A DNA stretch of 64,000 bases from Patescibacteria group bacterium (GCA_041659045.1 JBAZZB010000001.1:134111-198110); one strand, 5' to 3'. Counted from the stretch's first letter, positions 1-64,000 are shown. The notes: generated from the letters alone by a model not told the origin. Program-made: numbers and translations.

Positions 1-248
1 GCCGTGTGCTCGAAGCGGTGGTGCCTCGTTTCTTAGAGGGTTTCCGCGTCGAGATGGCACTCAACTATGCATGTCGCGCGCGCGGTTGGCGGTACGGATC
101 GATTCCGACGCTCGGTGTCGGTCAGGTTCGCAAGATGCAAAAGATTGGCTTTTGGCGGGGACTCGCTGCGTATGCCAAAATGATTTGGGAAATCGGCGAC
201 GCGCTCATCCGTGTTCGACTAGCAAAAAAAGAATTTCTGCACACATGA
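1..248 (+). CDS. C-terminal fragment of an unidentified protein; the gene starts upstream of the window
   Basis: The frame is open from the window edge. The TGA at 246-248 overlaps the murD ATG at 245 (ATGA), which suggests a co-transcribed real gene. Confidence 0.4.
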   Translation, partial: RVLEAVVPRFLEGFRVEMALNYACRARGWRYGSIPTLGVGQVRKMQKIGFWRGLAAYAKMIWEIGDALIRVRLAKKEFLHT

Positions 249-1669
249 CGACCGTATTACGCGACAAAAAAGTGACAGTGATGGGTCTTGGTGTGAACCA
301 GGGTGGTTTGGGTGTTTCGAAATGGTTGCTACGCCAGGGCGCGCGCCTCACGATTACGGATTTGAAAGATCGTCACGCGCTCGCGGCGTCGATCGAGGAA
401 TTGGAAGCGCTGCGCGTCTCGCTTGGAAAAAAAGCGCACAAAGTTCGATATGTGCTCGGCGAGCACCGCGCTGAAGATTTTAAAGACGCGGATCTGGTCA
501 TTCAGAATCCGGGCGTGCCGCGCGATTCCGTGTTCTTGAAAATCGCTCGCAAGGCCGGTGCGCTGATCGAATCGGATATGTCGATCTTCTTCCGTTTGTG
601 TCCGCAAATGATCGTTGGCGTCTCGGGCACTAAAGGCAAGACGACGGTCACCGCTCTTCTCGGAGCGATGCTCGAAGCCTCTTTTGGTCGCGTTTTCGTG
701 GCGGGGAACATTCGAAAATCGGCGCTTGCCTACGTGATGGAGGCGAAAAAGGAAACGCCGATCGTTTTGGAACTTTCTTCCTGGCAGCTTGAAAGCCTCA
801 AGGCCGTCGAGCGCAGCCCGAACATCGCCGTTCTCACGAACGTACTGCCGGATCACCTGAATCGATACGACGGCATGAAGGATTACGCCGCCGCTAAAGA
901 ATTGATTTACGCTTGGCAGCTTCCGACGGATATTGCGATTGTTCCTTACGACAACGCCTACACCAAAAAAATGGGCGCACGCGTACGCGGCGAACGTTTT
1001 TGGGCTTCGATGAAACCGATCGCGGACGAACAGAACGGTTTGTACTACAAGAAGGGGAAGGCGATTGCGCGCGCACAAGGTATTGAAACAGTGTTGTTCG
1101 AAGAGAAAGATGTGCGACTGCCGGGCGCGCACAATCTTTGGAACGCGCTTTTGGCCGGAGGCGCTGCTTTTCTGCGCGGGGCGAAACCTCTCTCTATTCG
1201 AAAAGCACTTCGTTCGTTCAAGGGCGTACCACATCGTCTTGAGTTCGTACGCGCCATCAAGGGTATTTCCTATTGGAACGACACGGCCGCCACGACACCG
1301 GAAGCCTCAATAGTCGCGATGGAAACACTTTTCTTGAAAAAGAAAGGTGTGCTTATTGCCGGCGGAGCTGACAAGGAACTGAAGTTTTCCGAGTGGGCAA
1401 AGGCTGTGAAACGTTTTGCGAAGGAAGTCATTTTGTTTGAAGGGACAGCAACACCGAAAATGGTAAAAGCGCTCAAAAAAGAAGGTATGCCAGTCGGCGA
1501 AACGGTATCGTCCATGCATGACGCTGTTCGTCACGCCGCGCGCGCTGCGGAAAAAGGGGAGTCCGTCCTACTTTCACCGGGATGTGCCTCTTTTGGCCTG
1601 TTTGTGAATGAATTTGATCGTGGTGATCAGTTTGGTGTTGAAGTGCGCGAGCTTCACACGAAGCGGTAG
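245..1669 (+). CDS. murD: UDP-N-acetylmuramoylalanine--D-glutamate ligase MurD
   Basis: Translation MTTVLRDKKVTVMGLGVNQGGLGVSKWLL...VSGTKGKTTVTALLGAML...SPGCASFGLFVNEFDRGDQF carries the MurD N-terminal GxGxxG motif, the Mur ligase P-loop and the MurD C-terminal motif. ATG at 245. Confidence 0.9.
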   Translation: MTTVLRDKKVTVMGLGVNQGGLGVSKWLLRQGARLTITDLKDRHALAASIEELEALRVSLGKKAHKVRYVLGEHRAEDFKDADLVIQNPGVPRDSVFLKIARKAGALIESDMSIFFRLCPQMIVGVSGTKGKTTVTALLGAMLEASFGRVFVAGNIRKSALAYVMEAKKETPIVLELSSWQLESLKAVERSPNIAVLTNVLPDHLNRYDGMKDYAAAKELIYAWQLPTDIAIVPYDNAYTKKMGARVRGERFWASMKPIADEQNGLYYKKGKAIARAQGIETVLFEEKDVRLPGAHNLWNALLAGGAAFLRGAKPLSIRKALRSFKGVPHRLEFVRAIKGISYWNDTAATTPEASIVAMETLFLKKKGVLIAGGADKELKFSEWAKAVKRFAKEVILFEGTATPKMVKALKKEGMPVGETVSSMHDAVRHAARAAEKGESVLLSPGCASFGLFVNEFDRGDQFGVEVRELHTKR

Positions 1670-1738
1670 TCGCACTTGAGCGAGGCCGTGGGTGCGTATG
1701 AGAGTGAACTGTGGTATACTGAGGACGGTTTTTCCACT

Positions 1739-2516
1739 ATGATTACACGAATTTCGCGCCGCTTTGCGAAGGCTTCAGTCGTCGCGCTCGCGACACTTCT
1801 GACGAGTACGTTCTCAGCGCTGGCCGTCACGTCGATCGGTACCACTTGGCGCGCGGGTATCACGATCTGGTGCTGCCGATGCCGTCCGTGGATGCAACCG
1901 CGAAACTGCGCGTGCAGCTTGTCGCTGATGGCGGCGCAGTCTTAGCTTCTGATGACTCCGATGCGACGTTCTTGATTGATGTTCCAGATTCTATCACGCC
2001 ACCACCACTCGGAGACGGGGGCTGCCGGAGGCGTATGATCCGTTGGCGACCATTGATAGTGACAAAGGCTTGGTGGAAGCCGTAACGGCGCTCGGAGCGT
2101 TTTGCAAAGGAAATAAACTGATCAAATTGAAAGACGACGGGAATCCCGTGACGCAATATGGTAGCTCAGTCTATTATTGTGGTCGCGACGGAAAACGGTA
2201 CGTCTTTCTGAGCGTGAAAATCTATGCGACGTGGTACGTGGACTTTTCGAACGTGTACGTGATTACGGCCCAAGAAATGGCAGCGCTGCCTCTTGGGGGG
2301 AACGTGACGTATCGACCAGGTGCTCGACTCGTGAAAATTCAAAGCGATCCGAAAACCTACACCGTCAGTCGAAATGGGCTTTTGCGGCACGTGCCGGATG
2401 AGGCGACGGCCATCGCGCTTTTTGGAACGTCGTGGAGCGGCCTTGTTGATGACATCGACGTTGCGTTCTTCTTGAATTATCGCATCGGCCAGCCGCTCGC
2501 GCCGATCGCACCGTAG
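1739..2516 (+). pseudogene. Frameshifted gene for a secreted protein. The signal peptide is in frame 2, the middle in frame 1, and the C-terminal domain in frame 0. The C-terminal ~110 aa are paralogous to the C-terminus of the M23 peptidase at 12717-13748.
   Basis: ATG at 1739 encodes MITRISRRFAKASVVALATLLTSTFSALA|VTS, a clear signal peptide. Natural-looking protein continues in the +1 frame (GYHDLVLPMPSVDATAKLRVQLVADGG...DSITPPPLGDGG). After a 5-G homopolymer at 2017-2021 it continues in the third frame (LPEAYDPLATIDSDKGLVEAV...YYCGRDGKRYVF...GGNVTYRPGARLVKIQSDPKTY...). This C-terminal part is about 50% identical to residues ~230-343 of the protein at 12717-13748. Confidence 0.55.
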
Positions 2517-2594
2517 CCCGTACGAGTCCTCGCGGCTCCGGCGCGTCATTCGCGAATGGCGCGCCTTGCTGATGAGGGTGTTTTTTTATAAGCT

Positions 2595-3953
2595 GTGCAG
2601 GCTATGTTTGCCACAATCAAGAAATTCGTCCCGAAACCGATTATCCGGCTCTATCACTGGGCTTTGGCGCTTTTGGCCGCTGCCTGGTACGCCTGGCCTT
2701 CAAAGAGACTGATCGTGATCGGTGTGACGGGTACCAACGGCAAAACCACCGTTGTGAACCTGATTGCGCGTATTTTGGAAGAAGCAGGGGAGAAGGTTGG
2801 ACTCACCTCTACCGTGAATTTTCGCGTTGCGGGTGAGGATGTGCTCAACGACAAAAAAATGACGATGCCAGGCCGTTTTTTCTTGCAGAAGATGTTGCAT
2901 CGCATGGCGGAGGCTGGCTGCCGCTACGCCGTGATTGAAACGTCATCGCAAGGCCTCGATCAATTCAGACATCTTGGCATTGAGTACGATGTTGCTGTTT
3001 TCACCAATCTGACACCAGAGCACATCGAAGCGCATGGTGGATTCGAGAAATACAAAACCGCGAAACTGAAACTCTTTCATCATCTCGTGAAACATAAGCG
3101 CAAGGTCGTGCCGATGCGCGGCGACGTGAAGAAAACGATCGTCGTGAATCTTGAATCGGAGCACGCATGGGATTTTCTTGACGCTCCGGCTGACAAGAAG
3201 TATGGCTTCCTGGCCGATGGTGCGGAGAAGCCGGCTGGCAACGCGGCTTGGCCGATGGCGATCGTGAAAGCACTCGACGTACAGCTCAGGCCTGATGGCT
3301 CGAGTTTTATCGTGCGCGATGCACGTTTCGATCTGAAAATGCCGGGACGCTACAATGTCTTGAACGCAATGGCAGCTATTTCCGTCGGGTTGTCTCAAGG
3401 GATCCCGCTCGAAACGATGGCGAGAGGTCTTGCGAAAGTCGATAATGTCCCAGGACGCTTCGAACGTATTGAAGAGGGTCAGGATTTTAGCGTTATCGTC
3501 GACTACGCGCCGGAGCCGGAATCGTTGCGCCAAGTCTACGCCGCCGTCGAGCGTCTGCCGTACAGGAATATCATCCATGTGCTTGGCTCGGCTGGTGGCG
3601 GACGTGACGTGGCTCGCCGGCCGATCCTTGGAGCACTTGCGGGCGAGAAAGCTGACGTTGTCATCGTCACCAACGAAGATCCGTATGACGACGACCCGCG
3701 CTTGATTATCGAACAGGTGTCTGCGGGCGCGATCGAGTCAGGAAAAAAAGAAGGGGAGACACTTTTCAAGATCGAAGATCGTCGCGAGGCAATCGCCAAA
3801 GCTGTCGAAATGGCTGCGGCAGGCGATGTTGTCTTGTTGACGGGGAAAGGTGCTGAGCAAGCGATTGTTGGGCGAGGAGGCAAAATGACGCCGTGGGACG
3901 AACGAGTCGTGGCGCGTGAACTGGTACGCCGACGCCTCGGCAAGCTACAATGA
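2595..3953 (+). CDS. Mur ligase family protein, MurE-like (UDP-MurNAc-tripeptide synthetase), with an N-terminal hydrophobic helix
   Basis: Translation has GVTGTNGKTTV (P-loop), DNVPGRFE, VDYAPEPESL and TNEDPYDDDPR, which are MurE/MurF-type motifs. The N-terminal IRLYHWALALLAAAWYAW segment is predicted transmembrane. Start GTG at 2595 or ATG at 2604. Confidence 0.7.
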   Translation: MQAMFATIKKFVPKPIIRLYHWALALLAAAWYAWPSKRLIVIGVTGTNGKTTVVNLIARILEEAGEKVGLTSTVNFRVAGEDVLNDKKMTMPGRFFLQKMLHRMAEAGCRYAVIETSSQGLDQFRHLGIEYDVAVFTNLTPEHIEAHGGFEKYKTAKLKLFHHLVKHKRKVVPMRGDVKKTIVVNLESEHAWDFLDAPADKKYGFLADGAEKPAGNAAWPMAIVKALDVQLRPDGSSFIVRDARFDLKMPGRYNVLNAMAAISVGLSQGIPLETMARGLAKVDNVPGRFERIEEGQDFSVIVDYAPEPESLRQVYAAVERLPYRNIIHVLGSAGGGRDVARRPILGALAGEKADVVIVTNEDPYDDDPRLIIEQVSAGAIESGKKEGETLFKIEDRREAIAKAVEMAAAGDVVLLTGKGAEQAIVGRGGKMTPWDERVVARELVRRRLGKLQ

Positions 3954-3957
3954 AGTC

Positions 3958-4563
3958 ATGAGTCTTGAACGTCAATTAGGGCTGCGTGACGAGGAATCGC
4001 TCTTATCCGTCGTACGACGAGCCGCCGCGACGATGATTTTGCCGTTGTGTCTTTCGGCGATCCTCCTTCTCGCACCTCTCGTACTGCTCGTGCCGCTCTT
4101 GCGCCTGGGGTGGTACGGACAAGCTGTGATCGGCATTTCGCTTGTTGCTGGGCTTCTGGTAGGCCTACGAGCACTGCTTGATCGACAGGCATCGTTTCTG
4201 GTTGTGACGGATCAGCGCGTTATTTACGTCCGTCAGCATGGACCCTTCGACCGGCATGTCACCGAGCTTTCGTATTCCCGCATACAGCGCGTCTCCTACC
4301 GCGTAAAGGGGCTCATCCCGACGCTCTTTCGGCATGGATCGCTGATTCTCGAATCTGCGGGAGGCGAAGAACCTCTGACAATCGAACGCGTTCCCGACCC
4401 CGCGCGCGTGCAGGACTTGATCAATCAAATCCAAAGCGGCGGTCACGGTGGCTTTGGTGACATGTTGCAGTCCGTTTCCAAACTTGATCCGCGTCAGCTC
4501 GGTCTCTTGAAGGCCGAGATCGACCGCTCGCTCCGTCACCTTCCTCCAGAGGAACGCCCGTGA
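3958..4563 (+). CDS. Membrane protein with bacterial PH (bPH_2/YdbT-like) domain
   Basis: ATG at 3958 lies 5 nt after the stop of the upstream gene. Two TM helices are followed by ...FLVVTDQRVIYVRQ...SYSRIQRVSYRVKGL...LILESAGGEEPLTI, a bPH-like pattern. Confidence 0.55.
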   Translation: MSLERQLGLRDEESLLSVVRRAAATMILPLCLSAILLLAPLVLLVPLLRLGWYGQAVIGISLVAGLLVGLRALLDRQASFLVVTDQRVIYVRQHGPFDRHVTELSYSRIQRVSYRVKGLIPTLFRHGSLILESAGGEEPLTIERVPDPARVQDLINQIQSGGHGGFGDMLQSVSKLDPRQLGLLKAEIDRSLRHLPPEERP

Positions 4564-4576
4564 TAGCATTCACCCT

Positions 4577-5041
4577 ATGCGTAAGACGTCTGAACGCGCT
4601 CCACGACGCCTTGGGTGGCTGGTCGCAGGACTGGCTGTCTCGTCTCTTCTGGCTGGAGTCGGTTTTGCCCGAGAAGCGCTGCGCACCCGCCAAATCGATC
4701 GAGAAATCCAAGCGCTTCGCCAGGAAGCCGACAAGTTGCGCATCCATAACTTCCAGGTTTCTTCGCTGCAGGCTTCGCTCGACAGCGGAGAGTTCCTCGA
4801 ACGTGAAGCGCGGATGAAGCTCGGTCTTCAGAAAGAGGGGGAGCAGGTCGTGGTGCTTCGGAAAGATGCTGTGAAGCCTTTGCCCGAGACCGCAGAAGGG
4901 CCCGCCGCCCGAAGTCTCGCTGAAGGCTGGTCAAACACAAAAAAATGGTGGAATTATTTCGCTGATCCGCATGCCTTCGCCGAATATGCCCGAACCAACA
5001 GCGTTGCCGGCTCGTCCGCATCCGCTCATCCATCACGGTAG
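4577..5041 (+). CDS. ftsB: Septum formation initiator family protein (FtsB/DivIC-like)
   Basis: Single N-terminal TM, a coiled coil, then the motif FLEREARMKLGLQKEGEQVVVL typical of FtsB/DivIC. Confidence 0.7.
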   Translation: MRKTSERAPRRLGWLVAGLAVSSLLAGVGFAREALRTRQIDREIQALRQEADKLRIHNFQVSSLQASLDSGEFLEREARMKLGLQKEGEQVVVLRKDAVKPLPETAEGPAARSLAEGWSNTKKWWNYFADPHAFAEYARTNSVAGSSASAHPSR

Positions 5042-5972
5042 GCCGCCTCGGAGCCGCCGTTTTTATGCGCTGATCATCGCAGGCGCCGCGCTTTTTTTGC
5101 TGGTGTTTGGTTTCGGTTTGTATCGCTACAATTGGAACGGGGGCGTGACGCAAATCCTTACGAATGTTTTACCGTATCCGGCAGCGATCGTTGATGGTCA
5201 CGTGATACGCTTTTCCGATTATCAAAACAATCTCACCGTGCTCCAACGTTTTTACGAAGCAGAGCGCGAGCGCGCCGCACCAGGTTCAGCTTTTCCGAGC
5301 GAAGCGGAACTCAAAGCGCGTGTTCTCGATCGTTTGATTAAAGATCAGTTGGCGTTTGGGCTCGCGGATCGTTATGAAATCGTCGTGACATCGGAATCCG
5401 TGCGCGCGGCATACGACGAAACGATTCTCGATCAATCTTCGCTCGATTCGCCGACCGGGAAAGCGAAGGCAGAAGCACGAGCGGCGGAAACGCTTGATGA
5501 TCTCTATGGGCTTCGACCGTCCCAATTCAAGAATCGTGTGCTGCACCCGTTTCTCCTTCGTCAAAAGCTCGAGCAGGCGATTCAGAATGACGCGGAGCTG
5601 AATGCGGAAAAGTATAAAAAAGCCGAAGCGGCCTTGGCAGAGTTGAACGCCGGCAAGGCGTTCAAGGACGTTGCAATGACGTACAGCGAGGATTCGAATG
5701 CGGCCGCGACGGGCGGCGACCGAGGCATGATCGGACGCGGTCTTTTGCCTCCTGAGGTCGAAGCGGCTGCGTTCGCGCTCTCTCCCGGCGAAACAAGCGG
5801 CATTGTAAAGAGCGCTCTGGGGTACCACGTTCTGCGCGTGATCGAGCGACAGGAATCCGGCAGCACGGTTTTCAAGGTCAAATTACAAGAAATTCTGGTG
5901 CGCCCCATCCAGCTTGATGACTATCTGGAAGCCCAGAAAAAGACGGCCTCGATTACGGTTTTCGTCCATTGA
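4971..5972 (+). CDS. Peptidyl-prolyl cis-trans isomerase, PpiC/parvulin type (PrsA/SurA-like), membrane anchored
   Basis: N-terminal TM (FYALIIAGAALFLLVFGFGLY) and a C-terminal rotamase domain (AFKDVAMTYSEDSNAAATGGDRGMIGRGLLPPEVEAAAF...GYHVLRV). The start is uncertain (4971 or 4986 ATG); it overlaps the ftsB-like 3' end. Confidence 0.75.
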   Translation: MPSPNMPEPTALPARPHPLIHHGRPPRSRRFYALIIAGAALFLLVFGFGLYRYNWNGGVTQILTNVLPYPAAIVDGHVIRFSDYQNNLTVLQRFYEAERERAAPGSAFPSEAELKARVLDRLIKDQLAFGLADRYEIVVTSESVRAAYDETILDQSSLDSPTGKAKAEARAAETLDDLYGLRPSQFKNRVLHPFLLRQKLEQAIQNDAELNAEKYKKAEAALAELNAGKAFKDVAMTYSEDSNAAATGGDRGMIGRGLLPPEVEAAAFALSPGETSGIVKSALGYHVLRVIERQESGSTVFKVKLQEILVRPIQLDDYLEAQKKTASITVFVH

Positions 5973-5998
5973 ATCTTCCGAAGGATTCCGGTACCCTT

Positions 5999-6024
5999 GG
6001 CACGTCGCTCGCGAACGACGTGCC
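5999..6024. promoter_or_regulatory. 26-nt near-perfect palindrome GGCACGTCG-CTCGCGAA-CGACGTGCC (copy A of a 2-copy element)
   Basis: Inverted arms of 9 nt with an 8-nt spacer, followed directly by cTTGACG. A near-identical copy lies at 26998-27023 upstream of umuD. No U-tract follows, so it is not a classical intrinsic terminator. Confidence 0.35.
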
Positions 6025-6042
6025 TTGACGCGAAAACGGCCT

Positions 6043-6116
6043 GCGGGTATCGTACATCGGTAGTATGCGACCTTCCCAAGGTTGAGAGACGGGTTCGATT
6101 CCCGTTACCCGCTCCA
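6043..6116 (+). tRNA. tRNA-Gly (anticodon CCC)
   Basis: Cloverleaf: acceptor GCGGGTA/TACCCGC, anticodon stem CGACC/GGTTG with loop TTCCCAA, T-arm ACGGG-TTCGATT-CCCGT, 3' CCA encoded. Confidence 0.85.
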
Positions 6117-6117
6117 T

Positions 6118-6193
6118 GCCACCTTAGCTCAGCCGGTAGAGCAATGCTTTCGTAAAGCAGAGGTCCGGGGTTCGATTCCCCGAGGTGGCTCCA
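6118..6193 (+). tRNA. tRNA-Thr (anticodon CGU)
   Basis: Acceptor GCCACCT/AGGTGGC, D-arm GCTC-AGCCGGTA-GAGC, anticodon loop TTCGTAA, T-arm CGGGG-TTCGATT-CCCCG, CCA encoded. It lies 1 nt after tRNA-Gly. Confidence 0.85.
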
Positions 6194-6222
6194 AAAAAAC
6201 CTGACTCTTGTCAGGTTTTTTT
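6194..6222 (+). terminator. Rho-independent terminator after the tRNA pair
   Basis: CCTGAC-tctt-GTCAGG hairpin followed by TTTTTTT. Confidence 0.8.
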
Positions 6223-6250
6223 GTATACCCCCAAGTCCGTAGGAGGCATG

Positions 6251-6259
6251 TGATATACT
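6251..6259 (+). promoter_or_regulatory. Extended -10 element TGaTATACT 6 nt upstream of the ftsE ATG (leaderless transcript candidate)
   Basis: TG-n-TATACT at 6251-6259 with the ATG at 6266. The only SD-like AGGAGG (6241-6246) is too far upstream to serve as an RBS. Confidence 0.4.
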
Positions 6260-6265
6260 GTATAC

Positions 6266-6946
6266 ATGATCCGCCTGAAGAACGTTTCGAAAATGTACGG
6301 CCCCGATATCGTCGGGGTAAAGAACGTAAATTTGCACATTCGCCCCGGCGAATTTGTTTCGATTGTCGGGCAAAGTGGCACGGGTAAGTCGACGCTCGTG
6401 AAGCTTTTGATCGCCGAAGAAAAACCGAGCGGCGGTTCGATCCAGGTCGGCGGCTGGGAGATCGGACGTATACAGGAAAAAGACGTCCCAGGACTCCGTC
6501 GCCAAATCGGTGTCGTCTTTCAAGATTTCAAGTTGCTGCCGAAGAAAACCGTTTTTGAAAACGTTTCGTTCGCGCTTGAAGTCGCGGGTGTGTCCGGTCG
6601 TCGTATCCGTGAGGTCGTGCCGCACGTGCTGCGCATCGTGAACCTGGCTGGTAAAGAAGACCGCTATCCGCAACAGCTCTCTGGTGGCGAGCAGCAGCGT
6701 GTCGTGATCGCTCGCTCGCTCGTGCATCGTCCGAAACTCATCGTTGCCGACGAACCGACGGGCAACCTCGACTCCATCCACACAGGCGAGATTGTCGACA
6801 TCTTCCGTAAGATCAACGAGTTTGGAACGACGGTCGTGATGGTCACGCATAATCGTGAGATCGTGAACGCCATGCGCAAACGCGTGCTGACGATCCACGC
6901 CGGCGAAATCGTCGCGGACCACGAAGAAGGTAAATACCTCATCTAG
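6266..6946 (+). CDS. ftsE: Cell division ATP-binding protein FtsE
   Basis: Walker A GQSGTGKST, ABC signature LSGGEQQRV, Walker B LIVADEPTGNLD; 226 aa, typical FtsE size. Confidence 0.9.
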   Translation: MIRLKNVSKMYGPDIVGVKNVNLHIRPGEFVSIVGQSGTGKSTLVKLLIAEEKPSGGSIQVGGWEIGRIQEKDVPGLRRQIGVVFQDFKLLPKKTVFENVSFALEVAGVSGRRIREVVPHVLRIVNLAGKEDRYPQQLSGGEQQRVVIARSLVHRPKLIVADEPTGNLDSIHTGEIVDIFRKINEFGTTVVMVTHNREIVNAMRKRVLTIHAGEIVADHEEGKYLI

Positions 6947-7106
6947 TAGCCTCGCTCGTCGTTCCCTTTCATTCATATGCCGCGTATCTCGGCTGCAAAT
7001 CGTTCAGGACTCGTCGTGATAGCCCCGCTATCACTCGCTCGCCCTTCACGATTTTCGCTCGAGCTACGCGACATCTGAATTGAAAGCTAACTCCTCGCTC
7101 AGCTGC

Positions 7107-8018
7107 ATGTTCGTTTCTAGCGCACGCGTCATCAAATTTGCGCTCAAGGATTTCTGGAGGAATCTTGGTTTGTCGCTCATGACAATCTCGATCCTCGTCT
7201 TGACGTACCTGTCGCTTAACCTGCTCGTGATCGTGAACTTTTTCACGGATGCCGCCATTCATGTGGTTGAAAACCGCGTCGACATCTCGGTCTATTTTGG
7301 TCCGGATGTTTCCGATGATCGTATCTTGGCGGTACGCGGGGATCTGACGTCACTCCCGGAAGTAAGGGAAATCGAGTTCGTTTCGCGCGAGGCGGCGCTC
7401 GAACAGTTCAAGCGCAATCACGCCGATGAACCGGCGATTCTTGAAGCGCTGCAGGAAGTGGGGGAGAATCCGCTTGGCGCCGTCCTTGTCGTAAAAGCCA
7501 AAGACGCGGCGAGTTATGGCCCGATTCTTGAAGCGCTCGATAGCCCAGCCATCAAGGCGCTGGTGGCTGATAAAACCGTTGAAGATCATCGTGCGCTCAT
7601 TGAGCGATTGACGCTCATTACCGACAAGGTACAACGCGCAGCTTTAACGCTCAGCCTTGTTTTCGCCCTGATCTCGCTACTCATCGTTTTCAACACGATC
7701 CGCGTTTCCATCTACATTCATCGTGAAGAGATCGCCATCATGCGTTTGGTCGGTGCCTCCAACAATTTCGTGCGCGTGCCGTTCTTGATTGAAACGATGC
7801 TGTTCAATGTCCTGGCGCTTGGTCTCGTGGCCGCTGCTGTGTTTCCGACACTGGGCGTTATTGAGCCGGCCGCGCGCGCCTTCTTTGACGCGGATGTCGC
7901 GATCGGCGCTTACTATCGCGCGCATTGGCTTGAAATTTTCGGGTACCAACTCGGCGCCGTTTCCTTCCTGAGTTTGATTGCCACGGCACTTTCGATGCGG
8001 AGGTATTTGAGGAAATAA
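7107..8018 (+). CDS. ftsX: Cell division permease FtsX
   Basis: FtsX-like topology: N-terminal TM, large periplasmic loop, three C-terminal TMs ending ...FLSLIATALSMRRYLRK. It follows ftsE. The start is ambiguous (TTG 7080 or ATG 7107). Confidence 0.8.
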   Translation: MFVSSARVIKFALKDFWRNLGLSLMTISILVLTYLSLNLLVIVNFFTDAAIHVVENRVDISVYFGPDVSDDRILAVRGDLTSLPEVREIEFVSREAALEQFKRNHADEPAILEALQEVGENPLGAVLVVKAKDAASYGPILEALDSPAIKALVADKTVEDHRALIERLTLITDKVQRAALTLSLVFALISLLIVFNTIRVSIYIHREEIAIMRLVGASNNFVRVPFLIETMLFNVLALGLVAAAVFPTLGVIEPAARAFFDADVAIGAYYRAHWLEIFGYQLGAVSFLSLIATALSMRRYLRK

Positions 8019-8043
8019 AAAAAAGACCGCGCTTCAGCGCGGT
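8017..8043 (-). terminator. Intrinsic terminator for the minus-strand gene 8034-8906
   Basis: ACCGCGC-ttca-GCGCGGT hairpin that overlaps the stop codon; on the minus strand it is followed by a T8 run. Confidence 0.6.
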
Positions 8044-8906
8044 TCACGGATGAGTTCGTAGAGATAGAAGAGGTTGTCAATCGATTTCGGAGCGCCGGGC
8101 ATCAGCTCATCGGCGAGTTTTTCGAGCTCGACGCGGTGAAGTTCGACGCAGCCGCGCATGAGCGTTTCGAGATGGACTCTCTGAAACATCTCGCGCATAG
8201 TATCGCGTGGCTTCGGTGTGACCATGACGCGGCGCTTCAAGCGTCCGGTCTGCGTGCAAAACGTATCGACGAACGTTGGGTGATCGCCCTGGACGGCCAT
8301 GACGGCGTCGACCTCGTGGCGCATTTCGTCTTCGTCGTATTCTCTGACGATGTGCGCGAGGATGCTGCAGGATCGGTCGTTCATACCGAGTTTACTAGCA
8401 GCGGCGTCGAACGCATCAGTGTGCTTCTGCATGTCGTCGACGCTGATGACGTACGACTTCGGGTTCTTTTTCCGGTACTCCAGAATGATTCGGTACGAGT
8501 CTTCTTTTGACTGGTGGCCGATCTGTAGCATCCAGTTTACGTCGATCCCGAAGTTGTGCAGCAGGAAGCGCGTCACGCGGAGTCCGAGAAAGCTCGATCG
8601 CGCCGTGACGATGTCTTGTGACTGGTGCATTCCGTCCTCGCCACAGGCGCGGGCGATACGCGCGAACGGGCCATTCTCGAGAACTTCCGTGAACAGGCGT
8701 TCTTCATGGTCGAAGTATTTCTCGACCTTGAAACCGAGGTGCGCGAAAGCATCGTCGCTGCGGCCGGATACGAGCACGCGATCGACGTCCCAGATGATGT
8801 GGACGTCGTGCCCTTCCGCGCGAAGACGGTGAATCAGCGCCTCGAGCTCACAGACCTGCTCTGCAGAACGTTGTAACTCTTCGGGCGTGCTGGGTTGAAA
8901 GGGCAT
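8034..8906 (-). CDS. Hypothetical protein, possible HAD-like hydrolase (IIWDVDRVL DxD motif)
   Basis: Start ATG at 8906 is preceded by AAGGAG 7 nt upstream. No confident family assignment. Confidence 0.6.
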   Translation of the reverse strand: MPFQPSTPEELQRSAEQVCELEALIHRLRAEGHDVHIIWDVDRVLVSGRSDDAFAHLGFKVEKYFDHEERLFTEVLENGPFARIARACGEDGMHQSQDIVTARSSFLGLRVTRFLLHNFGIDVNWMLQIGHQSKEDSYRIILEYRKKNPKSYVISVDDMQKHTDAFDAAASKLGMNDRSCSILAHIVREYDEDEMRHEVDAVMAVQGDHPTFVDTFCTQTGRLKRRVMVTPKPRDTMREMFQRVHLETLMRGCVELHRVELEKLADELMPGAPKSIDNLFYLYELIREPR

Positions 8907-8960
8907 GGGAACTCCTTGTCCGTGCGGACGCTTCGACGGTAGCAATGAAAAAACCGCCGG

Positions 8961-9347
8961 TCAATGGACCGGCGGCGGGGGATCGTAGCCGACTTCTCGC
9001 ACGAGAATGCGACGTCCGTCGGGGTCTTCGAAGATGGCTGAGCGAAGCTTCTGATCGGGGTCGTAGTATTTGACCGGATCACGATCTAGATCGAGCTCGT
9101 TTGAGACGCGCAAGACCTCATCGAATCGACGCACATCGACGATCCAGAAGTCGCCTTTTGGTGGCGCGACGTGCGAGCCACTTTCCGACGGATAGAACTC
9201 GTACACGCAAAGGCCGAAGTCCACAGAATAGTGGATCGGACCCTTCTTGTGCTGCTCCTCGACGAGCACGTAGCCCAGCGCCTCATAGAACTGGCGCGTG
9301 CGGTCGAGATGCTTGACCTTGATCACGCGGACTGTTTTTGGCTGCAT
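8961..9347 (-). CDS. VOC/glyoxalase-bleomycin resistance family protein
   Basis: 128 aa; ...RVIKVKHLDRTRQFYEALGY...YEFYPSE... resembles the glyoxalase fold. Confidence 0.6.
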   Translation of the reverse strand: MQPKTVRVIKVKHLDRTRQFYEALGYVLVEEQHKKGPIHYSVDFGLCVYEFYPSESGSHVAPPKGDFWIVDVRRFDEVLRVSNELDLDRDPVKYYDPDQKLRSAIFEDPDGRRILVREVGYDPPPPVH

Positions 9348-9398
9348 GTTCGCCTCTGAGGTTGCGTGCTTCTACCGTAAACGGGGAACGGAAACGCG

Positions 9399-9896
9399 TC
9401 AATCCACAAGAATCTCGGTGGACGGCAGTTTTGTTCGGATCGCTTCAAGGTCTTGTTGGGAAATTGCGTTGCCTCGGAGGTCGAGTCGGCGGAGGTTTTT
9501 GAGATTGCCGAGTTCGAGTGGGAGTCCCGTGAGTGCATTCTGCGAGAGATCGAGTGTCTGCAGAGATGCGAGCTGGCCGATTTCAGCCGGCACGCCGGTC
9601 ATGGCGTTGTCGCTGGCATCAAGAACGCGCAAGCGCTCTAGAAGGCGAATCTCGGCCGGTAGGGCCCCCGTCAGACGGTTCCCAGAGAGGTCGAGCTCCT
9701 CGAGATCGGTTTTGGAAAAAACAGACGAGGGGACTTTTTCGAGGGTGCTGTCAGACAGGTCGAGCCGCTTGGATGCGGCGGCGGCTGGCACGGAAGGTGT
9801 TGTTGTTTGGATTCCATTCGATGGCGCCGTTTCCGCGCAACCGGCTCCGAGCAGGACGATGGTGGCGAGAGCGATGATATTGCGGGTGTTCTTCAT
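9399..9896 (-). CDS. Lipoprotein with leucine-rich repeats (LRR)
   Basis: Signal peptide with lipobox LLGAGC, then tandem LxxLxLxxNxL repeats (LDLSGNRLTGALPAEI, LRVLDASDNAMTGVPAEI, LQTLDLSQNALTGLPLEL, LRRLDLRGNAI). Confidence 0.75.
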   Translation of the reverse strand: MKNTRNIIALATIVLLGAGCAETAPSNGIQTTTPSVPAAAASKRLDLSDSTLEKVPSSVFSKTDLEELDLSGNRLTGALPAEIRLLERLRVLDASDNAMTGVPAEIGQLASLQTLDLSQNALTGLPLELGNLKNLRRLDLRGNAISQQDLEAIRTKLPSTEILVD

Positions 9897-9982
9897 AGTA
9901 CATTCACGCTACTCCTGGAATGAAAAACAGACCAGCGAATGGTCGGATGCCGAAACGAACGTTCTGTGTGGAGTCTCCACTG

Positions 9983-10015
9983 AAAAGAAAATCCCCACAT
10001 GTCTTGCATGTGGGG
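9983..10015 (-). terminator. Intrinsic terminator (minus strand) after gene 10021-10407
   Basis: CCCCACATG-tcttg-CATGTGGGG hairpin, followed by a T-rich run on the minus strand. Confidence 0.7.
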
Positions 10016-10020
10016 AAGCG

Positions 10021-10407
10021 TCACTTGTTGGTGACCGTGATCGTGATGGAGTTCGTGTTCGCACCAACCTCTCCTCCCACCTGCTTCTCGATGAATGCGC
10101 CATGCGCAAACCAGAGATAGAAGGCGACGAGCGGAACGACCCAGATGAGTGGTCTGCGTTTCCAGTCCTCTCCGTATTCGTAAAGAGTGAACATCGAGAT
10201 GAACAGCGACAGTGTGTGCCAGAAGAAGATCGTCGCGCCGATCCTGTCGACCCACGAGTGGTCGTTCATGAGCATGAGCGGCGGCCCGATCAGGGCGAAG
10301 GCTCCGAAAGCGTAGGCGGCTGCCTTCCAGCAACGCGCGAACAACAGCGGCAGGACGCCGATGGCGGCAAGACCGAGACCGAGCAGGATCAGGTGTACAA
10401 GGTGCAT
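10021..10407 (-). CDS. Small integral membrane protein (4 predicted TM)
   Basis: Start ATG at 10407 is preceded by AGGAGA 6 nt upstream. Hydrophobic throughout. The longer ORF listing (to 10545) lacks an RBS and runs through a terminator hairpin. Confidence 0.55.
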   Translation of the reverse strand: MHLVHLILLGLGLAAIGVLPLLFARCWKAAAYAFGAFALIGPPLMLMNDHSWVDRIGATIFFWHTLSLFISMFTLYEYGEDWKRRPLIWVVPLVAFYLWFAHGAFIEKQVGGEVGANTNSITITVTNK

Positions 10408-10512
10408 GACGTTCTCCTGGAAATACCGCTTCGGATGGTCCGATGCGGGACGTGGAAACGTAGCAGGCATTGGAGGAAGTGTCAATGTGGGAACGGGGCT
10501 GTCGTTGCAACG

Positions 10513-10542
10513 AAAAAACATCCGTGGTGACGGATGTTTTTC
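10513..10542. terminator. Bidirectional terminator-like hairpin
   Basis: Perfect 12-bp inverted repeat AAAAACATCCGT-ggtg-ACGGATGTTTTT. Confidence 0.6.
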
Positions 10543-10652
10543 CATGGCTCACCAGCCCGGTCTGGAACCAAATTCCCTACGGAAAACCCGGGGATTTCGT
10601 GGGGGGCATCAGACCGTTTTGGATGTCTCGGTCGGACACGAATATGGATCGA

Positions 10653-11135
10653 TCAACAGTGGTAAAGATCGCAATAATCCGGCGCGCTATTTGCAGACCT
10701 CTCGGCATTCTCGATGTACTGTCTTAACCACTTTTGATTCGACGGATTTACCAACGGATCCTCGATGCGACTTTGAATAAAGATGATCGACCTCGGAATA
10801 ATGATGTAAAAAGCTATTGAGTAGCCCAGAAACAATAAGCCAAGGAGACGCAAAACGTCATCGATCAAGCTTTTTGCAATATGTTGAGCGATTTCAATTT
10901 TCCCGTGACCAACGCCGCCCCACTGATGCTGTGCGACAAGGCGCTTAGCCCATCTTTCACGATACAGAATGAGTACCGTGAAAAAACCACCGATATATCC
11001 TACAAATATGGATTCCAATATCCAGATCGCCAGACAGATGACCAGCAGTGTCGCCGCAACTAAACCAAATTGCGATTCTGGGAATTTACGAATTCTGTCG
11101 TTCATATGTACCGAATCAGGAAAAAAGTATTTCAA
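10653..11135 (-). CDS. Hypothetical membrane protein in an AT-rich islet
   Basis: Composition is clearly lower GC than the flanks; 3-4 TM helices. The start is uncertain (TTG 11135 or ATG 11105) and no RBS is evident. Confidence 0.45.
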   Translation of the reverse strand: MKYFFPDSVHMNDRIRKFPESQFGLVAATLLVICLAIWILESIFVGYIGGFFTVLILYRERWAKRLVAQHQWGGVGHGKIEIAQHIAKSLIDDVLRLLGLLFLGYSIAFYIIIPRSIIFIQSRIEDPLVNPSNQKWLRQYIENAERSANSAPDYCDLYHC

Positions 11136-11188
11136 CCGCGATCATTATATCAGTTATCCCTTCTCATAAATAGGATATTACGAATGCG

Positions 11189-11216
11189 AAAACCCCGGAC
11201 AGTTGACCGGGGTTTT
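11189..11216. terminator. Bidirectional intrinsic terminator
   Basis: CCCCGG-acagttga-CCGGGG hairpin flanked by an A-run and a T-run. Confidence 0.65.
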
Positions 11217-11263
11217 CGTGGTGTGCCGGACCTCTCGGTCTCTCGAAAGGCGCTTGGCATGGC

Positions 11264-11533
11264 TCAACCCGCAAGCGTTTCTTTCAACATAGCACGCAGT
11301 GTACTCTTGCCTTTGCTAGTTTTGAAGTATTGCTCGCGCCGGAGTGCATCGTACTTATTCAGGTAGGCTTCATAAAAAATAAGTTGGATAGGCAAGCGAT
11401 ACTTTGTCGCCGCCACCTTGCCCGCCTTGTGAGCTTCTACACGTTTCCGCAGATCTTCTGAAAAGCCCGTGTAGAAACCGCTGTCTTTATGGCTTTGGAG
11501 TATGTAGGTGTAATACATCTTGCGCCTAGACAT
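11264..11533 (-). CDS. GIY-YIG nuclease family protein (UPF0213-like)
   Basis: MYYTYILQSHKDSGFYTGFSEDLRKRVEAHKAGK...YRLPIQLIFYEAY...REQYFKTSKGK is a GIY-YIG domain. Start ATG at 11533 or 11518. Confidence 0.7.
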   Translation of the reverse strand: MSRRKMYYTYILQSHKDSGFYTGFSEDLRKRVEAHKAGKVAATKYRLPIQLIFYEAYLNKYDALRREQYFKTSKGKSTLRAMLKETLAG

Positions 11534-11540
11534 AACAAAA

Positions 11541-11563
11541 CACCCTTGCTTTATGCAAGGGTG
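11541..11563 (-). terminator. Hairpin plus TTTTGTT on the minus strand, upstream of the GIY-YIG gene and downstream of the tRNA-Gln palindrome array
   Basis: CACCCTTGC-tttat-GCAAGGGTG, followed on the minus strand by TTTTGTT. Confidence 0.5.
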
Positions 11564-11594
11564 CTCCGGGTTCACCAGTTGTGCATGACGCAGT

Positions 11595-11681
11595 CCTTGC
11601 ACCGTGCGGTGCAGGGCAAGCCCGGCGGCTCTCCCTGAACCATGCGGTTCAGGGCTGCGCCATGCACCGTACGGTGCATGG
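11595..11681. repeat. Three tandem 22-nt REP-like palindromes (H1 11595-11616, H2 11633-11654, H3 11660-11681) immediately 3' of tRNA-Gln
   Basis: H1 ccttgcacc-gtgc-ggtgcaggg, H2 ccctgaacc-atgc-ggttcaggg, H3 ccatgcacc-gtac-ggtgcatgg. Each has a 9-bp stem and 4-nt loop, and stem positions covary (C:G, T:G, A:T; C:G vs A:T). A fourth copy (ccctgcacc-atcc-ggtgcaggg) is at 63205-63226. Confidence 0.6.
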
Positions 11682-11752
11682 CTCGGGGACTTGGATTCGA
11701 ACCAAGATTCACGGCTTCAAAGGCCGCTGTCCTACCATTGGACGATCCCCGA
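11679..11752 (-). tRNA. tRNA-Gln (anticodon UUG)
   Basis: On the minus strand: acceptor TCGGGGA/TCCCCGA, D-arm GTCC-AATGGTA-GGAC, anticodon stem GCGGC/GCCGT with loop CTTTGAA, T-arm CTTGG-TTCGAAT-CCAAG, discriminator G, CCA encoded. Confidence 0.8.
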
Positions 11753-11773
11753 AGGCAGCCGCATCGTAGCGAA

Positions 11774-11800
11774 TAAAAAGCCCTGACGCAAGAGTCAGGG
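11774..11800 (-). terminator. Intrinsic terminator (minus strand) after gene 11795-12637
   Basis: CCCTGAC-gcaaga-GTCAGGG hairpin overlapping the stop codon, then a TTTTT run on the minus strand. Confidence 0.6.
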
Positions 11801-12637
11801 ATTGATCGCGTGATACGCGCCGATGGCCAGGGCGTAGTCCGCGTTGGGCGGGAAGTAAGGAGTCTTGCCGATCTTTCGAAGCATTGCCTCGAGCGTTGCT
11901 CGGACGTAGTTCGACTTGTGTGGCATGGTACCAACGATGACGACGTCGCGGATGCCGCGGAACTCCGGGATCCGCTCGAAGAGAAGCAGTCGACTGGCGA
12001 GATCGGTCGCCAGGTGCTGGATGACGCTCTTCGCGCCGCGTATGAGCTTCGTGATGGGGTCGTCCGTGGTTTCTCTTGCCGCTTTGGCGAAGCTGGCGGC
12101 CACCCACTGTTCGTAGGGCGTGCCTCGCAGCGACGGCACGGCTTCTCCGAGCATGAGGTCGTACGATGGGATGTGTTCCTTGCCTTCGAGGAGACCGTCA
12201 ATGGCTTCTCCGGAGGCAATGTCCAGCATCTCAAGCAAGCCATCGATACTGCCAGCGCTGTAGGGACTGCCAACGGGGAAGTCGTAGCCTTCACCGTTCA
12301 CGACCGTGAACGACATGCCGGTGCCGATTCCCACCACGATATGTTTCGTCTCGAGAGGCTTCGTCGCGCAGATCATCTGGTGCTGGGCGCCACGCGCTTG
12401 AAGGCGCAGCTCAGCCTGAATCGGATCACCAGGCCAGACGTGGTGGCGGAACTTCTCGAAAGCCTCTCTTGAGCCGTTGCCGGCGATGCAGATATCTCTG
12501 ACGCCAAGGTGTTCAAGGACTGAGACCAGGCTCGACTGGCGGACCACTCGAGAAGAGAGGAAGCACTCGGCACCCCGCTCGTCGATCCAGTAGATCTTGT
12601 CGCAGGTCAAACCGCAATCAACGCCGGCTTTCTTCAT
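11795..12637 (-). CDS. Type II pantothenate kinase-like protein (CoaW/fumble family, ASKHA ATPase)
   Basis: Start ATG at 12637 with AAGGAG 8 nt upstream. MKKAGVDCGLTCDKIYW..., IVVGIGTGMSFTVVNG..., VGSPYSAGSIDGLL... and YALAIGAYHA align with the S. aureus CoaW motifs (GIDAGGT, VGTGTS, GGIGTGGG, AIGALYL). Confidence 0.65.
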   Translation of the reverse strand: MKKAGVDCGLTCDKIYWIDERGAECFLSSRVVRQSSLVSVLEHLGVRDICIAGNGSREAFEKFRHHVWPGDPIQAELRLQARGAQHQMICATKPLETKHIVVGIGTGMSFTVVNGEGYDFPVGSPYSAGSIDGLLEMLDIASGEAIDGLLEGKEHIPSYDLMLGEAVPSLRGTPYEQWVAASFAKAARETTDDPITKLIRGAKSVIQHLATDLASRLLLFERIPEFRGIRDVVIVGTMPHKSNYVRATLEAMLRKIGKTPYFPPNADYALAIGAYHAINP

Positions 12638-12716
12638 GGTTGACTCCTTTGTGAAAGGTCGGTGGCGATATGGTGCGGTATGCAATGAGTTTACGCAAGC
12701 GTGGTAAGATGCCGGT

Positions 12717-13748
12717 ATGACTGCAAGACCTGGTTTGTTTCTGCTTAAAAAGTCGCTCGTTATCGTCTGCGTTCTTGCGGCAAGTTTTTCGGCGTTTCCG
12801 ATCAAGGCCGAGGTGATTCGACCAATCATGTTTCCTGTTCAAGGCGAGGCCTACTACACGGACACGTTCAATGATGGTCGTAGTGGCGGCCGCTCGCATG
12901 AAGGGATCGATATCATGGCTGCCAAGATGACGCCTGTTGTGGCTGTTATCGATGGCCGTATTCGCTGGCTCACGGAAACTGAAGCGTCCTATGGTTGGAT
13001 GGTGGTGATGGAAGATTCCGAAGGGTACGAATATTCCTATATCCATTTGAACAACGACACGCCTGGTACAGACGATGGCTTGGGGGGACGCGAGCGCGCG
13101 ATTGCTCCAGGTATCGAGGATGGTGCTTCTGTTACGAAAGGCCAGCTCATCGGCTGGGTTGGTGATTCTGGAAACGCTGAGAATACCGCGCCGCATTTGC
13201 ACTTTGAGATTGAGGAGCCCGGAGGTTTTGCGATCAATCCTTATTGGACACTGCTCGCCGCCGAGCGTCCGGGACGTTTTGATCCAGAAGCTGCGCGGCT
13301 TGTGAGCCCTGATATTAATACGGAGAAGCAGCTCACGGTTCGTCCTGAGGCGGAAGTGCATTGTCTCTCCGGATCGCTCATCAAGTCGACGGCGGCGAGC
13401 GCGGTGTATTTCTGTGGCGCTGACGCGAAGCGTTACGTGTTCCCGAATGACAAGACGTACTTCACCTGGTACGCGGATTTTTCTTCCGTGCTTACGTTGT
13501 CAGCGACCGAGCTTGCCGCGATTCCGATCGGCGGCAACGTGACGTATCGTCCGGGTGTGAAACTGCTCAAGATTCAAAGCGATCCGAAAGTCTATGCGGT
13601 CGATCGCCAAGGCACGTTGCGTTGGGTGACGACGGATACGCTTGCGAAGGCGATGTACGGCACCGCTTGGGCCAAGCAGGTTCACGATCTTTCGGACGCC
13701 TTCTTCATCAACTATAAGGTGGGCGACCCGATCACGAGCGCGGAATAG
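12717..13748 (+). CDS. Secreted M23 family metallopeptidase with a C-terminal domain of unknown function
   Basis: Signal peptide. M23 motifs GRSHEGIDI and GDSGNAENTAPHLHFEI. The C-terminal ~110 aa (AVYFCGADAKRYVF...GGNVTYRPGVKLLKIQSDPKVYAV...) is paralogous to 2043-2516. Confidence 0.85.
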   Translation: MTARPGLFLLKKSLVIVCVLAASFSAFPIKAEVIRPIMFPVQGEAYYTDTFNDGRSGGRSHEGIDIMAAKMTPVVAVIDGRIRWLTETEASYGWMVVMEDSEGYEYSYIHLNNDTPGTDDGLGGRERAIAPGIEDGASVTKGQLIGWVGDSGNAENTAPHLHFEIEEPGGFAINPYWTLLAAERPGRFDPEAARLVSPDINTEKQLTVRPEAEVHCLSGSLIKSTAASAVYFCGADAKRYVFPNDKTYFTWYADFSSVLTLSATELAAIPIGGNVTYRPGVKLLKIQSDPKVYAVDRQGTLRWVTTDTLAKAMYGTAWAKQVHDLSDAFFINYKVGDPITSAE

Positions 13749-13756
13749 ATCCTGTC

Positions 13757-14200
13757 ATGAATGCCTTCAGCATCATCGCCACCTTCTGCTTCTATAGCGT
13801 TTTTGGCTGGGTGCTCGATACGATCTGGCGCTCCATTCGCGGTTGGCGATATGTCCGAGGCGGATTCTCGAAATATCCGTTCAGTCCGATTTACGGCTTT
13901 GGTGCGCTTTTTGCGCTCGGCCTTGTCCCGCTTTTGGATACTCGACCGCTGTGGTTCCAATGGGCGTTCCTCGCGCTTTTTCTCGGGGCGTTCGAATATG
14001 TGAGCGGTGTACTGATCGTGAAGACACTGCACAAACGTCTCTGGAATTACACGGAGGAGCCGCTCGATGTCAAAGGTCACACGACGCCGTTCTACGCATT
14101 CGCTTGGGGAGGGCTTGCACTTCTTGTTATCTACGTCCTGCAGCCAATGCTTGAGGCCTCTTGTTCGACCTCCGTTCTCTGCGCGAAACTTCTGCAATAA
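13757..14200 (+). CDS. Small polytopic membrane protein (putative ABC-transporter type IV/DUF1113-like)
   Basis: 147 aa, 4 TM; the [12 protein letters not shown] motif resembles the CmpB-like family. Confidence 0.5.
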
Positions 14201-14204
14201 TTTG

Positions 14205-14612
14205 ATGGCTATGCATGAAGAAAAAATCGTTCGATCCGAAGAGGAGTGGAAGAAGATGCTCACGCCCGAGGAATATCGCGTCTTGCGAGAGAAGGGAACC
14301 GAAACGCCGGGTTCAGGTGAGCTGTATCACAATACGGATCGCGGCACGTACATGTGTCGTGCGTGCGGCTCAGATCTTTTTAAATCCGACGCGAAGTATG
14401 ATTCCGGTTCCGGTTGGCCGAGCTTTTGGCAAGCCGTCGATCCCTCGAAGATCACGACGGACACTGACACGACGCACGGCATGCTGCGCAAGGAGATTCT
14501 CTGTGCGCGATGCGGTTCACACCTCGGCCACGTGTTCGATGACGGACCGAAAGAAACGACCGGCCAACGTTTCTGCGTGAACTCGATGTCTCTGAAGTTT
14601 AAAAAAGAATAA
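14205..14612 (+). CDS. msrB: Peptide-methionine (R)-S-oxide reductase MsrB
   Basis: Two CxxC zinc motifs ([25 protein letters not shown]) and the catalytic RxCxN (RFCVNS). Confidence 0.9.
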
Positions 14613-14616
14613 CCGT

Positions 14617-14922
14617 ATGCTCAAAGGTTTCATTGAATTCATTCGCGAGAAAGGCGTCGTCGGTTTGGCCGTCGGCTTCCTCATGGGTGGCGCGATCTCT
14701 AAGCTTGTGACGGCGTTTGTCGAAAACATTATTAATCCGCTGGTCGGCCTGCTTCTCGGCAAAGCTGGAAATTTGGCAGAAGCCTCGGTCGTGCTTGGCA
14801 CGGCAACGCTCAAATGGGGAGCGTTCGTCACAACGTTCATCGACTTTGTCATTATTTGCGCCGTGATCTATCTCGGCGTCAAAGTGCTTCGACTCGATCG
14901 CATTGATAAGAAAACAGTTTAA
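14617..14922 (+). CDS. mscL: Large-conductance mechanosensitive channel MscL
   Basis: MLKGFIEFIREKGVVGLAVGFLMGGA...FIDFVIICAVIYLGVK, typical MscL, 101 aa. Confidence 0.85.
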   Translation: MLKGFIEFIREKGVVGLAVGFLMGGAISKLVTAFVENIINPLVGLLLGKAGNLAEASVVLGTATLKWGAFVTTFIDFVIICAVIYLGVKVLRLDRIDKKTV

Positions 14923-14927
14923 TACGT

Positions 14928-15329
14928 ATGGCTATGAGCAAGATCGTTCACGTCATCAAAGAAGTTTTAGAAAACGAAAACTTTCGGAAAGTGCTGTTTA
15001 CAGGCGAGAAGTCACAACTTGTTGCCATGAGCATTCCGCCCGGAGGTGAAATCGGCGAGGAGACGCACGACCACGTCGAGCAGACGTTGTATTTTCACGC
15101 GGGGGAGGGCGAGGCCGTCCTTAACGGGGAGTCCAGCCCGCTGCGCGCCGGCGACGTCCTGGTCGTTACGCCTGGAACGCGTCATAATGTGAAGTGTACG
15201 GGAGCCGAACCGCTCAAAATCGCCACTGTATACGCGCCGCCGAACCACATCGATGGTCGCATCCATGCTACGAAAGCCGATGCCGATCGCGATACCGAGG
15301 ATGAAGCCTTCGGTCATCACGTCGAATAA
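14928..15329 (+). CDS. Cupin domain protein
   Basis: 133 aa with cupin His/Glu motifs (HDHVEQTLYFHAGEGEAVL...PGTRHNV). Confidence 0.65.
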   Translation: MAMSKIVHVIKEVLENENFRKVLFTGEKSQLVAMSIPPGGEIGEETHDHVEQTLYFHAGEGEAVLNGESSPLRAGDVLVVTPGTRHNVKCTGAEPLKIATVYAPPNHIDGRIHATKADADRDTEDEAFGHHVE

Positions 15330-15345
15330 TTCTTCGCTCTGTTGT

Positions 15346-15828
15346 ATGGGCATGCTTGAACGGTCCGATAAGAAAATCCTGGCGCTGCTTCGCGTCGCCT
15401 TGGGTTGGCTCTTTTTCTACGCGGGTTTCACGAAGCTGATCAACCCGACCTGGTCGGCAAAAGGGTATTTGCTCGGTGCAAAAACCTTCTCCGGGTTCTA
15501 TGCTTGGCTGACATCCGACAGCGTCATGCCGATCGTTGATTTCATGAACGAGTGGGGCCTAACGCTTCTCGGCGTTTCGCTGATTCTTGGTATTGCTGTG
15601 CGATTCTCGTCGGTACTCGGTTCGCTCATGATGGTGTTGTACTGGTTCCCGGTGCTGACCTTCCCGTACGTTGACCATGGGTACTTGGTTGATGATCACA
15701 TCGTCTACGCGCTGGCACTCTTGTATTTCGCCGCTGTCGGCGCCGGGCGCTACTACGGTTTGGGGGAGCGCTGCGCTCGCCTCCCGCTCTGCGCAAAATA
15801 TCCGAAACTTCGCGCCTGGCTCAACTGA
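15346..15828 (+). CDS. DoxX family membrane protein
   Basis: ALLRVALGWLFFYAGFTKL is the DoxX signature; 4 TM. ATG at 15346 or 15352. Confidence 0.7.
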   Translation: MGMLERSDKKILALLRVALGWLFFYAGFTKLINPTWSAKGYLLGAKTFSGFYAWLTSDSVMPIVDFMNEWGLTLLGVSLILGIAVRFSSVLGSLMMVLYWFPVLTFPYVDHGYLVDDHIVYALALLYFAAVGAGRYYGLGERCARLPLCAKYPKLRAWLN

Positions 15829-15844
15829 GAGAAGAAGTCGAAAA

Positions 15845-15870
15845 GAAAAAAGCGCCGACGGCGCTTTTTT
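15845..15870. terminator. Bidirectional intrinsic terminator between convergent genes
   Basis: AAAAAAGCGCC-gac-GGCGCTTTTTT. Confidence 0.75.
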
Positions 15871-15888
15871 CTGTTGTGTGATTGCTGA

Positions 15889-16284
15889 TCAGGACTTGAA
15901 CCATTCACTGCGGCTCTTTGGCCAGCCGAGGAGGAAGAGCAGCGCCAGCGGTGCGCCCCAGTTTGCCCAGCGTTCGACGAAATCCCACATTGGCATGCCG
16001 ACGATCGGACGAACGAGCGCTGTCCACGCGCCCCAGAAAGCGGCCCAGAGCAGAGCGGCTTTGATGGGTTTAAGAAGAACGATTGCCGCGATCAGGATGT
16101 CCATGATGCCGATCATGGTGAGGAGTGTGACGGCGGTCGTTGCATCGACGCCGGTCAGCTGCGAAATCCACTTGAGCCAATCCGCTTTGCCTTGCAGGGC
16201 GAATACGCCGTGGCCGATAAATTCGCCGGCGACTGCGACGCGCAACACGAGTTGCGCCCTCATGGAAGCGTCCATACGTTTCAA
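15889..16284 (-). CDS. DoxX-like small membrane protein
   Basis: Hydrophobic 4-TM protein (…GEFIGHGVFALQGKADWL…). The N-terminal start is uncertain (16284 or 16263). Confidence 0.5.
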   Translation of the reverse strand: MKRMDASMRAQLVLRVAVAGEFIGHGVFALQGKADWLKWISQLTGVDATTAVTLLTMIGIMDILIAAIVLLKPIKAALLWAAFWGAWTALVRPIVGMPMWDFVERWANWGAPLALLFLLGWPKSRSEWFKS

Positions 16285-16327
16285 AATTATGAATCTTTAA
16301 GAAAAGATCATGCTTACGACCATCGTA

Positions 16328-17020
16328 TCACGCGCGCACCTCGACAAGCAGGCCTGGTCTTGTGGCGCGGATCCGCTCGGCTACGGCTGCAAGGTCAAGA
16401 CCTGGCGCACGGGGCAAGTCTTTCGCAAGCGTTTTCTCATATCGCATTTCCTGTAAGGCGTACCGATCGCCAGATCCCAGAGATGAAGCGATTTTCACGA
16501 GGTCGTCTTCCGTATGGAGATGTGGGTAGACGGTCGTACGGAACTCGCAGGCAATTCCGGATGAGCGGATGACGCCCATTGTTTCAATGCAGTTGTCGGT
16601 CGCAACGCGGGCGGCGGGTCCTATGACTTCGCCATAGCGGCTCCAGACATGCTTGAGGTCCATCGCGAAGAAGTCCACGAGTTTCTCTTGTATGACGCGC
16701 TCGATCATGCGCGGATGCACGCCGTTCGTATCGAGCTTCGTCTCGAGTCCCATTGATTTGATCTCCGACAAAAACTCCGGCAAGTCCGGATGCACGGTTG
16801 GTTCTCCGCCTGTGACGACGACGCCGTCGAGAAACAGGCGGCGCTCAGCAAGGCGATCCAAAACCTCTTCCGTTTCCATCTCGTTCTTACCACGTGTCGG
16901 AAGAAGTTCCGGATTGTGGCAGTAGACGCAACGGAACGGACAACCCTGCGTGAAGACGATCGCCGCTACGCGACCGGGAAAATCAAGCAGGCTCAGTGGC
17001 TGCAATCCGGCGATGCGCAT
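16328..17020 (-). CDS. nrdG: Anaerobic ribonucleoside-triphosphate reductase activating protein NrdG (radical SAM)
   Basis: CPFRCVYCHNPEL is the radical-SAM CxxxCxxC motif; it lies downstream of nrdD and overlaps it. Confidence 0.9.
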   Translation of the reverse strand: MRIAGLQPLSLLDFPGRVAAIVFTQGCPFRCVYCHNPELLPTRGKNEMETEEVLDRLAERRLFLDGVVVTGGEPTVHPDLPEFLSEIKSMGLETKLDTNGVHPRMIERVIQEKLVDFFAMDLKHVWSRYGEVIGPAARVATDNCIETMGVIRSSGIACEFRTTVYPHLHTEDDLVKIASSLGSGDRYALQEMRYEKTLAKDLPRAPGLDLAAVAERIRATRPGLLVEVRA

Positions 17021-18815
17021 ATGGAGTGGTCATGTTCGGAACTTCGTATTCTTTGCGCCCCACGTATTCGCTCTTCTTGCCGACGTTCCATTGGTCGACC
17101 GGACGGAAGTATCCAACGACACGCGACCAGACTTCGCAGCGTTCCTGGCAGGTCGGGCATTCCGGCTTTTCACCTTCGAGATAGCCGTGCGACGGACAAA
17201 TGCTAAAGGTCGGCGTGATCGTGAAGTAGGGGAGACGGTGGTTCTCGGCGACTTTTTTGACGAAGCGCGCGCAGGTTGTCCAATCGCGCACGCGCTCGCC
17301 GAGGAAAAGGTGGAGTACGGTACCACCCGTGTATTTAGACTGCAGCTCATCTTGATGTCCAAGCGCAGCAAGTGGATCGTCTGTGTGTCCAACGGGCAAG
17401 TGCGACGAGTTCGTGTAGTACGGCGCTTGCGGCGTTCCCGCTTGGATGATGTCGCTCCAGCGCTTCCGGTCTTCTTTGGCGAATCGGTAGGTTGTGCCTT
17501 CGGCCGGCGTCGCTTCTAAGTTGTAGAGGTGCCCTGTTTCTTCTTGATAGGCAACCAAACGATCACGCATGAACTCGAGCACCTCAAGCGAGAAAGCGCG
17601 GCCTTCTTCGGTGGCGATATCGGAACCGAGCAAGTTAAGACAGGCTTCATTCATGCCGTTCAAACCGATCGTCGAGAAATGGTTGCGTAGCGTGCCGAGA
17701 TATCTTTTGGTGAACGGTAGAAGACCGCGATCGATGTTGCGTTGCACGGTGACGCGCTTGATTTCGAGTGAATTTTTCGCCAGATCCATCAAGCGGCCAA
17801 GACGCGTAAAGAACGCGTCCTTCGATTTTGCGCGATAGCCGATTCTCGCCAAATTGATCGTGACGACGCCGACGGAGCCGGTCATTTCTGCCGAGCCGAA
17901 CAAGCCACCGCCACGAGCCTTCAGAGCGCGCAGGTCGAGCTGTAAGCGGCAACACATGCTGCGGACATCTTTGGGATCAAGCGCCGAGTTCAGGAAGTTT
18001 TGGAAGTAGGGGATGCCGTACTTGGCGGTCATTTCAAAGAGACGCTGCGCATTCTCCGACTCCCAGTCGAAGTCCTTGGTGATGTTGTAGGTCGGGATTG
18101 GGAAGGTGAAGACGCGTCCGCGTGCGTCGCCGGCGGTCATGACGTCGATGAAAGCGCGGTTGATCATGTCCATCTCCGGCTTGCAATCAGCGTAGGTGTA
18201 CGACTGATCTTTTTGCGCAATGCGCGGACGTTTTTCGAGAAGGTCTTCCGGTACCGTCCAATCGAGCGTGATGTTTGTGAAAGGCGTCTGCATGCCCCAG
18301 CGCGACGGAACGTTCAGATTGAAGACAAATTGTTGCACGGCCTGACGCACCTCATCGTAAGAGAGGTCGTCGTTTTTTACGTACGGAGCAAGAAGCGTGT
18401 CGAACGAGGAAAACGCCTGCGCGCCCGCCCACTCGTTCTGCAGTGTGCCAAGGAAGTTCACCATCTGTCCGAGCGCCGTTTCAAAATGCTTGGGAGGAGC
18501 GGACTCGACGCGGCCAGGTACTCCGTTGAATCCCTCTTCCAAAAGCTGACGCAGGCTCCAGCCGGCGCAGTAGCCCGCGAAGAGGTCGAGATCGTGAATA
18601 TGGAAATCGCCCTCAACATGCGCGCGACGCACGGCTGCCGGGTAGACGCGCTGCAGCCAATACTGGGCCGTCAGTTTGCCAGAAATATTCAGAATCATGC
18701 CGCCGAGCGAGTAGCCCTGGTTCGCGTTGGCATGCACGCGCCAGTCCGAACGGTCCAAATATTCTTCAATCGTCGAGATGGCGTCGATCTGGGAGGCGTT
18801 AGAGGTGGGCGACAT
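16983..18815 (-). CDS. nrdD: Anaerobic ribonucleoside-triphosphate reductase NrdD (class III RNR)
   Basis: ...HVEGDFHIHDLD..., C-terminal glycyl-radical region ...RVVGYFRP... and Zn motif CPSHGYLEGEKPECPTC. Start ATG at 18815; no strong SD. Confidence 0.9.
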   Translation of the reverse strand: MSPTSNASQIDAISTIEEYLDRSDWRVHANANQGYSLGGMILNISGKLTAQYWLQRVYPAAVRRAHVEGDFHIHDLDLFAGYCAGWSLRQLLEEGFNGVPGRVESAPPKHFETALGQMVNFLGTLQNEWAGAQAFSSFDTLLAPYVKNDDLSYDEVRQAVQQFVFNLNVPSRWGMQTPFTNITLDWTVPEDLLEKRPRIAQKDQSYTYADCKPEMDMINRAFIDVMTAGDARGRVFTFPIPTYNITKDFDWESENAQRLFEMTAKYGIPYFQNFLNSALDPKDVRSMCCRLQLDLRALKARGGGLFGSAEMTGSVGVVTINLARIGYRAKSKDAFFTRLGRLMDLAKNSLEIKRVTVQRNIDRGLLPFTKRYLGTLRNHFSTIGLNGMNEACLNLLGSDIATEEGRAFSLEVLEFMRDRLVAYQEETGHLYNLEATPAEGTTYRFAKEDRKRWSDIIQAGTPQAPYYTNSSHLPVGHTDDPLAALGHQDELQSKYTGGTVLHLFLGERVRDWTTCARFVKKVAENHRLPYFTITPTFSICPSHGYLEGEKPECPTCQERCEVWSRVVGYFRPVDQWNVGKKSEYVGRKEYEVPNMTTPYAHRRIAATEPA

Positions 18816-18887
18816 AGTATTGAAGGAGATGAATAAAAAAAGCACGCGACGGGCGCGAGCTTCTAGAGCTTCTGCAGGGGACCGCTT

Positions 18888-19085
18888 TTAGTTTTCAGGC
18901 GTATGCGGAATGCGGTTCGGGCACGGGTCGATCATGCACAGGAGTCGATTGTACTGCGAAGCGACGACGTTCGTGATGGCGTGGCAGTGCTTGCATTTGA
19001 CCTCCACCGACCCCTCGACCAAGAGGCCTTTGAAGAGCAATTTTTTACACTGCCCGCAGCGATATTCGGAAAGGCAAACGGACAT
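18888..19085 (-). CDS. Com-family zinc-ribbon protein (Mu Com-like)
   Basis: 65 aa; CxxC...KCxHC pattern (RCGQCKKLLF...VKCKHCHAITNV). No clear RBS. Confidence 0.45.
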   Translation of the reverse strand: MSVCLSEYRCGQCKKLLFKGLLVEGSVEVKCKHCHAITNVVASQYNRLLCMIDPCPNRIPHTPEN

Positions 19086-19245
19086 ACGTACGGGTTATGC
19101 ACAGTCGTTCCACTAGATATAGTATCTCAAAAAAACTCTGACCACAATATGTGGTGTGGATGAAAATACGCCCCACAAGGCTCCGAAAGGGCGTTACCTT
19201 TCAAAAACCCATTCGTAGTACACTGGTGAGAGCGCTCCCAACCCC

Positions 19246-19767
19246 ATGGATACCCAACAATTTGCGTCGTTCTACGACGCGCATGTCCGCGACATCTATA
19301 AGTACCTCTATTACCGCACGCAGCATCGCGAGACGGCCGAGGATTTGACGTCTCAGGTTTTCTTGAAGGCACTCGATAAATTTGCTGCCTACGACGAAAC
19401 GCGTGGGACTTTTATCGCCTGGCTCTATCGCATCGCTCGGAACACACTGATCGATCATTACCGCGCCACGCGCGCGACGCTCGATATTGAAGACGTCTGG
19501 GATCTGCAATCCGATACCGACGTCGCACGAGACGCCGAAGCGCATGAGCGTATCGCCAAACTTCAGCCTTACCTCACGGCACTGCCGAAAGAACAACGCG
19601 AACTGCTCTTGCTGCGTCTCTGGGATGGGCTTTCGTACGCTGAGATTTCCGAAATCGTCGGCAAGAGCGAAGACGCCTGTAAAATGGCGTACTCACGCGT
19701 CGTCGCCAAACTCCGCAAAGAGGTTCCCGCCTCGATTCTGCTTCTCCTTCTCTTCACGCATCTATGA
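19246..19767 (+). CDS. ECF-type RNA polymerase sigma-70 factor
   Basis: Region 2 (DLTSQVFLKALDKFAAYDETRGTFIAWLYRIARNTLIDHYR) and region 4 (LPKEQRELLLLRLWDGLSYAEISEIVGKSEDACKMAYSR). Confidence 0.85.
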   Translation: MDTQQFASFYDAHVRDIYKYLYYRTQHRETAEDLTSQVFLKALDKFAAYDETRGTFIAWLYRIARNTLIDHYRATRATLDIEDVWDLQSDTDVARDAEAHERIAKLQPYLTALPKEQRELLLLRLWDGLSYAEISEIVGKSEDACKMAYSRVVAKLRKEVPASILLLLLFTHL

Positions 19768-21281
19768 TCGACCAAAAACGTATCGACGCGCTTCTTGAGG
19801 AGCTCTACGCGATCCAACCGGATCTTCGCGCGCAAGACGCTCCGCTTCGCGCGCTCGTTCAAGAGCTACTGATCTCCAAGCCCGATGCGGCGCTCGATGA
19901 ACATTTCGTCGAACGCCTGCGTTCCGAGTTGCTCGCTCGCGCCTCCGCCGTTTCTCCTAAGTTCAACGTTATGAATATCTTCTCTACAAAACATCGTTTC
20001 CTTGTTCCGGGACTGGCTGTGCTTGTCCTGGCGGTAGCCGGTGCTACGGCCCTCCAAAGCATCCAGCAACCGGGGCGTCTGACATCATCCCGCGTTGCCA
20101 TGGCTCCTTCTTTGGAACGTGTGAACTCGAATGCCTTCGGCAAGCTTTCTGGCAGCAACGGTGACGCTGGTTCCAACGCCACGTTCATGGCTCCGGAAAC
20201 AGCGCCTTCTACGGCATCCCCGCGTCCGCAGTCCGGTGGCGGCGGTGGCATGGGCCTTACGGTCGATTCCAAAATGGTCGCGCCTGATTGGGTTCCGACG
20301 ATCTATCACTACGTCTACAAAGGCGAGGCCATTGAAAACCTGGACGCGCAGATTGACGTCTATCGCCGCGTAAAAGCCGCGCCGGCCGTCGGCCCGCTTT
20401 CCGCGCTCCAAGACGCAAACCTCGGTCTGGTTGATTTGAACAATGCCAAGGACGCCTTCGTGCAATCTTTCACGATCGCCGAAAAGCGCGACCAGGGCTA
20501 CGTCTTCAACGTCGATGCGCAGGAGGGTATGGTCAATATTTTCCAAAACGGAAAATGGATCTCACCGCTTTCGCGCTGCATCGATCAGAACTGCTATGAA
20601 CAGAACCGCCTGAAAGAAAGCGATTTGCTTTCCGACGAAGAATCGATCCGCATCGCCGACGCCTTCCTCGTCGAGTACGGCATCTCGAAGGCTGACTACG
20701 GCGCGCCGATCGTCAACAACCAGTGGCGCATGCAATACGCGGCCATGGACTCCGCCTCCCGTTCTTCCTTCTGGTTTCCTGAAGGCATCAGCGTCGTCTA
20801 CCCGGTTCTTGCCGACGGTAAAGTCGCTTACGACGAAAGTGGATATCCGTACGGCCTGAACGTGAACGTCGACGTACGCATGAAGCGCGTCCAGAGCGTC
20901 TGGAACCTCTTCACCCGCACCTATCAGGTTTCTTCGTACGCCGCAGAAACCGACGTGAAGCGTTTGCTTGGCATCGCTGAAAACACCGACAACTACGGAG
21001 GTGGATGGCCGGATAATGCCAAGCGCGTCGATGTTGAGCTCGGTACGCCGAAGATTGCCTACGTTCGCGCGTGGCAGCAATTGGGCACGACCGGTGCGGA
21101 ACTTCTCGTGCCCGCGCTTATCTTCCCGATCCAGAACGCACCTGCTGAGCTCTGGCGCCAGAACGTGATCGTTCCGCTCGCCAAAGATCTGCTCGATGCC
21201 TTGCCACCTATGGTTGGTATTCCCATGCCTGTCGATGCGCCCGTCATGATGGCTCCGCCTGAGGTGAAAGAAACAAAATAG
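19764..21281 (+). CDS. Putative anti-sigma factor (single TM, large extracytoplasmic domain)
   Basis: ATGA overlap with the sigma gene stop. Cytoplasmic N-terminal ~70 aa, a TM (FLVPGLAVLVLAVAGATAL), then a ~400 aa extracytoplasmic domain. Confidence 0.55.
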   Translation: MIDQKRIDALLEELYAIQPDLRAQDAPLRALVQELLISKPDAALDEHFVERLRSELLARASAVSPKFNVMNIFSTKHRFLVPGLAVLVLAVAGATALQSIQQPGRLTSSRVAMAPSLERVNSNAFGKLSGSNGDAGSNATFMAPETAPSTASPRPQSGGGGGMGLTVDSKMVAPDWVPTIYHYVYKGEAIENLDAQIDVYRRVKAAPAVGPLSALQDANLGLVDLNNAKDAFVQSFTIAEKRDQGYVFNVDAQEGMVNIFQNGKWISPLSRCIDQNCYEQNRLKESDLLSDEESIRIADAFLVEYGISKADYGAPIVNNQWRMQYAAMDSASRSSFWFPEGISVVYPVLADGKVAYDESGYPYGLNVNVDVRMKRVQSVWNLFTRTYQVSSYAAETDVKRLLGIAENTDNYGGGWPDNAKRVDVELGTPKIAYVRAWQQLGTTGAELLVPALIFPIQNAPAELWRQNVIVPLAKDLLDALPPMVGIPMPVDAPVMMAPPEVKETK

Positions 21282-21285
21282 TACT

Positions 21286-21960
21286 ATGATCGAACAGGTT
21301 GGCCGTGTTGGCCGCGCGCCGGAACGGCTTGTCTATCGCGATCTGAAGCTGGAGCGAAAGGGTTTCCTTTCGCTCTTCAGCTTTGCGCTTGATGGTTCGA
21401 CGCATCGTTTCGATGGCATGGCACGCGGCCCGGCGGTCATCGTGCTTCCCGTCGACTTTGCTCGCCGCGAGCTCTATATGCTCCGCGAGATTCGTCCGCT
21501 CAAGCCGTTCGCGTATTTCGCGCGCGCGGAAGAAGCGCTTCGTGGCTTGCTGAAAGGCGCGAGCATCGAGAGTTACGAGGTTGAAGCGGAACACGCGCGT
21601 CTCTATGAGATGCCGGCCGGCATGATTGATGGGGATGAAACGCCCGAAGATGCCGCCGTGCGCGAACTGCGTGAAGAAACCGGACTCATCATCCCGACCA
21701 CCCGGCTTCGACGGGTGGCTTCGGCGTTTCCGTCGATCGGTGGTTCGACAGAGCTCGTGTACCTGTTCATCGCTGATTTGCCGGAGACACACGCTCAAGA
21801 TCGCGAAGAGGCGCGGGGTGACGGGGGAGAGGAAATCGAGATTTTAAAAATGGGCTGGGACGATGCTTTTGCGCTTTTGGAAAAAGAAACGCTCGGCGTT
21901 TCGTCCGGTTTGTTGCTGCGCGAGCTCAAGGTGCTGGACATGCAGAGGAAATTGGGTTAA
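21286..21960 (+). CDS. NUDIX hydrolase (ADP-ribose pyrophosphatase-like)
   Basis: Nudix box GMIDGDETPEDAAVRELREETGL. Confidence 0.8.
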   Translation: MIEQVGRVGRAPERLVYRDLKLERKGFLSLFSFALDGSTHRFDGMARGPAVIVLPVDFARRELYMLREIRPLKPFAYFARAEEALRGLLKGASIESYEVEAEHARLYEMPAGMIDGDETPEDAAVRELREETGLIIPTTRLRRVASAFPSIGGSTELVYLFIADLPETHAQDREEARGDGGEEIEILKMGWDDAFALLEKETLGVSSGLLLRELKVLDMQRKLG

Positions 21961-21990
21961 CCTCCGTACGCACTCGAAGCGGAGGAATTC

Positions 21991-22413
21991 GTGAGCGATC
22001 AATACGTTCTTCTGACCGAGCCACTTTTCGTTCTGGGGTCCGGGATTGGGTATGAGCGCGAGGTCTTGCTGTGGACGCCACCGACCGACGACGAAGTATC
22101 GGCGTGGCAAGTTCCGAACGCGGCACTCGTGTATCAGCTCTTCCATTGGCTGGATGTGCCCAAGGTCACTGCTGCCGAGCTCAAGAGCTTTGTCGAGCGG
22201 CGTCTGCTGACCGCGCCCAATGCGCCGCATGTGGGCTTGAGTTGCGCGTTGTTGCCAAAGCAGCGCTTCGAGCGGCTGCAGGCGCGCATGATGGAGCGCA
22301 GCGTCACGATCTTCAAGGTGTTCAAGTATAGAGAGATCGTGAAGAAGACGTCGCCTTTCGACTGGCAGACGGTCTGCATGCTGCTCTACGCGTTCGAACA
22401 TCTTGATCGGTAA
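21991..22413 (+). CDS. Hypothetical protein
   Basis: GTG start preceded by GGAGGA 5 nt upstream; 140 aa; no recognised family. Confidence 0.5.
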   Translation: MSDQYVLLTEPLFVLGSGIGYEREVLLWTPPTDDEVSAWQVPNAALVYQLFHWLDVPKVTAAELKSFVERRLLTAPNAPHVGLSCALLPKQRFERLQARMMERSVTIFKVFKYREIVKKTSPFDWQTVCMLLYAFEHLDR

Positions 22414-22513
22414 CGCTTTGCGCGTCGCTCACGGGCGACCTGTCTTGACGGCGAGTCGGAAATGGGAGATACTCCCTGTCGATTCGCCTTTTCTTTTCAG
22501 GAGAAGAAGTAGC

Positions 22514-22897
22514 ATGAGTGAAGATCCGAGGGCGGCCCTCTTTCGCAAAGAAGCTGACGCGAAGGGGATGACGCTCAAGATAACAGGCGATGATTGTCTG
22601 GATGTCGAAACACGGTTCACGTTCGCTTTGAAACGAGGAACGATCGTCACGTCACGTCACCCCACGCAGCTGACAGGGCTTCTCAAGCTCGCCGAGGCTG
22701 TCTGGGGACGCATGCAGGGCGATCATGCGGAGTTGATGCTCGTCAGTGCGCGGCGCGAAGATCTTCACCCGTCAGCGTCGCCAGCGAACGTCGTCTGGCA
22801 GCTGGCGGGTACGCAACCGTCACGCATCACGTTCAGTACCTGGCTCGAAGATCAGCTCCTTCTCTCCAAGGCCGTGTTGCTCAGGGGTTTCCCGTAG
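22514..22897 (+). CDS. Hypothetical protein
   Basis: ATG at 22514 with AGGAGA upstream; 127 aa. Confidence 0.5.
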   Translation: MSEDPRAALFRKEADAKGMTLKITGDDCLDVETRFTFALKRGTIVTSRHPTQLTGLLKLAEAVWGRMQGDHAELMLVSARREDLHPSASPANVVWQLAGTQPSRITFSTWLEDQLLLSKAVLLRGFP

Positions 22898-22946
22898 CAC
22901 CGGCCTTTTTTGTTTGAGATGCACGCATCTGCTACGATGTGGGCGT

Positions 22947-23417
22947 ATGGTCAAGACGCTCACCCTCTGCGTCGTCCGCAACGACACCCACATTCTTTTG
23001 GGTATGAAAAAACGCGGATTCGGCGAGGGGCGTTGGAACGGTTTTGGTGGCAAAGTTCAGCTCGGTGAGACAATCGAAGAGGCTGCGCGACGAGAACTGC
23101 AAGAAGAGTGCGGTCTCGAAGCTGAAACACTCGAGAAGCGTGGTGTGCTAACCTTTGAATTTGCGACCTTGCCGGAAGTGCTTGAAGTCCACGTCTACGA
23201 AGTGACGGCGCATCGTGGCGAACCGGTCGAGTCCGATGAGATGCGTCCTGCGTGGTTCCGATTGACCGACATCCCATTTAACGAGATGTGGCCGGATGAT
23301 CGTCACTGGCTTCCGATTTTTTTGGAAGGGCAGCAGGTGCACGGAAAGTTCTATTTCCTTGATGCCGAAACCTTACTCGATTTCACTCTTCACGAGGGAC
23401 TCCCTCAACCCGTATGA
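22947..23417 (+). CDS. NUDIX hydrolase, MutT-like (8-oxo-dGTP diphosphatase family)
   Basis: Nudix box GGKVQLGETIEEAARRELQEECGL; 156 aa. Confidence 0.8.
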   Translation: MVKTLTLCVVRNDTHILLGMKKRGFGEGRWNGFGGKVQLGETIEEAARRELQEECGLEAETLEKRGVLTFEFATLPEVLEVHVYEVTAHRGEPVESDEMRPAWFRLTDIPFNEMWPDDRHWLPIFLEGQQVHGKFYFLDAETLLDFTLHEGLPQPV

Positions 23418-23926
23418 AAACGTACATTATCGCGTCTGCACTGCTCGTTACGCTCGGTGCGGGTTGCGTTTCCTCGCAGCCTGTTGCGCAGCCACCTGTG
23501 AACGAGCAGCCCGCACCAGCTCCGCAGCCCGCGCCGGCCGCTGTTAACGAAGATCCGGTCTACGGCCCTTCGTACAAAGCGAACATGATTGTTGTCGACA
23601 AGATTCGTCTCGGCGAGAAGATCGCGAGCCCTCTCGTGATTACGGGTAAGGCGCGCGGGAACTGGTATTTTGAGGCCAGCTTTCCGGTTGAACTTGTCGA
23701 CTCGAACAACAAACTCATTGCGAACGGTATCGCACAGGCTCAAGGCGACTGGATGACAACGAACTTCGTGCCGTTCAAAACGACGCTGACGTTTTTGACG
23801 CCGGACATGTACAACATGAACGCGACGTTGATTTTCCGGAAAGACAACCCGTCCGGCGAACCGCAAAACGACGACCAGATGCGCTTCCCAGTCCAGTTTG
23901 ATATCAACGAAGTCAACGCGGAATAA
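23414..23926 (+). CDS. Lipoprotein with GerMN/Gmad2-like immunoglobulin-fold domain
   Basis: Lipobox LGAGC followed by a Pro/Ala-rich linker. ATG overlaps the upstream stop. Confidence 0.55.
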   Translation: MKTYIIASALLVTLGAGCVSSQPVAQPPVNEQPAPAPQPAPAAVNEDPVYGPSYKANMIVVDKIRLGEKIASPLVITGKARGNWYFEASFPVELVDSNNKLIANGIAQAQGDWMTTNFVPFKTTLTFLTPDMYNMNATLIFRKDNPSGEPQNDDQMRFPVQFDINEVNAE

Positions 23927-23929
23927 GAG

Positions 23930-25777
23930 ATGCCTATGGCTGGCGAGGAACGCGCACTCTTGGTGTACGACGGTGATTGCGCTTCCTGCAACCTGTGGGT
24001 CGATCACTGGCGCACGCTGACGGGGGAGCGCGTTCAATACACTTCCTCTCAAGAGATCGCTGAAAAATTCCCGGACGTCCCGCGCGAGAAATACGCTCGC
24101 GCGGTGCAATTGATCGATGCGGACGGCTCCCGCCTTGAAGGCGCTGCGGCCGTTTTTGCCTTACATGCGAAGCGTCCAGGTTTTGGTTGGATGAAAAAAC
24201 TCTACGAGGCGCCGGCCGTTGCTCCGGTTTCGGAGTGGGTCTATCGACTCGTGGCGCGCCACCGTCCTTTCTTTCTCAAACTTACGCATCTGCTTTGGGG
24301 GAAAAAGCTTGAAACGCCGCGCTACGGTTTGACGTCGCGTCTCTTTTTGCAAGCGCTCTCCGCGATCTATTTTTTCGCTTTTATTTCGTTGCTCTCGCAA
24401 CTGCCCGGCCTGGTCGGGGAGCAAGGGCTGTTGCCGGCGCAAACCTCGTTGGCGGCGGCGCGTGCAGAACACGGGTTTGCGGCTGTCTGGCTTGCTCCGA
24501 CATTCGCGTGGTTCGGCGCGCACACAGGAGCGCTGCAATTCATGGCTCTTCTGGGCACGCTCGCGGCGCTTCTCGCTTTTGGTGGAATCTTGCTCGCGCC
24601 GTGCCTCGCGCTCATGTGGGCCCTTTATCTGTCTCTTGTGGTTATTGGGCAATCCTTCGCCGGATTTCAGTGGGACCTGCTCTTGCTCGAAGCGGGCTTC
24701 TTGGCGATCTTCTTGGTGCCGTTCCGTCGCGCTGTCAGCTACCGGTCGCGACTTGAGACGTCTGGGACGGTACTGTGGCTCTACCGGTTTTTACTTTTCC
24801 GACTTCTTCTCGCCTCCGGCTTCATGAGGTTCTTTCCCGAAGGTGCCGGTTGGTTCAACCTCTCGTTCCTGTCTTCGTATTTTGAAACCCAACCGTTGCC
24901 AACAACGATCGCATGGTTCGCGCATCAAGTGCCGGTGGGTGTTCTGAGTGTGTTGGCGCTCTTCCTGTGCGTTTTCGAGCTCCTCGTGCCGTTCCTCTTT
25001 TTCCTACCATCGCGGGCGCGTCGTCTGGGCGCTTTGTTGATGGCTGGATACCAGCTCTTCTGGCTTCTGACCGGCAATTTCGCTTTCTTGCACCTGCTGG
25101 CGCTCGTGCTGTGTCTGCCTCTGCTTGATGATGCGTTGATTGAACGCGTGCTCCCGCGTCTTCGCGCGAAACATCCGTTTGTTCCCGCGCGCGATGGGGT
25201 GTGGCGCAGGCGATTGATCACGACGCTCGCCGTCGCGCTCGTGACGCTTGGTCTCACGCGTCTTTTTGCGATATTCACGCGCGTCCCCGCGCCAGCCTTG
25301 CTCCTCACGGCCGTCATTGCTCCACTGCGTGTTTCAAACGACTACGGTTTCTTTGGTGTGACGACAGCCGCACGGCAGGAGGTCATTATTGAAGGATCGA
25401 CGGATGGTGTCGTTTGGAAAGAATATGGGTTTGTACAAAAGCCGGGTGATCCGAAACGCGCCCCGGGTTGGGCCATGGTATTTCAGTCACGTCTCGACTG
25501 GCGCATGTGGAGCGCGGCGCGGAGCGAACCGACCACGTATCCTTGGGTTGCGCATTTGATGATCCGTTTACTGCAAGGATCAGAGCCTGTTCTCGCGCTG
25601 TTCGAGGAGAATCCGTTCCCGCAGTCGCCGCCGAAGTACGTGCGTGCTACGCTGTACGCGTACCGTTTCACGACGCCGGAGGAACGTGCACGCGATGGTG
25701 CGTGGTGGCGTCGTGAAATGAAATCTTCGTATCTTCCAACTCTTTCCTTGGGCGCGCAGCCCGGAGGTGCACCGTGA
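23930..25777 (+). CDS. DCC1-like thiol-disulfide oxidoreductase (DUF393) fused to a lipase maturation factor family membrane domain
   Basis: N-terminal YDGDCASCNLWV motif, then a polytopic membrane region resembling LMF proteins. Confidence 0.65.
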   Translation: MPMAGEERALLVYDGDCASCNLWVDHWRTLTGERVQYTSSQEIAEKFPDVPREKYARAVQLIDADGSRLEGAAAVFALHAKRPGFGWMKKLYEAPAVAPVSEWVYRLVARHRPFFLKLTHLLWGKKLETPRYGLTSRLFLQALSAIYFFAFISLLSQLPGLVGEQGLLPAQTSLAAARAEHGFAAVWLAPTFAWFGAHTGALQFMALLGTLAALLAFGGILLAPCLALMWALYLSLVVIGQSFAGFQWDLLLLEAGFLAIFLVPFRRAVSYRSRLETSGTVLWLYRFLLFRLLLASGFMRFFPEGAGWFNLSFLSSYFETQPLPTTIAWFAHQVPVGVLSVLALFLCVFELLVPFLFFLPSRARRLGALLMAGYQLFWLLTGNFAFLHLLALVLCLPLLDDALIERVLPRLRAKHPFVPARDGVWRRRLITTLAVALVTLGLTRLFAIFTRVPAPALLLTAVIAPLRVSNDYGFFGVTTAARQEVIIEGSTDGVVWKEYGFVQKPGDPKRAPGWAMVFQSRLDWRMWSAARSEPTTYPWVAHLMIRLLQGSEPVLALFEENPFPQSPPKYVRATLYAYRFTTPEERARDGAWWRREMKSSYLPTLSLGAQPGGAP

Positions 25778-26025
25778 GCGATGATGATGAAGATGAAAAA
25801 CCCGATCAGATAGACAAATCGAAACCGCTCCTCGATGAAGCGGTCGATGATCTCAAGGCACTCTTGAGCAAGCTGGAAGACCTGAATTCACTCTTTCCCG
25901 CGACGCGCGCGTTTCTTGCGATGCAGGGCGTCGACCATGTACGCGATTTGTCGCCAGAAAAGCGAGAAGAGCTCATGGTGTTCTTGCAAGCCGAGCGCAA
26001 CTCGCTCCACAAGCCCCCGAACTGA
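25774..26025 (+). CDS. Small acidic hypothetical protein
   Basis: GTG start overlaps the upstream stop (GTGA); 83 aa, Asp/Glu-rich N-terminus. Confidence 0.4.
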   Translation: MSDDDEDEKPDQIDKSKPLLDEAVDDLKALLSKLEDLNSLFPATRAFLAMQGVDHVRDLSPEKREELMVFLQAERNSLHKPPN

Positions 26026-26079
26026 CCCCGTATGCGTGGGGCGAGCGTTCGGGGGATTTTTGTTGTAGACTTCCGTCAT

Positions 26080-26964
26080 ATGCCTCATGTTGTCTTGATG
26101 GGTTCCGGAAAACTCGGCAGCGCCATTGCGCACGTGCTCGCTAAAAAACGCATCCGCGTTGAAGCTTGGGACGTGCTGCCAGGAAAAGTTCCGCGGCAAA
26201 AGCCGCTTGAAAAAATCGTGCCCGGAGCGGAAGCCGTCTTTTTGTGCCTGCCGTCCTGGTGCCTGCGTGACGCCGCGACGACGCTCGCGCCGCTTCTGGC
26301 CAAGAAAACAGCTGTTGTTTCCGTTTCCAAGGGTTTGGAAAAGGGGACACTCCTTACAGCCGACGCGCTCTTGCATCAAACATTGCCGGAAGGCGCACCG
26401 TTTGTTTTTCTTGGCGGCCCGCTTTTGGCCGACGAGCTTTTATCCAGCCAGCCCGGCGTCGGCGTCGCCGCTTCCGCCGATCCGGCGGCGCGCCGTACGA
26501 TGGAGAAACTTTTTTCCGGCACGCGTCTCCGTATTGAAGCAACCGATGACGTCGCAGGGACCGTCTGGTCGGCGATCTTGAAGAACGTCTATGCGATCGG
26601 TCTTGGTATGACCGAAGGCTTGGGTTGGGGTGCGAATGCTCGCGGCTGGTTTGTCGCGGCCGCCGTGCAGGAAGCGGGGGAAATCCTTGTTGATCTCGGA
26701 GGCCGCAAGGAAACTTTTCACGGTACAGCTGGCGTCGGCGATCTCGTCGCCACGGGCTTGAGCCCGCATTCCAAAAACCGCACGCTCGGCGAAGCCTGGG
26801 CGAAACATGGCAAAGCACCATTTGAAAGCGAAGGGAAAATTTCTTTGGCGCCGCTTTTGAAGTTGCTTGGTGCGCGCGCCAAGAAACGACGCTTACTTAT
26901 GGCGCTCAAGGCTACGCTTTTGGACGGCAAAAAAGCAAAGAAGGTTTTCGAGGGGTTGTTGTAA
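26080..26964 (+). CDS. gpsA: NAD(P)H-dependent glycerol-3-phosphate dehydrogenase GpsA
   Basis: N-terminal Rossmann VVLMGSGKLGSAIA; ...NVYAIGLGMTEGLGWGANA..., typical GpsA. Confidence 0.85.
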   Translation: MPHVVLMGSGKLGSAIAHVLAKKRIRVEAWDVLPGKVPRQKPLEKIVPGAEAVFLCLPSWCLRDAATTLAPLLAKKTAVVSVSKGLEKGTLLTADALLHQTLPEGAPFVFLGGPLLADELLSSQPGVGVAASADPAARRTMEKLFSGTRLRIEATDDVAGTVWSAILKNVYAIGLGMTEGLGWGANARGWFVAAAVQEAGEILVDLGGRKETFHGTAGVGDLVATGLSPHSKNRTLGEAWAKHGKAPFESEGKISLAPLLKLLGARAKKRRLLMALKATLLDGKKAKKVFEGLL

Positions 26965-26997
26965 GTCATCCTACGCCACTCGCGAGTGACGTGGCCT

Positions 26998-27023
26998 GGC
27001 ACGTCGTTCGCGGACGACGTGCC
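26998..27023. promoter_or_regulatory. 26-nt near-perfect palindrome GGCACGTCGT-tcgcgg-ACGACGTGCC (copy B) abutting the -35-like TTGCGC upstream of umuD. Candidate operator (SOS-type).
   Basis: 10-bp inverted arms; it ends 1 nt before TTGCGC and 38 nt before the umuD ATG. Near-identical to 5999-6024. A second palindrome CACTCGCGAGTG lies at 26977-26988. Confidence 0.4.
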
Positions 27024-27060
27024 TTGCGCTGTTCGCCATAACGGACGGTACGGTGGGAGC

Positions 27061-27369
27061 ATGCCCACCATTCAATTTTTCCAACCGGAAGAGGGTCGAC
27101 GTTTTGACGGCCCGCTTGATCTGAATACGCACGTTATCCGTCATCCCGCAGCGACGTTCTTTTTGCGCGTTGGACCGGACGTGCGTGGTGATGCTGATGT
27201 GCGCTCTGACGATTTGTTAGTTGTTGACCGTTCGGTTACCGCTTTTCCGAACGCGGTCGCTGTGGTCGTGCGGGGAGGCGAATTGCGCGTTGAGCGCTTG
27301 CGCCGATCGGGAGATGAGGAAACGGAGCTTTGGGGTGTCGTGACGCACCTGATCCGTGCGCTGCCATGA
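27061..27369 (+). CDS. umuD: UmuD-like S24 peptidase (LexA-like autoproteolytic domain only)
   Basis: 103 aa. HPAATFFLRVGPD...GDADVRSDDLLVVDRS...AVVVRGGELRVERL matches the S24 catalytic Ser/Lys region. No HTH. ATGA overlap with umuC. Confidence 0.8.
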   Translation: MPTIQFFQPEEGRRFDGPLDLNTHVIRHPAATFFLRVGPDVRGDADVRSDDLLVVDRSVTAFPNAVAVVVRGGELRVERLRRSGDEETELWGVVTHLIRALP

Positions 27370-28628
27370 CAGGGCTCTACGGCTTGGTCGACTGCAATAA
27401 TTTTTTCGTCTCCTGCGAGCGCGTCTTCGAACCGAAGCTCGAAGGTAAGCCCGTGGTTGTGCTGTCGTCGAACGACGGCTGCATTGTCGCGCGCTCGAAC
27501 GAGGCGAAAGCGCTCGGTATTCCGATGGGCGCGCCGATGTTCGAGTGGCGCGACGTCTGCCGTCGAGGAAACGTGATCGCGCTCTCTGGTAACCACGCGC
27601 TCTATTCCGACATGTCTGACCGCGTCATGCGCACGGTCGCCGAGTTCGTCGAGGATCATGAAGTGTATTCCATCGACGAAGCATTTTTGCGTTTTGGTCC
27701 GCGTGAGGACGCTGAGGGAACTTGCCGTGCGTTGCGCGCGGCCGTGCGGCAGCGCGTCGGTATTCCGGTTTCAATCGGTCTTGATACGACGCGTACGCTC
27801 GCCAAAGCCGCGTCAAAGTTTGCCAAACAACATATCGAACTGGGCGGAGTGCTTTCGCTGCACACGCATCCGCGTAAAGACGAAATGCTTGAAAAGCTCG
27901 ATGTCGGAGACTTGTGGGGTATTGGCCGCCAATATTCCAAAAAACTGATCGGTTCCGGCGTTCATTCGGCCCGCTCGCTGCGCGACCTCTCCGATGATTG
28001 GATCCTGCGGCACCTGGGCTCGTCGGGACTTCGCGTCGCGATGGAACTGCGCGGCATGCCGTGCGGTGAGTTCGCGGCACCGCGAGAGCATCGTAAGAGC
28101 ATTGTCTGTTCTCGCTCGTGCGGTCGACCGATCACCGCGTTGGCAGAATTGAAAGAAGCTGTGGCGTCACATATTGCTTCTGCCGCAGAGACGTTGCGAG
28201 GCGAGGGATTGCGTGCGCGCTTTTTGACGGTCTTCGTCGGTCTTCGCAAGCAAGGCTATGGTATGCCGTATCCTTCCGGACGCTCCGTCATGCTCGAAGC
28301 AGCGACCAACGACACGCCGGAACTCATTCGCGCCGCGCATGTGCTTCTTGAAACGTTTTATCGTGACGGCATGGCCTATAAAAAAGTTGGCGTGCGTTTG
28401 ACGGATTTTTCTGGAGAAGAAGCGCATCAGCTTCGCGTCTTCGGCGGAGGAGAACCTGATCCGAAGCGGCGCGCGGCCTGGGCGGCACTCGACACCATCA
28501 ACGCGGAGTGGGGGACAGGAACCGTAAAGTTTGCTGCCGAAGGTGTCGCGCGCGGCTGGAAACCCAAATCCGAACGACGTTCGCCGCGGTACACGACGCG
28601 TTGGGACGAGCTCAAGATCGTGCGTTAA
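27366..28628 (+). CDS. umuC: Y-family DNA polymerase UmuC (error-prone Pol V catalytic subunit)
   Basis: MTGLYGLVDCNNFFVSCERVFEP...VVVLSSNDGCIVARS...SIDEAFL are Y-family polymerase motifs. Confidence 0.9.
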   Translation: MTGLYGLVDCNNFFVSCERVFEPKLEGKPVVVLSSNDGCIVARSNEAKALGIPMGAPMFEWRDVCRRGNVIALSGNHALYSDMSDRVMRTVAEFVEDHEVYSIDEAFLRFGPREDAEGTCRALRAAVRQRVGIPVSIGLDTTRTLAKAASKFAKQHIELGGVLSLHTHPRKDEMLEKLDVGDLWGIGRQYSKKLIGSGVHSARSLRDLSDDWILRHLGSSGLRVAMELRGMPCGEFAAPREHRKSIVCSRSCGRPITALAELKEAVASHIASAAETLRGEGLRARFLTVFVGLRKQGYGMPYPSGRSVMLEAATNDTPELIRAAHVLLETFYRDGMAYKKVGVRLTDFSGEEAHQLRVFGGGEPDPKRRAAWAALDTINAEWGTGTVKFAAEGVARGWKPKSERRSPRYTTRWDELKIVR

Positions 28629-28654
28629 AAAAAAGACCCCACACGTGCGGGGTC
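28624..28654 (-). terminator. Intrinsic terminator (minus strand) after gene 28653-28985
   Basis: GACCCCAC-acgt-GCGGGGTC hairpin overlapping the stop codon, then a T8 run on the minus strand. Confidence 0.7.
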
Positions 28655-28985
28655 ACCAGAAGCTGAGTTGCGGCGGCGGTCCGATGGATGAAGACGTGAG
28701 GTGGTCGTGCAGCGCTTTGCGCTCGGCGGGCGAGAGCGTCATGACGGCCACCTTCCCTTCCTGGAGCGCGCTCTCCTTGTCGTCCAGCCAGCCGAAGATC
28801 ATGAGTCGGCGATTCTCCGCGGCGCCGACGTTGCAGTAGACGTACGGACGAGCTTTGAAGTCGCGCGTCTCGACGCGGTCCTGCACAAAGCCGGTCTCGG
28901 GGTTCTGAATCGCCTTCAGTCCGTACACGACGCGCCGCGTCGGCACGGCGCCGTAGACGGTTTTGGCTTTGACTCTCTTTGCCAT
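28653..28985 (-). CDS. Hypothetical protein (110 aa)
   Basis: ATG at 28985 with AGGAGG 5 nt upstream; its own terminator. The longer overlapping R-rich ORF in another frame is rejected. Confidence 0.6.
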   Translation of the reverse strand: MAKRVKAKTVYGAVPTRRVVYGLKAIQNPETGFVQDRVETRDFKARPYVYCNVGAAENRRLMIFGWLDDKESALQEGKVAVMTLSPAERKALHDHLTSSSIGPPPQLSFW

Positions 28986-29083
28986 CGCATCCTCCTGCCG
29001 CGAACCTAATCGAAAAATGCCGATCTGTCAAGCGTTTGACGGGTCGTGAGACACGCGGTATCACTAGGGCAGGGAGGTATCTC

Positions 29084-29470
29084 ATGCCCAAGATCCTTAT
29101 CATCGAAGATGACGCCGACATGAACGAAGGCTATCAAGGTCTCTTTGCAGGCGTGGGCATCGAGCTCCTCATCGCAACGACGCTACTTGAGGCTTTGCGC
29201 ACGTTCGACGCGAATCCTGATATCGCCGCCGTCTTCGTTGACGGACTCTTTCCTCGCAAGGAAGGCGAGTCGCATCGGCCCGAGCATGGACGGAAGTGTA
29301 ACGGAGTGATTTTTCTCATCAACGCCGCTCATCGATGCCCGATGTTTGCCTGCTCAAGCGAAGACACGATCAATCAGCAGATGTTGAACGCGGGCGCGTC
29401 GGAGACGTGCAAGAAGGGAACGGCGATTCTGGCGCGGGCGCGCCAGCTTCTCAAGGACACGGCCAAGTAG
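29084..29470 (+). CDS. Stand-alone response regulator receiver domain protein (CheY-like)
   Basis: MPKILIIEDDADMNEGY...VFVDGLFP, a receiver fold with a conserved Asp pocket; GGGAGG RBS. Confidence 0.7.
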   Translation: MPKILIIEDDADMNEGYQGLFAGVGIELLIATTLLEALRTFDANPDIAAVFVDGLFPRKEGESHRPEHGRKCNGVIFLINAAHRCPMFACSSEDTINQQMLNAGASETCKKGTAILARARQLLKDTAK

Positions 29471-29483
29471 CCGTGTCTTTTTT
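29456..29483 (+). terminator. Rho-independent terminator
   Basis: GACACGGC-caagta-GCCGTGTC followed by TTTTTT. Confidence 0.8.
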
Positions 29484-29536
29484 CGTACGGAAACCGATTG
29501 GCCAAAAAGGGTGGTTTCGGGCAAACTGGCAGTAGT

Positions 29537-29809
29537 ATGAAACGCGCGTTCTACATTTTCGCGTTTACGTTTCTGGGCGTGCTCCTGCAGTTTTTAGCGC
29601 ACGCGCTGCTTGAAATGACGGTGATTTCGTTGCTTCTCGACGACTTCAATCGCTACAGCCTCGGCCTTTCATGGAGTCAGTGGTACGCGGTGCATCATAT
29701 GCTGAGCCTTCTTTTGCTGATCCTTGGAATTGTTTTTGGTCATCGATGGGGCATCTTTTGGTGGCAGGTGATTTACGTCGAGCAGCGCTACAAGAAGTGG
29801 AAGTGGTGA
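29537..29809 (+). CDS. Small membrane protein (2-3 TM)
   Basis: 90 aa, hydrophobic (FYIFAFTFLGVLLQFLAHALL...). Confidence 0.45.
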   Translation: MKRAFYIFAFTFLGVLLQFLAHALLEMTVISLLLDDFNRYSLGLSWSQWYAVHHMLSLLLLILGIVFGHRWGIFWWQVIYVEQRYKKWKW

Positions 29810-29959
29810 CCGAAAGCATAAGAGGTGCTTCGCGCAGATATTGACACGGAGCTCTTTTTTTGTTGTTGTGCAGGCACGAAGCAGAGCCTAAGGGCGACTG
29901 CGGCGTCCTTCTCCCGTGGGGGAAGGCAACTTCCGGCCGTGGCCGGCAAGGAGTGAAGA

Positions 29960-30748
29960 ATGTCTGAAGAGTTGAAGACGTTTGATTGGGAATGTTCTTT
30001 GAACGATCTGGTCGCGAAAAACAACGACCACGCGTTCGCGGCGCTGTTGGACGGAAAGACGTCCGACGAAGCGCTGGCCGTGTGTCAGAAGTTGTACCAG
30101 ACCTACGTCGACGAGCACGATGACGTTTGTGCGCTGCGGCAGGTCGAGTACCTGCTGACGATGCAGCGCGATCTGTTCCGCGAGGCACCGAACGCCGACG
30201 CTCGGTCGGTGCAGTACGGCATGGCCGAGGCTGCGTTGACGCGATGGCGTAAGTTGCCTCGCAACAAGGAGGGTCGACCCGGCTGTCCGAGCACGCCGAC
30301 GCTCTTGAAGACGAAGGTGTACCTCGCGAGCATTGCGGCGTCCGTCTGGGCGGCGCGCGAGACGAAAGCTGTGTCTGCCGCGGCCATCCTCATGGGCCTG
30401 CTGTCTCTGCCACATTTCGGCAACGCCGAAGAAAAGCTCTTGCTGGAGGTGGTGAGGGCGGTGCTGGAGCATGTTCCGCACGAACGGCTCTGTCACCACG
30501 CGGTCATCGTCATCGAGATGATGTCGCGTGCGGAGCGAGGTTCGCCGTCCGCGCGTCCGCACCCGTTCTTGCGGCCGATGCTCACCACGCTCGTGCGACG
30601 TTTGGTGACCGAATACGCTGAGAGGCCGAAGCTGCAGAACTTTGCTGTCGCACTGCGTGTCCTGAGTGCGCTCGGCGAATCAACCGATTCATCGGTGGGG
30701 CAGGCTCTCGAAGCACAAGCCAAGATGTTGATTGCGAAAGTCGATTGA
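29960..30748 (+). CDS. Hypothetical all-alpha protein (262 aa)
   Basis: AAGGAG 6 nt upstream of the ATG. Long structured 5' leader; GC3-rich codons. Confidence 0.6.
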   Translation: MSEELKTFDWECSLNDLVAKNNDHAFAALLDGKTSDEALAVCQKLYQTYVDEHDDVCALRQVEYLLTMQRDLFREAPNADARSVQYGMAEAALTRWRKLPRNKEGRPGCPSTPTLLKTKVYLASIAASVWAARETKAVSAAAILMGLLSLPHFGNAEEKLLLEVVRAVLEHVPHERLCHHAVIVIEMMSRAERGSPSARPHPFLRPMLTTLVRRLVTEYAERPKLQNFAVALRVLSALGESTDSSVGQALEAQAKMLIAKVD

Positions 30749-30824
30749 ACACCCGTTCGACCCTGTCTCCCAGGGTTGTTTTTTGTTTCGTCTGGGTCAA
30801 AGGGTGTACACTGTACGTAGAAAT

Positions 30825-31334
30825 ATGAAAAAACTTCCTTACGCTGTCACACTCGTTTCTGCTGCTCTTCTTCTTGTGGGCGCGGGTTGCGGCTCAAAAA
30901 AACAGATCGAATCTTTTGAAGATTGCGCCGCAGCCGGGAATCCGGTCATGGAATCGTATCCACGCCAATGCCGCGCGGACGGCAAGACATTTGTCGAGAA
31001 AGTTTCGTGGGTTCCGGGGCCAGGAGCGAATTTTCCCGTGAACGCCGAACTTGGTGAAGCATTTACGCTGCAGCCCGGACAATCGCGCGGTATCGATGGC
31101 GGCATTCGTTTGACGCTGCTTGAGATTAACGATTCTCGCTGTCCGAAAGACGTACAATGTATTTGGGCCGGTGAGCTTTCCGCGCATTTCAAATTGGAGG
31201 GTCCGGAAGACACAGCGCCGATCCAGGAATTTTCACTTGGCACGGCTCGTAACGGATCGGTGGAACTTTCTGGATTCACGTTTACGTTGAAGGACGCGTC
31301 GGAAGCACTCGCAACCGTCATTGTCACGTATTAG
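30825..31334 (+). CDS. Lipoprotein (unknown function)
   Basis: MKKLPYAVTLVSAALLLVGAGCGS lipobox; 169 aa. Confidence 0.65.
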   Translation: MKKLPYAVTLVSAALLLVGAGCGSKKQIESFEDCAAAGNPVMESYPRQCRADGKTFVEKVSWVPGPGANFPVNAELGEAFTLQPGQSRGIDGGIRLTLLEINDSRCPKDVQCIWAGELSAHFKLEGPEDTAPIQEFSLGTARNGSVELSGFTFTLKDASEALATVIVTY

Positions 31335-31337
31335 CGT

Positions 31338-31496
31338 ATGTCGCTCGAAGATTTCTTTTTCTACTTGCCCGCGTATGGTTCGATCGCGCTGCTCGTGGCC
31401 GGTGCTGCCGCGTCGTGGCTCGCCTGGAGACTTCTCGCTGCGCATCGTGAGAAGCGCCGACAGTCAAAGCCTGTGGAAAACTTGCCGAAAACGTGA
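31338..31496 (+). CDS. Possible 52-aa single-TM peptide
   Basis: ATG 4 nt after the upstream stop. MSLEDFFFYLPAYGSIALLVAGAAASWLAWRLL...; not in the ORF track (<60 aa). Confidence 0.3.
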   Translation: MSLEDFFFYLPAYGSIALLVAGAAASWLAWRLLAAHREKRRQSKPVENLPKT

Positions 31497-31548
31497 TATA
31501 CTAAACGACGTCTAAGCGTCTTTTAGCGCTTTTTATACACGTATCGGT

Positions 31549-31839
31549 ATGATGAACGGGAAAGGCATGTGCGCCTTGCACAAAGCGGCCTGGGTCCTCG
31601 TGATCGTCGGCGCGCTCAACTGGGGTCTGGTCGGTGTCGCGAAGTTCAATCTCGTGTTCGCGCTTCTCGGCTCGTGGCCGATGGTTGAGCGCGTGGTGTA
31701 CGTCTTGGTCGGTGTCGCGGCCTTCGCGATGCTTGCCGCCGGCAAGTGCTGCGTCAAAGGAAGCTGCAAGTGCGGCGACGGCGGTTGCGGCCACTGCAAC
31801 ATGGAAGAGAAGAAGCCGATGGGCGGTCAGCAGATGTAA
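31549..31839 (+). CDS. DUF378-family membrane protein with Cys-rich metallothionein-like C-terminal tail
   Basis: GALNWGLVGVAKFNLV is the DUF378 core; C-terminus CCVKGSCKCGDGGCGHC. Confidence 0.65.
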   Translation: MMNGKGMCALHKAAWVLVIVGALNWGLVGVAKFNLVFALLGSWPMVERVVYVLVGVAAFAMLAAGKCCVKGSCKCGDGGCGHCNMEEKKPMGGQQM

Positions 31840-31849
31840 AAAACGGAAA

Positions 31850-31878
31850 CCGGTCTCTGGACAAGAGGCCGGTTTTTT
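31850..31878 (+). terminator. Rho-independent terminator
   Basis: CCGGTCTCT-ggaca-AGAGGCCGG followed by TTTTTT. Confidence 0.8.
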
Positions 31879-31916
31879 GATAGGAAGTGGACGTACAAAA
31901 CAGGAGACCGAAAGAC

Positions 31917-33005
31917 ATGCTCGATTGCATCAAGGCAAGTGGTTCTTTCTACGACGTCGGCGTGATCGTTGGGGAGCGCACTCGCGAAGGAATTCTCTCT
32001 GCGGCGCGCTACGCGTTGCCAATGTTGCTGGAGAAGGGCTTCGGTGGCGATGACGTGGCCATGCGGGCCGCCACGGACGGCTATGTCGAAGCGTCCGGCA
32101 ACTTCTTCCCCCAGTCGATCGAGTTCATGCACGGCCTTGCCGACGGCTGCGGAATGGTTCGGCACGAACAGCTCGCAGTCGCCTTCGGCGAAGAGCTGGA
32201 GTACTTCCCGCGCGTCGAGCGCTGCTCGACGATGGTTATCTGGACGCCCGATGGTCCGGTGATCGCGAGAAACGAGGATTTCTGGGAGAGCTACTTCGAA
32301 GGGCTGGCCATCTATGACCTCACCTTCGACAACTTTCCGCGTGTTGTCTCGCTCAACTACGTCGGTTACATGCCGCACCTCGGCGGCTCGCTGACCGTCA
32401 TGGAAGACCAGCCGCAGCGGTCGTTTGCCCTCGCGAACGATTCTCTCTGGCTGCCGACTCGTCACGGCATTCCCAAGCAGGTCAAGCACTTCCGAGCAGC
32501 GCTCGCGCGCGGCGTAGGGGATGCGATCAGCTTCCTTGTCGCCCAGCCCAGTTCATTGTCGGACCACTTCACGGTGGCAAGCGTCGAACGCGCTGTTTCG
32601 CTCGAAGTTTCGAATGCGGAGAACGCGGTAGAAGTCGCTCGGTGGTACGATATCGTGCCACGCGACGTAGGCAACGTCTTGACTGTGACGGCTCCGTTCT
32701 GCCACACGAACAGCGTTCGTTGGTTGGAGCCGAAGATGCCAGATCCAGCACCGCCCGGTTCGCACATGCGCTACTGGCGGCTCGAATCGGTTGCGCAGAA
32801 CGATCCTCCTCGCACGTATGAGGAGCTCGAGAAGCTCTTCTCGACGCGCGATGGGATCATCCGGCGCGACAACGAGGTCAACCTGACGCTCCAGCCCAAC
32901 AGCTGTACGCTGGCCACGACGATCATCGATCCAGGCAAGCGCCGCATGACGATACTTCGTTACCGGCGTGACGGCTCGCAGGTGCGCGACGTGTTCCAGC
33001 TCTAA
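31917..33005 (+). CDS. C45 family peptidase / acyl-CoA:6-APA acyltransferase-like Ntn hydrolase
   Basis: AGGAGA RBS. An RVERCSTMVIW-like nucleophile Cys follows the self-cleavage Gly; overall size and motifs fit the C45/AAT family. Confidence 0.6.
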   Translation: MLDCIKASGSFYDVGVIVGERTREGILSAARYALPMLLEKGFGGDDVAMRAATDGYVEASGNFFPQSIEFMHGLADGCGMVRHEQLAVAFGEELEYFPRVERCSTMVIWTPDGPVIARNEDFWESYFEGLAIYDLTFDNFPRVVSLNYVGYMPHLGGSLTVMEDQPQRSFALANDSLWLPTRHGIPKQVKHFRAALARGVGDAISFLVAQPSSLSDHFTVASVERAVSLEVSNAENAVEVARWYDIVPRDVGNVLTVTAPFCHTNSVRWLEPKMPDPAPPGSHMRYWRLESVAQNDPPRTYEELEKLFSTRDGIIRRDNEVNLTLQPNSCTLATTIIDPGKRRMTILRYRRDGSQVRDVFQL

Positions 33006-33034
33006 CCCGCTTATCTGAGCGGGTTTTTCTTTTG
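33004..33034 (+). terminator. Rho-independent terminator
   Basis: CCCGCT-tatctg-AGCGGG followed by TTTTTCTTTT. Confidence 0.75.
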
Positions 33035-33035
33035 G

Positions 33036-33044
33036 TGGTATACT
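33036..33044 (+). promoter_or_regulatory. Extended -10 TGgTATACT 9 nt upstream of the VIT gene ATG (leaderless candidate)
   Basis: TGnTATACT at 33036-33044 with the ATG at 33054 and no SD. Confidence 0.4.
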
Positions 33045-33053
33045 TTCAGCGAT

Positions 33054-33767
33054 ATGCAAAACCCCACTGGCAAAGGCGTATACGGCAGACTTTTGGACGC
33101 TATTCGCGAGCTTGTGTTCGGTTTGGAAGACGGTCTTGTCTCAACCATGGGCGCGGTCGCCGGTATCGCGGCTGGTACGGAAAACGCCGGTATCGTTGTG
33201 CTCTCCGGCCTCGTGATTATCGCCGTCGAAGCGCTTTCGATGACGGCTGGTTCGTATCTTTCCAACAAGTCGCACCGCGAGATGTTGGAGAAAAAAATCG
33301 CAGACGAACGTCGAGAGATCGAAACGCAGCCCGAAGAGGAAACCGAAGAGTTGCGCGTCATGTATCGACAGCGCGGCTTTTCAGAAGACGAAATCACAAT
33401 CCTCGTGCGACGTATCACGCAGGACAAGGCACTGTGGCTTGAAGAAATGGTGGCCAAGGAACTCCACATCGGTATGAATGATTTGGTGGAACCGAATTCG
33501 CGCGCCATCATCATGGGAATTTCGTACGTGATTGGCGGAGCCGTGCCGCTCGTGCCGTACCTCGTTCTTCCTGTTGAAATCGCCTTGCCCGTTTCCGTCG
33601 TCGCAACGATCGTTGCGCTGTATGCTGTTGGGTATGTCAAAGGCCGCGCGACGGGGCTTAGCAGTATCAAGAGTGGGGGAGAGATGATGCTCGTTGCTTC
33701 GGCTGCGGCGCTTGTGGCCTATTTGATTGGTAAGGCGGTCGGCCACGTCTTCGGTCTCACCGTCTAG
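33054..33767 (+). CDS. VIT1/CCC1 family iron/manganese transporter
   Basis: N-terminal cytosolic helix-rich region with an acidic EEETEE stretch and 5 TM, typical VIT family. Confidence 0.75.
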   Translation: MQNPTGKGVYGRLLDAIRELVFGLEDGLVSTMGAVAGIAAGTENAGIVVLSGLVIIAVEALSMTAGSYLSNKSHREMLEKKIADERREIETQPEEETEELRVMYRQRGFSEDEITILVRRITQDKALWLEEMVAKELHIGMNDLVEPNSRAIIMGISYVIGGAVPLVPYLVLPVEIALPVSVVATIVALYAVGYVKGRATGLSSIKSGGEMMLVASAAALVAYLIGKAVGHVFGLTV

Positions 33768-33769
33768 AT

Positions 33770-34330
33770 ATGGACGAAAGAGCCAAACATTTTTTCAAAG
33801 ATATCGGAGTGATCGTTGCGAGTATTGCGGTCGCGATTTTTTTTGTGAGTACGGATACGGTAGCAAGGTTTCTGGTTTCGACGCGCGAGATGCAGCTGAT
33901 CGGGAGCTTTGTCGCCGGCGTGTTTTTTACTTCGGCGTTCACGACGGCACCGGCCATCATCGCACTCGGCGAAATTTCAGCGTTAGGCGGATCCGCTTGG
34001 TCGACCGCCGCGATCGGGGCGCTCGGCGCCGTGTTGGGGGATTTGATTTTGTTCACGATCGTAAAAGATCGTCTTTCAGAACACATGGCCACCCATTTAA
34101 AAAACACCAAAGGGTGGTCGAGCTTTTCATTTCTCATGAGCACAAAATCGCTTCGGTGGCTTTCGTTTTTCATCGGCGGATTGATTATCGCGTCGCCCTT
34201 CCCCGACGAACTCGGCGTCAGCTTGCTCGGTATTTCAAAAATGCGCACCTCGTGGTTCGTGGTGCTTTCCTATACGTTTAATTTTATCGGCATTCTCGCG
34301 ATTGCCGGCATCGCGCACCTGCTCGTCTAG
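33770..34330 (+). CDS. Polytopic membrane protein of unknown function
   Basis: 186 aa, 5-6 TM; 2 nt after the upstream stop (operon). Confidence 0.5.
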   Translation: MDERAKHFFKDIGVIVASIAVAIFFVSTDTVARFLVSTREMQLIGSFVAGVFFTSAFTTAPAIIALGEISALGGSAWSTAAIGALGAVLGDLILFTIVKDRLSEHMATHLKNTKGWSSFSFLMSTKSLRWLSFFIGGLIIASPFPDELGVSLLGISKMRTSWFVVLSYTFNFIGILAIAGIAHLLV

Positions 34331-34336
34331 AATCTA

Positions 34337-34771
34337 TCAGCGCGAAAATTTGGTGACGAGGGCTTTGGAAATTTTTCGGACGCTTGCCTCGCTCGGGCCA
34401 GTGACAATAACGACACGTTTTGTGCTGGCGATATAAGCGCGTAGTTGCAAACGGGCTCCGATCTTCATGAACTGCTGTTGCGGTTCGACGACCCATTTTG
34501 GGACGGCAGAAACGTCGGCGACGTAGACGGCCACGAGATCAGCGCAATCCGCACAATCTTTTTTTGCATCCTTCGCGGAAAGGGTATCCGCTGTACGAAA
34601 ATAGCGTACAGGAGCCAAGAATCGGTCGGGGGTAGGGACTACGGAAGTGACATTGGAAATACCGGCGGAAGTCAGGTCGTCTTCGGTTACCTCAAGTGGT
34701 GCTGGAAGAGCCGCGGAGGCAGCACTGGCGGCAAAGAGAAGGATGATGGCGATCCACGGGGTTTTTTTCAT
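34337..34771 (-). CDS. Secreted hypothetical protein
   Basis: Start ATG at 34771 encodes MKKTPWIAIILLFAASAASAALP, a signal peptide. Confidence 0.5.
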   Translation of the reverse strand: MKKTPWIAIILLFAASAASAALPAPLEVTEDDLTSAGISNVTSVVPTPDRFLAPVRYFRTADTLSAKDAKKDCADCADLVAVYVADVSAVPKWVVEPQQQFMKIGARLQLRAYIASTKRVVIVTGPSEASVRKISKALVTKFSR

Positions 34772-34822
34772 ATTGTAGGCTGTGTATCTACAGTATACAC
34801 TGGACATGCATTCAATGCTGTT

Positions 34823-36166
34823 ATGGCGAACCACAAACTCAATCCATTCTCCGAAACGCTCAAGACGTTTTTTGGGCGCGATACTTCGATTCTGCGGGAG
34901 GCTTTAAAGGCAATACAACCCGCTGAACTCGGCGTGATCATTAACGGGTTGTCCGAGCGCGAGAAAATTCAGGTGCTCGCCCTGCTTGAAGACCAAAAAC
35001 TCGGGCGCGTTTTGTGGGAAGTCAGCCCCCACACGAGACGCAGACTTCTTACAAGGATGTCTTCGGATCGTTTGGTGAAGCTCGTGACGGGTTTGGAATC
35101 GGACGAAGCGGCCGACGTCATTCAGCTGCTCGACCGTCGTCGCAAGGAGCGCATCATCGAGGCGCTCCGACGCCACGACCCCAAGAAGATTTTACCGCTT
35201 CTCGGTTTCGAAGAAGAGACGGCCGGCGGTCTCATGAAGTCCGAGTATTTGCGCGCGGAATCCGGCAAGACGGTCGAAGAAGTGCGTAAAGCGATTGCGG
35301 CTACGGGCAGCGGCCTGCAAAAAGCTTCGACGGTGTATGTCGTCGACGCGACGAATTCGCTGGTTGGCGCAATTTCGTTGATGCGTTTGGCAACCGCGTC
35401 AGCTGATAGTTTGATTGACGATTTGGCACACATTCCACCGACCAAACTTCCGGTCGGGATGTTGCAAGACGAGGTGACGCAGCTTTTCAGTGATCTCGAC
35501 GCGGTCGAACTTCCCGTTGTCGACGCACGAGGGAAACTCCTCGGTGTCGTGACGGCCGACGACGTGCTCGACGTGTTGAAGGAATCTCTTTCCGAAGATC
35601 TTTCGCGCTTCAGCGGTACTTCTGAAGACGAGCACGTGAGCGACCCTGCCTGGCTCTCGATTCGCCGCCGCTTGCCGTGGCTTCTTGTGAACCTTGCGAC
35701 CGCTGTTCTGGCAGCGTCCGTCGTCGCGCAATTTCAGGATACGATCAGCCAGATCGTCATTTTGGCGGCGCTCATGCCGATCGTCGCGGGTATGGGAGGA
35801 AACGCCGTGACGCAAACGCTCGGCGTTTCGATTCGTGCACTCGCGCTTCATCAGCTACATACCTGGGACATTTGGAAGATCACTGTTCGGCAGATGCTGG
35901 TCGGCGCAGCGAACGGCTGCTTGACCGGCGTGGTGATGGGTGGTCTGGCGTACGCGTGGACAGGCGACATTCAGCTCGCGTTCGTCATGGTGATCGCCAT
36001 GACAGTGACGCTCTTCATCGCTGGACTCGGTGGGATCCTGATTCCCGTCACTATGAAGAAGCTGAAGATCGATCCGGCGTTGGCTTCGACCGTCTTTGCC
36101 ACGACTCTGACTGATGTGATCGGGTTCCTGACATTTCTCGGTCTGGCTAAAATCCTTTTGACATGA
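34823..36166 (+). CDS. mgtE: Magnesium transporter MgtE
   Basis: N-terminal domain, tandem CBS (…VYVVDATNSLVGAISLMRL…LPVVDARGKLLGVVTADDVLDVL), and a C-terminal 5-TM MgtE domain. Confidence 0.9.
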   Translation: MANHKLNPFSETLKTFFGRDTSILREALKAIQPAELGVIINGLSEREKIQVLALLEDQKLGRVLWEVSPHTRRRLLTRMSSDRLVKLVTGLESDEAADVIQLLDRRRKERIIEALRRHDPKKILPLLGFEEETAGGLMKSEYLRAESGKTVEEVRKAIAATGSGLQKASTVYVVDATNSLVGAISLMRLATASADSLIDDLAHIPPTKLPVGMLQDEVTQLFSDLDAVELPVVDARGKLLGVVTADDVLDVLKESLSEDLSRFSGTSEDEHVSDPAWLSIRRRLPWLLVNLATAVLAASVVAQFQDTISQIVILAALMPIVAGMGGNAVTQTLGVSIRALALHQLHTWDIWKITVRQMLVGAANGCLTGVVMGGLAYAWTGDIQLAFVMVIAMTVTLFIAGLGGILIPVTMKKLKIDPALASTVFATTLTDVIGFLTFLGLAKILLT

Positions 36167-37521
36167 AATTGCATTTCTTCGGTGCCGCTCAGGAAGTGAC
36201 GGGTACGTGCTACTTGTTGGAGTCGGGGAGTCATAAAGTGCTCGTCGATTGCGGAATTTTTCAGGGCGGCGACGGCGACAGCAAGCGGAACCACTTGCCG
36301 TTCCCGTTCGAACCGGACGCGATCGACGCGATCTTTTTGACGCATCCGCACATGGACCACGTTGGTCGCGTGCCTCTGCTTGTGAAGCGCGGCTACCGTG
36401 GGCCTATTTTTACAACGTTCCCGACAGCCGATCTCACCAAGTTGCTGTGGAAGGACATGTTGTCCGTCATGCAAGACGCGGAAAAGCGTGAACATGTGCC
36501 GCCTCTCTACGACGAAGATGACGTGGCCAAAGCGGAAGCGCGGCTCATGCCGGTTGAATACGAGACGCTGGCGGAAATTTGCGCGGGAGCGATTAAGGCG
36601 ACCTTCCACGACGCCGGTCACGTCCTTGGTTCGGCGTTTATCGAGTTTAACGTCGAGAATCGAACGGTCGTTTTTTCTGGAGACCTTGGCAACGATGACG
36701 TGCCGATTTTGCGTCCGACGGCGTCTCTGCCCGCTTGCGACGTGCTTGTGATCGAGTCGACCTACGGAGATCGTTTGCACGAAGACTTGCAGACACGCCA
36801 AACGATTTTGCGTGACCTCGTGAAAGAGACGATCGAAAAAAAGGGCGTGCTCATGATCCCGACCTTCGCGATCGAGCGCACGCAGGAAATCATGCTGACG
36901 CTGCATCGTCTTGCGGAGAACGGGGAAATTCCGCGCGTGCCGATTTTCCTCGACAGTCCGCTGGCCATCAACGCCACGCATGTGTATGAAGAGTACGGCC
37001 GGTATTTCAACGAGAATGCCAAAAAGGAGATGATGTCTGGTCACGAGTTATTTGAGTTGCCAGGTTTTGTCGCCACCAAGACGCCGGACATGTCGAAAAA
37101 AATTAATGATGTCGTGCCGCCGAAAGTGATCCTGGCGGGATCCGGCATGATGACGGGTGGACGCATCTTGCATCATCTCGTCCGTTACTTGCCTGACCCG
37201 AATTCAACCTTGATGATCGTCGGGTATCAGGCGCACGGGACGGTTGGACGCCGATTGTATGAAGGCGCAAAAACCGTGCGCATCCACGGTCACGATGTTC
37301 ACGTCAACGCGACCGTGACCTCCGTTGGTGCCTGGAGCGCGCACGCCGACCAAGCAAAACTCCTGCGTTGGATCCAGAGTGCACCGAAGAAGCCGGAGGT
37401 CGTTCTCGTGACGCACGGCGAACAAAACGCGTCGGAAACACTCGAGCGAAAACTGAAGCGGGACCTGAACATCGATGCCTATGTTCCGGCTCCAGGCCAG
37501 ATGTTCAACCTACATACATAA
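36163..37521 (+). CDS. MBL-fold beta-CASP ribonuclease (RNase J-like/CPSF-like)
   Basis: HPHMDHVG metallo-beta-lactamase motif, beta-CASP region and a C-terminal RNA-metabolising MBL domain; ATGA overlap with mgtE. Confidence 0.7.
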   Translation: MKLHFFGAAQEVTGTCYLLESGSHKVLVDCGIFQGGDGDSKRNHLPFPFEPDAIDAIFLTHPHMDHVGRVPLLVKRGYRGPIFTTFPTADLTKLLWKDMLSVMQDAEKREHVPPLYDEDDVAKAEARLMPVEYETLAEICAGAIKATFHDAGHVLGSAFIEFNVENRTVVFSGDLGNDDVPILRPTASLPACDVLVIESTYGDRLHEDLQTRQTILRDLVKETIEKKGVLMIPTFAIERTQEIMLTLHRLAENGEIPRVPIFLDSPLAINATHVYEEYGRYFNENAKKEMMSGHELFELPGFVATKTPDMSKKINDVVPPKVILAGSGMMTGGRILHHLVRYLPDPNSTLMIVGYQAHGTVGRRLYEGAKTVRIHGHDVHVNATVTSVGAWSAHADQAKLLRWIQSAPKKPEVVLVTHGEQNASETLERKLKRDLNIDAYVPAPGQMFNLHT

Positions 37522-37532
37522 GAGGAAGTACA

Positions 37533-37559
37533 AAAATAGCCTAAAATAGGCTATTTTTG
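37533..37559 (+). terminator. Rho-independent terminator
   Basis: AAAATAGCC-taaaat-GGCTATTTT followed by a T-run. Confidence 0.75.
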
Positions 37560-37591
37560 CTAATATAAGCCATTTATATTGTTATTTAGTA

Positions 37592-37621
37592 TTGACAAAA
37601 CTGTCTAAATATGCTAGACTG
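37592..37621 (+). promoter_or_regulatory. Strong sigma70-like promoter driving the GC-rich island
   Basis: TTGACA (37592-37597), a 17/18-nt spacer, then TAGACT (37616-37621), in an AT-rich stretch ~50 nt upstream of the 37671 ATG. Confidence 0.55.
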
Positions 37622-37670
37622 CTTGCATCGTAGGACTGACAGTTCACCCCGCAATTCTGGAGGATTTCTC

Positions 37671-37982
37671 ATGAAGCCCCTGCTCATTTCGCTCATCATC
37701 GCCCTCGGCCTCTTCGCCACCACCTCGACCGCTTCGGCCGACCGCACCTTCGAGGTGAAGGACGACGTGGTGAAGCTGGTCATCAAGAAGGCGAAGTTCG
37801 TCTTCGCCAAGCCCACCACCACCCTCATCAAGACCTGTGTCGACGACGCCCGCTACGAGTGCGTCTACAAGCTGGTCGGCAAGAACCGGCGCCAGAAGGA
37901 GATCAAGATCTACGAGTACCGCGCGGACGACTACGTCTTCCCGATCTACATCACCGAGCACAAGCTCGCCTCCACCAACTGA
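37671..37982 (+). CDS. Small secreted protein (island gene A)
   Basis: GGAGGA RBS; signal peptide MKPLLISLIIALGLFATTSTASA; 103 aa with 2 Cys; extreme GC3 codon bias. Confidence 0.6.
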   Translation: MKPLLISLIIALGLFATTSTASADRTFEVKDDVVKLVIKKAKFVFAKPTTTLIKTCVDDARYECVYKLVGKNRRQKEIKIYEYRADDYVFPIYITEHKLASTN

Positions 37983-38033
37983 TCGCGTCGCGATCACTCA
38001 GCTCAGCGCGTCGAGCCTCCGCTCGACGTCTCT

Positions 38034-38080
38034 GCCAAAGCTTCCGAGTCTCTCGGAATCTCCGGCAGGGAAACGTTCCC
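38034..38080 (+). repeat. Island repeat R1 (47 nt, two hairpins) upstream of gene B
   Basis: gccaaagcttCCGAGtctCTCGGaatctccggcaGGGAAacgTTCCC; the homolog is at 38499-38548. Confidence 0.5.
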
Positions 38081-38116
38081 AACGAGACACCACCACATAC
38101 CACAGCGAGGTTACCC

Positions 38117-38452
38117 GTGCCCGAGTTCAAGCTCTACATCATTGCCGACGCGTGCGCGCCCGCCGCCCTCATGTTCGGACCGTTCAACTCTCCCGAGGCG
38201 GCCGACGCCTGGCTCGAGGAGCTCAAGGGTCGGCTGCCCGCCAACGAGTGGCACCACAAGGTGCAGACGATCAAGGGGTCGTACCTCCCCAACGCGCTCG
38301 TCTACAGGCGCTTCCAGAACATCGCCACCAAGCAGTGGTTCACGGTCCACCTCGTCGAGGTCGACAAGGACGCCGCGGTGGCCAGCACGTTCGAAGCCGC
38401 GCAGGACCTCGCCACGGTGCTCTTGCACCTGAACCTCAAGTCCGCCACCTAG
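38117..38452 (+). CDS. Hypothetical cytoplasmic protein (island gene B)
   Basis: GTG start with GAGG upstream; 111 aa; GC3-rich. Confidence 0.5.
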   Translation: MPEFKLYIIADACAPAALMFGPFNSPEAADAWLEELKGRLPANEWHHKVQTIKGSYLPNALVYRRFQNIATKQWFTVHLVEVDKDAAVASTFEAAQDLATVLLHLNLKSAT

Positions 38453-38498
38453 TCTCACCCCTCAGTCTTCGCAGGACGCCCGCCCCCGTCCTGCTCCC

Positions 38499-38548
38499 GC
38501 CAAAGCTTCCGATAGAATCGGAATCTCCGGCGGGAAAATCTTCCCGCC
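38499..38548 (+). repeat. Island repeat R2 (50 nt, two hairpins) upstream of gene C
   Basis: gccaaagcttCCGATagaATCGGaatctccggcGGGAAaatcTTCCCgcc; hairpin 1 carries compensatory changes relative to R1 (CCGAG/CTCGG to CCGAT/ATCGG). Confidence 0.5.
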
Positions 38549-38600
38549 TGTTTCTGTTCATGGGCGATCGTGCCCAACAACCCCGGCCAAGGAGGCCACC

Positions 38601-39077
38601 ATGCACCGTCCCGATTTGATGCTGAGCCGCGAAGTGCTGCGCCCGCGACCTGCTCCGACGTTCCCGCGCCGCAAGCTCGGATTCATTCCGATCAGCTTGA
38701 TCGTTGCGGGTGTCGTCGCGATCACGGTCGCAGTCATGGGCATGATGCACGATCGTTCGATGCGCCAGCCTTCCGTGGCCGGTCTGTCGGTCCCGGCTCC
38801 GTCGGCGCCGTTCGCCTGCACGCTCGAGGATCGCGAGATCCAGAACCTCGTCTACGAGCTCTCCATGCACGGCTGGATCCAGCCGTTCGAAGTCGAGGGG
38901 GTCTCGTGCGATCCGTTCAGCCAGACCTCGCCGAAGGTGCGTTTCACCATCGTCGAGCGTCCGGTGGACGAGCTCTGGATCTACTACACGACCGAGCATC
39001 GCTATCCGTGCAAGCCGCCCAAGGAGTCGTGGCTGCGCGGAGATCCGAGCGCCTGGAAGTACTGCTACAAGCGGTGA
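38601..39077 (+). CDS. Membrane-anchored protein with Cys-containing extracytoplasmic domain (island gene C)
   Basis: AAGGAGG RBS; one TM (FIPISLIVAGVVAITVAVMGMM); 158 aa. Confidence 0.6.
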   Translation: MHRPDLMLSREVLRPRPAPTFPRRKLGFIPISLIVAGVVAITVAVMGMMHDRSMRQPSVAGLSVPAPSAPFACTLEDREIQNLVYELSMHGWIQPFEVEGVSCDPFSQTSPKVRFTIVERPVDELWIYYTTEHRYPCKPPKESWLRGDPSAWKYCYKR

Positions 39078-39079
39078 CC

Positions 39080-39190
39080 ATGTTCGAAGTTCTGTTCCTT
39101 CTCGCTCTGGTCGTCGCGCTCCTCACGGACGTGACGCCAGAAACCAAGATCGTCGCGCCCGCGCCGCCCGACGACCTCAACCTCAACTGA
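39080..39190 (+). CDS. Possible 36-aa TM peptide
   Basis: ATG overlaps the gene C stop (gTGAccATG); MFEVLFLLALVVALLTDVTPETKIVAPAPPDDLNLN. Confidence 0.3.
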   Translation: MFEVLFLLALVVALLTDVTPETKIVAPAPPDDLNLN

Positions 39191-39295
39191 CCGCACCTAT
39201 CCGGTCATAAAAATGATAGGGTTCTCTCTGAGCGTTCGAGTGATCGAACATTCGGATCGGAATTCCGTCCGCTCCAGACGTTTTTAGGAGGTCCC

Positions 39296-39526
39296 ATGCG
39301 CTTCTGGTCCGCCTTGTCTCTGTTCATCCTCAGTCTTGTTGCCATCGTCCACGGCTACCGCGTCCAGGAGGATGGGTACTTCGTGAGCGGCTTCATCGCT
39401 TTGTTGGTGAGTGTTCTCGCCATGGTCTATTACACCTGGGTGTACACCATCGAGACGCTCAGCGAGGAAGTCGCCAAGACCATCGCCAAGGAGAAAAGGA
39501 ACATCAGGAGCCATCATGGCCCCTGA
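39296..39526 (+). CDS. Small 2-TM membrane protein (island gene D)
   Basis: AGGAGG RBS; 76 aa. Confidence 0.55.
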   Translation: MRFWSALSLFILSLVAIVHGYRVQEDGYFVSGFIALLVSVLAMVYYTWVYTIETLSEEVAKTIAKEKRNIRSHHGP

Positions 39527-39681
39527 GCAAGATCAATCATGGTTCGTCGAGGACAACCATGCACAACCCGTCGGTTCTCACGGCGGGTTTTATCGTTCCC
39601 TAATATTCTTGACATGTGAGCTTTTCCTTGGTAGCCTCAACCTCGTCTTTGGACAGCCCGTTTTACGGGTAGGAGGACATC

Positions 39682-40830
39682 ATGCGTACCCAGCTCGCTC
39701 TGCTCGTTTCCTTGGTTTTCGTGGTCTGCACCGGCGCTTGCGCCGGTCGTCAGCGCCCCCAGTCGGGCCTGCGTTCCGAGCTGCATCAGCCGCTGGCCGC
39801 TCCCGACCCCAAGGTCCAGAGCGTCCCCATCGATACGGAGATCGTCGTGCCCGAAGCACCGCACGCCGCCGCCTCGGTCGCGGCAGTCGCCGTCCCCAAG
39901 AAGATCGTGCCGAAGCGCATCAAGCGCGTCCGTTCCGCTCAGGAACAGATCAACTTCGATGTGCGGCAGATCATCAACGCGAACAACGCCTGGCTCCGCG
40001 CCGTGGGCGAGCGAGTGTACGGGACGCGTGTCCCGCCATCGCTGCCCATGAACGACGAGCTCGTCGCTGCTCTGCGCATCGAACCCAACACCGTCGAACG
40101 TCCGCGACGGTACGTCGCGAAGGCACCGCGCGCTTCCGTGAAGCACGCCAAGCCCCCGATCCCGTCCGTGACGCACGTCGTCTACAGCGCCGCGCGAACG
40201 CGCTCGTTGACACCGCTACCACCAAAGGTGCAAGAACGCGCAAACGTTGCCGCTCTTGCCGCCCTGGAATCGCCTGATCCCACGACGCTCGGCGTCGTGA
40301 GTTCCGCCCCGCCCGCTACTACGGAAGCCACATCTTCCGTCGTGCACATGTCCAACATGTCCGCGCGACGTTCCGATGTCGCGCTCACCGATCCCAAATC
40401 CTCTTCGATCGACGTGGTCGATCGCCCGCACCTGTTCGAACCGAGCGCTTCCGTAAGCGCTTCCAGTCCGTTCTACCAGCTCTACCTCCCGGCGATCATC
40501 TTCGCGGTGATCCTCGGTCCGCTCCTTGGTTACATCCTTTCGCGCCGTCCAACGCGCGTTTCGTCGTTCGATGATGACGTCGTTCGCGACGCCACCAGCA
40601 CAGTCGTTACCGACCCTGCTCCGACCCACGTACTCGCCCTTGCGCACGTCGTACCTCACTCCGCCCCGACCCAGGAGGCCAGGCCTCCTCACCAGTTCCC
40701 GGAAGGTTCCGGACAGATCATCCGTTCGGAAGACCTCAACACCGGTCAGATCGCTGCCGGTGAGATCGAGGACAAGAACCTCGACGCGCCTACCCAGGCG
40801 CCACCCACGAACACCATCTACTTGAACTGA
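39682..40830 (+). CDS. Lipoprotein/secreted low-complexity protein with a C-proximal TM (island gene E)
   Basis: AGGAGG RBS; signal peptide with Cys; Pro/Ala/Ser-rich; TM FYQLYLPAIIFAVILGPLLGYIL near the C-terminus. Confidence 0.6.
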   Translation: MRTQLALLVSLVFVVCTGACAGRQRPQSGLRSELHQPLAAPDPKVQSVPIDTEIVVPEAPHAAASVAAVAVPKKIVPKRIKRVRSAQEQINFDVRQIINANNAWLRAVGERVYGTRVPPSLPMNDELVAALRIEPNTVERPRRYVAKAPRASVKHAKPPIPSVTHVVYSAARTRSLTPLPPKVQERANVAALAALESPDPTTLGVVSSAPPATTEATSSVVHMSNMSARRSDVALTDPKSSSIDVVDRPHLFEPSASVSASSPFYQLYLPAIIFAVILGPLLGYILSRRPTRVSSFDDDVVRDATSTVVTDPAPTHVLALAHVVPHSAPTQEARPPHQFPEGSGQIIRSEDLNTGQIAAGEIEDKNLDAPTQAPPTNTIYLN

Positions 40831-40856
40831 CGTGGTCAGTTCCGCGCAACTTCATC

Positions 40857-40885
40857 GGCCCCTCCTCGCGAGGCGGCCGTTTTTT
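40857..40885 (+). terminator. Rho-independent terminator ending the island
   Basis: GC-rich hairpin (GGCC-cctcctcgcgagg-CGGCC) followed by TTTTTT. Confidence 0.75.
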
Positions 40886-40933
40886 ATCTCTTTTTTTGAC
40901 ACGTTCGCCATCTCATTCTCTAAGCTGCTATTG

Positions 40934-40962
40934 TTGACAAGACCCTTTAGAAGCGGTATTTT
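40934..40962 (+). promoter_or_regulatory. Putative uvrB promoter
   Basis: TTGACA (40934-40939), 17 nt, then TATTTT (40957-40962); ATG at 40982. Confidence 0.4.
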
Positions 40963-40981
40963 GCGTTCTTATTGATCCGTC

Positions 40982-43024
40982 ATGAACTTCAAGCTCAAAG
41001 CACCCTATTCGCCAGCCGGAGATCAGCCGCAAGCTATTGAAAAGCTCGTGGCCGGTTTGAAGTCGGGCCAGGAGATGCAGACGCTTCTTGGTGTGACGGG
41101 TTCAGGAAAAACGTACACCGTCGCCAACGTTATTCAGGAAATGCAGAAGCCAACCTTGGTGATCGCGCATAACAAGACGTTGGCCGCGCAGTTGTGCAAC
41201 GAGTTCCGCGAGTTCTTCCCGGAGAACGCTGTTGAGTACTTCGTGTCGTATTACGACTACTACCAGCCGGAAGCTTACGTGCCGTCGAGCGACACCTATA
41301 TCGAGAAGGAATCGATGATCAACGAAGAGATCGATCGACTTCGACACGCTTCGACGCAGGCACTTCTGACGCGCAAGGACGTCATCATCGTTGCTTCGGT
41401 TTCCTGCATCTACGGCTTGGGTGCGCCGGAACAATATGAAAAAACCGTGCTTCATTTCAAAACAGGGGAGCGCATCACGCGCGAAGGCGTTTTGACGCGT
41501 TTTATCGAGATGCAGTTCGAGCGCACGACCGCCGATCTGACGCGTGGCCATTTCCGCGTGCGCGGTGAAACGGTCGAGGTCATGCCGGCGAACGAAGAGA
41601 TGATCTATCGCATCGAGACGGGCATGGGCGAGATCACGGGCATCTATAAAATCGATCCGCTGACGCGTAAGCGTGCCGAGCGTGTCGAAGATGTTTGGAT
41701 TTTCCCAGCCAAGCACTTCATTACGAATGCTGAAGATCGGACACGTGCCTTGGCACAGATGGAAATTGAAATGAAGGCACAGCTCGAGAAGTTCCGCAAA
41801 GAAGGAAAGCTGCTCGAAGCAGAGCGTCTTGAACGCCGTACGCGGTTCGATATGGCGATGATGCGCGAAGTCGGCTACTGCCACGGCATCGAGAACTATT
41901 CGCAGATTCTTTCCGGACGTCCGCCGGGTGCTCCGCCGGATACGCTCATGTCGTATTTCCCGAAAGATTTCTTGATGGTCATCGATGAATCGCATGTCAC
42001 GATTCCGCAGATCGGAGGCATGTCGGCGGGGGACGCGGCGCGCAAGAAGACGCTTATTGAATACGGTTTCCGTTTGCCGAGCGCTGCCGATAACCGCCCG
42101 CTTGCCTGGGCGGAATTTGAATCGCGCATGCCGCAAGCCTTGTTTGTTTCGGCGACGCCTGGGAAATACGAATACGCAAACAGTGACCAGATCGTCGAGC
42201 AAATCATTCGCCCGACGGGTCTTGTCGATCCTGAAGTCATTGTGAAACCGGTTACGGAAGACCTGAACACTGGTTACAAAGGCCAGGTTGAAGATTTGAT
42301 TGAGCGCATCAAGGGCCGTATTGAAAAAGACGAGCGCGTCATGGCGACGACGCTCACGAAAAAAATGGCCGAGGATCTTACGACGTATCTCGAGACGCTC
42401 AAGATCAAAGTGAAATACATTCATTCCGACGTCGAGACGCTTGATCGCATCCAGATTCTCCACGAGTTTCGTCGTGGCGTGTTCGACGTCTTAATCGGCG
42501 TGAACTTGCTGCGTGAAGGTCTCGACTTACCGGAAGTTTCGCTCGTCGCAATTCTCGATGCCGACAAGGAGGGTTTCCTCCGTTCTGAAACGTCGCTGAT
42601 TCAAACAATCGGCCGCGCCGCGCGTAACGTCGGTGGCCAAGTCGTGCTGTATGCCGACGGCGATACCGGTTCGCTCACGCGCGCGATCAGAGAAACCAAT
42701 CGCCGCCGTGAACGGCAGATGGCGTACAACAAGGAGCACAACATTACGCCGAAGACGGTGAAGAAAGCGATCACGTCGATGTTCACCGAGATTGAGAAGT
42801 CTCGCGAGAAGGCCGCTAAGCGTAACCTCGAACTGGAAGCCAAGGCTGAGAAACGCCCGCTCGAAGCCGTGTTGAAGGAAAAAGAACTGCAGATGCGTGA
42901 CGCCGCCAAATCGCTCGAGTTCGAACTCGCGGCGCTCCTGCGCGATGAAATTCGCGAGCTCAAGAAGAAGCAGGCCGAAGCGGAGGCGAAGCCGAAGACC
43001 GCCAAACCGCGCCGCGGGCGCTAA
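40982..43024 (+). CDS. uvrB: Excinuclease ABC subunit B UvrB
   Basis: GVTGSGKT Walker A, helicase motifs, and the C-terminal UvrB/UvrC interaction motif [15 protein letters not shown]. Confidence 0.95.
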
Positions 43025-43035
43025 CCCCACCGACT

Positions 43036-45624
43036 ATGCAAGAACACATCGTCATCAAAGGCGCGCGCGAGCACAACTTGAAAAACGTTGATCTCACGCT
43101 GCCGCGCAACAAAATGATCGTCCTGACGGGCGTCTCCGGTTCGGGGAAGTCGAGTTTGGCGTTCGATACGATCTTCGCTGAAGGCCAGCGCCGCTATGTT
43201 GAGTCGCTTTCGGCGTATGCGCGCCAATTTCTCGGACAGATGCAGAAACCGGACGTCGACGAAATCGAAGGTTTGTCGCCGGCGATCGCCATCGATCAGA
43301 AAGCCCACTCTTCGAACCCGCGCTCGACGGTTGCGACCATCACCGAAATTTACGACTATTTGCGCGTCCTGTACGCCCGCGTCGGGCGTCCGCATTGTGT
43401 TACCTGCAAAAAAGAAATCCGCAAGCTGACACCTGAAGAAATCGTGGACACGGCCGTTGAACGCACGAAGGCGATTCATTCCGAGCAGGTTGCCGAGAAC
43501 AAATCGATCAGCGGCAAAGAGTCGCTCTTGAAGAAAAAGAAAATTCATTACGATCACCTTAAAGTGCTGGCGCCGATCGTGCGCGGACGCAAGGGCGAGT
43601 ATCTGCAGCTGCTGAACGATCTTTATACCGCGGGTTTTGCCGAGGTGCGCGTCGACGGCAAGTGGAAGAATTTGCGTGAACGTATTTCGATGGCGCGTCA
43701 CGGTACGCACACGATCGAACTCCTCGTCGACCGCGTGCCGCTCGGTTGGCCGCTCGAAAACAATAAGGGCTTCCGCAGCCAGCTGGCGGAAGCCGTCGAA
43801 CAAGCGCTCGATCGCGCGAATGGTGTTGTGACGTTCGTGTATTCCGACGGTTCGGAGCACGTGATGTCATCGGAATACGCCTGCCCCGACGATGGTTTTT
43901 CGTTCCCGGAAGTTGAACCGCGTCTCTTCTCTTTCAACAGCCCATACGGCGCCTGCCCGACCTGCCATGGTCTCGGGACCGAATCCGTTTGGAGCGAAAA
44001 GGCTTGCCCAGAGTGTGACGGCGCGCGTCTTCGCAAAGAAGCGCTGCACGTTTGGCTCGGTGGTAAAAAGAGTATTCTTGACGTCACCTCGCTTTCGATT
44101 GACGAAGCGGCGGCGTTTTTCAACGGTCTCAAGCTTAACGACACGGAAAAAGAAATCTCGCTGTCCGTGCTGAAAGAAATCACCTCGCGCCTGCAATTCA
44201 TGCTGGACGTTGGCTTGAACTATCTGACGCTCTCGCGCAAAGCCGGTACGCTCTCGGGCGGTGAAGCGCAGCGCATTCGTTTGGCGTCACAGATCGGTTC
44301 AAAACTCGTCGGCGCTCTCTATGTGCTCGATGAACCGACGATCGGCTTGCACCAGCGCGATAACGCAAAGTTGCTCGAAACGCTGACGCACCTGCGCGAT
44401 CTCGGCAATACGATTATTGTCGTCGAACACGATGAGGACACGATTTTTACCGCCGATCATCTTGTCGACTTCGGTCCAGCCGCCGGCAAGCACGGTGGTC
44501 GCGTCGTGGCGCAAGGTTCGATGCCGGACGTTCTGATCAAAGGCCCGCACAATAAAGACTCGTTGACCGTCAAATATTTGAACGGCGACTTGAAGATCGC
44601 CGTACCGCGGAATCGCCGCACGAAGGACAAAGGCTCGATCCGCATCAAAGGCGCGTCCGAGAACAACTTGAAGAATATCGACGTCGAGATTCCGCTCGGC
44701 AAGTTCGTTTGTCTCACGGGTGTTTCCGGCTCCGGAAAATCGACGTTGATGGAAGATGTTCTTTGGAAGTCGCTCTCCAACAAGCTCAACGGTACGAGCT
44801 ATAAGCCGGGCAAGCACAAACAAATCCTCGGCCTCGAGCACCTCGATAAGGTTATCGTCATCGATCAATCGCCAATCGGCCGCACACCGCGTTCGAACCC
44901 CGCGACCTACACGGGGTCTTGGACGTACATCCGCGAGCTTTTTGCGTCGACCGCCGAGGCGCGCATGCGCGGCTACAAAATCGGACGCTTCTCGTTTAAC
45001 CGCCCAGGCGGACGCTGCGAGAACTGCGAAGGCAACGGCCAAATCGCGATTGAGATGCATTTCTTGCCGACGGTCTATGTTCAATGCGACGTCTGCAAAG
45101 GCCGCCGCTTCGACCGCGAAACGCTCGAAGTGAAGTACAAAGACAAGTCGATTTACGACATCTTGAAAATGACCGTCGAGGACTCGTGCGAATTCTTCCG
45201 CGACGTTCCGTGGATCTACGACAAATTGAAGTTGCTCAAAGAAGTCGGCTTGACGTATCTCGAACTCGGTCAGAGTGCGACGTCGCTCTCCGGTGGCGAA
45301 GCGCAGCGCGTGAAGCTTGCCTCCGAACTCTCCAAGCGCCAGACGGGACGCACGATCTATCTGCTCGATGAACCGACGACAGGTCTTCACTTTGCCGACA
45401 TCGATAAGCTGCTTGAAGTGTTGCATCGCCTCGTGAACTACGGCAACACGGTTTTGGTGATCGAACATAACCTCGACGTCATTAAGACGGCTGATCATGT
45501 GATCGACCTTGGACCCGAAGGAGGGGATCGTGGCGGTGAGGTTGTCGCGAGCGGCACTCCGGAGGAAGTCGTGCGCAGTGCGAAGTCGTTGACTGGAAAA
45601 TACTTGCGGAAGTACCTGAAATAA
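43036..45624 (+). CDS. uvrA: Excinuclease ABC subunit A UvrA
   Basis: Two ABC ATPase modules ([12 protein letters not shown]; [12 protein letters not shown]; second [10 protein letters not shown]; [12 protein letters not shown]) and zinc fingers CxxC. Confidence 0.95.
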
Positions 45625-45640
45625 AAATCCGCGACCGAAG

Positions 45641-46171
45641 TCACGGATGCGAAGCGAGATGTGGTGGGGTCACGAGCAGAGCTTGTTCGACCCGCGGGTC
45701 GGCGTGGAGGCTCACAATGGTGGCAAGCCGGATTGGAGCAAGGTTCAGCTCCTCCGCGGCTTGCAGGAACTCCGGTAGGAATGATCCGTCGCGGATCGTC
45801 TTTACGGAGAAGCGCGGGTGCGGGTGGCTAACGACGCGGCCATCGTGCACGACTTCGTAGGAGATCTCGACGAGCGCGTATGGCCATGTTCCGTAATAGC
45901 CGTCGTTCTGTCCGATCTCCTTGAGCATGGACGGCTTGTCGACTGGTCCACCCTGCGTACCATCGGAATAGTGGAGACGGGTGAAGATCGCCGCGTCCCT
46001 GCGACAGAGATCGTTGATCCAGATGCTGCGCAGGATGACCGGTCCGAGACTGACCGCGTGCTGGCAGTCAGGCGTGTGGCACCGCTCGTCATCGCGCATG
46101 TGGAAACGATCGCCGATGCTCTCCGGGATCGTGCGTGAAGGAAGCTTTGTCACGGGACACCTCTTGGTCAT
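45641..46171 (-). CDS. Hypothetical protein (176 aa) in a GC-rich cassette between uvrA and uvrC
   Basis: Long ORF with high GC3 and no family recognised. A TTGACA-N17-TAGAAC promoter-like element lies on the minus strand at ~46176-46205 upstream of M1. Confidence 0.5.
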   Translation of the reverse strand: MTKRCPVTKLPSRTIPESIGDRFHMRDDERCHTPDCQHAVSLGPVILRSIWINDLCRRDAAIFTRLHYSDGTQGGPVDKPSMLKEIGQNDGYYGTWPYALVEISYEVVHDGRVVSHPHPRFSVKTIRDGSFLPEFLQAAEELNLAPIRLATIVSLHADPRVEQALLVTPPHLASHP

Positions 46172-46211
46172 TCGTTGTCCGTGTTCTAGCAGATGGAGAC
46201 GTTCGTGTCAA

Positions 46212-46240
46212 TAAAAAAAAGCGCCGAACGAGGTCGGACG
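46212..46240 (-). terminator. Probable intrinsic terminator (minus strand) after gene 46241-46531
   Basis: Imperfect GC hairpin followed by T8 on the minus strand. Confidence 0.45.
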
Positions 46241-46531
46241 CTAGTTGGGCAGATGCATGTGCGTGACGATGCGCTCGACGATGAACTTCTGCGAGACGCG
46301 CAGACGCTTGGCCAAGTGCCGGAGGCTCTCGGGGCGCTTGCCGTCGATCAGTGCCTGCACGTCGTAGACGTAGTGCATCCAGTGAATGTGCTTGCGCGGC
46401 TTGTAGACCGCCACCTCCACGTAGAGGTGCTTGTCGCCGCCGTAGCCGTAGTCGAGGTTCACCATGCGACCCCTGGGTCGTCCGCAGTCGGCCCCGATGT
46501 CGACGGACTTGATCACGACGGGGTGCTTCAT
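46241..46531 (-). CDS. Small protein (96 aa) with putative C-terminal helix-turn-helix
   Basis: ATG at 46531 with AAGGA 5 nt upstream; the C-terminal ...ESLRHLAKRLRVSQKFIVERIV segment is HTH-like. Confidence 0.5.
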   Translation of the reverse strand: MKHPVVIKSVDIGADCGRPRGRMVNLDYGYGGDKHLYVEVAVYKPRKHIHWMHYVYDVQALIDGKRPESLRHLAKRLRVSQKFIVERIVTHMHLPN

Positions 46532-46672
46532 CGGTCCTTGGAGCCGCGTGTCCTGACAGGTGAAGTACTTCTCGTCAGCCTTTCCCGTTGCTTGTTCGAT
46601 CTGCACGTTGTTCCTCCGTCTTGGTGATGAGCTTGAATTTTCTACCACACAAAAGTCGTTTCGTCAAGACCG

Positions 46673-46681
46673 TGTTATCAT
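46673..46681 (+). promoter_or_regulatory. Extended -10 TGtTATCAT 6 nt upstream of the uvrC ATG (leaderless candidate)
   Basis: TGnTATCAT at 46673-46681 with the ATG at 46688 and no SD. Confidence 0.4.
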
Positions 46682-46687
46682 TTTTCC

Positions 46688-47962
46688 ATGCGCTTGCCAG
46701 ACACGCTCAAACTCAAAGAAACCGACATCCCTGAAACCCCCGGCGTCTATTACATGAAAGACGCTGCGGGCAAAATTTTGTATGTCGGTAAAGCGGTTTC
46801 CTTGGCGCGCCGCATTCCGCAATATTGGCAGCGTCCGCATGGTGAGCATATTGAGAAGATGGTGCCATCGATTGCGGAAATCGATTGGCAAGTCGTGCCG
46901 ACGGCCATCGAAGCTTTGATTCTCGAAGCGAACGAAATCCGAAAGCTCAAGCCGCCGTACAACGTCATTGGGAAAGATGATTCAAGTTTTTTGCACGTCG
47001 CAATCACGAACGAACCCTACCCGAAGCCGGTTTTGATTCGCGGCTACGAGCTGGAGGCCACGCCGAAAAAGAAATTCAAATACGTTTTCGGGCCCTACAC
47101 GTCATCGACGTCGATTCGCGCGGCGCTTGAACTCACCCGCAAGCTGTTTCATTGGTCTGATTGCCAACCGAATCAGAAGCGCCCGTGCTTCTACTATCAC
47201 ATTAAACTCTGCCCCGGCGTCTGCGTTGGAAAAATTTCGCGCCGTGACTACGCGAAAATCATTCGACGCTTGGTGCTGTTCTTTGATGGCAAAAAAACGC
47301 AGATTTTGAAGGAGACCGAACGGCAAATGAAATCTGCGGCTAAAGCGGAAAACTTTGAAGAAGCGGCCAGGCTTCGCAATCTTTCGTTCGCGCTGACGCA
47401 TATTCAAGATATTTCGGTGCTCAAGCGTGAAGAAGATCCACGCGAGGCTCGCGAACTTGGTATCAATATCTTCGGGCGCATCGAGGCCTACGACATCTCG
47501 AATATCATGGGGCAGCAAGCCGTCGCCTCGGGAGTCGTTTTTGTCGAAGGCTTGCCGCGCAAGAGTCTCTACAAGAAATTCAAAATCAAAACCGTCGAAG
47601 GTGCGAATGATATTGCGATGATGAAGGAGGTGTTGCGCCGCCGTTTCGCGCACGCTTCGCCGGGCGACAAGAACGAAGAGTGGAAGCTCCCGGATCTTCT
47701 TGTTATTGACGGTGGAAGGGGGCAGGTCAACGCCGCGATGGAAATTCTGATGCGGCTCGGCTTGAGGATTCCGACGATCGGCCTGGCGAAAGGCCCTGAT
47801 CGCAAACAAGACGTCGTCGTGTACGGCGAACGGACGCCGGAACTTGTTCGCGTCGTGACGCGGTACAAGAAGATCTTGCAGCACGCGCGCGACGAGGCGC
47901 ATCGGTTTGCCGTGAGTTATCACCGCAAGCGCCGGGCTGAAAAATTTCTCGGCCGGAGCTGA
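46688..47962 (+). CDS. uvrC: Excinuclease ABC subunit C UvrC, short form lacking the C-terminal (HhH)2 domain
   Basis: GIY-YIG (GVYYMKDAAGKILYVGKA), UvrB-binding motif (...FEEAARLRNLSFAL) and an RNase H-like endonuclease domain. 424 aa, versus ~600 for canonical UvrC. Confidence 0.85.
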   Translation: MRLPDTLKLKETDIPETPGVYYMKDAAGKILYVGKAVSLARRIPQYWQRPHGEHIEKMVPSIAEIDWQVVPTAIEALILEANEIRKLKPPYNVIGKDDSSFLHVAITNEPYPKPVLIRGYELEATPKKKFKYVFGPYTSSTSIRAALELTRKLFHWSDCQPNQKRPCFYYHIKLCPGVCVGKISRRDYAKIIRRLVLFFDGKKTQILKETERQMKSAAKAENFEEAARLRNLSFALTHIQDISVLKREEDPREARELGINIFGRIEAYDISNIMGQQAVASGVVFVEGLPRKSLYKKFKIKTVEGANDIAMMKEVLRRRFAHASPGDKNEEWKLPDLLVIDGGRGQVNAAMEILMRLGLRIPTIGLAKGPDRKQDVVVYGERTPELVRVVTRYKKILQHARDEAHRFAVSYHRKRRAEKFLGRS

Positions 47963-47996
47963 CGCGCTTCTGCCGATATAAAGAGTTGTTAACATT

Positions 47997-48034
47997 TTAA
48001 AAAAAAGAGACTCCGACATGAGTGTGGGAGTCTA
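47997..48034 (-). terminator. Intrinsic terminator (minus strand) after the ScyD-like gene; convergent with uvrC
   Basis: AGACTCC-loop-GGAGTCT hairpin followed by T8 on the minus strand. Confidence 0.7.
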
Positions 48035-48072
48035 AAGGAAAAACGTGTGGGCCTAGCAGGGCCGGAAGCGAC

Positions 48073-49224
48073 TTACTGGCCGCAGGTGGTGTGCGGACCA
48101 GGAACGTCGATCCGAACGATCTCGCCCAGGCCGCTTTGCGTTCCGACGCCGTAGCCACGGTTCGAGACGAAGAGGTCGCCTTCCGGGCCGAAAGCCATGC
48201 CGGTGGGCAGCGTCAGTCCTTGCGCGACGACCTGCAATCCTTCGTCGGTCCACCGCAGCACACGACCGCTGGCCGTCGTCAAGAACGGCGGGTACGGCGT
48301 GTTGCCTGTCGAGGACTCGAGTAAGTACAGCTTCCCGGCGCAGTCGAAGGCAAGATCCATGACGGTCGTGAGTCCTGTCATGAGGTGCGTCACCTGGCCG
48401 GCGGGCGTGACCTTGAACAGGTGCGCCTGACCGTCAGGATACGGCAGCTCGCCGAACGTGCCGACGTAGAAGTTCCCATCCTTGCCGTGAGCGAGCGACG
48501 TATAGGTGAGCTGACCGATGAGCGAGAGGTCTGCCACGCGCGTGACCGTGCCATCGAGCTCCGCCTTGAGCAGCTGCGCGTGGTTTCCTTCCAGCACGTA
48601 GAAGCTGTTGCCGACGACGACCGTATCGGTCGGAACGCCGTCCGGGGCCGTATCGTCGTCTGCTGGCCCCGCGGTCGGGTTGGCGAGGATCCAGGCGCCG
48701 AGGTCGACGACCAGGGTGCGCGCGCCGCCGGCGTCCATCCGGTAGATGCCCTTCGGCTGGTCGGCCGGATTTCCGGTCGAGCAGCCGCCGCCTTGGACGA
48801 CGACGTACGGCACTCCGCCCATGAAGACGATCTCCTCGGGCCCGACCACCTCCGAACCGGTCCATGGCGTGGTCTGCCCCGAAGGAAGGCCGTCGCTGAA
48901 CGTGCTGCGCACGCCGTCGACGCCGATCTTCGACACGCGGCCCGTGGGGCCACCCGTGATCGGCCCGAGAGGCTCGGGAGCCTGCTCGCAGAGGCCGACC
49001 GTGGAGTTGGAGCCGCCGCGTCCCGCCTCGGCGACGAAGAGTATGTCTCCGTCGAATGCGAGGCCGCGTGGGTTGTCCAGGTTGGTCGTGAAGACCGTGA
49101 CGGGCGCCGTTAGCGCAGGATCCGTCGTCGATGTGTCGGTGTCGTCCGAGCCAAGCGCGACGCAAGCGCCGAGCATTAGCATGCCGACAAGGGTGAGTCG
49201 CCGTTTCATTCCTAATATTTCCAT
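48073..49224 (-). CDS. ScyD/ScyE family beta-propeller lipoprotein
   Basis: ATG at 49224 with AGGAGG 7 nt upstream; lipobox LGAC; repeated ...GLAFDGDILFVAEAG... and ...GMAFGPEGDLFVSN... blades; GC3-rich. Confidence 0.65.
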   Translation of the reverse strand: MEILGMKRRLTLVGMLMLGACVALGSDDTDTSTTDPALTAPVTVFTTNLDNPRGLAFDGDILFVAEAGRGGSNSTVGLCEQAPEPLGPITGGPTGRVSKIGVDGVRSTFSDGLPSGQTTPWTGSEVVGPEEIVFMGGVPYVVVQGGGCSTGNPADQPKGIYRMDAGGARTLVVDLGAWILANPTAGPADDDTAPDGVPTDTVVVGNSFYVLEGNHAQLLKAELDGTVTRVADLSLIGQLTYTSLAHGKDGNFYVGTFGELPYPDGQAHLFKVTPAGQVTHLMTGLTTVMDLAFDCAGKLYLLESSTGNTPYPPFLTTASGRVLRWTDEGLQVVAQGLTLPTGMAFGPEGDLFVSNRGYGVGTQSGLGEIVRIDVPGPHTTCGQ

Positions 49225-49370
49225 CCGAATCCTCCTGAGCTTTATGCGGTACACACGCGTTCAACGCGAACGCGTCAGCACCGCCAGGAGGTTTTACGCT
49301 CTCCTGCAAAAAGTGTCAAGCCCCGCAGGACACTCAGATTTTTCCGGCTGTTTTTTATCCCCAATTTCCG

Positions 49371-49437
49371 GTGGGGAACAGGGTTGTCTTGTGGTAAAAA
49401 GTGGGGTATAATACCTGCATCGTGGTGGGAAGTGGGG
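49371..49437 (+). promoter_or_regulatory. Pmra promoter region with GTGGG(G) direct repeats (MraZ boxes)
   Basis: TTGTCT (49384-49389), 17 nt, TATAAT (49407-49412). GTGGGG repeats at 49371, 49401 and 49432 (about 30-nt phasing), plus GTGGTGGG at 49422. Confidence 0.55.
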
Positions 49438-49455
49438 AAAACACAAAAAAACGTT

Positions 49456-49887
49456 ATGTTTATTGGCGAGTATCGACATTCGATCGACGACAAAGGACGC
49501 CTGGCGATTCCGGTGAAATTTCGCGGGGATCTTGAGTCTGGCGCGATCGTCACGCGCGGCCTCGACGGCTGTCTGTATGTCTATACGCCTGCCGAGTGGC
49601 AGAAGTTGGCCGACAAACTCGCCGCCATGCCGATGAGTCAATCCAATTCTCGCGCCTTCGCCCGCTTGATGCTGGCCGGTGCCATGGATTGCGCCATCGA
49701 CAAGCAGGGGAGGATCGTCCTGCCCGATTACCTTCGTTCGTACGCCGGTCTCAAAAAGAACACGGTCGTGGCCGGTTTGTATAACCACTTGGAGCTCTGG
49801 GACGAAAAAGCTTGGAACACCTACAAGCAGAAAACCGAGAAGGACTCCGGCGAGATTGCGGAGCAGCTCGGTTCACTCGGCGTGTAG
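49456..49887 (+). CDS. mraZ: Transcriptional regulator MraZ
   Basis: MFIGEYRHSIDDKGRLAIPVKFR...GRIVLPDYLRSYAG: tandem SpoVT/AbrB-like MraZ domains. Confidence 0.9.
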   Translation: MFIGEYRHSIDDKGRLAIPVKFRGDLESGAIVTRGLDGCLYVYTPAEWQKLADKLAAMPMSQSNSRAFARLMLAGAMDCAIDKQGRIVLPDYLRSYAGLKKNTVVAGLYNHLELWDEKAWNTYKQKTEKDSGEIAEQLGSLGV

Positions 49888-49888
49888 T

Positions 49889-50773
49889 ATGCCAGGCCAC
49901 ATCCCCGTTCTCCTTGAAGAAGTTCTTTCGAACCTGAATCTCAAACCGAACGACAGCGTCATCGACGCGACGCTTGGCGGAGGCGGACACGCCTCGGCGC
50001 TCCTGGAGGCGACCTCACCGAATGGTCGGCTCCTGGGGATCGAATGGGATGCGCGCACGTTGGAGGAGACTCGCAAAAAGCTTGAAGGTTACGGCTCCCG
50101 CGCCATGCTTGTCCGCGGAAGCTATCGTGACATCGAGAAGTTTGCGGGGGCGTGCGCCTTCCCAGAAGTCTCCGGTATCTTGTTTGACCTCGGGTACTCT
50201 TCGTTCCAAATTGACGATCCGGATCGTGGCTTCTCGTTCCGTTTCGACGGACCGCTCGACATGCGGTACGACGTCTCGGGTGACCTGACCGCGGCGGATA
50301 TCGTCAATACATGGCCGAAAGAGGAACTCGTGCGCATCTTTCGCGACTACGGAGAAGAACGCGCGTCTGGCCGCATGGTCGCCGCGATTCTCCAAGCTCG
50401 CGAACACGTTTCGATCACCACAACCGCGCAGTTTGCCGCCATTATCGCTTCTGCCGTGCCGGAGCGCACACGCTGGGGCAAGCCGAAGATCCACCCCGCG
50501 ACGCAAGCATTTCAAGCGCTGCGCATCGCGACCAATGACGAGCTTGGAAACGTCGAAGCCGTGCTGCCACAGGCCGTCCGTCTGCTCAAACCAGGAGGCC
50601 GACTGGCCGTCATCAGCTTCCACTCGCTCGAAGATCGCATCGTCAAAAACTTCTTTGAAGAATCGGAAGAACTTGAGGTTTTGACTCGCAAGCCGATCAT
50701 GGCGGGAAAGAACGAACTCGAGATCAATCCACGCGCCCGCTCCGCAAAGCTGCGGGTTGCGATCAAACGCTAA
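49889..50773 (+). CDS. rsmH: 16S rRNA (cytosine1402-N4)-methyltransferase RsmH (MraW)
   Basis: HIPVLLEEVL...DATLGGGGHA...DLGYSSFQID, classic RsmH motifs. Confidence 0.9.
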   Translation: MPGHIPVLLEEVLSNLNLKPNDSVIDATLGGGGHASALLEATSPNGRLLGIEWDARTLEETRKKLEGYGSRAMLVRGSYRDIEKFAGACAFPEVSGILFDLGYSSFQIDDPDRGFSFRFDGPLDMRYDVSGDLTAADIVNTWPKEELVRIFRDYGEERASGRMVAAILQAREHVSITTTAQFAAIIASAVPERTRWGKPKIHPATQAFQALRIATNDELGNVEAVLPQAVRLLKPGGRLAVISFHSLEDRIVKNFFEESEELEVLTRKPIMAGKNELEINPRARSAKLRVAIKR

Positions 50774-50777
50774 AACC

Positions 50778-51119
50778 ATGGCACGCAAATTCCATCATCG
50801 CCACGTTCCGCAACTTGCGCGTAAAACGCGGAGCGGTTCGCGTACGAAGCCGATGGCTCTGGTGCTTGGTCTCCTCGTTGTGTTGTTCGGTGCGGGATAC
50901 CTCGTACAAATCAATATTGCATCGTCCAAGGGGTACCAAATCCGCTCGCTTGAAAATCAGATTTCGGAGCTGAAAGAGCAGAGCGAGCGCCTTGAACTCA
51001 AGGTTGCGCAAGAGCAGTCCGTTCAGGCAGTTGAAAACAAGGTACAGAGCATGGGCATGGTGCCGACGCCGAACGTCGAATACATCGCCGTTACGGCGCC
51101 AACCGTGGCACAACGATAA
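50778..51119 (+). CDS. ftsL: Cell division protein FtsL-like
   Basis: Single TM (MALVLGLLVVLFGAGYLV) followed by a coiled coil; position after rsmH. Confidence 0.6.
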   Translation: MARKFHHRHVPQLARKTRSGSRTKPMALVLGLLVVLFGAGYLVQINIASSKGYQIRSLENQISELKEQSERLELKVAQEQSVQAVENKVQSMGMVPTPNVEYIAVTAPTVAQR

Positions 51120-51135
51120 TTTGAAAAAAGAAAAG

Positions 51136-51164
51136 ACCCGGACATCAGGATGTCCGGGTTTTGC
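51136..51164. terminator. Bidirectional intrinsic terminator between convergent ftsL and CDP-alcohol transferase genes
   Basis: CCCGGACAT-cagg-ATGTCCGGG followed by TTTT; an A/T run also on the other side. Confidence 0.8.
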
Positions 51165-51831
51165 GTTGTCGCAGGACGCTGTACGTCTGCGTCATGAACG
51201 AAACGCCACCAAGCGCAGTGGCGGCGCTGAAGACGACGAGCGCTGGCATCTCGAGCGCCATACCAGCTGCCAAGAAGACAAGGAGCGTGATCGACAGGAT
51301 TTCTCCGTAGACTTTGAACTTGCCCCAGGCATTCGCTCCTGGCTTGAGTCCCCAGCGCCACTCAACGAGGAGGCGCCCGAACGTCAGCATGAAGGCGAAG
51401 GCAATCGCTAGCCAGATGATGGCGTGGGGGAAGACCCCCCAACCGAGCGGCAGGAGCGCCGCGAAGTAGCGGATCTTGTCGACGAAGGGGTCGATCTTCT
51501 TGCCGAATTCCGTTGGGCCGAGACGCAGTGATTCCGTTCGATGCGAGCGGAGATCAAGACGACCGGCAGTGTGCAAGCGCTGCTGATAGCGCGCGAGGGC
51601 GCCATCAAGCCAATCGGTCAGCGAGCTGATCGCGAAGAGAATGGCGCCCCAAGCGATGTAGCCGCGCAGGAAGGCGACGATCATTGGAAGAGCCAACAGG
51701 CCGCCGATGATCGTCACGACGTTCGGGGGTACACGGGCAAAGGCACCCGCTTGTCGAAGGACGCCGTCGGAGAAGCGACCAGCACCTTCGAACTCGCTTC
51801 TCTCGTACCATGGACCGTTTTTATCGCTCAT
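51145..51831 (-). CDS. CDP-alcohol phosphatidyltransferase (PgsA-like)
   Basis: DWLDGALAR (DG(x)2AR) motif and multiple TM helices. Confidence 0.8.
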   Translation of the reverse strand: MSDKNGPWYERSEFEGAGRFSDGVLRQAGAFARVPPNVVTIIGGLLALPMIVAFLRGYIAWGAILFAISSLTDWLDGALARYQQRLHTAGRLDLRSHRTESLRLGPTEFGKKIDPFVDKIRYFAALLPLGWGVFPHAIIWLAIAFAFMLTFGRLLVEWRWGLKPGANAWGKFKVYGEILSITLLVFLAAGMALEMPALVVFSAATALGGVSFMTQTYSVLRQRKTRTS

Positions 51832-51929
51832 GCGTCATCCTCCAGCCGCGAAGCGGCTTTTCTGTATATACCATCCTGACCCTTTTGACAAGATGGCTGT
51901 TTCGTGTTCGGATAGGGGTAGGAGGCGAC

Positions 51930-52577
51930 ATGATCGAGAACCGTGATACGTTCTTTGCCCGTTTGCAGACATTGCCGTGGAGCGCGGTCTTGTCGGAGGA
52001 CGAGATCGATCGCATCGAGCTGACCTACGATCTCGCGAAGAACGCGCATCGTGGCCAGACTCGCAAGGACGGCGAACGGTACTTCGAGCACCCACGCCGT
52101 GCCACGTTGACCGTTCTGGACGACTTGGTGATCGTCGAAGCGCGGGTCGTGATGGACGCGCTCCTGCATGACACCTACGAAGACTGCGCCAGGTATCTGA
52201 AGCCGTCGAAGATCCGCATTGTCAGCGGGCCCGATGTCGCGAGGGATATCCGACTGCTCTCGAAGGTTCCCAAGGAGGGCAGCTTTGATCGACTCATGCT
52301 GCATGCGGAGTGGCAGCCGCTCGTCGTGAAGGGTTGCGATCGGCTCGACAACTTGCGCGGCCTCGCTCACATGGACGACGCGTTCAAGTTGAAGCAGCTT
52401 CGCGAGACTTCCGAGACGTATCTGCCGCTCTTCCGGCGTTTGACCGAGTACGACGCGCCGATGCGCTATCGCCCCGCCTGCGAGAAGCTCTACAACCTCC
52501 TCGTCCAGGCGTACAATGCGACGGCGATCACGATTGGTGTTGCGGCACAGCCCGACTTTCAAGGAGTCGTTCCATGA
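51930..52577 (+). CDS. HD domain protein, (p)ppGpp hydrolase-like
   Basis: GGAGG RBS; HRGQTRKDGERYFEHP...VLDD resembles the RelA/SpoT HD motif. Confidence 0.65.
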   Translation: MIENRDTFFARLQTLPWSAVLSEDEIDRIELTYDLAKNAHRGQTRKDGERYFEHPRRATLTVLDDLVIVEARVVMDALLHDTYEDCARYLKPSKIRIVSGPDVARDIRLLSKVPKEGSFDRLMLHAEWQPLVVKGCDRLDNLRGLAHMDDAFKLKQLRETSETYLPLFRRLTEYDAPMRYRPACEKLYNLLVQAYNATAITIGVAAQPDFQGVVP

Positions 52578-52861
52578 AACTCGATCGCATTCGAGACCTC
52601 CAGAGTCTCTATCCAGATGGACGCCGCGTCAGGATCGCTCCGAAGTCGGATGAGATTCGCGCGAAGATTCCTGCCGGTGTGACTGAAGGTATTGTTCGCA
52701 GCGTCGTTCCCATGCCGTCGAACGCGGAAGCGCCCGACCAAGAAGCCCCACCCCTCGAACGCTTCGGCGTGCAGGTGGAGTACGAGCTTCCGTCCGGACA
52801 GATCGACCGCATCATTCTCGACATTGCTGATGTCGAGGTGCTCCCTCACGACTCCTCGTGA
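52574..52861 (+). CDS. Hypothetical protein (95 aa), operonic with the HD-domain gene
   Basis: ATGA overlap; AAGGAG 8 nt upstream. Confidence 0.5.
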   Translation: MKLDRIRDLQSLYPDGRRVRIAPKSDEIRAKIPAGVTEGIVRSVVPMPSNAEAPDQEAPPLERFGVQVEYELPSGQIDRIILDIADVEVLPHDSS

Positions 52862-52887
52862 GGTTTTTTGTAAGAAAAAAGCCCTCG

Positions 52888-53616
52888 CTAGAAACGATGG
52901 CTCTGGAAGAAGGTTTGGCGACGGCGCAGAAGGACTTTCATGTCGATCGCGCAGCGCGGGCAGTAGTTGAACGGAAGGTGCAACCCATCGTCGTCGACGA
53001 AGCACGCGTGCGGAGCGACCTCATTCGGCGACGGGAGCCGCACGTACTCGGTGACGAGCGCGGCGTGTGCCATCCAGTCGCAGCAGAGCGGCGGCTGATC
53101 GATGGGGCCGGCCCACGGCGTGTGCGTGATGGTGCTGTCGATCTTGTACCGATCGAACGGGCAGCAGCTGATCGCGAGGCGCATGAGGCCGCGCATCTGC
53201 TGCTCGAGTCCGAGGTTCATGACGAGTAGCGTCCTCTCCGACATGCCGGGGCGGCGCAGCATGATGAAGCGTCCGTCGTCGCTGCCAGTGAAGATCTTGC
53301 CGATCGACACTTCGAACGACTCGCACCAGCAGGGGTCGGCGGCCGGCTGCTTGAGCAGTCCGATGACCTCCTCGGAGAGAAAGTACGGATCCGGCTCGTT
53401 CTCGACCGTGACGGAGATGTCCGGGTAACCGTCATCCTCCTCGTCGGTCGACGTGTCCGGGACGCTCGGCTTCTGCACCGCGGTTCGCGCGCTGCGCTGC
53501 GAAGTCGCGCGGCGATGCATGGCATAGCCGCTCGGTGAAGGGGTCGGGACCGGCACAAGCCGCGTGGGCTTCTCGATCTCTCTCCGCTTCGCTTCGTTCG
53601 ACGTGCGTTCGGCCAT
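52888..53616 (-). CDS. Hypothetical Cys-rich protein (possible zinc-binding C-terminal domain)
   Basis: 242 aa; CWCE, CCPF, LCCDW, HACF and CPRC clusters in the C-terminal half. Confidence 0.5.
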   Translation of the reverse strand: MAERTSNEAKRREIEKPTRLVPVPTPSPSGYAMHRRATSQRSARTAVQKPSVPDTSTDEEDDGYPDISVTVENEPDPYFLSEEVIGLLKQPAADPCWCESFEVSIGKIFTGSDDGRFIMLRRPGMSERTLLVMNLGLEQQMRGLMRLAISCCPFDRYKIDSTITHTPWAGPIDQPPLCCDWMAHAALVTEYVRLPSPNEVAPHACFVDDDGLHLPFNYCPRCAIDMKVLLRRRQTFFQSHRF

Positions 53617-53707
53617 GAAAGGCTCCTGTTGGAATGGGCGTCGGCTCCTGACCTTGCTACGGCCGACCGCGCACGATACCCTAAAGACACCTGATTGTCA
53701 ACGCTTC

Positions 53708-54784
53708 ATGATCCTCCGCGCTTTCTTTTACGGACTCCTCTTTGCGGTCGCTACCACGCCGATCGTCCGTTTTTTTGCGTTAAAACGTGGCGTGGTCGAT
53801 CGACCCGACGGGGGACGCAAAACCCACGAAAAGCCGACCCCGCTTCTTGGGGGGCTTGCCGTACTTGCCGCGTTTGCCGCGACGGTGTTTTGCCTTCGTT
53901 CCAACCTACTTGGCGGGTTCCTTCTTGAAAAACATCTCCTGGGATTGTTGGCTGGTTCAGCTCTTCTCGTCCTCGGTGGCATCTTGGATGACCGTTACCG
54001 ACTGCGTCCCGTGTTCCAGATGCTCTTTCCTACGTTCGCTTCACTCGTTGTTATCGCCTCTGGTATCGGCGCCGACTTCGTCACGAATCCGTTCGGCGGA
54101 CTCATTCGTTTGGATCTTTGGAATGTCACCTTGTTCCAGTCCGGCGGCGTGCCGTATCAGCTCACCTTTCCCGCCGATCTCTTCACCTTCGCCTGGCTCA
54201 TGGGCATGACCTACACGACCAAGTTACTCGACGGTCTCGATGGTCTCGTTTCAGGGCTCGGTGTCATCGGTTTCGCAGTGATCGCACTTTTGAGCATTAC
54301 GCCAGAAGTCGCGCAGCCTGAGCTCGCGATTCTCGCCATGGCGGCTGCTGGCGCACTTGGCGGTTTTCTCTTCTTCAACGCGCGCCCTGCTTCGATCTTT
54401 TTGGGCGAAGGGGGATCGACACTCGTCGGTTTCCTGCTCGGCGCGTTTGCGATTCTCTCAGGTGCCAAAATCGGCGTGACGCTCCTTGTGCTGGCCGTGC
54501 CGATTATGGATGTCGCTTGGACGATCGCACGCCGACTGGTTGCTCGTACATCGATCGCGCAAGGAGACGCCGACCATCTCCATTTTCGCCTTGTGCGCGG
54601 AGGCCTGAGCCCAAGCCAAACCGTCGCGCTCTTTTGGCTCTTCGCCGCGGCCTTTGGTGGCGCAGGGCTCTTCATCCGCGGACGCGAAAAATTGCTCGCG
54701 CTCGCGATCCTTGCGATACTGTTTCTGTTGACCACGTTTATTCTTCGACGCCGCACGCATGGAGGCTCAACCGAACAACGTTAG
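53708..54784 (+). CDS. Glycosyltransferase family 4, polyprenyl-phosphate N-acetylhexosamine-1-phosphate transferase (MraY/WecA family)
   Basis: ...KPTPLLGGLAV... and ...TKLLDGLDGLVSGL... motifs with 10-11 TM; MraY versus WecA cannot be distinguished from sequence alone. Confidence 0.7.
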   Translation: MILRAFFYGLLFAVATTPIVRFFALKRGVVDRPDGGRKTHEKPTPLLGGLAVLAAFAATVFCLRSNLLGGFLLEKHLLGLLAGSALLVLGGILDDRYRLRPVFQMLFPTFASLVVIASGIGADFVTNPFGGLIRLDLWNVTLFQSGGVPYQLTFPADLFTFAWLMGMTYTTKLLDGLDGLVSGLGVIGFAVIALLSITPEVAQPELAILAMAAAGALGGFLFFNARPASIFLGEGGSTLVGFLLGAFAILSGAKIGVTLLVLAVPIMDVAWTIARRLVARTSIAQGDADHLHFRLVRGGLSPSQTVALFWLFAAAFGGAGLFIRGREKLLALAILAILFLLTTFILRRRTHGGSTEQR

Positions 54785-55247
54785 AAAAATTCCATTTGCC
54801 GCGATTCTTGTTGGTCTCGTTGTTGTCGTGGCACTCGGTTTGCGCGCGCGCGACATGTGGGTCGCGAGACGTCTTGTCCTGGCGGAGATCACGCTCCGCG
54901 ACAAAACGTTCACGGTCGAGATCGCCGATACGGAGAAGAAAAAAGAGAGGGGACTCGGCGGACGAGACGTGCTGGCCGTCGATCATGGTATGTATTTTCC
55001 GTTTCCCTCGGCGAATTACTGGGTTTTTTGGATGAAAGATATGCGCTTTCCGATCGATATCCTATGGATTCGCGATGGCGTTATTGTGGATATCGATGCT
55101 TCCGTGCCCGTGCCGACGAGTGAAGATCTTGAAACCTACAGTCCGATCGAGCCAGCTGATGCCATACTCGAGTTGAACGCCGGTCTTGCGGCCGAGATTG
55201 GTGTAAAGGCAGGTGATCGTGTGGATGTAGGCTCCGCTCAAAAATAA
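54759..55247 (+). CDS. DUF192 domain protein
   Basis: N-terminal TM then DHGMYFPFPS...FWMKDMRFPIDILWI, characteristic of DUF192. Confidence 0.6.
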   Translation: MEAQPNNVRKIPFAAILVGLVVVVALGLRARDMWVARRLVLAEITLRDKTFTVEIADTEKKKERGLGGRDVLAVDHGMYFPFPSANYWVFWMKDMRFPIDILWIRDGVIVDIDASVPVPTSEDLETYSPIEPADAILELNAGLAAEIGVKAGDRVDVGSAQK

Positions 55248-55283
55248 AAGCGCACAGCGGAAAGCTGTGCGGCGAGATCCTGT

Positions 55284-55664
55284 TCAGCGCCTGACTTCAG
55301 ACGGCCGGCCGGCCTTGTCGTTTCCGTAGACCTTGACGACGAAGGGCCCTTCCGTGTCCCGGCCGTAGATGCGCATGACGCCGCTCCCGATGCCGAGTTG
55401 AACGCGCAACATCTCAAGGGATCCGTTGAGCGCTGCGTTGCTCTCCGATTCACCGCTCTTGAACAAATGCGTCGACACCCTGCCGACGTGATCGGTGTTC
55501 ACCGTGATGACGGCATACGTGCCGTCATCGAACTTCACCGGCTGAAGACGCTCATTCTCGCGCATCTCGAACGGTTCGCCGAGCTCTGTGATCGTCCGTT
55601 CTCCGTGACGAAGACCAGTACGAGGCACCTCGTGGCCATTATCGCCGTTTTTTCTGCTTGTCAT
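55284..55664 (-). CDS. Hypothetical protein (126 aa)
   Basis: ATG at 55664 with GGAGGA RBS. Confidence 0.55.
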   Translation of the reverse strand: MTSRKNGDNGHEVPRTGLRHGERTITELGEPFEMRENERLQPVKFDDGTYAVITVNTDHVGRVSTHLFKSGESESNAALNGSLEMLRVQLGIGSGVMRIYGRDTEGPFVVKVYGNDKAGRPSEVRR

Positions 55665-55796
55665 CGCTATCCTCCGAAGGTGTGTTGCGTATCTTGTAGC
55701 AACAAAAAGCGAAAGCGTCAAGGCGAACCGGTCGAGTTGACTTCAAGGCGCATGGAAAATAGGATAAGGGCAACCTGAACGTTCGGGAGGTGTTCC

Positions 55797-56186
55797 TTGA
55801 ATAATCCCACGACGGATGAGTTGCGCGCTCTGCTTGAGAGGGTATGGTGTCTCGAAACGCGTTCGAATGGGTGTACGGGACCTTGGACACCGGAACGTCC
55901 TTCGATGGGGCAATGCGTGCCGACCTCGTTGATCGTCCAAGACCTATTCGGCGGAATCATTCTGCGCACGAATGCAGATGGGAAGCATCCCCATTACTTC
56001 AATCGGCTGGCTGGCGGAACGGAAGTCGATCTGACCCGCGATCAGTTCCTGCCGAACACGGTCTTCGAGCCCCCGTGGGAATTTCGACGCCAGAACATGC
56101 TGCATTCTTCGGGCGCGATCGAAGCGGGGATCATTGGACAGTACACCCACTTGTGCCGGCTTCTCGGTTTGCCGGCGAGGACGTGA
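55797..56186 (+). CDS. Hypothetical protein
   Basis: TTG start with GGGAGGTG upstream; 129 aa. Confidence 0.45.
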   Translation: MNNPTTDELRALLERVWCLETRSNGCTGPWTPERPSMGQCVPTSLIVQDLFGGIILRTNADGKHPHYFNRLAGGTEVDLTRDQFLPNTVFEPPWEFRRQNMLHSSGAIEAGIIGQYTHLCRLLGLPART

Positions 56187-56189
56187 ATC

Positions 56190-56543
56190 ATGCGCTTTCT
56201 TGAACTGCTCTTCGTTGCCGCGCTCATCTTGTACACGACGGCTATCTGGGCGGATCGCATCAAAGGCGAGCTGCACGCGTGGATGGTCAAGGTGTTCATC
56301 TTCGGCTTCCTCTGCGACGTGTTTGGTACGATCCTGGTGTGCGTGACCGTGACTGGTGCCTGGCATCCAACGCTGCACATGCTGACCGGCACCGCTTCGC
56401 TCGTCATCATGGCACTACATCTCGCTTGGGCGATCATGGCGATGAGTCGCGGCGAGCGCTCTGAGGCCTGCTTCCGACGCTGGTCGATACCGGCCTGGCT
56501 GCTCTGGCTCGTCTCGTTCCTGTCCGGTGCCTTCCTACCTTAA
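56190..56543 (+). CDS. Small membrane protein (HsmA-like)
   Basis: 117 aa, 3-4 TM; starts 4 nt after the upstream stop. Confidence 0.5.
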   Translation: MRFLELLFVAALILYTTAIWADRIKGELHAWMVKVFIFGFLCDVFGTILVCVTVTGAWHPTLHMLTGTASLVIMALHLAWAIMAMSRGERSEACFRRWSIPAWLLWLVSFLSGAFLP

Positions 56544-56568
56544 CCTCCATGTTTTCGGAGGTTTTTTC
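56543..56568 (+). terminator. Rho-independent terminator
   Basis: ACCTCC-atgttttc-GGAGGT followed by TTTTTT. Confidence 0.75.
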
Positions 56569-56595
56569 TTTCCTCTCATCTAACCCACCCCGGCC

Positions 56596-56624
56596 TTGAC
56601 GCCTCGGGGAGACCCTGATAGAGT
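56596..56624 (+). promoter_or_regulatory. rplU promoter
   Basis: TTGACG, 17 nt, TAGAGT; ~28 nt upstream of the rplU ATG. Confidence 0.55.
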
Positions 56625-56652
56625 GGCCTCACTTTCAGATAAGCCAACCTCT

Positions 56653-56964
56653 ATGTACGCAGTCATCGCCTCCGGCGGCAAACAATATAAAGTTAAGGAA
56701 GGCCAGACCGTGAAGGTCGAAAAGCTCTTGGCTGACGAGGGTTCTACCCTCGAACTCCCGGTTCTCCTGGTTTCCAGCGAGGACGGCAGCGGCCTCAAGC
56801 TCGGCACTCCGACCGTCGACGGCGCCAAGGTTACGGCCAAGGTTCTCGAGCACGGCCGCGCGGCCAAGATCCAGATCGTGAAGTACAAGCCGAAGAGCCG
56901 CTACAAGCGCGTCAACGGTCATCGCCAGCCCTTCACGTCCATCCAGATCGAAAAGATCGCCTAA
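56653..56964 (+). CDS. rplU: 50S ribosomal protein L21
   Basis: MYAVIASGGKQYKVKEGQTVKVEKL...KYKPKSRYKRVNGHRQPFT, canonical L21. Confidence 0.95.
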   Translation: MYAVIASGGKQYKVKEGQTVKVEKLLADEGSTLELPVLLVSSEDGSGLKLGTPTVDGAKVTAKVLEHGRAAKIQIVKYKPKSRYKRVNGHRQPFTSIQIEKIA

Positions 56965-56971
56965 GAACAAT

Positions 56972-56997
56972 CCTCCGACATCGTCGGGGGATTTTTC
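56972..56997 (+). terminator. Rho-independent terminator directly after rplU
   Basis: CCTCCGAC-atc-GTCGGGGG followed by ATTTTTC. Confidence 0.75.
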
Positions 56998-57026
56998 GTT
57001 GACGGAGCATCGTACACTTCCTACAC

Positions 57027-57719
57027 TTGTGGCATATGGTCAACCAACTCGAAGCAATCGTCTTTGCAGGAGGCACGCGCGAACCGATCGATGATGTGCG
57101 TGTCATCACCAATCTTTCAACGGGTCGATTCGGCATCACGATTGCTAGAGCGTTGGCGCGGCGTGGTGTCCGGGTGACACTCGCAGCTTCTACAGGTGTC
57201 GTAGAACCCCTCGACGATTTTTCCGGCGCGCCCGGTTCCTCGGGGCAGCTCGTACGTTTCGCTTCATATGCCAATTTGGCCGAGGTGATTGATGGTCTGG
57301 CAAAAGGAGCTGCGGGCATCGCGGCGCTCGTCTTCATGGCCGCGGCCGTTTCCGATTTCAGCCCTGTGCGTTCCGAGGGCAAGATCTCGTCAGATCAGGA
57401 GGAAATTACGATCACGATGCGGCGCAACCCCAAACTCTTGGCGCGCTTCCGTGAGCAGTTCGGCCTCGAAGCGTACTTGGTCGGTTTCAAACTGACATCA
57501 GGCCTCAGGCGCGAGGAGATGTTGGAGAAAGCGCGCAAGCAGTTAGAAGCCTGTAAGCTCGATCTGGTTGTCGCGAATGATTTAAAAAACTTCGAAAACG
57601 AAAACCACCCGGTCACGCTTTTGACGCCGGGTGGGGAGACTGTTGAACTTGTTGGCACGCGAAACGTTGTTGCTGAACAGCTCGTAGAAGACGTGCTTGC
57701 TCGAGTGGCTGGGCGCTAG
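57027..57719 (+). CDS. coaB: Phosphopantothenate--cysteine ligase (CoaB domain only)
   Basis: RVITNLSTGRFG (CoaB dinucleotide-binding motif) and ...AVSDF...KLDLVVANDL; no CoaC flavoprotein domain. Confidence 0.7.
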   Translation: MWHMVNQLEAIVFAGGTREPIDDVRVITNLSTGRFGITIARALARRGVRVTLAASTGVVEPLDDFSGAPGSSGQLVRFASYANLAEVIDGLAKGAAGIAALVFMAAAVSDFSPVRSEGKISSDQEEITITMRRNPKLLARFREQFGLEAYLVGFKLTSGLRREEMLEKARKQLEACKLDLVVANDLKNFENENHPVTLLTPGGETVELVGTRNVVAEQLVEDVLARVAGR

Positions 57720-58324
57720 CGCGAGGAAATATCACGCCTCCCGACCAGTGCGTCCGAGAGCGTGACTTCGTCGGCGTACTCGAGGTCGGCACCACGGGGG
57801 AGGCCGCGTGCTAGGCGCGTCACGCGCGGCAGAGAAGCGGCGTAACGGCGGGAAAGATAGACCATCGTGGCTTCACCCTCGATCGTTGGATTGACGGCTA
57901 AGAGCAATTCGCGCACCGAGCCACCTTGGAGACGCTGATCAAGACCGTCGATACCGAGCGTTTCCGGTGTCACGCCTTCAATAGGAGAAAGAAGTCCGCC
58001 AAGCACGAAATACTTGCCGCGGTAGGCGCCCGTACGTTCGATTGCGGAGAGTCCCTGCTGGTCAGCAACAATACAGAGCTCGTCATCACGGCGTGACGGA
58101 TCGCGGCAAATGCGGCAGGGATCCGATTCCGAGACGCTGCGACATCTCGCGCAGATGATAATAGAACGCTCCAACGCGAAAATGGCGTCGCCTAAGCGCG
58201 TGGCTGCTTCGCGACCGCGGCCAAGCAAATGAAACACGAAACGTTCGGCGGTTTTTTCGCCGATACCGGGGAGCTTTTTAAACTCCTGAATCAGGTTTTC
58301 GATTGAAGCCGGAAACCGCGACAT
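57716..58324 (-). CDS. recR: Recombination protein RecR
   Basis: HhH (LPGIGEKTAERF), C4 zinc finger (CARCRSVSESDPCRIC), Toprim and Walker-like motifs. Confidence 0.95.
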   Translation of the reverse strand: MSRFPASIENLIQEFKKLPGIGEKTAERFVFHLLGRGREAATRLGDAIFALERSIIICARCRSVSESDPCRICRDPSRRDDELCIVADQQGLSAIERTGAYRGKYFVLGGLLSPIEGVTPETLGIDGLDQRLQGGSVRELLLAVNPTIEGEATMVYLSRRYAASLPRVTRLARGLPRGADLEYADEVTLSDALVGRRDISSR

Positions 58325-58327
58325 TGC

Positions 58328-58627
58328 TTAGTTCAATCCCGGAATGTTCAAGCCACCCGATTTCTTCATGGCTTCTGCCATGGCGCGCTGCGCTTTTTTG
58401 ACCGTGTCGTTGTAAGCCTCCTTTACGGCTGCTTCAAGTTTGGCTTTATCGGAAAGCAGTTCTGGATCGATCTTTACATCGGTAACTTCTTGGTTGCCGT
58501 TCATGGTGACGGTGACTTTGCCCCAAGCTCCGGATCCTTCGACGGTGACGTCCTTCAGGGTGTCCTGGATTTTCTTGGCTTGGTCGCGAAGATCTTTGAT
58601 CTGTTTGAGCTTGCTGAACATGGTCAT
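58328..58627 (-). CDS. ybaB: Nucleoid-associated protein YbaB/EbfC
   Basis: 99 aa; ...KIQDTLKDVTVEGSGAWGKVTVTMNGNQEV..., canonical. Confidence 0.9.
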   Translation of the reverse strand: MTMFSKLKQIKDLRDQAKKIQDTLKDVTVEGSGAWGKVTVTMNGNQEVTDVKIDPELLSDKAKLEAAVKEAYNDTVKKAQRAMAEAMKKSGGLNIPGLN

Positions 58628-58636
58628 AGGTGGTGA

Positions 58637-60043
58637 TTAGGCTTCGATGGCGGTCGGGCCTCCGAAATCTTTTTCAAGATTTTTGAAGCTAGCGCGGTTT
58701 TCGTCAAAGAAGAGTCTGCAGACGCCGGTCGGACCGTTACGATGCTTGGCGATGTGGATTTCAGCGACGTGTCGTTCCTCCGGCGCCAAGTCTTCCAAAC
58801 GGTAGTTGCGGTCGGCGGCCTTGCGGTAGATGAACATGACGACGTCGGCGTCTTGTTCGATGGAGCCGGATTCACGCAAGTGCGCGAGTTTCGGAATGGC
58901 CGGCTTGCTCAGTTCGACGGCGCGCGAGAGCTGTGAGAGCGCTAGAACCGGTACGTTCATTTCGCGCGCCAAGCCCTTGAGCGAACGGGTGATGCCGGCG
59001 ATTTCCTGCACGCGGTTTTCGATCTTCGTCTGCGACTCCATGAGCTGGAGATAGTCGACGACGATGAGGCCGAGTTGCCCGTATTGTTTCTGGAGACGCC
59101 GCACCTTGGTGCGGATTTCCATGATGTTGACGTTGGCGGAGTCGTCGATGAAGATCGGCGCTTCGGAAAGCGTACCGAGTGCGTGGGCGATGTGCGGAAA
59201 GTCGTCGTCACCCGGTTTGTCGGACAAGCGTCCGGTGCGCATCTTCCACAAGTCAACGTTGGCTTCAGCACAGATCATGCGATCGACCAATTGTTCCTTC
59301 GACATTTCCAGAGAGAAGATGCCGACCGGCTTTTGCGAGCGCACCGCGACGTTGCGGGCGATGTCGAGTGCGAACGATGTTTTACCGCAAGCCGGACGGG
59401 CGGCAAGAATAACGAGGTCAGAGGCTTGGAGACCTGCCAGAAGGTTGTCGAGCGATTTGAAACCGGTCGGCACACCGCGCAGCTTGCCCTTCTCCTTGTG
59501 CAGTTCATCGATGCGATCGAACGCCGCGTCGAGGACGCTGCGGATCGGAACGAAGTTCTGTTTGAGATGCTTTTGCGAAACACCGAAGAGTCTCTGCTCA
59601 GCTTGGTCGAGCAATGATTCGACGTTATCTGTTTCGCCGCCATCGAAGCCCATGCGAGCGATTTCGTGCGACGCGGTAATGAGGCGGCGAAGCGTCGAAT
59701 CGCGTTGGACGATTTTGGCGTAGTGGAAAACGTGCGAGGCGGTCGGCACGGCTTCGGCAAGTTGCGCCAGATACGTTTGCCCGCCACAACGTTCGAGCTG
59801 GCTCGCTTCGTTCAAACGATCGGAAAGGGAAATGAGGTCGATCGGTTCGGACTTGGCATAGAGGCCAAGCATGGCGTCAAAAATCGCGCCGTGGCTTTCA
59901 CGGTAAAAATCTTCGGGCGTGACCATGTCGGCCACGCGCAAAATTGCTTCCTTATCGATCAGGATCGAACCAAGGACGGCAGCTTCCGCGTCGTAGTTGT
60001 GCGGTGGGACGAATTCGGGTTTGCGGTCGCCAGAAGCTTGCAT
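58637..60043 (-). CDS. dnaB: Replicative DNA helicase DnaB
   Basis: N-terminal domain (HNYDAEAAVLGSIL), Walker A ARPACGKTSFAL, Walker B LIVVDYLQLM, arginine finger. Confidence 0.95.
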   Translation of the reverse strand: MQASGDRKPEFVPPHNYDAEAAVLGSILIDKEAILRVADMVTPEDFYRESHGAIFDAMLGLYAKSEPIDLISLSDRLNEASQLERCGGQTYLAQLAEAVPTASHVFHYAKIVQRDSTLRRLITASHEIARMGFDGGETDNVESLLDQAEQRLFGVSQKHLKQNFVPIRSVLDAAFDRIDELHKEKGKLRGVPTGFKSLDNLLAGLQASDLVILAARPACGKTSFALDIARNVAVRSQKPVGIFSLEMSKEQLVDRMICAEANVDLWKMRTGRLSDKPGDDDFPHIAHALGTLSEAPIFIDDSANVNIMEIRTKVRRLQKQYGQLGLIVVDYLQLMESQTKIENRVQEIAGITRSLKGLAREMNVPVLALSQLSRAVELSKPAIPKLAHLRESGSIEQDADVVMFIYRKAADRNYRLEDLAPEERHVAEIHIAKHRNGPTGVCRLFFDENRASFKNLEKDFGGPTAIEA

Positions 60044-60110
60044 AGTGGCACTATCGTACGTGATGGGGCTAGCACCGTCAAAGCGAAAAAACGGGCCTGG
60101 AAGGCACCGT

Positions 60111-60737
60111 TCAGGGGTCGGTTATGAGCCTGTGGATAAGATCGAACAGGCTCGAATCGTACAGAGGGGAGCGGTGGTACCACGGACCATAGTGGCACCA
60201 AGCCGGGTTGAGGTCAGGCTGCCTCGGTCGGACGAGCAGATCGTTCGTGCCGAAGATCGCTTGGAAGTCCCACGCGCGCGGTTTGTGCAGAAATGAGACC
60301 TGCTTCTTGAGCGTGGGGCTACCCGGACGCATTTCACGAATGCTGGTGCGAAGGAGCGGATCAACGAGCCACCCAAGCTCTGCGGACCATGCTCCATGGA
60401 ACGGTGTACCGAACGTAATGACGCGGCAGACGATCTCTTCGGGGTTGTCGTACACCCGAATGATCGACTGCATCATCGAAGAGACGCTGACGAGCCCGCC
60501 TTCCGACCAGCCGACGAGGGTGATCGGTTCATCCAACTTCTCGCGAAGCTTCAGGATGTCTTCCGCGAGATGCCGGCCATGAAAGTTGATCGGCTTGCGA
60601 TAGAGGAACGGGGCGCGTGGCCAATCATGCGTGTCGACGTCGCACTGACGCAGGGCTTCTTGCAACGGGCGGAGCGAGAGCTGCCCACCAAGGAAACCAG
60701 GCACGAGCACTGTCGGAAAACGTGGTGTTGAGGACAC
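60111..60737 (-). CDS. Alpha/beta hydrolase (lipase/esterase-like)
   Basis: GWSEGG nucleophile elbow (GxSxG); 208 aa. Confidence 0.6.
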   Translation of the reverse strand: MSSTPRFPTVLVPGFLGGQLSLRPLQEALRQCDVDTHDWPRAPFLYRKPINFHGRHLAEDILKLREKLDEPITLVGWSEGGLVSVSSMMQSIIRVYDNPEEIVCRVITFGTPFHGAWSAELGWLVDPLLRTSIREMRPGSPTLKKQVSFLHKPRAWDFQAIFGTNDLLVRPRQPDLNPAWCHYGPWYHRSPLYDSSLFDLIHRLITDP

Positions 60738-60814
60738 GTGACACCTCCGTGAGAGCCTTCCTCCACGGTAGACCTACGCCGCTTCGAAGTCAAAATATGG
60801 TAGAATAGCCCTAT

Positions 60815-61963
60815 ATGTCGAACACCAAGCGTCCGTCGCGCTTCGGGTCGGGTTTCCGCGCTTCTTTCGTGCTATTCGGCACGATCGTCGGTGCTGGAAT
60901 TTTTGGTTTGCCGTTCATCGTGCAGCAGTCGGGGTATCTTCCTGGGCTCTTTTGGATGATCGTCTTGGCTGGAGCCGTGACGCTTACGCACCTACTCTAC
61001 GCGGAGGTTGTGATGGCGACGCCTGGGCAGCATCGCTTGGTCGGATACGTACGGATTCATCTTGGACCGTGGGCAGAACGACTGGAAGCATTTTCTTCGG
61101 TCATCGGTTTGTTCGGATCAAGTTTGGCCTACTTGATTCTTGGTGGCTTGTTCGTGTCACAAATTTCAGCTTCATTTTTTCCCGTCTCTGCATTTTGGGG
61201 ATCGCTTCTGTTGTTCGTTTTCGGACTCATGGTTGTGCGGAAGGGGACGGCGTTTCTTTCCGGCGTCGATTTTTGGATGACGCTTATCGAGATGGGCTCG
61301 ATCCTGCTTCTCACGTTCATTGCCGCGACGGCCGTCAAAACAGAACATCTCGTCACGATGCACCTCGATCGCGGATTGCTGCCATACGGTATCGTTTTGT
61401 TCGCCTATGGCGGATTGACCGTCGTTACGGAAGTGCGTGAGATCGTTGGTGGTGATCCTCGTAAAGTCCGTCGCAGTGTCGTAGCAGGAACGCTCATGGC
61501 CGTTGGTTTGACGATTGCGTTTGTGACGGCGGTTGTTGGTGGGTTGGGCCCGGAGACGACACAGGAGTCGATCGGTGGTCTTAGCTTGAAGTTTGGCGGC
61601 TCACTGCCGCTTCTTGGTGCGATCGCTGGTCTCTTCTCGATCCTGACGTCCTACATCGTCTTTACCGACTATTTGAACAAGCAATTCCGCCAAGACTTTG
61701 GTATTCGACCTTTTTTGGCGGCCATCGCAGCGGTTGGCTTACCGTTTCTCCTCTACCTCGTCGGTATCCGCAGTTTTGGCCGCATTTTGGAGCTTGTCGG
61801 AGCCGTCCTGATCGGTGTTGAGGGCATGTTTGTGGCCGTGATGTACTTGAAAGTAAAACGCGAAAAACGACCCGGTGTGCTCAAGGTTCCAAACGGGCTC
61901 GTCTATTTCCTGATGCTGGTATACGGCGCGGGTGCTCTCTACGCACTTTTTGGTCCACGCTAA
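60815..61963 (+). CDS. Amino acid permease (aromatic amino acid/TnaB-Mtr-like transporter family)
   Basis: 11 TM; N-terminal ...FGTIVGAGIFGLPF... typical of the HAAAP/amino-acid transporter family. Confidence 0.65.
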   Translation: MSNTKRPSRFGSGFRASFVLFGTIVGAGIFGLPFIVQQSGYLPGLFWMIVLAGAVTLTHLLYAEVVMATPGQHRLVGYVRIHLGPWAERLEAFSSVIGLFGSSLAYLILGGLFVSQISASFFPVSAFWGSLLLFVFGLMVVRKGTAFLSGVDFWMTLIEMGSILLLTFIAATAVKTEHLVTMHLDRGLLPYGIVLFAYGGLTVVTEVREIVGGDPRKVRRSVVAGTLMAVGLTIAFVTAVVGGLGPETTQESIGGLSLKFGGSLPLLGAIAGLFSILTSYIVFTDYLNKQFRQDFGIRPFLAAIAAVGLPFLLYLVGIRSFGRILELVGAVLIGVEGMFVAVMYLKVKREKRPGVLKVPNGLVYFLMLVYGAGALYALFGPR

Positions 61964-61970
61964 TTGGAAG

Positions 61971-61997
61971 AACCCTTGACAAAACAGGGTTTTTTTG
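61971..61997 (+). terminator. Rho-independent terminator
   Basis: AACCCT-tgacaaaac-AGGGTT followed by TTTTTTT. Confidence 0.7.
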
Positions 61998-62069
61998 ATA
62001 GGTTCGGTCTCAGTGAGATTGCCCTTTTTCTCGAGAAGTACCACATCAACCCAAGGCAAGGAGGCTGAC

Positions 62070-63197
62070 ATGATCGGACAGCGAAGCGAGCCGGCGACCT
62101 TGCCGGACGATCCAGAAGAGCTCAAGAAGCTCCTGTTGGCCGAACGGGCATCACACGATGCGTCGAAGCAGGAAATCAGCCGTATGACGGCCGAGTATTG
62201 GGAGCATGCTATGAATGGCATGGTTGCCAAGGGACTCAAGGCCGCGACGTTCCTGGCACATCCGCACGGCAAGATCTTGCGCTGCAGCGATGCAGCGGAA
62301 CTCTGCGGTTCGGAGGAGGAGATGGGTGGCAGCGTCTACTCGGTCATCTTCGATCGTCTGCGCGATCCCCGTGACTTCTACGCGTCCTCGAGTGAGGACA
62401 CGGGCGTTCATCGGGTGCCGAGACTTTTCAGCGAAGAGCTTCGCAACGAGCTCGGAAAAGCGTTGAAGACGGAACCGCCGGCACGCGGTCGTTCCAGACG
62501 GCGCACGATCCAGACGTTGTTTAGCCGCACGGAAGTGGCGGTGCTCGACTCGCCCTCGAAGGGTCCGATCGACGTGATGGTCTCGATTGCGTACGGTCTC
62601 GACCACAACGAGCACGAGTGGTTGCACGTCTCGCTCATCGACGTCGATGCGGTGAGCTGTGATCCGCTCACGGGTCTGCGATACGTGAAGACGCTCATGC
62701 GTTCGGTGTCGCGCGATATCGCGGAGTGTGAACGCGCTCAGCATGGCGGTACGCCATGCGTGCCGGTCTCGGTGATCTTGTTTGACGGCGATGGCCTGAA
62801 GAAGGTGAACGACACCTATGGGCACTACGCCGGCAACCAGGTGATCCAAGCGATGTCGCGCCGCGCGAGCCGTTTCTTCTCGCGTCCAAGCGATCTGCTC
62901 ACGAGGCAGGGTGGCGACGAGTTTGCCGCCAAGCTGATCGCGGGAGCGGAGGCGGCGCTCGCACACGGTGAGAAGATCCGTAAGGCGGTCGGTGGCGCAC
63001 CGATTCCCGTGCGACTTTCTCCTGACGATGACGAGAGAATCATGCTCGACATGACGATCTCGGTCGGTGTCGCGACCTACGAGGCTGGGCTCACGGCTGA
63101 AGCGCTTGTCGCGCGCGCCGACCAGGCGCTCTATCACGCGAAGCGCAGCGGTCGCAACCGCACCTCGGACAAGATCTCGGCTCTCGTGAAGCCATAA
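62070..63197 (+). CDS. GGDEF-domain diguanylate cyclase with N-terminal sensor region
   Basis: AAGGAGG RBS; C-terminal GGDEF domain with ...DGDGLKKVNDTYGH... and RQGGDEF. Confidence 0.8.
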   Translation: MIGQRSEPATLPDDPEELKKLLLAERASHDASKQEISRMTAEYWEHAMNGMVAKGLKAATFLAHPHGKILRCSDAAELCGSEEEMGGSVYSVIFDRLRDPRDFYASSSEDTGVHRVPRLFSEELRNELGKALKTEPPARGRSRRRTIQTLFSRTEVAVLDSPSKGPIDVMVSIAYGLDHNEHEWLHVSLIDVDAVSCDPLTGLRYVKTLMRSVSRDIAECERAQHGGTPCVPVSVILFDGDGLKKVNDTYGHYAGNQVIQAMSRRASRFFSRPSDLLTRQGGDEFAAKLIAGAEAALAHGEKIRKAVGGAPIPVRLSPDDDERIMLDMTISVGVATYEAGLTAEALVARADQALYHAKRSGRNRTSDKISALVKP

Positions 63198-63203
63198 CGC
63201 ACA

Positions 63204-63232
63204 ACCCTGCACCATCCGGTGCAGGGTCTTTT
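63204..63232. terminator. Bidirectional terminator built from a fourth copy of the 22-nt REP-like palindrome
   Basis: ACCCTGCACC-atcc-GGTGCAGGGT followed by CTTTT. It is nearly identical to H2 at 11633-11654 (ccctgAacc-atGc-ggtTcaggg), with a compensatory stem change. Confidence 0.75.
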
Positions 63233-64000
63233 CATTTGTTGCGGTTTCGTTTTGCGAGATCAAGCGTTTTCTTGAGCAACATTGCCACAGTCATGGGGCC
63301 GACGCCTCCGGGAACGGGCGTAACTGCGGAGGCGACTCCTGCTAGGCTCTCCGCGTCCGCGTCGCCGACGGTTTTTTCGTCAACGCGCGTGGTACCGACA
63401 TCGATCACGATCGCGCCCTGCTTGAGCATCTTCGCCGTAAGCGAGCCGGGCTTTCCAACCGCCGTCACAACGACGTCGGCCGCGTTCACGTCCTCTGTCG
63501 GTTCAAGTCCTCGGCGCGAAAGCATTGTTTCAAGCGGTACAGAGAAGATGGCGCTATTGGCAAGCACACAGGCAAGGCCGTGATCCGGCGTGGCGACGGT
63601 ATCGAGTAAAAGAGAAATTGCTTCGATGAGACCGGGTGCCTCGCCTGTACCTTCAAGATAGGCGCGTAGGTTTTCAGGATGAAAACCATCGACATCCTTG
63701 CGAGGGGCGATTGCGTTCATAATCGCGTCCGTATCGAGGTGTGGAGGGAGCGGCAATTGCACGAGCATTGCGTCAATGTCGTCGCGGTGATTGAAAGCTT
63801 CGACGGCGTGCATTACATCCTCTTGCGAAGCGTCTGCGGGAAACACGCTGAGTTCAAAAAGAATACCTACGGCGGCGCAGGCTTTTTCTTTCAAGCCGAC
63901 GTACAGCCGTGAAGCGGGGTCGTCACCAACAAGGATAACGCCCAAACCGGGCCGTGCGCCGAGGCGAGCGACCTCTTCAGTGACCATGGTTCGGATGTGT
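63232..64000 (-). CDS. folD: Bifunctional methylenetetrahydrofolate dehydrogenase/cyclohydrolase FolD (N-terminal residues continue beyond the window end)
   Basis: ...PGLGVILVGDDPASRLYVGLKEKA..., ...PHLD...IAPRKDVDGFHPENL..., ...VVTAVGKPG..., ...PVPGGVGPMTVAMLL..., all canonical. The reading frame is open to the window edge. Confidence 0.85.
   Translation of the reverse strand, partial: HIRTMVTEEVARLGARPGLGVILVGDDPASRLYVGLKEKACAAVGILFELSVFPADASQEDVMHAVEAFNHRDDIDAMLVQLPLPPHLDTDAIMNAIAPRKDVDGFHPENLRAYLEGTGEAPGLIEAISLLLDTVATPDHGLACVLANSAIFSVPLETMLSRRGLEPTEDVNAADVVVTAVGKPGSLTAKMLKQGAIVIDVGTTRVDEKTVGDADAESLAGVASAVTPVPGGVGPMTVAMLLKKTLDLAKRNRNK

Follow-up and report, generated by a model that had tools for sequence, protein, structure and literature searches.

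A candidate optional array of orphan paralogs between uvrA and uvrC in the minimal uvrBAC cluster of a Patescibacteria bacterium

What are two small genes on the opposite strand doing between uvrA and uvrC? The question is raised by a 64,000-nt stretch of DNA from a Patescibacteria group bacterium (GCA_041659045.1, JBAZZB010000001.1:134111-198110; hereafter the window), a host described as a tiny-genome member of its group. In the window, uvrB, uvrA and uvrC form one cluster within 7 kb (40982-47962), and the uvrA-uvrC gap holds two minus-strand ORFs, here called orfS and orfL, both with conserved homologs. The answer favoured here, with somewhat better than even confidence, is that the two genes belong to an array of orphan paralogs which is optional to its hosts and occupies a single slot in a cluster encoding minimal repair proteins. 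The features of the locus are as follows.

40982-43024, plus strand: uvrB, 680 aa, complete domain set (Pfam UvrB_inter, Helicase_C, UvrB, ResIII, UVR)
43036-45624, plus strand: uvrA, 862 aa, class-I-like, without the insertion domain (NF001503, 9gxk_A alignment, PF17760)
45627-45648, minus strand: hairpin and T-run resembling an intrinsic terminator, at the 3' end of the L-type gene and convergent with uvrA (terminator scan, stem of 9 pairs with 5 G-C)
45641-46153, minus strand: orfL, L-type paralog, 170 aa (ORF, homologs, conserved start, AlphaFold2)
46183-46211, minus strand: putative promoter of the L-type gene (direct reading, conservation in 7 species)
46213-46241, minus strand: putative intrinsic terminator of the S-type gene, hairpin and U8 (direct reading, RNA fold, covariation, conservation)
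46241-46606, minus strand: orfS, S-type paralog, 121 aa (ORF, homologs, GGAGG-N6-GTG, AlphaFold2, GC3)
46639-46667, minus strand: putative promoter of the S-type gene (direct reading, conservation in array-bearing species)
46673-46688, plus strand: putative uvrC promoter core (direct reading, conservation in array-bearing species)
46688-47962, plus strand: uvrC, 424 aa, minimal architecture (TIGR00194, Pfam, BLASTP against E. coli UvrC)

Minimal UvrA and UvrC in a clustered locus

The scores of all three repair proteins exceed curated cut-offs, which together with the ORFs bears out the preliminary description in placing the excision-repair genes within 7 kb and in seeing two minus-strand genes between uvrA and uvrC. 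The clustering itself had been thought unusual; loci of related species indicate that it is normal in this lineage, whereas in E. coli K-12 uvrC stands alone between pgsA and uvrY. UvrB is complete, as in the canonical systems of E. coli, Bacillus and D. radiodurans, and is 82-94% identical across 12 related species.

UvrA (NF001503, 1310.8 bits against a cut-off of 1147) matches ABC_tran in three stretches and, like canonical class I UvrA, has two ABC ATPase modules, the zinc modules and the UvrB-binding domain (UvrA_inter, PF17760, residues 174-268). In alignment with 9gxk_A, residues 175-315 correspond to chain residues 170-304 and residues 317-861 to 421-960; chain residues 305-420 are unmatched, so that the insertion domain of about 115 aa is missing, while an extra segment of about 26 aa is found at residues 143-174. 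In class I UvrA the insertion domain contacts DNA and is placed between the CxxC pairs of zinc module 2. Class II UvrA proteins (D. radiodurans UvrA2, DrrC, Ecm16) are similar in that one of the two domains inserted into NBD-I is gone; however, they are not known to carry the UvrB-binding domain, whereas the protein described here keeps PF17760, lacks the insertion domain instead and is encoded alongside uvrB and uvrC. The structures 2vf7 and 7sh1 align to its C-terminal half only.

UvrC (TIGR00194, 367.7 bits against a cut-off of 285.45) shares with its canonical counterparts the GIY-YIG 3' nuclease (PF01541 at 19-92; 1yd6 and 1ycz align to residues 6-101), the four-Cys region with the UvrB-binding UVR motif (PF02151, residues 205-231), and the catalytic RNase H endonuclease domain (PF08459 at 261-409, E 1.2e-44), which aligns to 3c65, 2nrt and 8b0q. 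Its YDISN, IDGG and EAHRF motifs line up with E. coli UvrC, and Asp-Asp-His is present in the alignment. These domains had been recognized beforehand, as had the lack of a C-terminal (HhH)2, and to the missing parts the central RNase H-like domain is now added. PF22920, the Pfam model of that central domain, matches E. coli UvrC at 251-368 and does not match the protein here, and by BLASTP residues 14-231 pair with E. coli 14-231 and 264-418 with 394-551, leaving a gap of about 30 residues compared to 162 in E. coli. No HhH is detected by Pfam in the 424-aa protein (E. coli HhH at 557-608), which extends 6 residues beyond its match to E. coli 551 and stops at the point where (HhH)2 would start. 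The segment termed 'RNase H1' in D. radiodurans UvrC, residues 243-366, is the counterpart of PF22920. Cho is likewise a short UvrC relative existing in nature, but UvrC here keeps the 5' nuclease domain, and the NCBIfam Cho model matches only residues 3-192 at E 2e-11, far under its cut-off.

Judged by these comparisons, UvrA and UvrC of this organism are naturally minimal, the former without its insertion domain and the latter without both the central 'RNase H1' platform and (HhH)2. The uvr genes are strongly conserved (dN/dS 0.02-0.05), and no description of such a minimal UvrABC was found in the literature searched. The missing domains of both proteins contribute to DNA binding elsewhere (PMC10085695; PMC11985968); the UvrA insertion domain has been assigned an essential role in DNA coordination in a recent structural study (PMC11985968), and D. 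radiodurans UvrC engineered to lack (HhH)2 retained 3' incision in vitro with 5' incision partly impaired and DNA binding nearly normal (Kd 40 vs 28 nM), the impairment being one that a C-terminal fragment supplied in trans can restore (PMC10085695). The UvrC described here resembles that construct in lacking (HhH)2; its truncation, however, is natural, fixed in the clade and takes the central domain too, and minimal UvrC is also found in distant Patescibacteria (L023, L024), both without the S/L family.

Two diverged paralogs of one orphan family

The smaller protein had been read as 96 aa. It is 121 aa, as the gene callers also have it: translation starts at GTG 46606, 6 nt past GGAGG, and a conserved N-terminal motif, F-x3-D-x-RL, is encoded 5' of the ATG that would give 96 aa. 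For the larger protein, the frame is indeed open to ATG 46171, which gives the 176 aa first proposed, but the start is most likely GTG 46153 (170 aa), where AAGAGG-N6-GTG is conserved across 7 species. An antisense ORF at 46193-46627 on the plus strand was rejected as a true gene since its GC content by codon position (0.82/0.37/0.61) is as expected opposite a high-GC3 gene; it is in the minus-strand orfS frame that the conserved motifs, a Shine-Dalgarno sequence, indels that keep the frame and the paralogy are found.

The S and L families (orfS homologs P0005-10; orfL homologs P0001-4 and P0011-18) give reciprocal, collinear HMM matches. With hhalign the match is 75% (E 2.5e-5) for 7-sequence alignments and 93.3% (E 2.7e-7 over 98 columns) for 13-sequence alignments; the predicted order of strands and helices is identical in the two AlphaFold2 models, and the genes share a promoter form and a 5' UTR word. 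On this sequence evidence, orfS and orfL are diverged tandem paralogs of one orphan family, in which L adds two elements to the S core, a Cys/His-rich loop at the N-terminus and, internally, about 25 aa of inserted sequence that include WPY. A third paralog is present in two species (L009, L010).

Few relatives of the family are recovered. An exhaustive profile search with orfL against 1.84e9 representatives returned 9 proteins, and family searches in 5.8e9 clusters returned 8 and 6 matches. Domain searches of both proteins, as had been advised, indicated no housekeeping function or known family: neither matches Pfam, NCBIfam or PHROG, profile searches of PDB sequences gave nothing under E 0.5, and in PADLOC-DB v2 the small protein had CARF2--CARF (E 0.04) as its only match and the large protein had none. 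Relatives were likewise absent from JGI metagenome contigs (two scans), from IMG/VR, and from phage and plasmid records by tblastn.

The AlphaFold2 model of orfS (pLDDT 77, pTM 0.73) has four beta strands followed by three helices; that of orfL reaches pLDDT 74 and pTM 0.73. Both were built from alignments of 6-8 sequences, and they are predicted folds without a PDB or BFVD match: Foldseek searches of PDB with both models, and of BFVD with that of S, yielded nothing significant (best E 0.07-0.26), and the top entries (for S, Pur-alpha/PC4-like folds; for L, influenza PA and LigT) were set aside as noise at TM-scores of 0.12-0.39. The C-terminal HTH that had been assigned to the small protein is a plausible reading, consistent with two of the predicted helices (93-102, 106-115) and with HTH_10, matched by one of 7 homologs at E = 0.047 in relaxed per-member Pfam scans. 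A PD-(D/E)xK nuclease motif among the invariant Asp/Glu residues was considered by reading and dropped, as the spacing does not fit and the Lys is missing. The pI is basic in only about two-thirds of S proteins.

An optional array with conserved regulatory DNA

The S/L family is restricted to a narrow clade of Paceibacteria (Patescibacteria), and every recovered context lies between uvrA and uvrC or adjoins uvrC on a short contig. The array has 1-3 genes whose order and copy number differ among species, the junction being found as S+L, third type+S+L, third type+L, S only, short L only, L then S, empty, or filled with other genes. As the preliminary description had asked, the junction was compared across relatives, and the array proved not to be conserved in all: it is absent in 5 of 15 related species, four with an empty junction (L012, L014, L016, L017; in the first two uvrA and uvrC overlap as ATGA) and one filled by unrelated ORFs (L022), while an S gene stands alone in two (L018, L020) and a short L-type gene in one. 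As several close relatives do without it, the array appears to be an optional add-on. In these array-free relatives UvrA is again 862 aa and UvrC 424-429 aa, truncated alike, which suggests that core excision repair does not require the S/L proteins.

Members of the family fall into both main branches of a neighbour-joining UvrA+UvrC tree (822 aa, bootstrap of 42-68% at some nodes). In this tree L012 and L014, whose junction is empty, form a pair inside a set of species that carry the array, and S-only L018 is sister to L015, which has S+L, with bootstrap 100. The family is therefore probably ancestral to the clade and has been lost repeatedly. Simple vertical descent with loss is nevertheless incomplete, as distances among array proteins disagree with this backbone; the pattern also calls for exchange of alleles or for strong variation in rate. 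The array proteins change at 5-10 times the rate of the uvr proteins (dN 0.17-0.74 vs 0.03-0.09). For orfL dN/dS is 0.15-0.42; the values for orfS, 0.47-0.99, could mean weak constraint, but are inflated because extreme GC3 depresses dS, and invariant motifs are kept at dS of about 1.

Island-like GC3 had been ascribed to both genes. Relative to 41 genes of the window, this holds for orfS (0.88, z = +3.3) and not for orfL (0.74, z = +1.2). Recent horizontal transfer was rejected as the source of the bias, as the S-type excess recurs in 8 of 9 species. A recent acquisition into the repair locus is not supported: the same junction is used in both branches, no ORF for an integrase or transposase is present there, repeats do not flank it, and the nearest tRNAs are more than 29 kb away. 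The accessory character of the pair, on the other hand, is supported by its patchy presence, its fast evolution and the atypical codon composition of orfS.

The regulatory DNA is more conserved than the proteins. The promoter for the large gene (TTGACA-N17-TAGAAC) and the terminator between the two genes, both proposed earlier, are confirmed by direct reading; neither was reported by a generic promoter and terminator scan. The L-type promoter has -35 TTGACA (46211-46206), a 17-nt spacer and an extended -10, TGCTAGAAC (hexamer 46188-46183), with ATTGAC and TGnTA..AC invariant in 7 species. The terminator upstream of it (46241-46213), GCG(U)CCGA-CCUCGU-UCGGCGC followed by U8 (T8 in the DNA), folds at -12.3 kcal/mol and is nearly invariant in 7 species, with 95% of cells paired and 2 compensatory pairs; its palindrome was considered as a repeated binding site and rejected, as it occurs once in the window. 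The S-type promoter has -35 TTGACG (46667-46662), a 17-nt spacer and -10 TAGAAA (46644-46639), and its GTCAA and TTTCTA are conserved in array-bearing species whichever paralog abuts uvrC. Across species, the -35, -10, Shine-Dalgarno and terminator sequences are nearly invariant while the array proteins are 32-76% identical, as would be expected of genes that are expressed and under selection despite rapid protein change. Rfam gave nothing in the region, and the whole window has three tRNAs.

Going by these signals, S and L are two transcription units, split by the conserved terminator and separate promoters. Each array gene of the window would have a sigma-70-like promoter of its own (TTGAC-N17-TAGAA) and a 5' UTR, which seem to have been duplicated together with the gene, and the array would split an otherwise contiguous uvrB-uvrA-uvrC operon. 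Where it is present, uvrC may be driven by a promoter of its own, with an extended -10 (TGtTATCAT, 46673-46681) 6 nt before ATG 46688; TGnTAnnAT is conserved 6-7 nt ahead of the uvrC ATG in array-bearing species. As this -10 is so near the ATG and no Shine-Dalgarno sequence is present, the mRNA is predicted to be leaderless. The core of this promoter overlaps the -35 side of the adjacent S-gene promoter, back to back, so the two cannot be fully independent and competition between them is predicted.

What the array proteins may be

It is possible, if still doubtful, that S and L bind nucleic acids as small proteins built of an alpha/beta core and, at the C-terminus, an HTH-like pair of helices, serving as local regulators or nucleoid-type factors and not as repair enzymes; DNA binding is suggested by the sequence pattern, the two predicted helices and the one HTH_10 match (E = 0.047). 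Small divergent HTH autoregulators with back-to-back promoters offer a parallel, as an 81-bp intergenic region here holds two overlapping divergent promoters, one for a small putative HTH protein and the other for uvrC. Unlike in such systems, the intergenic DNA between S and uvrC yielded no convincing operator-like inverted repeat, the HTH of S is putative and matched convincingly by no model, and uvrC of sister species functions without the regulator.

The best surviving alternative, though an unlikely one, is that the pair is a horizontally acquired toxin-antitoxin, anti-phage defence or other conflict module, the small HTH protein neutralising or regulating the larger effector, much as the preliminary description had suggested. 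The pair resembles type II toxin-antitoxin systems in being two small adjacent same-strand genes, the first with a possible C-terminal HTH, and in being patchy even among close relatives and fast-evolving (orfS dN/dS to about 1); variable copy number and order, incongruence with the backbone, the atypical GC3 of the small gene and the solitary S genes, as orphan antitoxins, would fit as well. However, S and L are paralogous, so that a toxin with an unrelated antidote, or a regulator with its effector, is unlikely to describe them. Between them lie a second promoter and a conserved terminator, they match no toxin, antitoxin or defence family in Pfam, PADLOC or PHROG, and the family has been seen in this single chromosomal slot and not in the phage or plasmid records searched. 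The junction is also free of mobility genes and repeats, and a GC3 excess that persists across species is no mark of recent import.

Two related proposals tie the family to repair. The broader one, distinctly unlikely, is that S and L form a new class of small DNA-binding proteins functionally linked to excision repair with minimal UvrABC, either as a damage-responsive local regulator whose promoter would physically compete with the leaderless uvrC promoter, or as a trans-acting stand-in for contacts with DNA junctions that went missing when the UvrA insertion domain and UvrC (HhH)2 were lost. The narrower one, less probable again, is that they are accessory factors supplying in trans the DNA contacts lost with these domains and the UvrC central domain, for example by binding the single-strand/double-strand junction to support 5' incision. 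In its favour, the family lies exclusively alongside uvrA and uvrC in all carrier species, UvrA and UvrC of the window are missing domains that contribute to DNA binding (PMC10085695; PMC11985968), and the D. radiodurans fragment acting in trans offers a precedent (PMC10085695); the weak top Foldseek matches of S are single-stranded-DNA-binding folds (Pur-alpha, YdbC/PC4-like), though at E >= 0.26 they are not significant. Against accessory factors, the array-free relatives (L012, L014, L016, L017 and L022) have the same truncations, distant L023 and L024 have minimal UvrC and no family, and S and L, encoded opposite to the uvr genes and in transcription units of their own, change at 5-10 times the rate of their would-be partners.

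Least probable of all is that S and L are junk or decaying lineage-specific ORFans, weakly constrained in a permissive intergenic slot, as the orfS dN/dS, repeated loss and lack of a known domain might suggest, for no carrier species has a broken reading frame, motifs are invariant at dS of about 1, orfL dN/dS is 0.15-0.42, the promoters, Shine-Dalgarno sequences and terminator are nearly invariant with compensatory hairpin changes, and the folds are predicted with good confidence given how few sequences were aligned.

The account of an optional orphan array in a minimal uvrBAC cluster has meaning on two levels. The cluster encodes what appears to be a natural minimal excision-repair machine; as its three proteins are small, strongly conserved and encoded together, they could be used directly for testing which domains are required in damage recognition and dual incision. 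The array, in turn, would illustrate how accessory genes may be held in ultra-small Patescibacteria genomes, as a rapidly diversifying set of paralogs in one slot between conserved core genes, with regulatory DNA more conserved than the proteins and a presence predicted to re-wire uvrC expression. Should S and L prove to be a DNA-binding class tied to repair, the diversifying, recombining array would reflect adaptation to different DNA-damage regimes. If they neither bind DNA nor affect uvrC expression, they would be one more orphan family and the finding mostly ordinary; if they do either, they would add a new lineage-specific layer to a pathway thought invariant in bacteria.

The uvr genes and their UvrA and UvrC proteins

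The genes of the locus are listed here.

Genes of the uvr locus in the window
40982-43024, forward strand: uvrB, 680 aa, with the full usual domain set (ORF listing and family scans)
43036-45624, forward strand: uvrA, 862 aa (NF001503, 1310.8 bits; cut-off 1147)
45641-46153, reverse strand: orfL, from its most likely start
46241-46606, reverse strand: orfS
46688-47962, forward strand: uvrC, 424 aa (TIGR00194, 367.7 bits; cut-off 285.45)

Alignment to a solved UvrA (9gxk_A) placed residues 175-315 of the window protein on chain residues 170-304 and residues 317-861 on 421-960, leaving the insertion domain (chain residues 305-420, approximately 115 aa) with no counterpart. The UvrB-binding domain is retained (PF17760, residues 174-268). 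Directly ahead of it, at residues 143-174, the protein carries about 26 extra aa, and the insertion-domain gap falls near residue 316. In UvrC, residues 14-231 correspond to E. coli UvrC 14-231 and residues 264-418 to 394-551, with the catalytic segments YDISN, IDGG and EAHRF kept. In E. coli UvrC the central RNase H-like domain (PF22920) occupies 251-368 and HhH occupies 557-608; both are absent from window UvrC in a domain scan that matches both in the E. coli protein. The preliminary description of a UvrC without a C-terminal (HhH)2 is therefore upheld by the alignment and the missing HhH match, but it saw the minimal architecture only in part, as the central domain and the UvrA insertion domain are missing too. 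In D. radiodurans UvrC, the inactive 'RNase H1' platform spans 243-366 and (HhH)2 spans 550-608, and a construct without (HhH)2 keeps 3' incision, is partly impaired in 5' incision and has a DNA Kd of 40 versus 28 nM (PMC10085695).

Minimal UvrC also occurs in distant Patescibacteria, namely a Moraniibacteriota MAG (L023, 449 aa; 3339-4688) and a Paceibacterota relative (L024, 426 aa; 8917-10197). UvrA from L023 still has a segment of about 120 aa at the insertion-domain position, so the loss of this domain is narrower in distribution than minimal UvrC. In the same MAG (L023:331-7750), uvrC lies between two uvrA paralogs in the order uvrA-uvrC-uvrA', both of which retain the segment. A literature search found no papers on these UvrA/UvrC architectures.

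The paralogous genes between uvrA and uvrC

As first described, two minus-strand genes separate uvrA from uvrC, the ORF listing giving 45641-46171 and 46241-46648. The orfS start is GTG 46606, 6 nt past GGAGG, and the product is 121 aa, the length that gene callers assign to an orfS-type homolog (P0005); this replaces the 96 aa proposed from an internal ATG, upstream of which lies the invariant N-terminal motif F-x3-D-x-RL. For orfL, GTG 46153 after AAGAGG is the most likely start, giving 170 aa, and the sequence around it is conserved across seven species. The island-like GC3 bias attributed to both genes holds for orfS (0.88, z = +3.3 against 41 window genes with mean 0.659 and sd 0.066) but not for orfL (0.74, z = +1.2), which is no outlier; overall, the initial observation was largely borne out. 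Across related species, orfL GC3 follows the backbone genes, while high GC3 recurs in S-type genes (0.80-0.95 in 8/9 species) and in a third paralog, which makes it a lasting trait of the S-type gene and no footprint of recent import. A 144-aa forward-strand ORF antisense to orfS (46193-46627) was judged not to be a gene, as its GC by codon position (0.82/0.37/0.61) is that expected opposite a high-GC3 gene.

Homologs are few: among 5.8 billion clusters, 4 and then 8 were recovered for orfL and 6 for orfS, and an orfL profile run against all 1.84 billion representatives found 9 proteins. One orfL match (99% identical) is a protein of the Patescibacteria group bacterium WC866_01025 MAG, and the nearest named relatives of the source organism are Candidatus Paceibacter and Minisyncoccota MAGs. 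No relatives were found in JGI metagenome contigs, IMG/VR, phage records or plasmid records. AlphaFold2 models of the orfS product (pLDDT 77, pTM 0.73; four strands, then three helices) and orfL product (pLDDT 74, pTM 0.73) were of moderate confidence and had no significant Foldseek neighbour in the PDB or, for orfS, in BFVD (best E-values 0.07-0.26).

The two genes are paralogs by sequence comparison, which rules out a pair of unrelated proteins. Their family HMMs match each other weakly and reciprocally over two collinear segments; with 7-sequence alignments, profile-profile comparison gave a probability of 75% (E 2.5e-5), rising to 93.3% (hhalign, E 2.7e-7, 98 columns) when each alignment had 13 sequences. 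Predicted secondary-structure order matches, and equivalent motifs are HPVVIKSVD/GPVILRSIW, DYGYGGD/HYSDG, YVEV/LVEI, FDV/RFxV and LAxxLxVSxxxLxxxIxxHA/AAxELxLxxxRLxxIVxxHAD. To the S core, the orfL product adds a Cys/His-rich loop and an insertion, some 25 aa long, bearing WPY. An additional 130-140-aa gene adjoining uvrC in L009 and L010 is the third paralog, and the small gene of L021 is of the same subtype. Promoters of the form TTGAC-N17-TAGAA and the 5' UTR word ATSACCAAGA are common to orfS and orfL, suggesting that whole transcription units were duplicated.

Distribution and history of the array

Scanning GTDB species genomes with UvrC, and adding homolog-bearing contigs, gave 15 related species (UvrC 81-92% identical), all with the backbone uvrB-uvrA-[slot]-uvrC-[slot]-mraZ-rsmH.

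Contents of the uvrA-uvrC slot (L handles are relatives' genomes or contigs)
S and L: window, L011, L013, L015
Third type and L: L021
Third type, S and L: L009, L010
S only: L018, L020
Short L-type only: L019
Unrelated ORFs: L022
Empty: L012, L014, L016, L017

Two short contigs add other layouts: on one, an S-like gene comes after L (hhalign 97.6% against the S profile), and on the other uvrC and an L-type gene are immediate divergent neighbours. The stop codon of uvrA and the start codon of uvrC overlap in L012 and L014 (GGATGA), so uvrB, uvrA and uvrC form one translationally coupled operon there. Overall, the array consists of tandem paralogs, is restricted to this clade and dynamic in content, and occupies a variable slot where it interrupts an otherwise contiguous uvrBAC operon.

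In a neighbour-joining tree of UvrA (440-854) and UvrC (1-407), carriers of the family fall into both major clades (the clade holding L019 has 100% bootstrap), which together with the recurrent orfS GC3 excess rules out a recent island. The empty pair L012/L014 is nested among carriers, L018, with S alone, and L015, with S and L, are sisters (bootstrap 100%), and the simplest reading of the tree is that the family was present ancestrally and was then lost repeatedly. The window and L011 have the closest S and L pair (69% and 76%) yet belong to different backbone groups, while the S proteins of L015 and L018 are just 46% identical; this conflict indicates that alleles were also exchanged via the highly conserved flanks, or that rates varied strongly. 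Nei-Gojobori dN/dS was 0.02-0.05 for the uvr genes and mraZ, 0.04-0.11 for rsmH, 0.15-0.42 for orfL and 0.47-0.99 for orfS, the last being inflated by low dS (0.25-0.63 versus 0.7-1.8 in uvrA and uvrC), consistent with its extreme GC3.

Several further features of the neighbourhood were observed. In array-free L016 (8899-9000), the uvrA-uvrC spacer of about 100 nt forms one long palindrome of nested type (CCCGTCATTCCGAGCGCGCG...CGCGCGGCTCGGGATGAC) that could be a repeat element or deletion scar, and L009 (9717-10118) has a low-molecular-weight phosphotyrosine-phosphatase-like gene (LMWPc, E 2e-6) between uvrB and uvrA. A second variable slot is the uvrC-mraZ junction (47963-49455), whose length in relatives runs from 128 bp to 2.4 kb; in the window, its reverse-strand ScyD/ScyE-family gene (48073-49254; NF033206, E 6e-53; GC 0.66, GC3 0.82) is the highest-GC stretch of the neighbourhood. 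The mraZ ORF (49384-49887) reaches back to 49384 (167 aa), but alignment to all relatives spans 143 aa, so its start is probably 49456. Upstream of uvrB, a GC-rich block (37800-40830; 0.62-0.67) holds ORFs with no family matches, including a 382-aa ORF (39682-40830) that shares only 26-46% identity with its counterparts in relatives, against 82-94% for UvrB; these fast-evolving lineage-specific genes have higher GC than core genes, the reverse of the usual pattern. Several relatives whose UvrC is 84-88% identical to that of the window (L012-L014, L016-L018 and L021) have records titled 'uncultured Gammaproteobacteria bacterium', almost certainly a MAG mislabel.

Expression signals and possible function

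Signals at the uvrA-uvrC junction
45648-45627, reverse strand: terminator-like hairpin at the orfL end
3' of the orfS stop, reverse strand: orfS terminator, hairpin GCG(U)CCGA-CCUCGU-UCGGCGC then U8
Beyond the orfS terminator, reverse strand: orfL promoter, ATTGACA, 17-nt spacer, TGCTAGAAC
46667-46639, reverse strand: orfS promoter, TTGACG-N17-TAGAAA, likewise conserved
46673-46681, forward strand: uvrC extended -10, TGtTATCAT, ending 6 nt before the uvrC ATG

The promoter and terminator reported between the two genes proved real, and are the best-conserved DNA of the region in a seven-species comparison. The hairpin (-12.3 kcal/mol, one occurrence in the window), T-run, -35, extended -10 and Shine-Dalgarno are nearly invariant, while the S/L proteins are just 32-76% identical; in the most divergent species the stem carries two changes that compensate each other's pairing, with 95% of cells paired overall. 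No Shine-Dalgarno for uvrC lies upstream of ATG 46688, and the uvrC extended -10 overlaps the orfS promoter back to back, a geometry repeated in array-bearing species irrespective of the paralog adjoining uvrC. An extended -10 6-7 nt before the uvrC ATG, with no Shine-Dalgarno, was also seen in L011, L013, L015, L018, L019, L021, L009, L010 and L035. From this arrangement the uvrC mRNA is predicted to be leaderless and the two promoters interlocked, such that they could not be occupied independently.

The array products may be small nucleic-acid-binding proteins, as suggested by two C-terminal helices of HTH-like pattern in the AlphaFold2 model, one HTH_10 match (E 0.047) and the pI, which is basic for about two thirds of S proteins. 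Confidence in the overall description, of a clade-restricted paralog array with interlocked promoters and minimal UvrA/UvrC, is moderate; within it, a DNA-binding or regulatory function is tentative. The acquired toxin-antitoxin (TA)/defence or regulator-effector pair first proposed survives in part, shorn of recent import, unrelated partners and any recognisable TA or defence family, the last ruled out as neither product has a match in Pfam, NCBIfam, PHROGs or PADLOC. A conflict or TA-like module is unlikely, though the best placed of the rivals; the array proteins evolve 5-10 times faster than their neighbours in absolute terms. Less probable is a repair accessory factor, since array-free species likewise have an 862-aa UvrA and a UvrC of 424-429 aa, so that repair in the clade would not require the array, barring copies elsewhere in those genomes. 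Functionless ORFans are the least probable, as the genes keep their invariant motifs and unbroken reading frames, along with expression signals that are highly conserved, despite fast change.

The cassette is an orphan family, a sort common in Patescibacteria, and its most concrete predicted effect would be on uvrC expression, by way of the interlocked promoters. The naturally minimal UvrA and UvrC are the more notable result.
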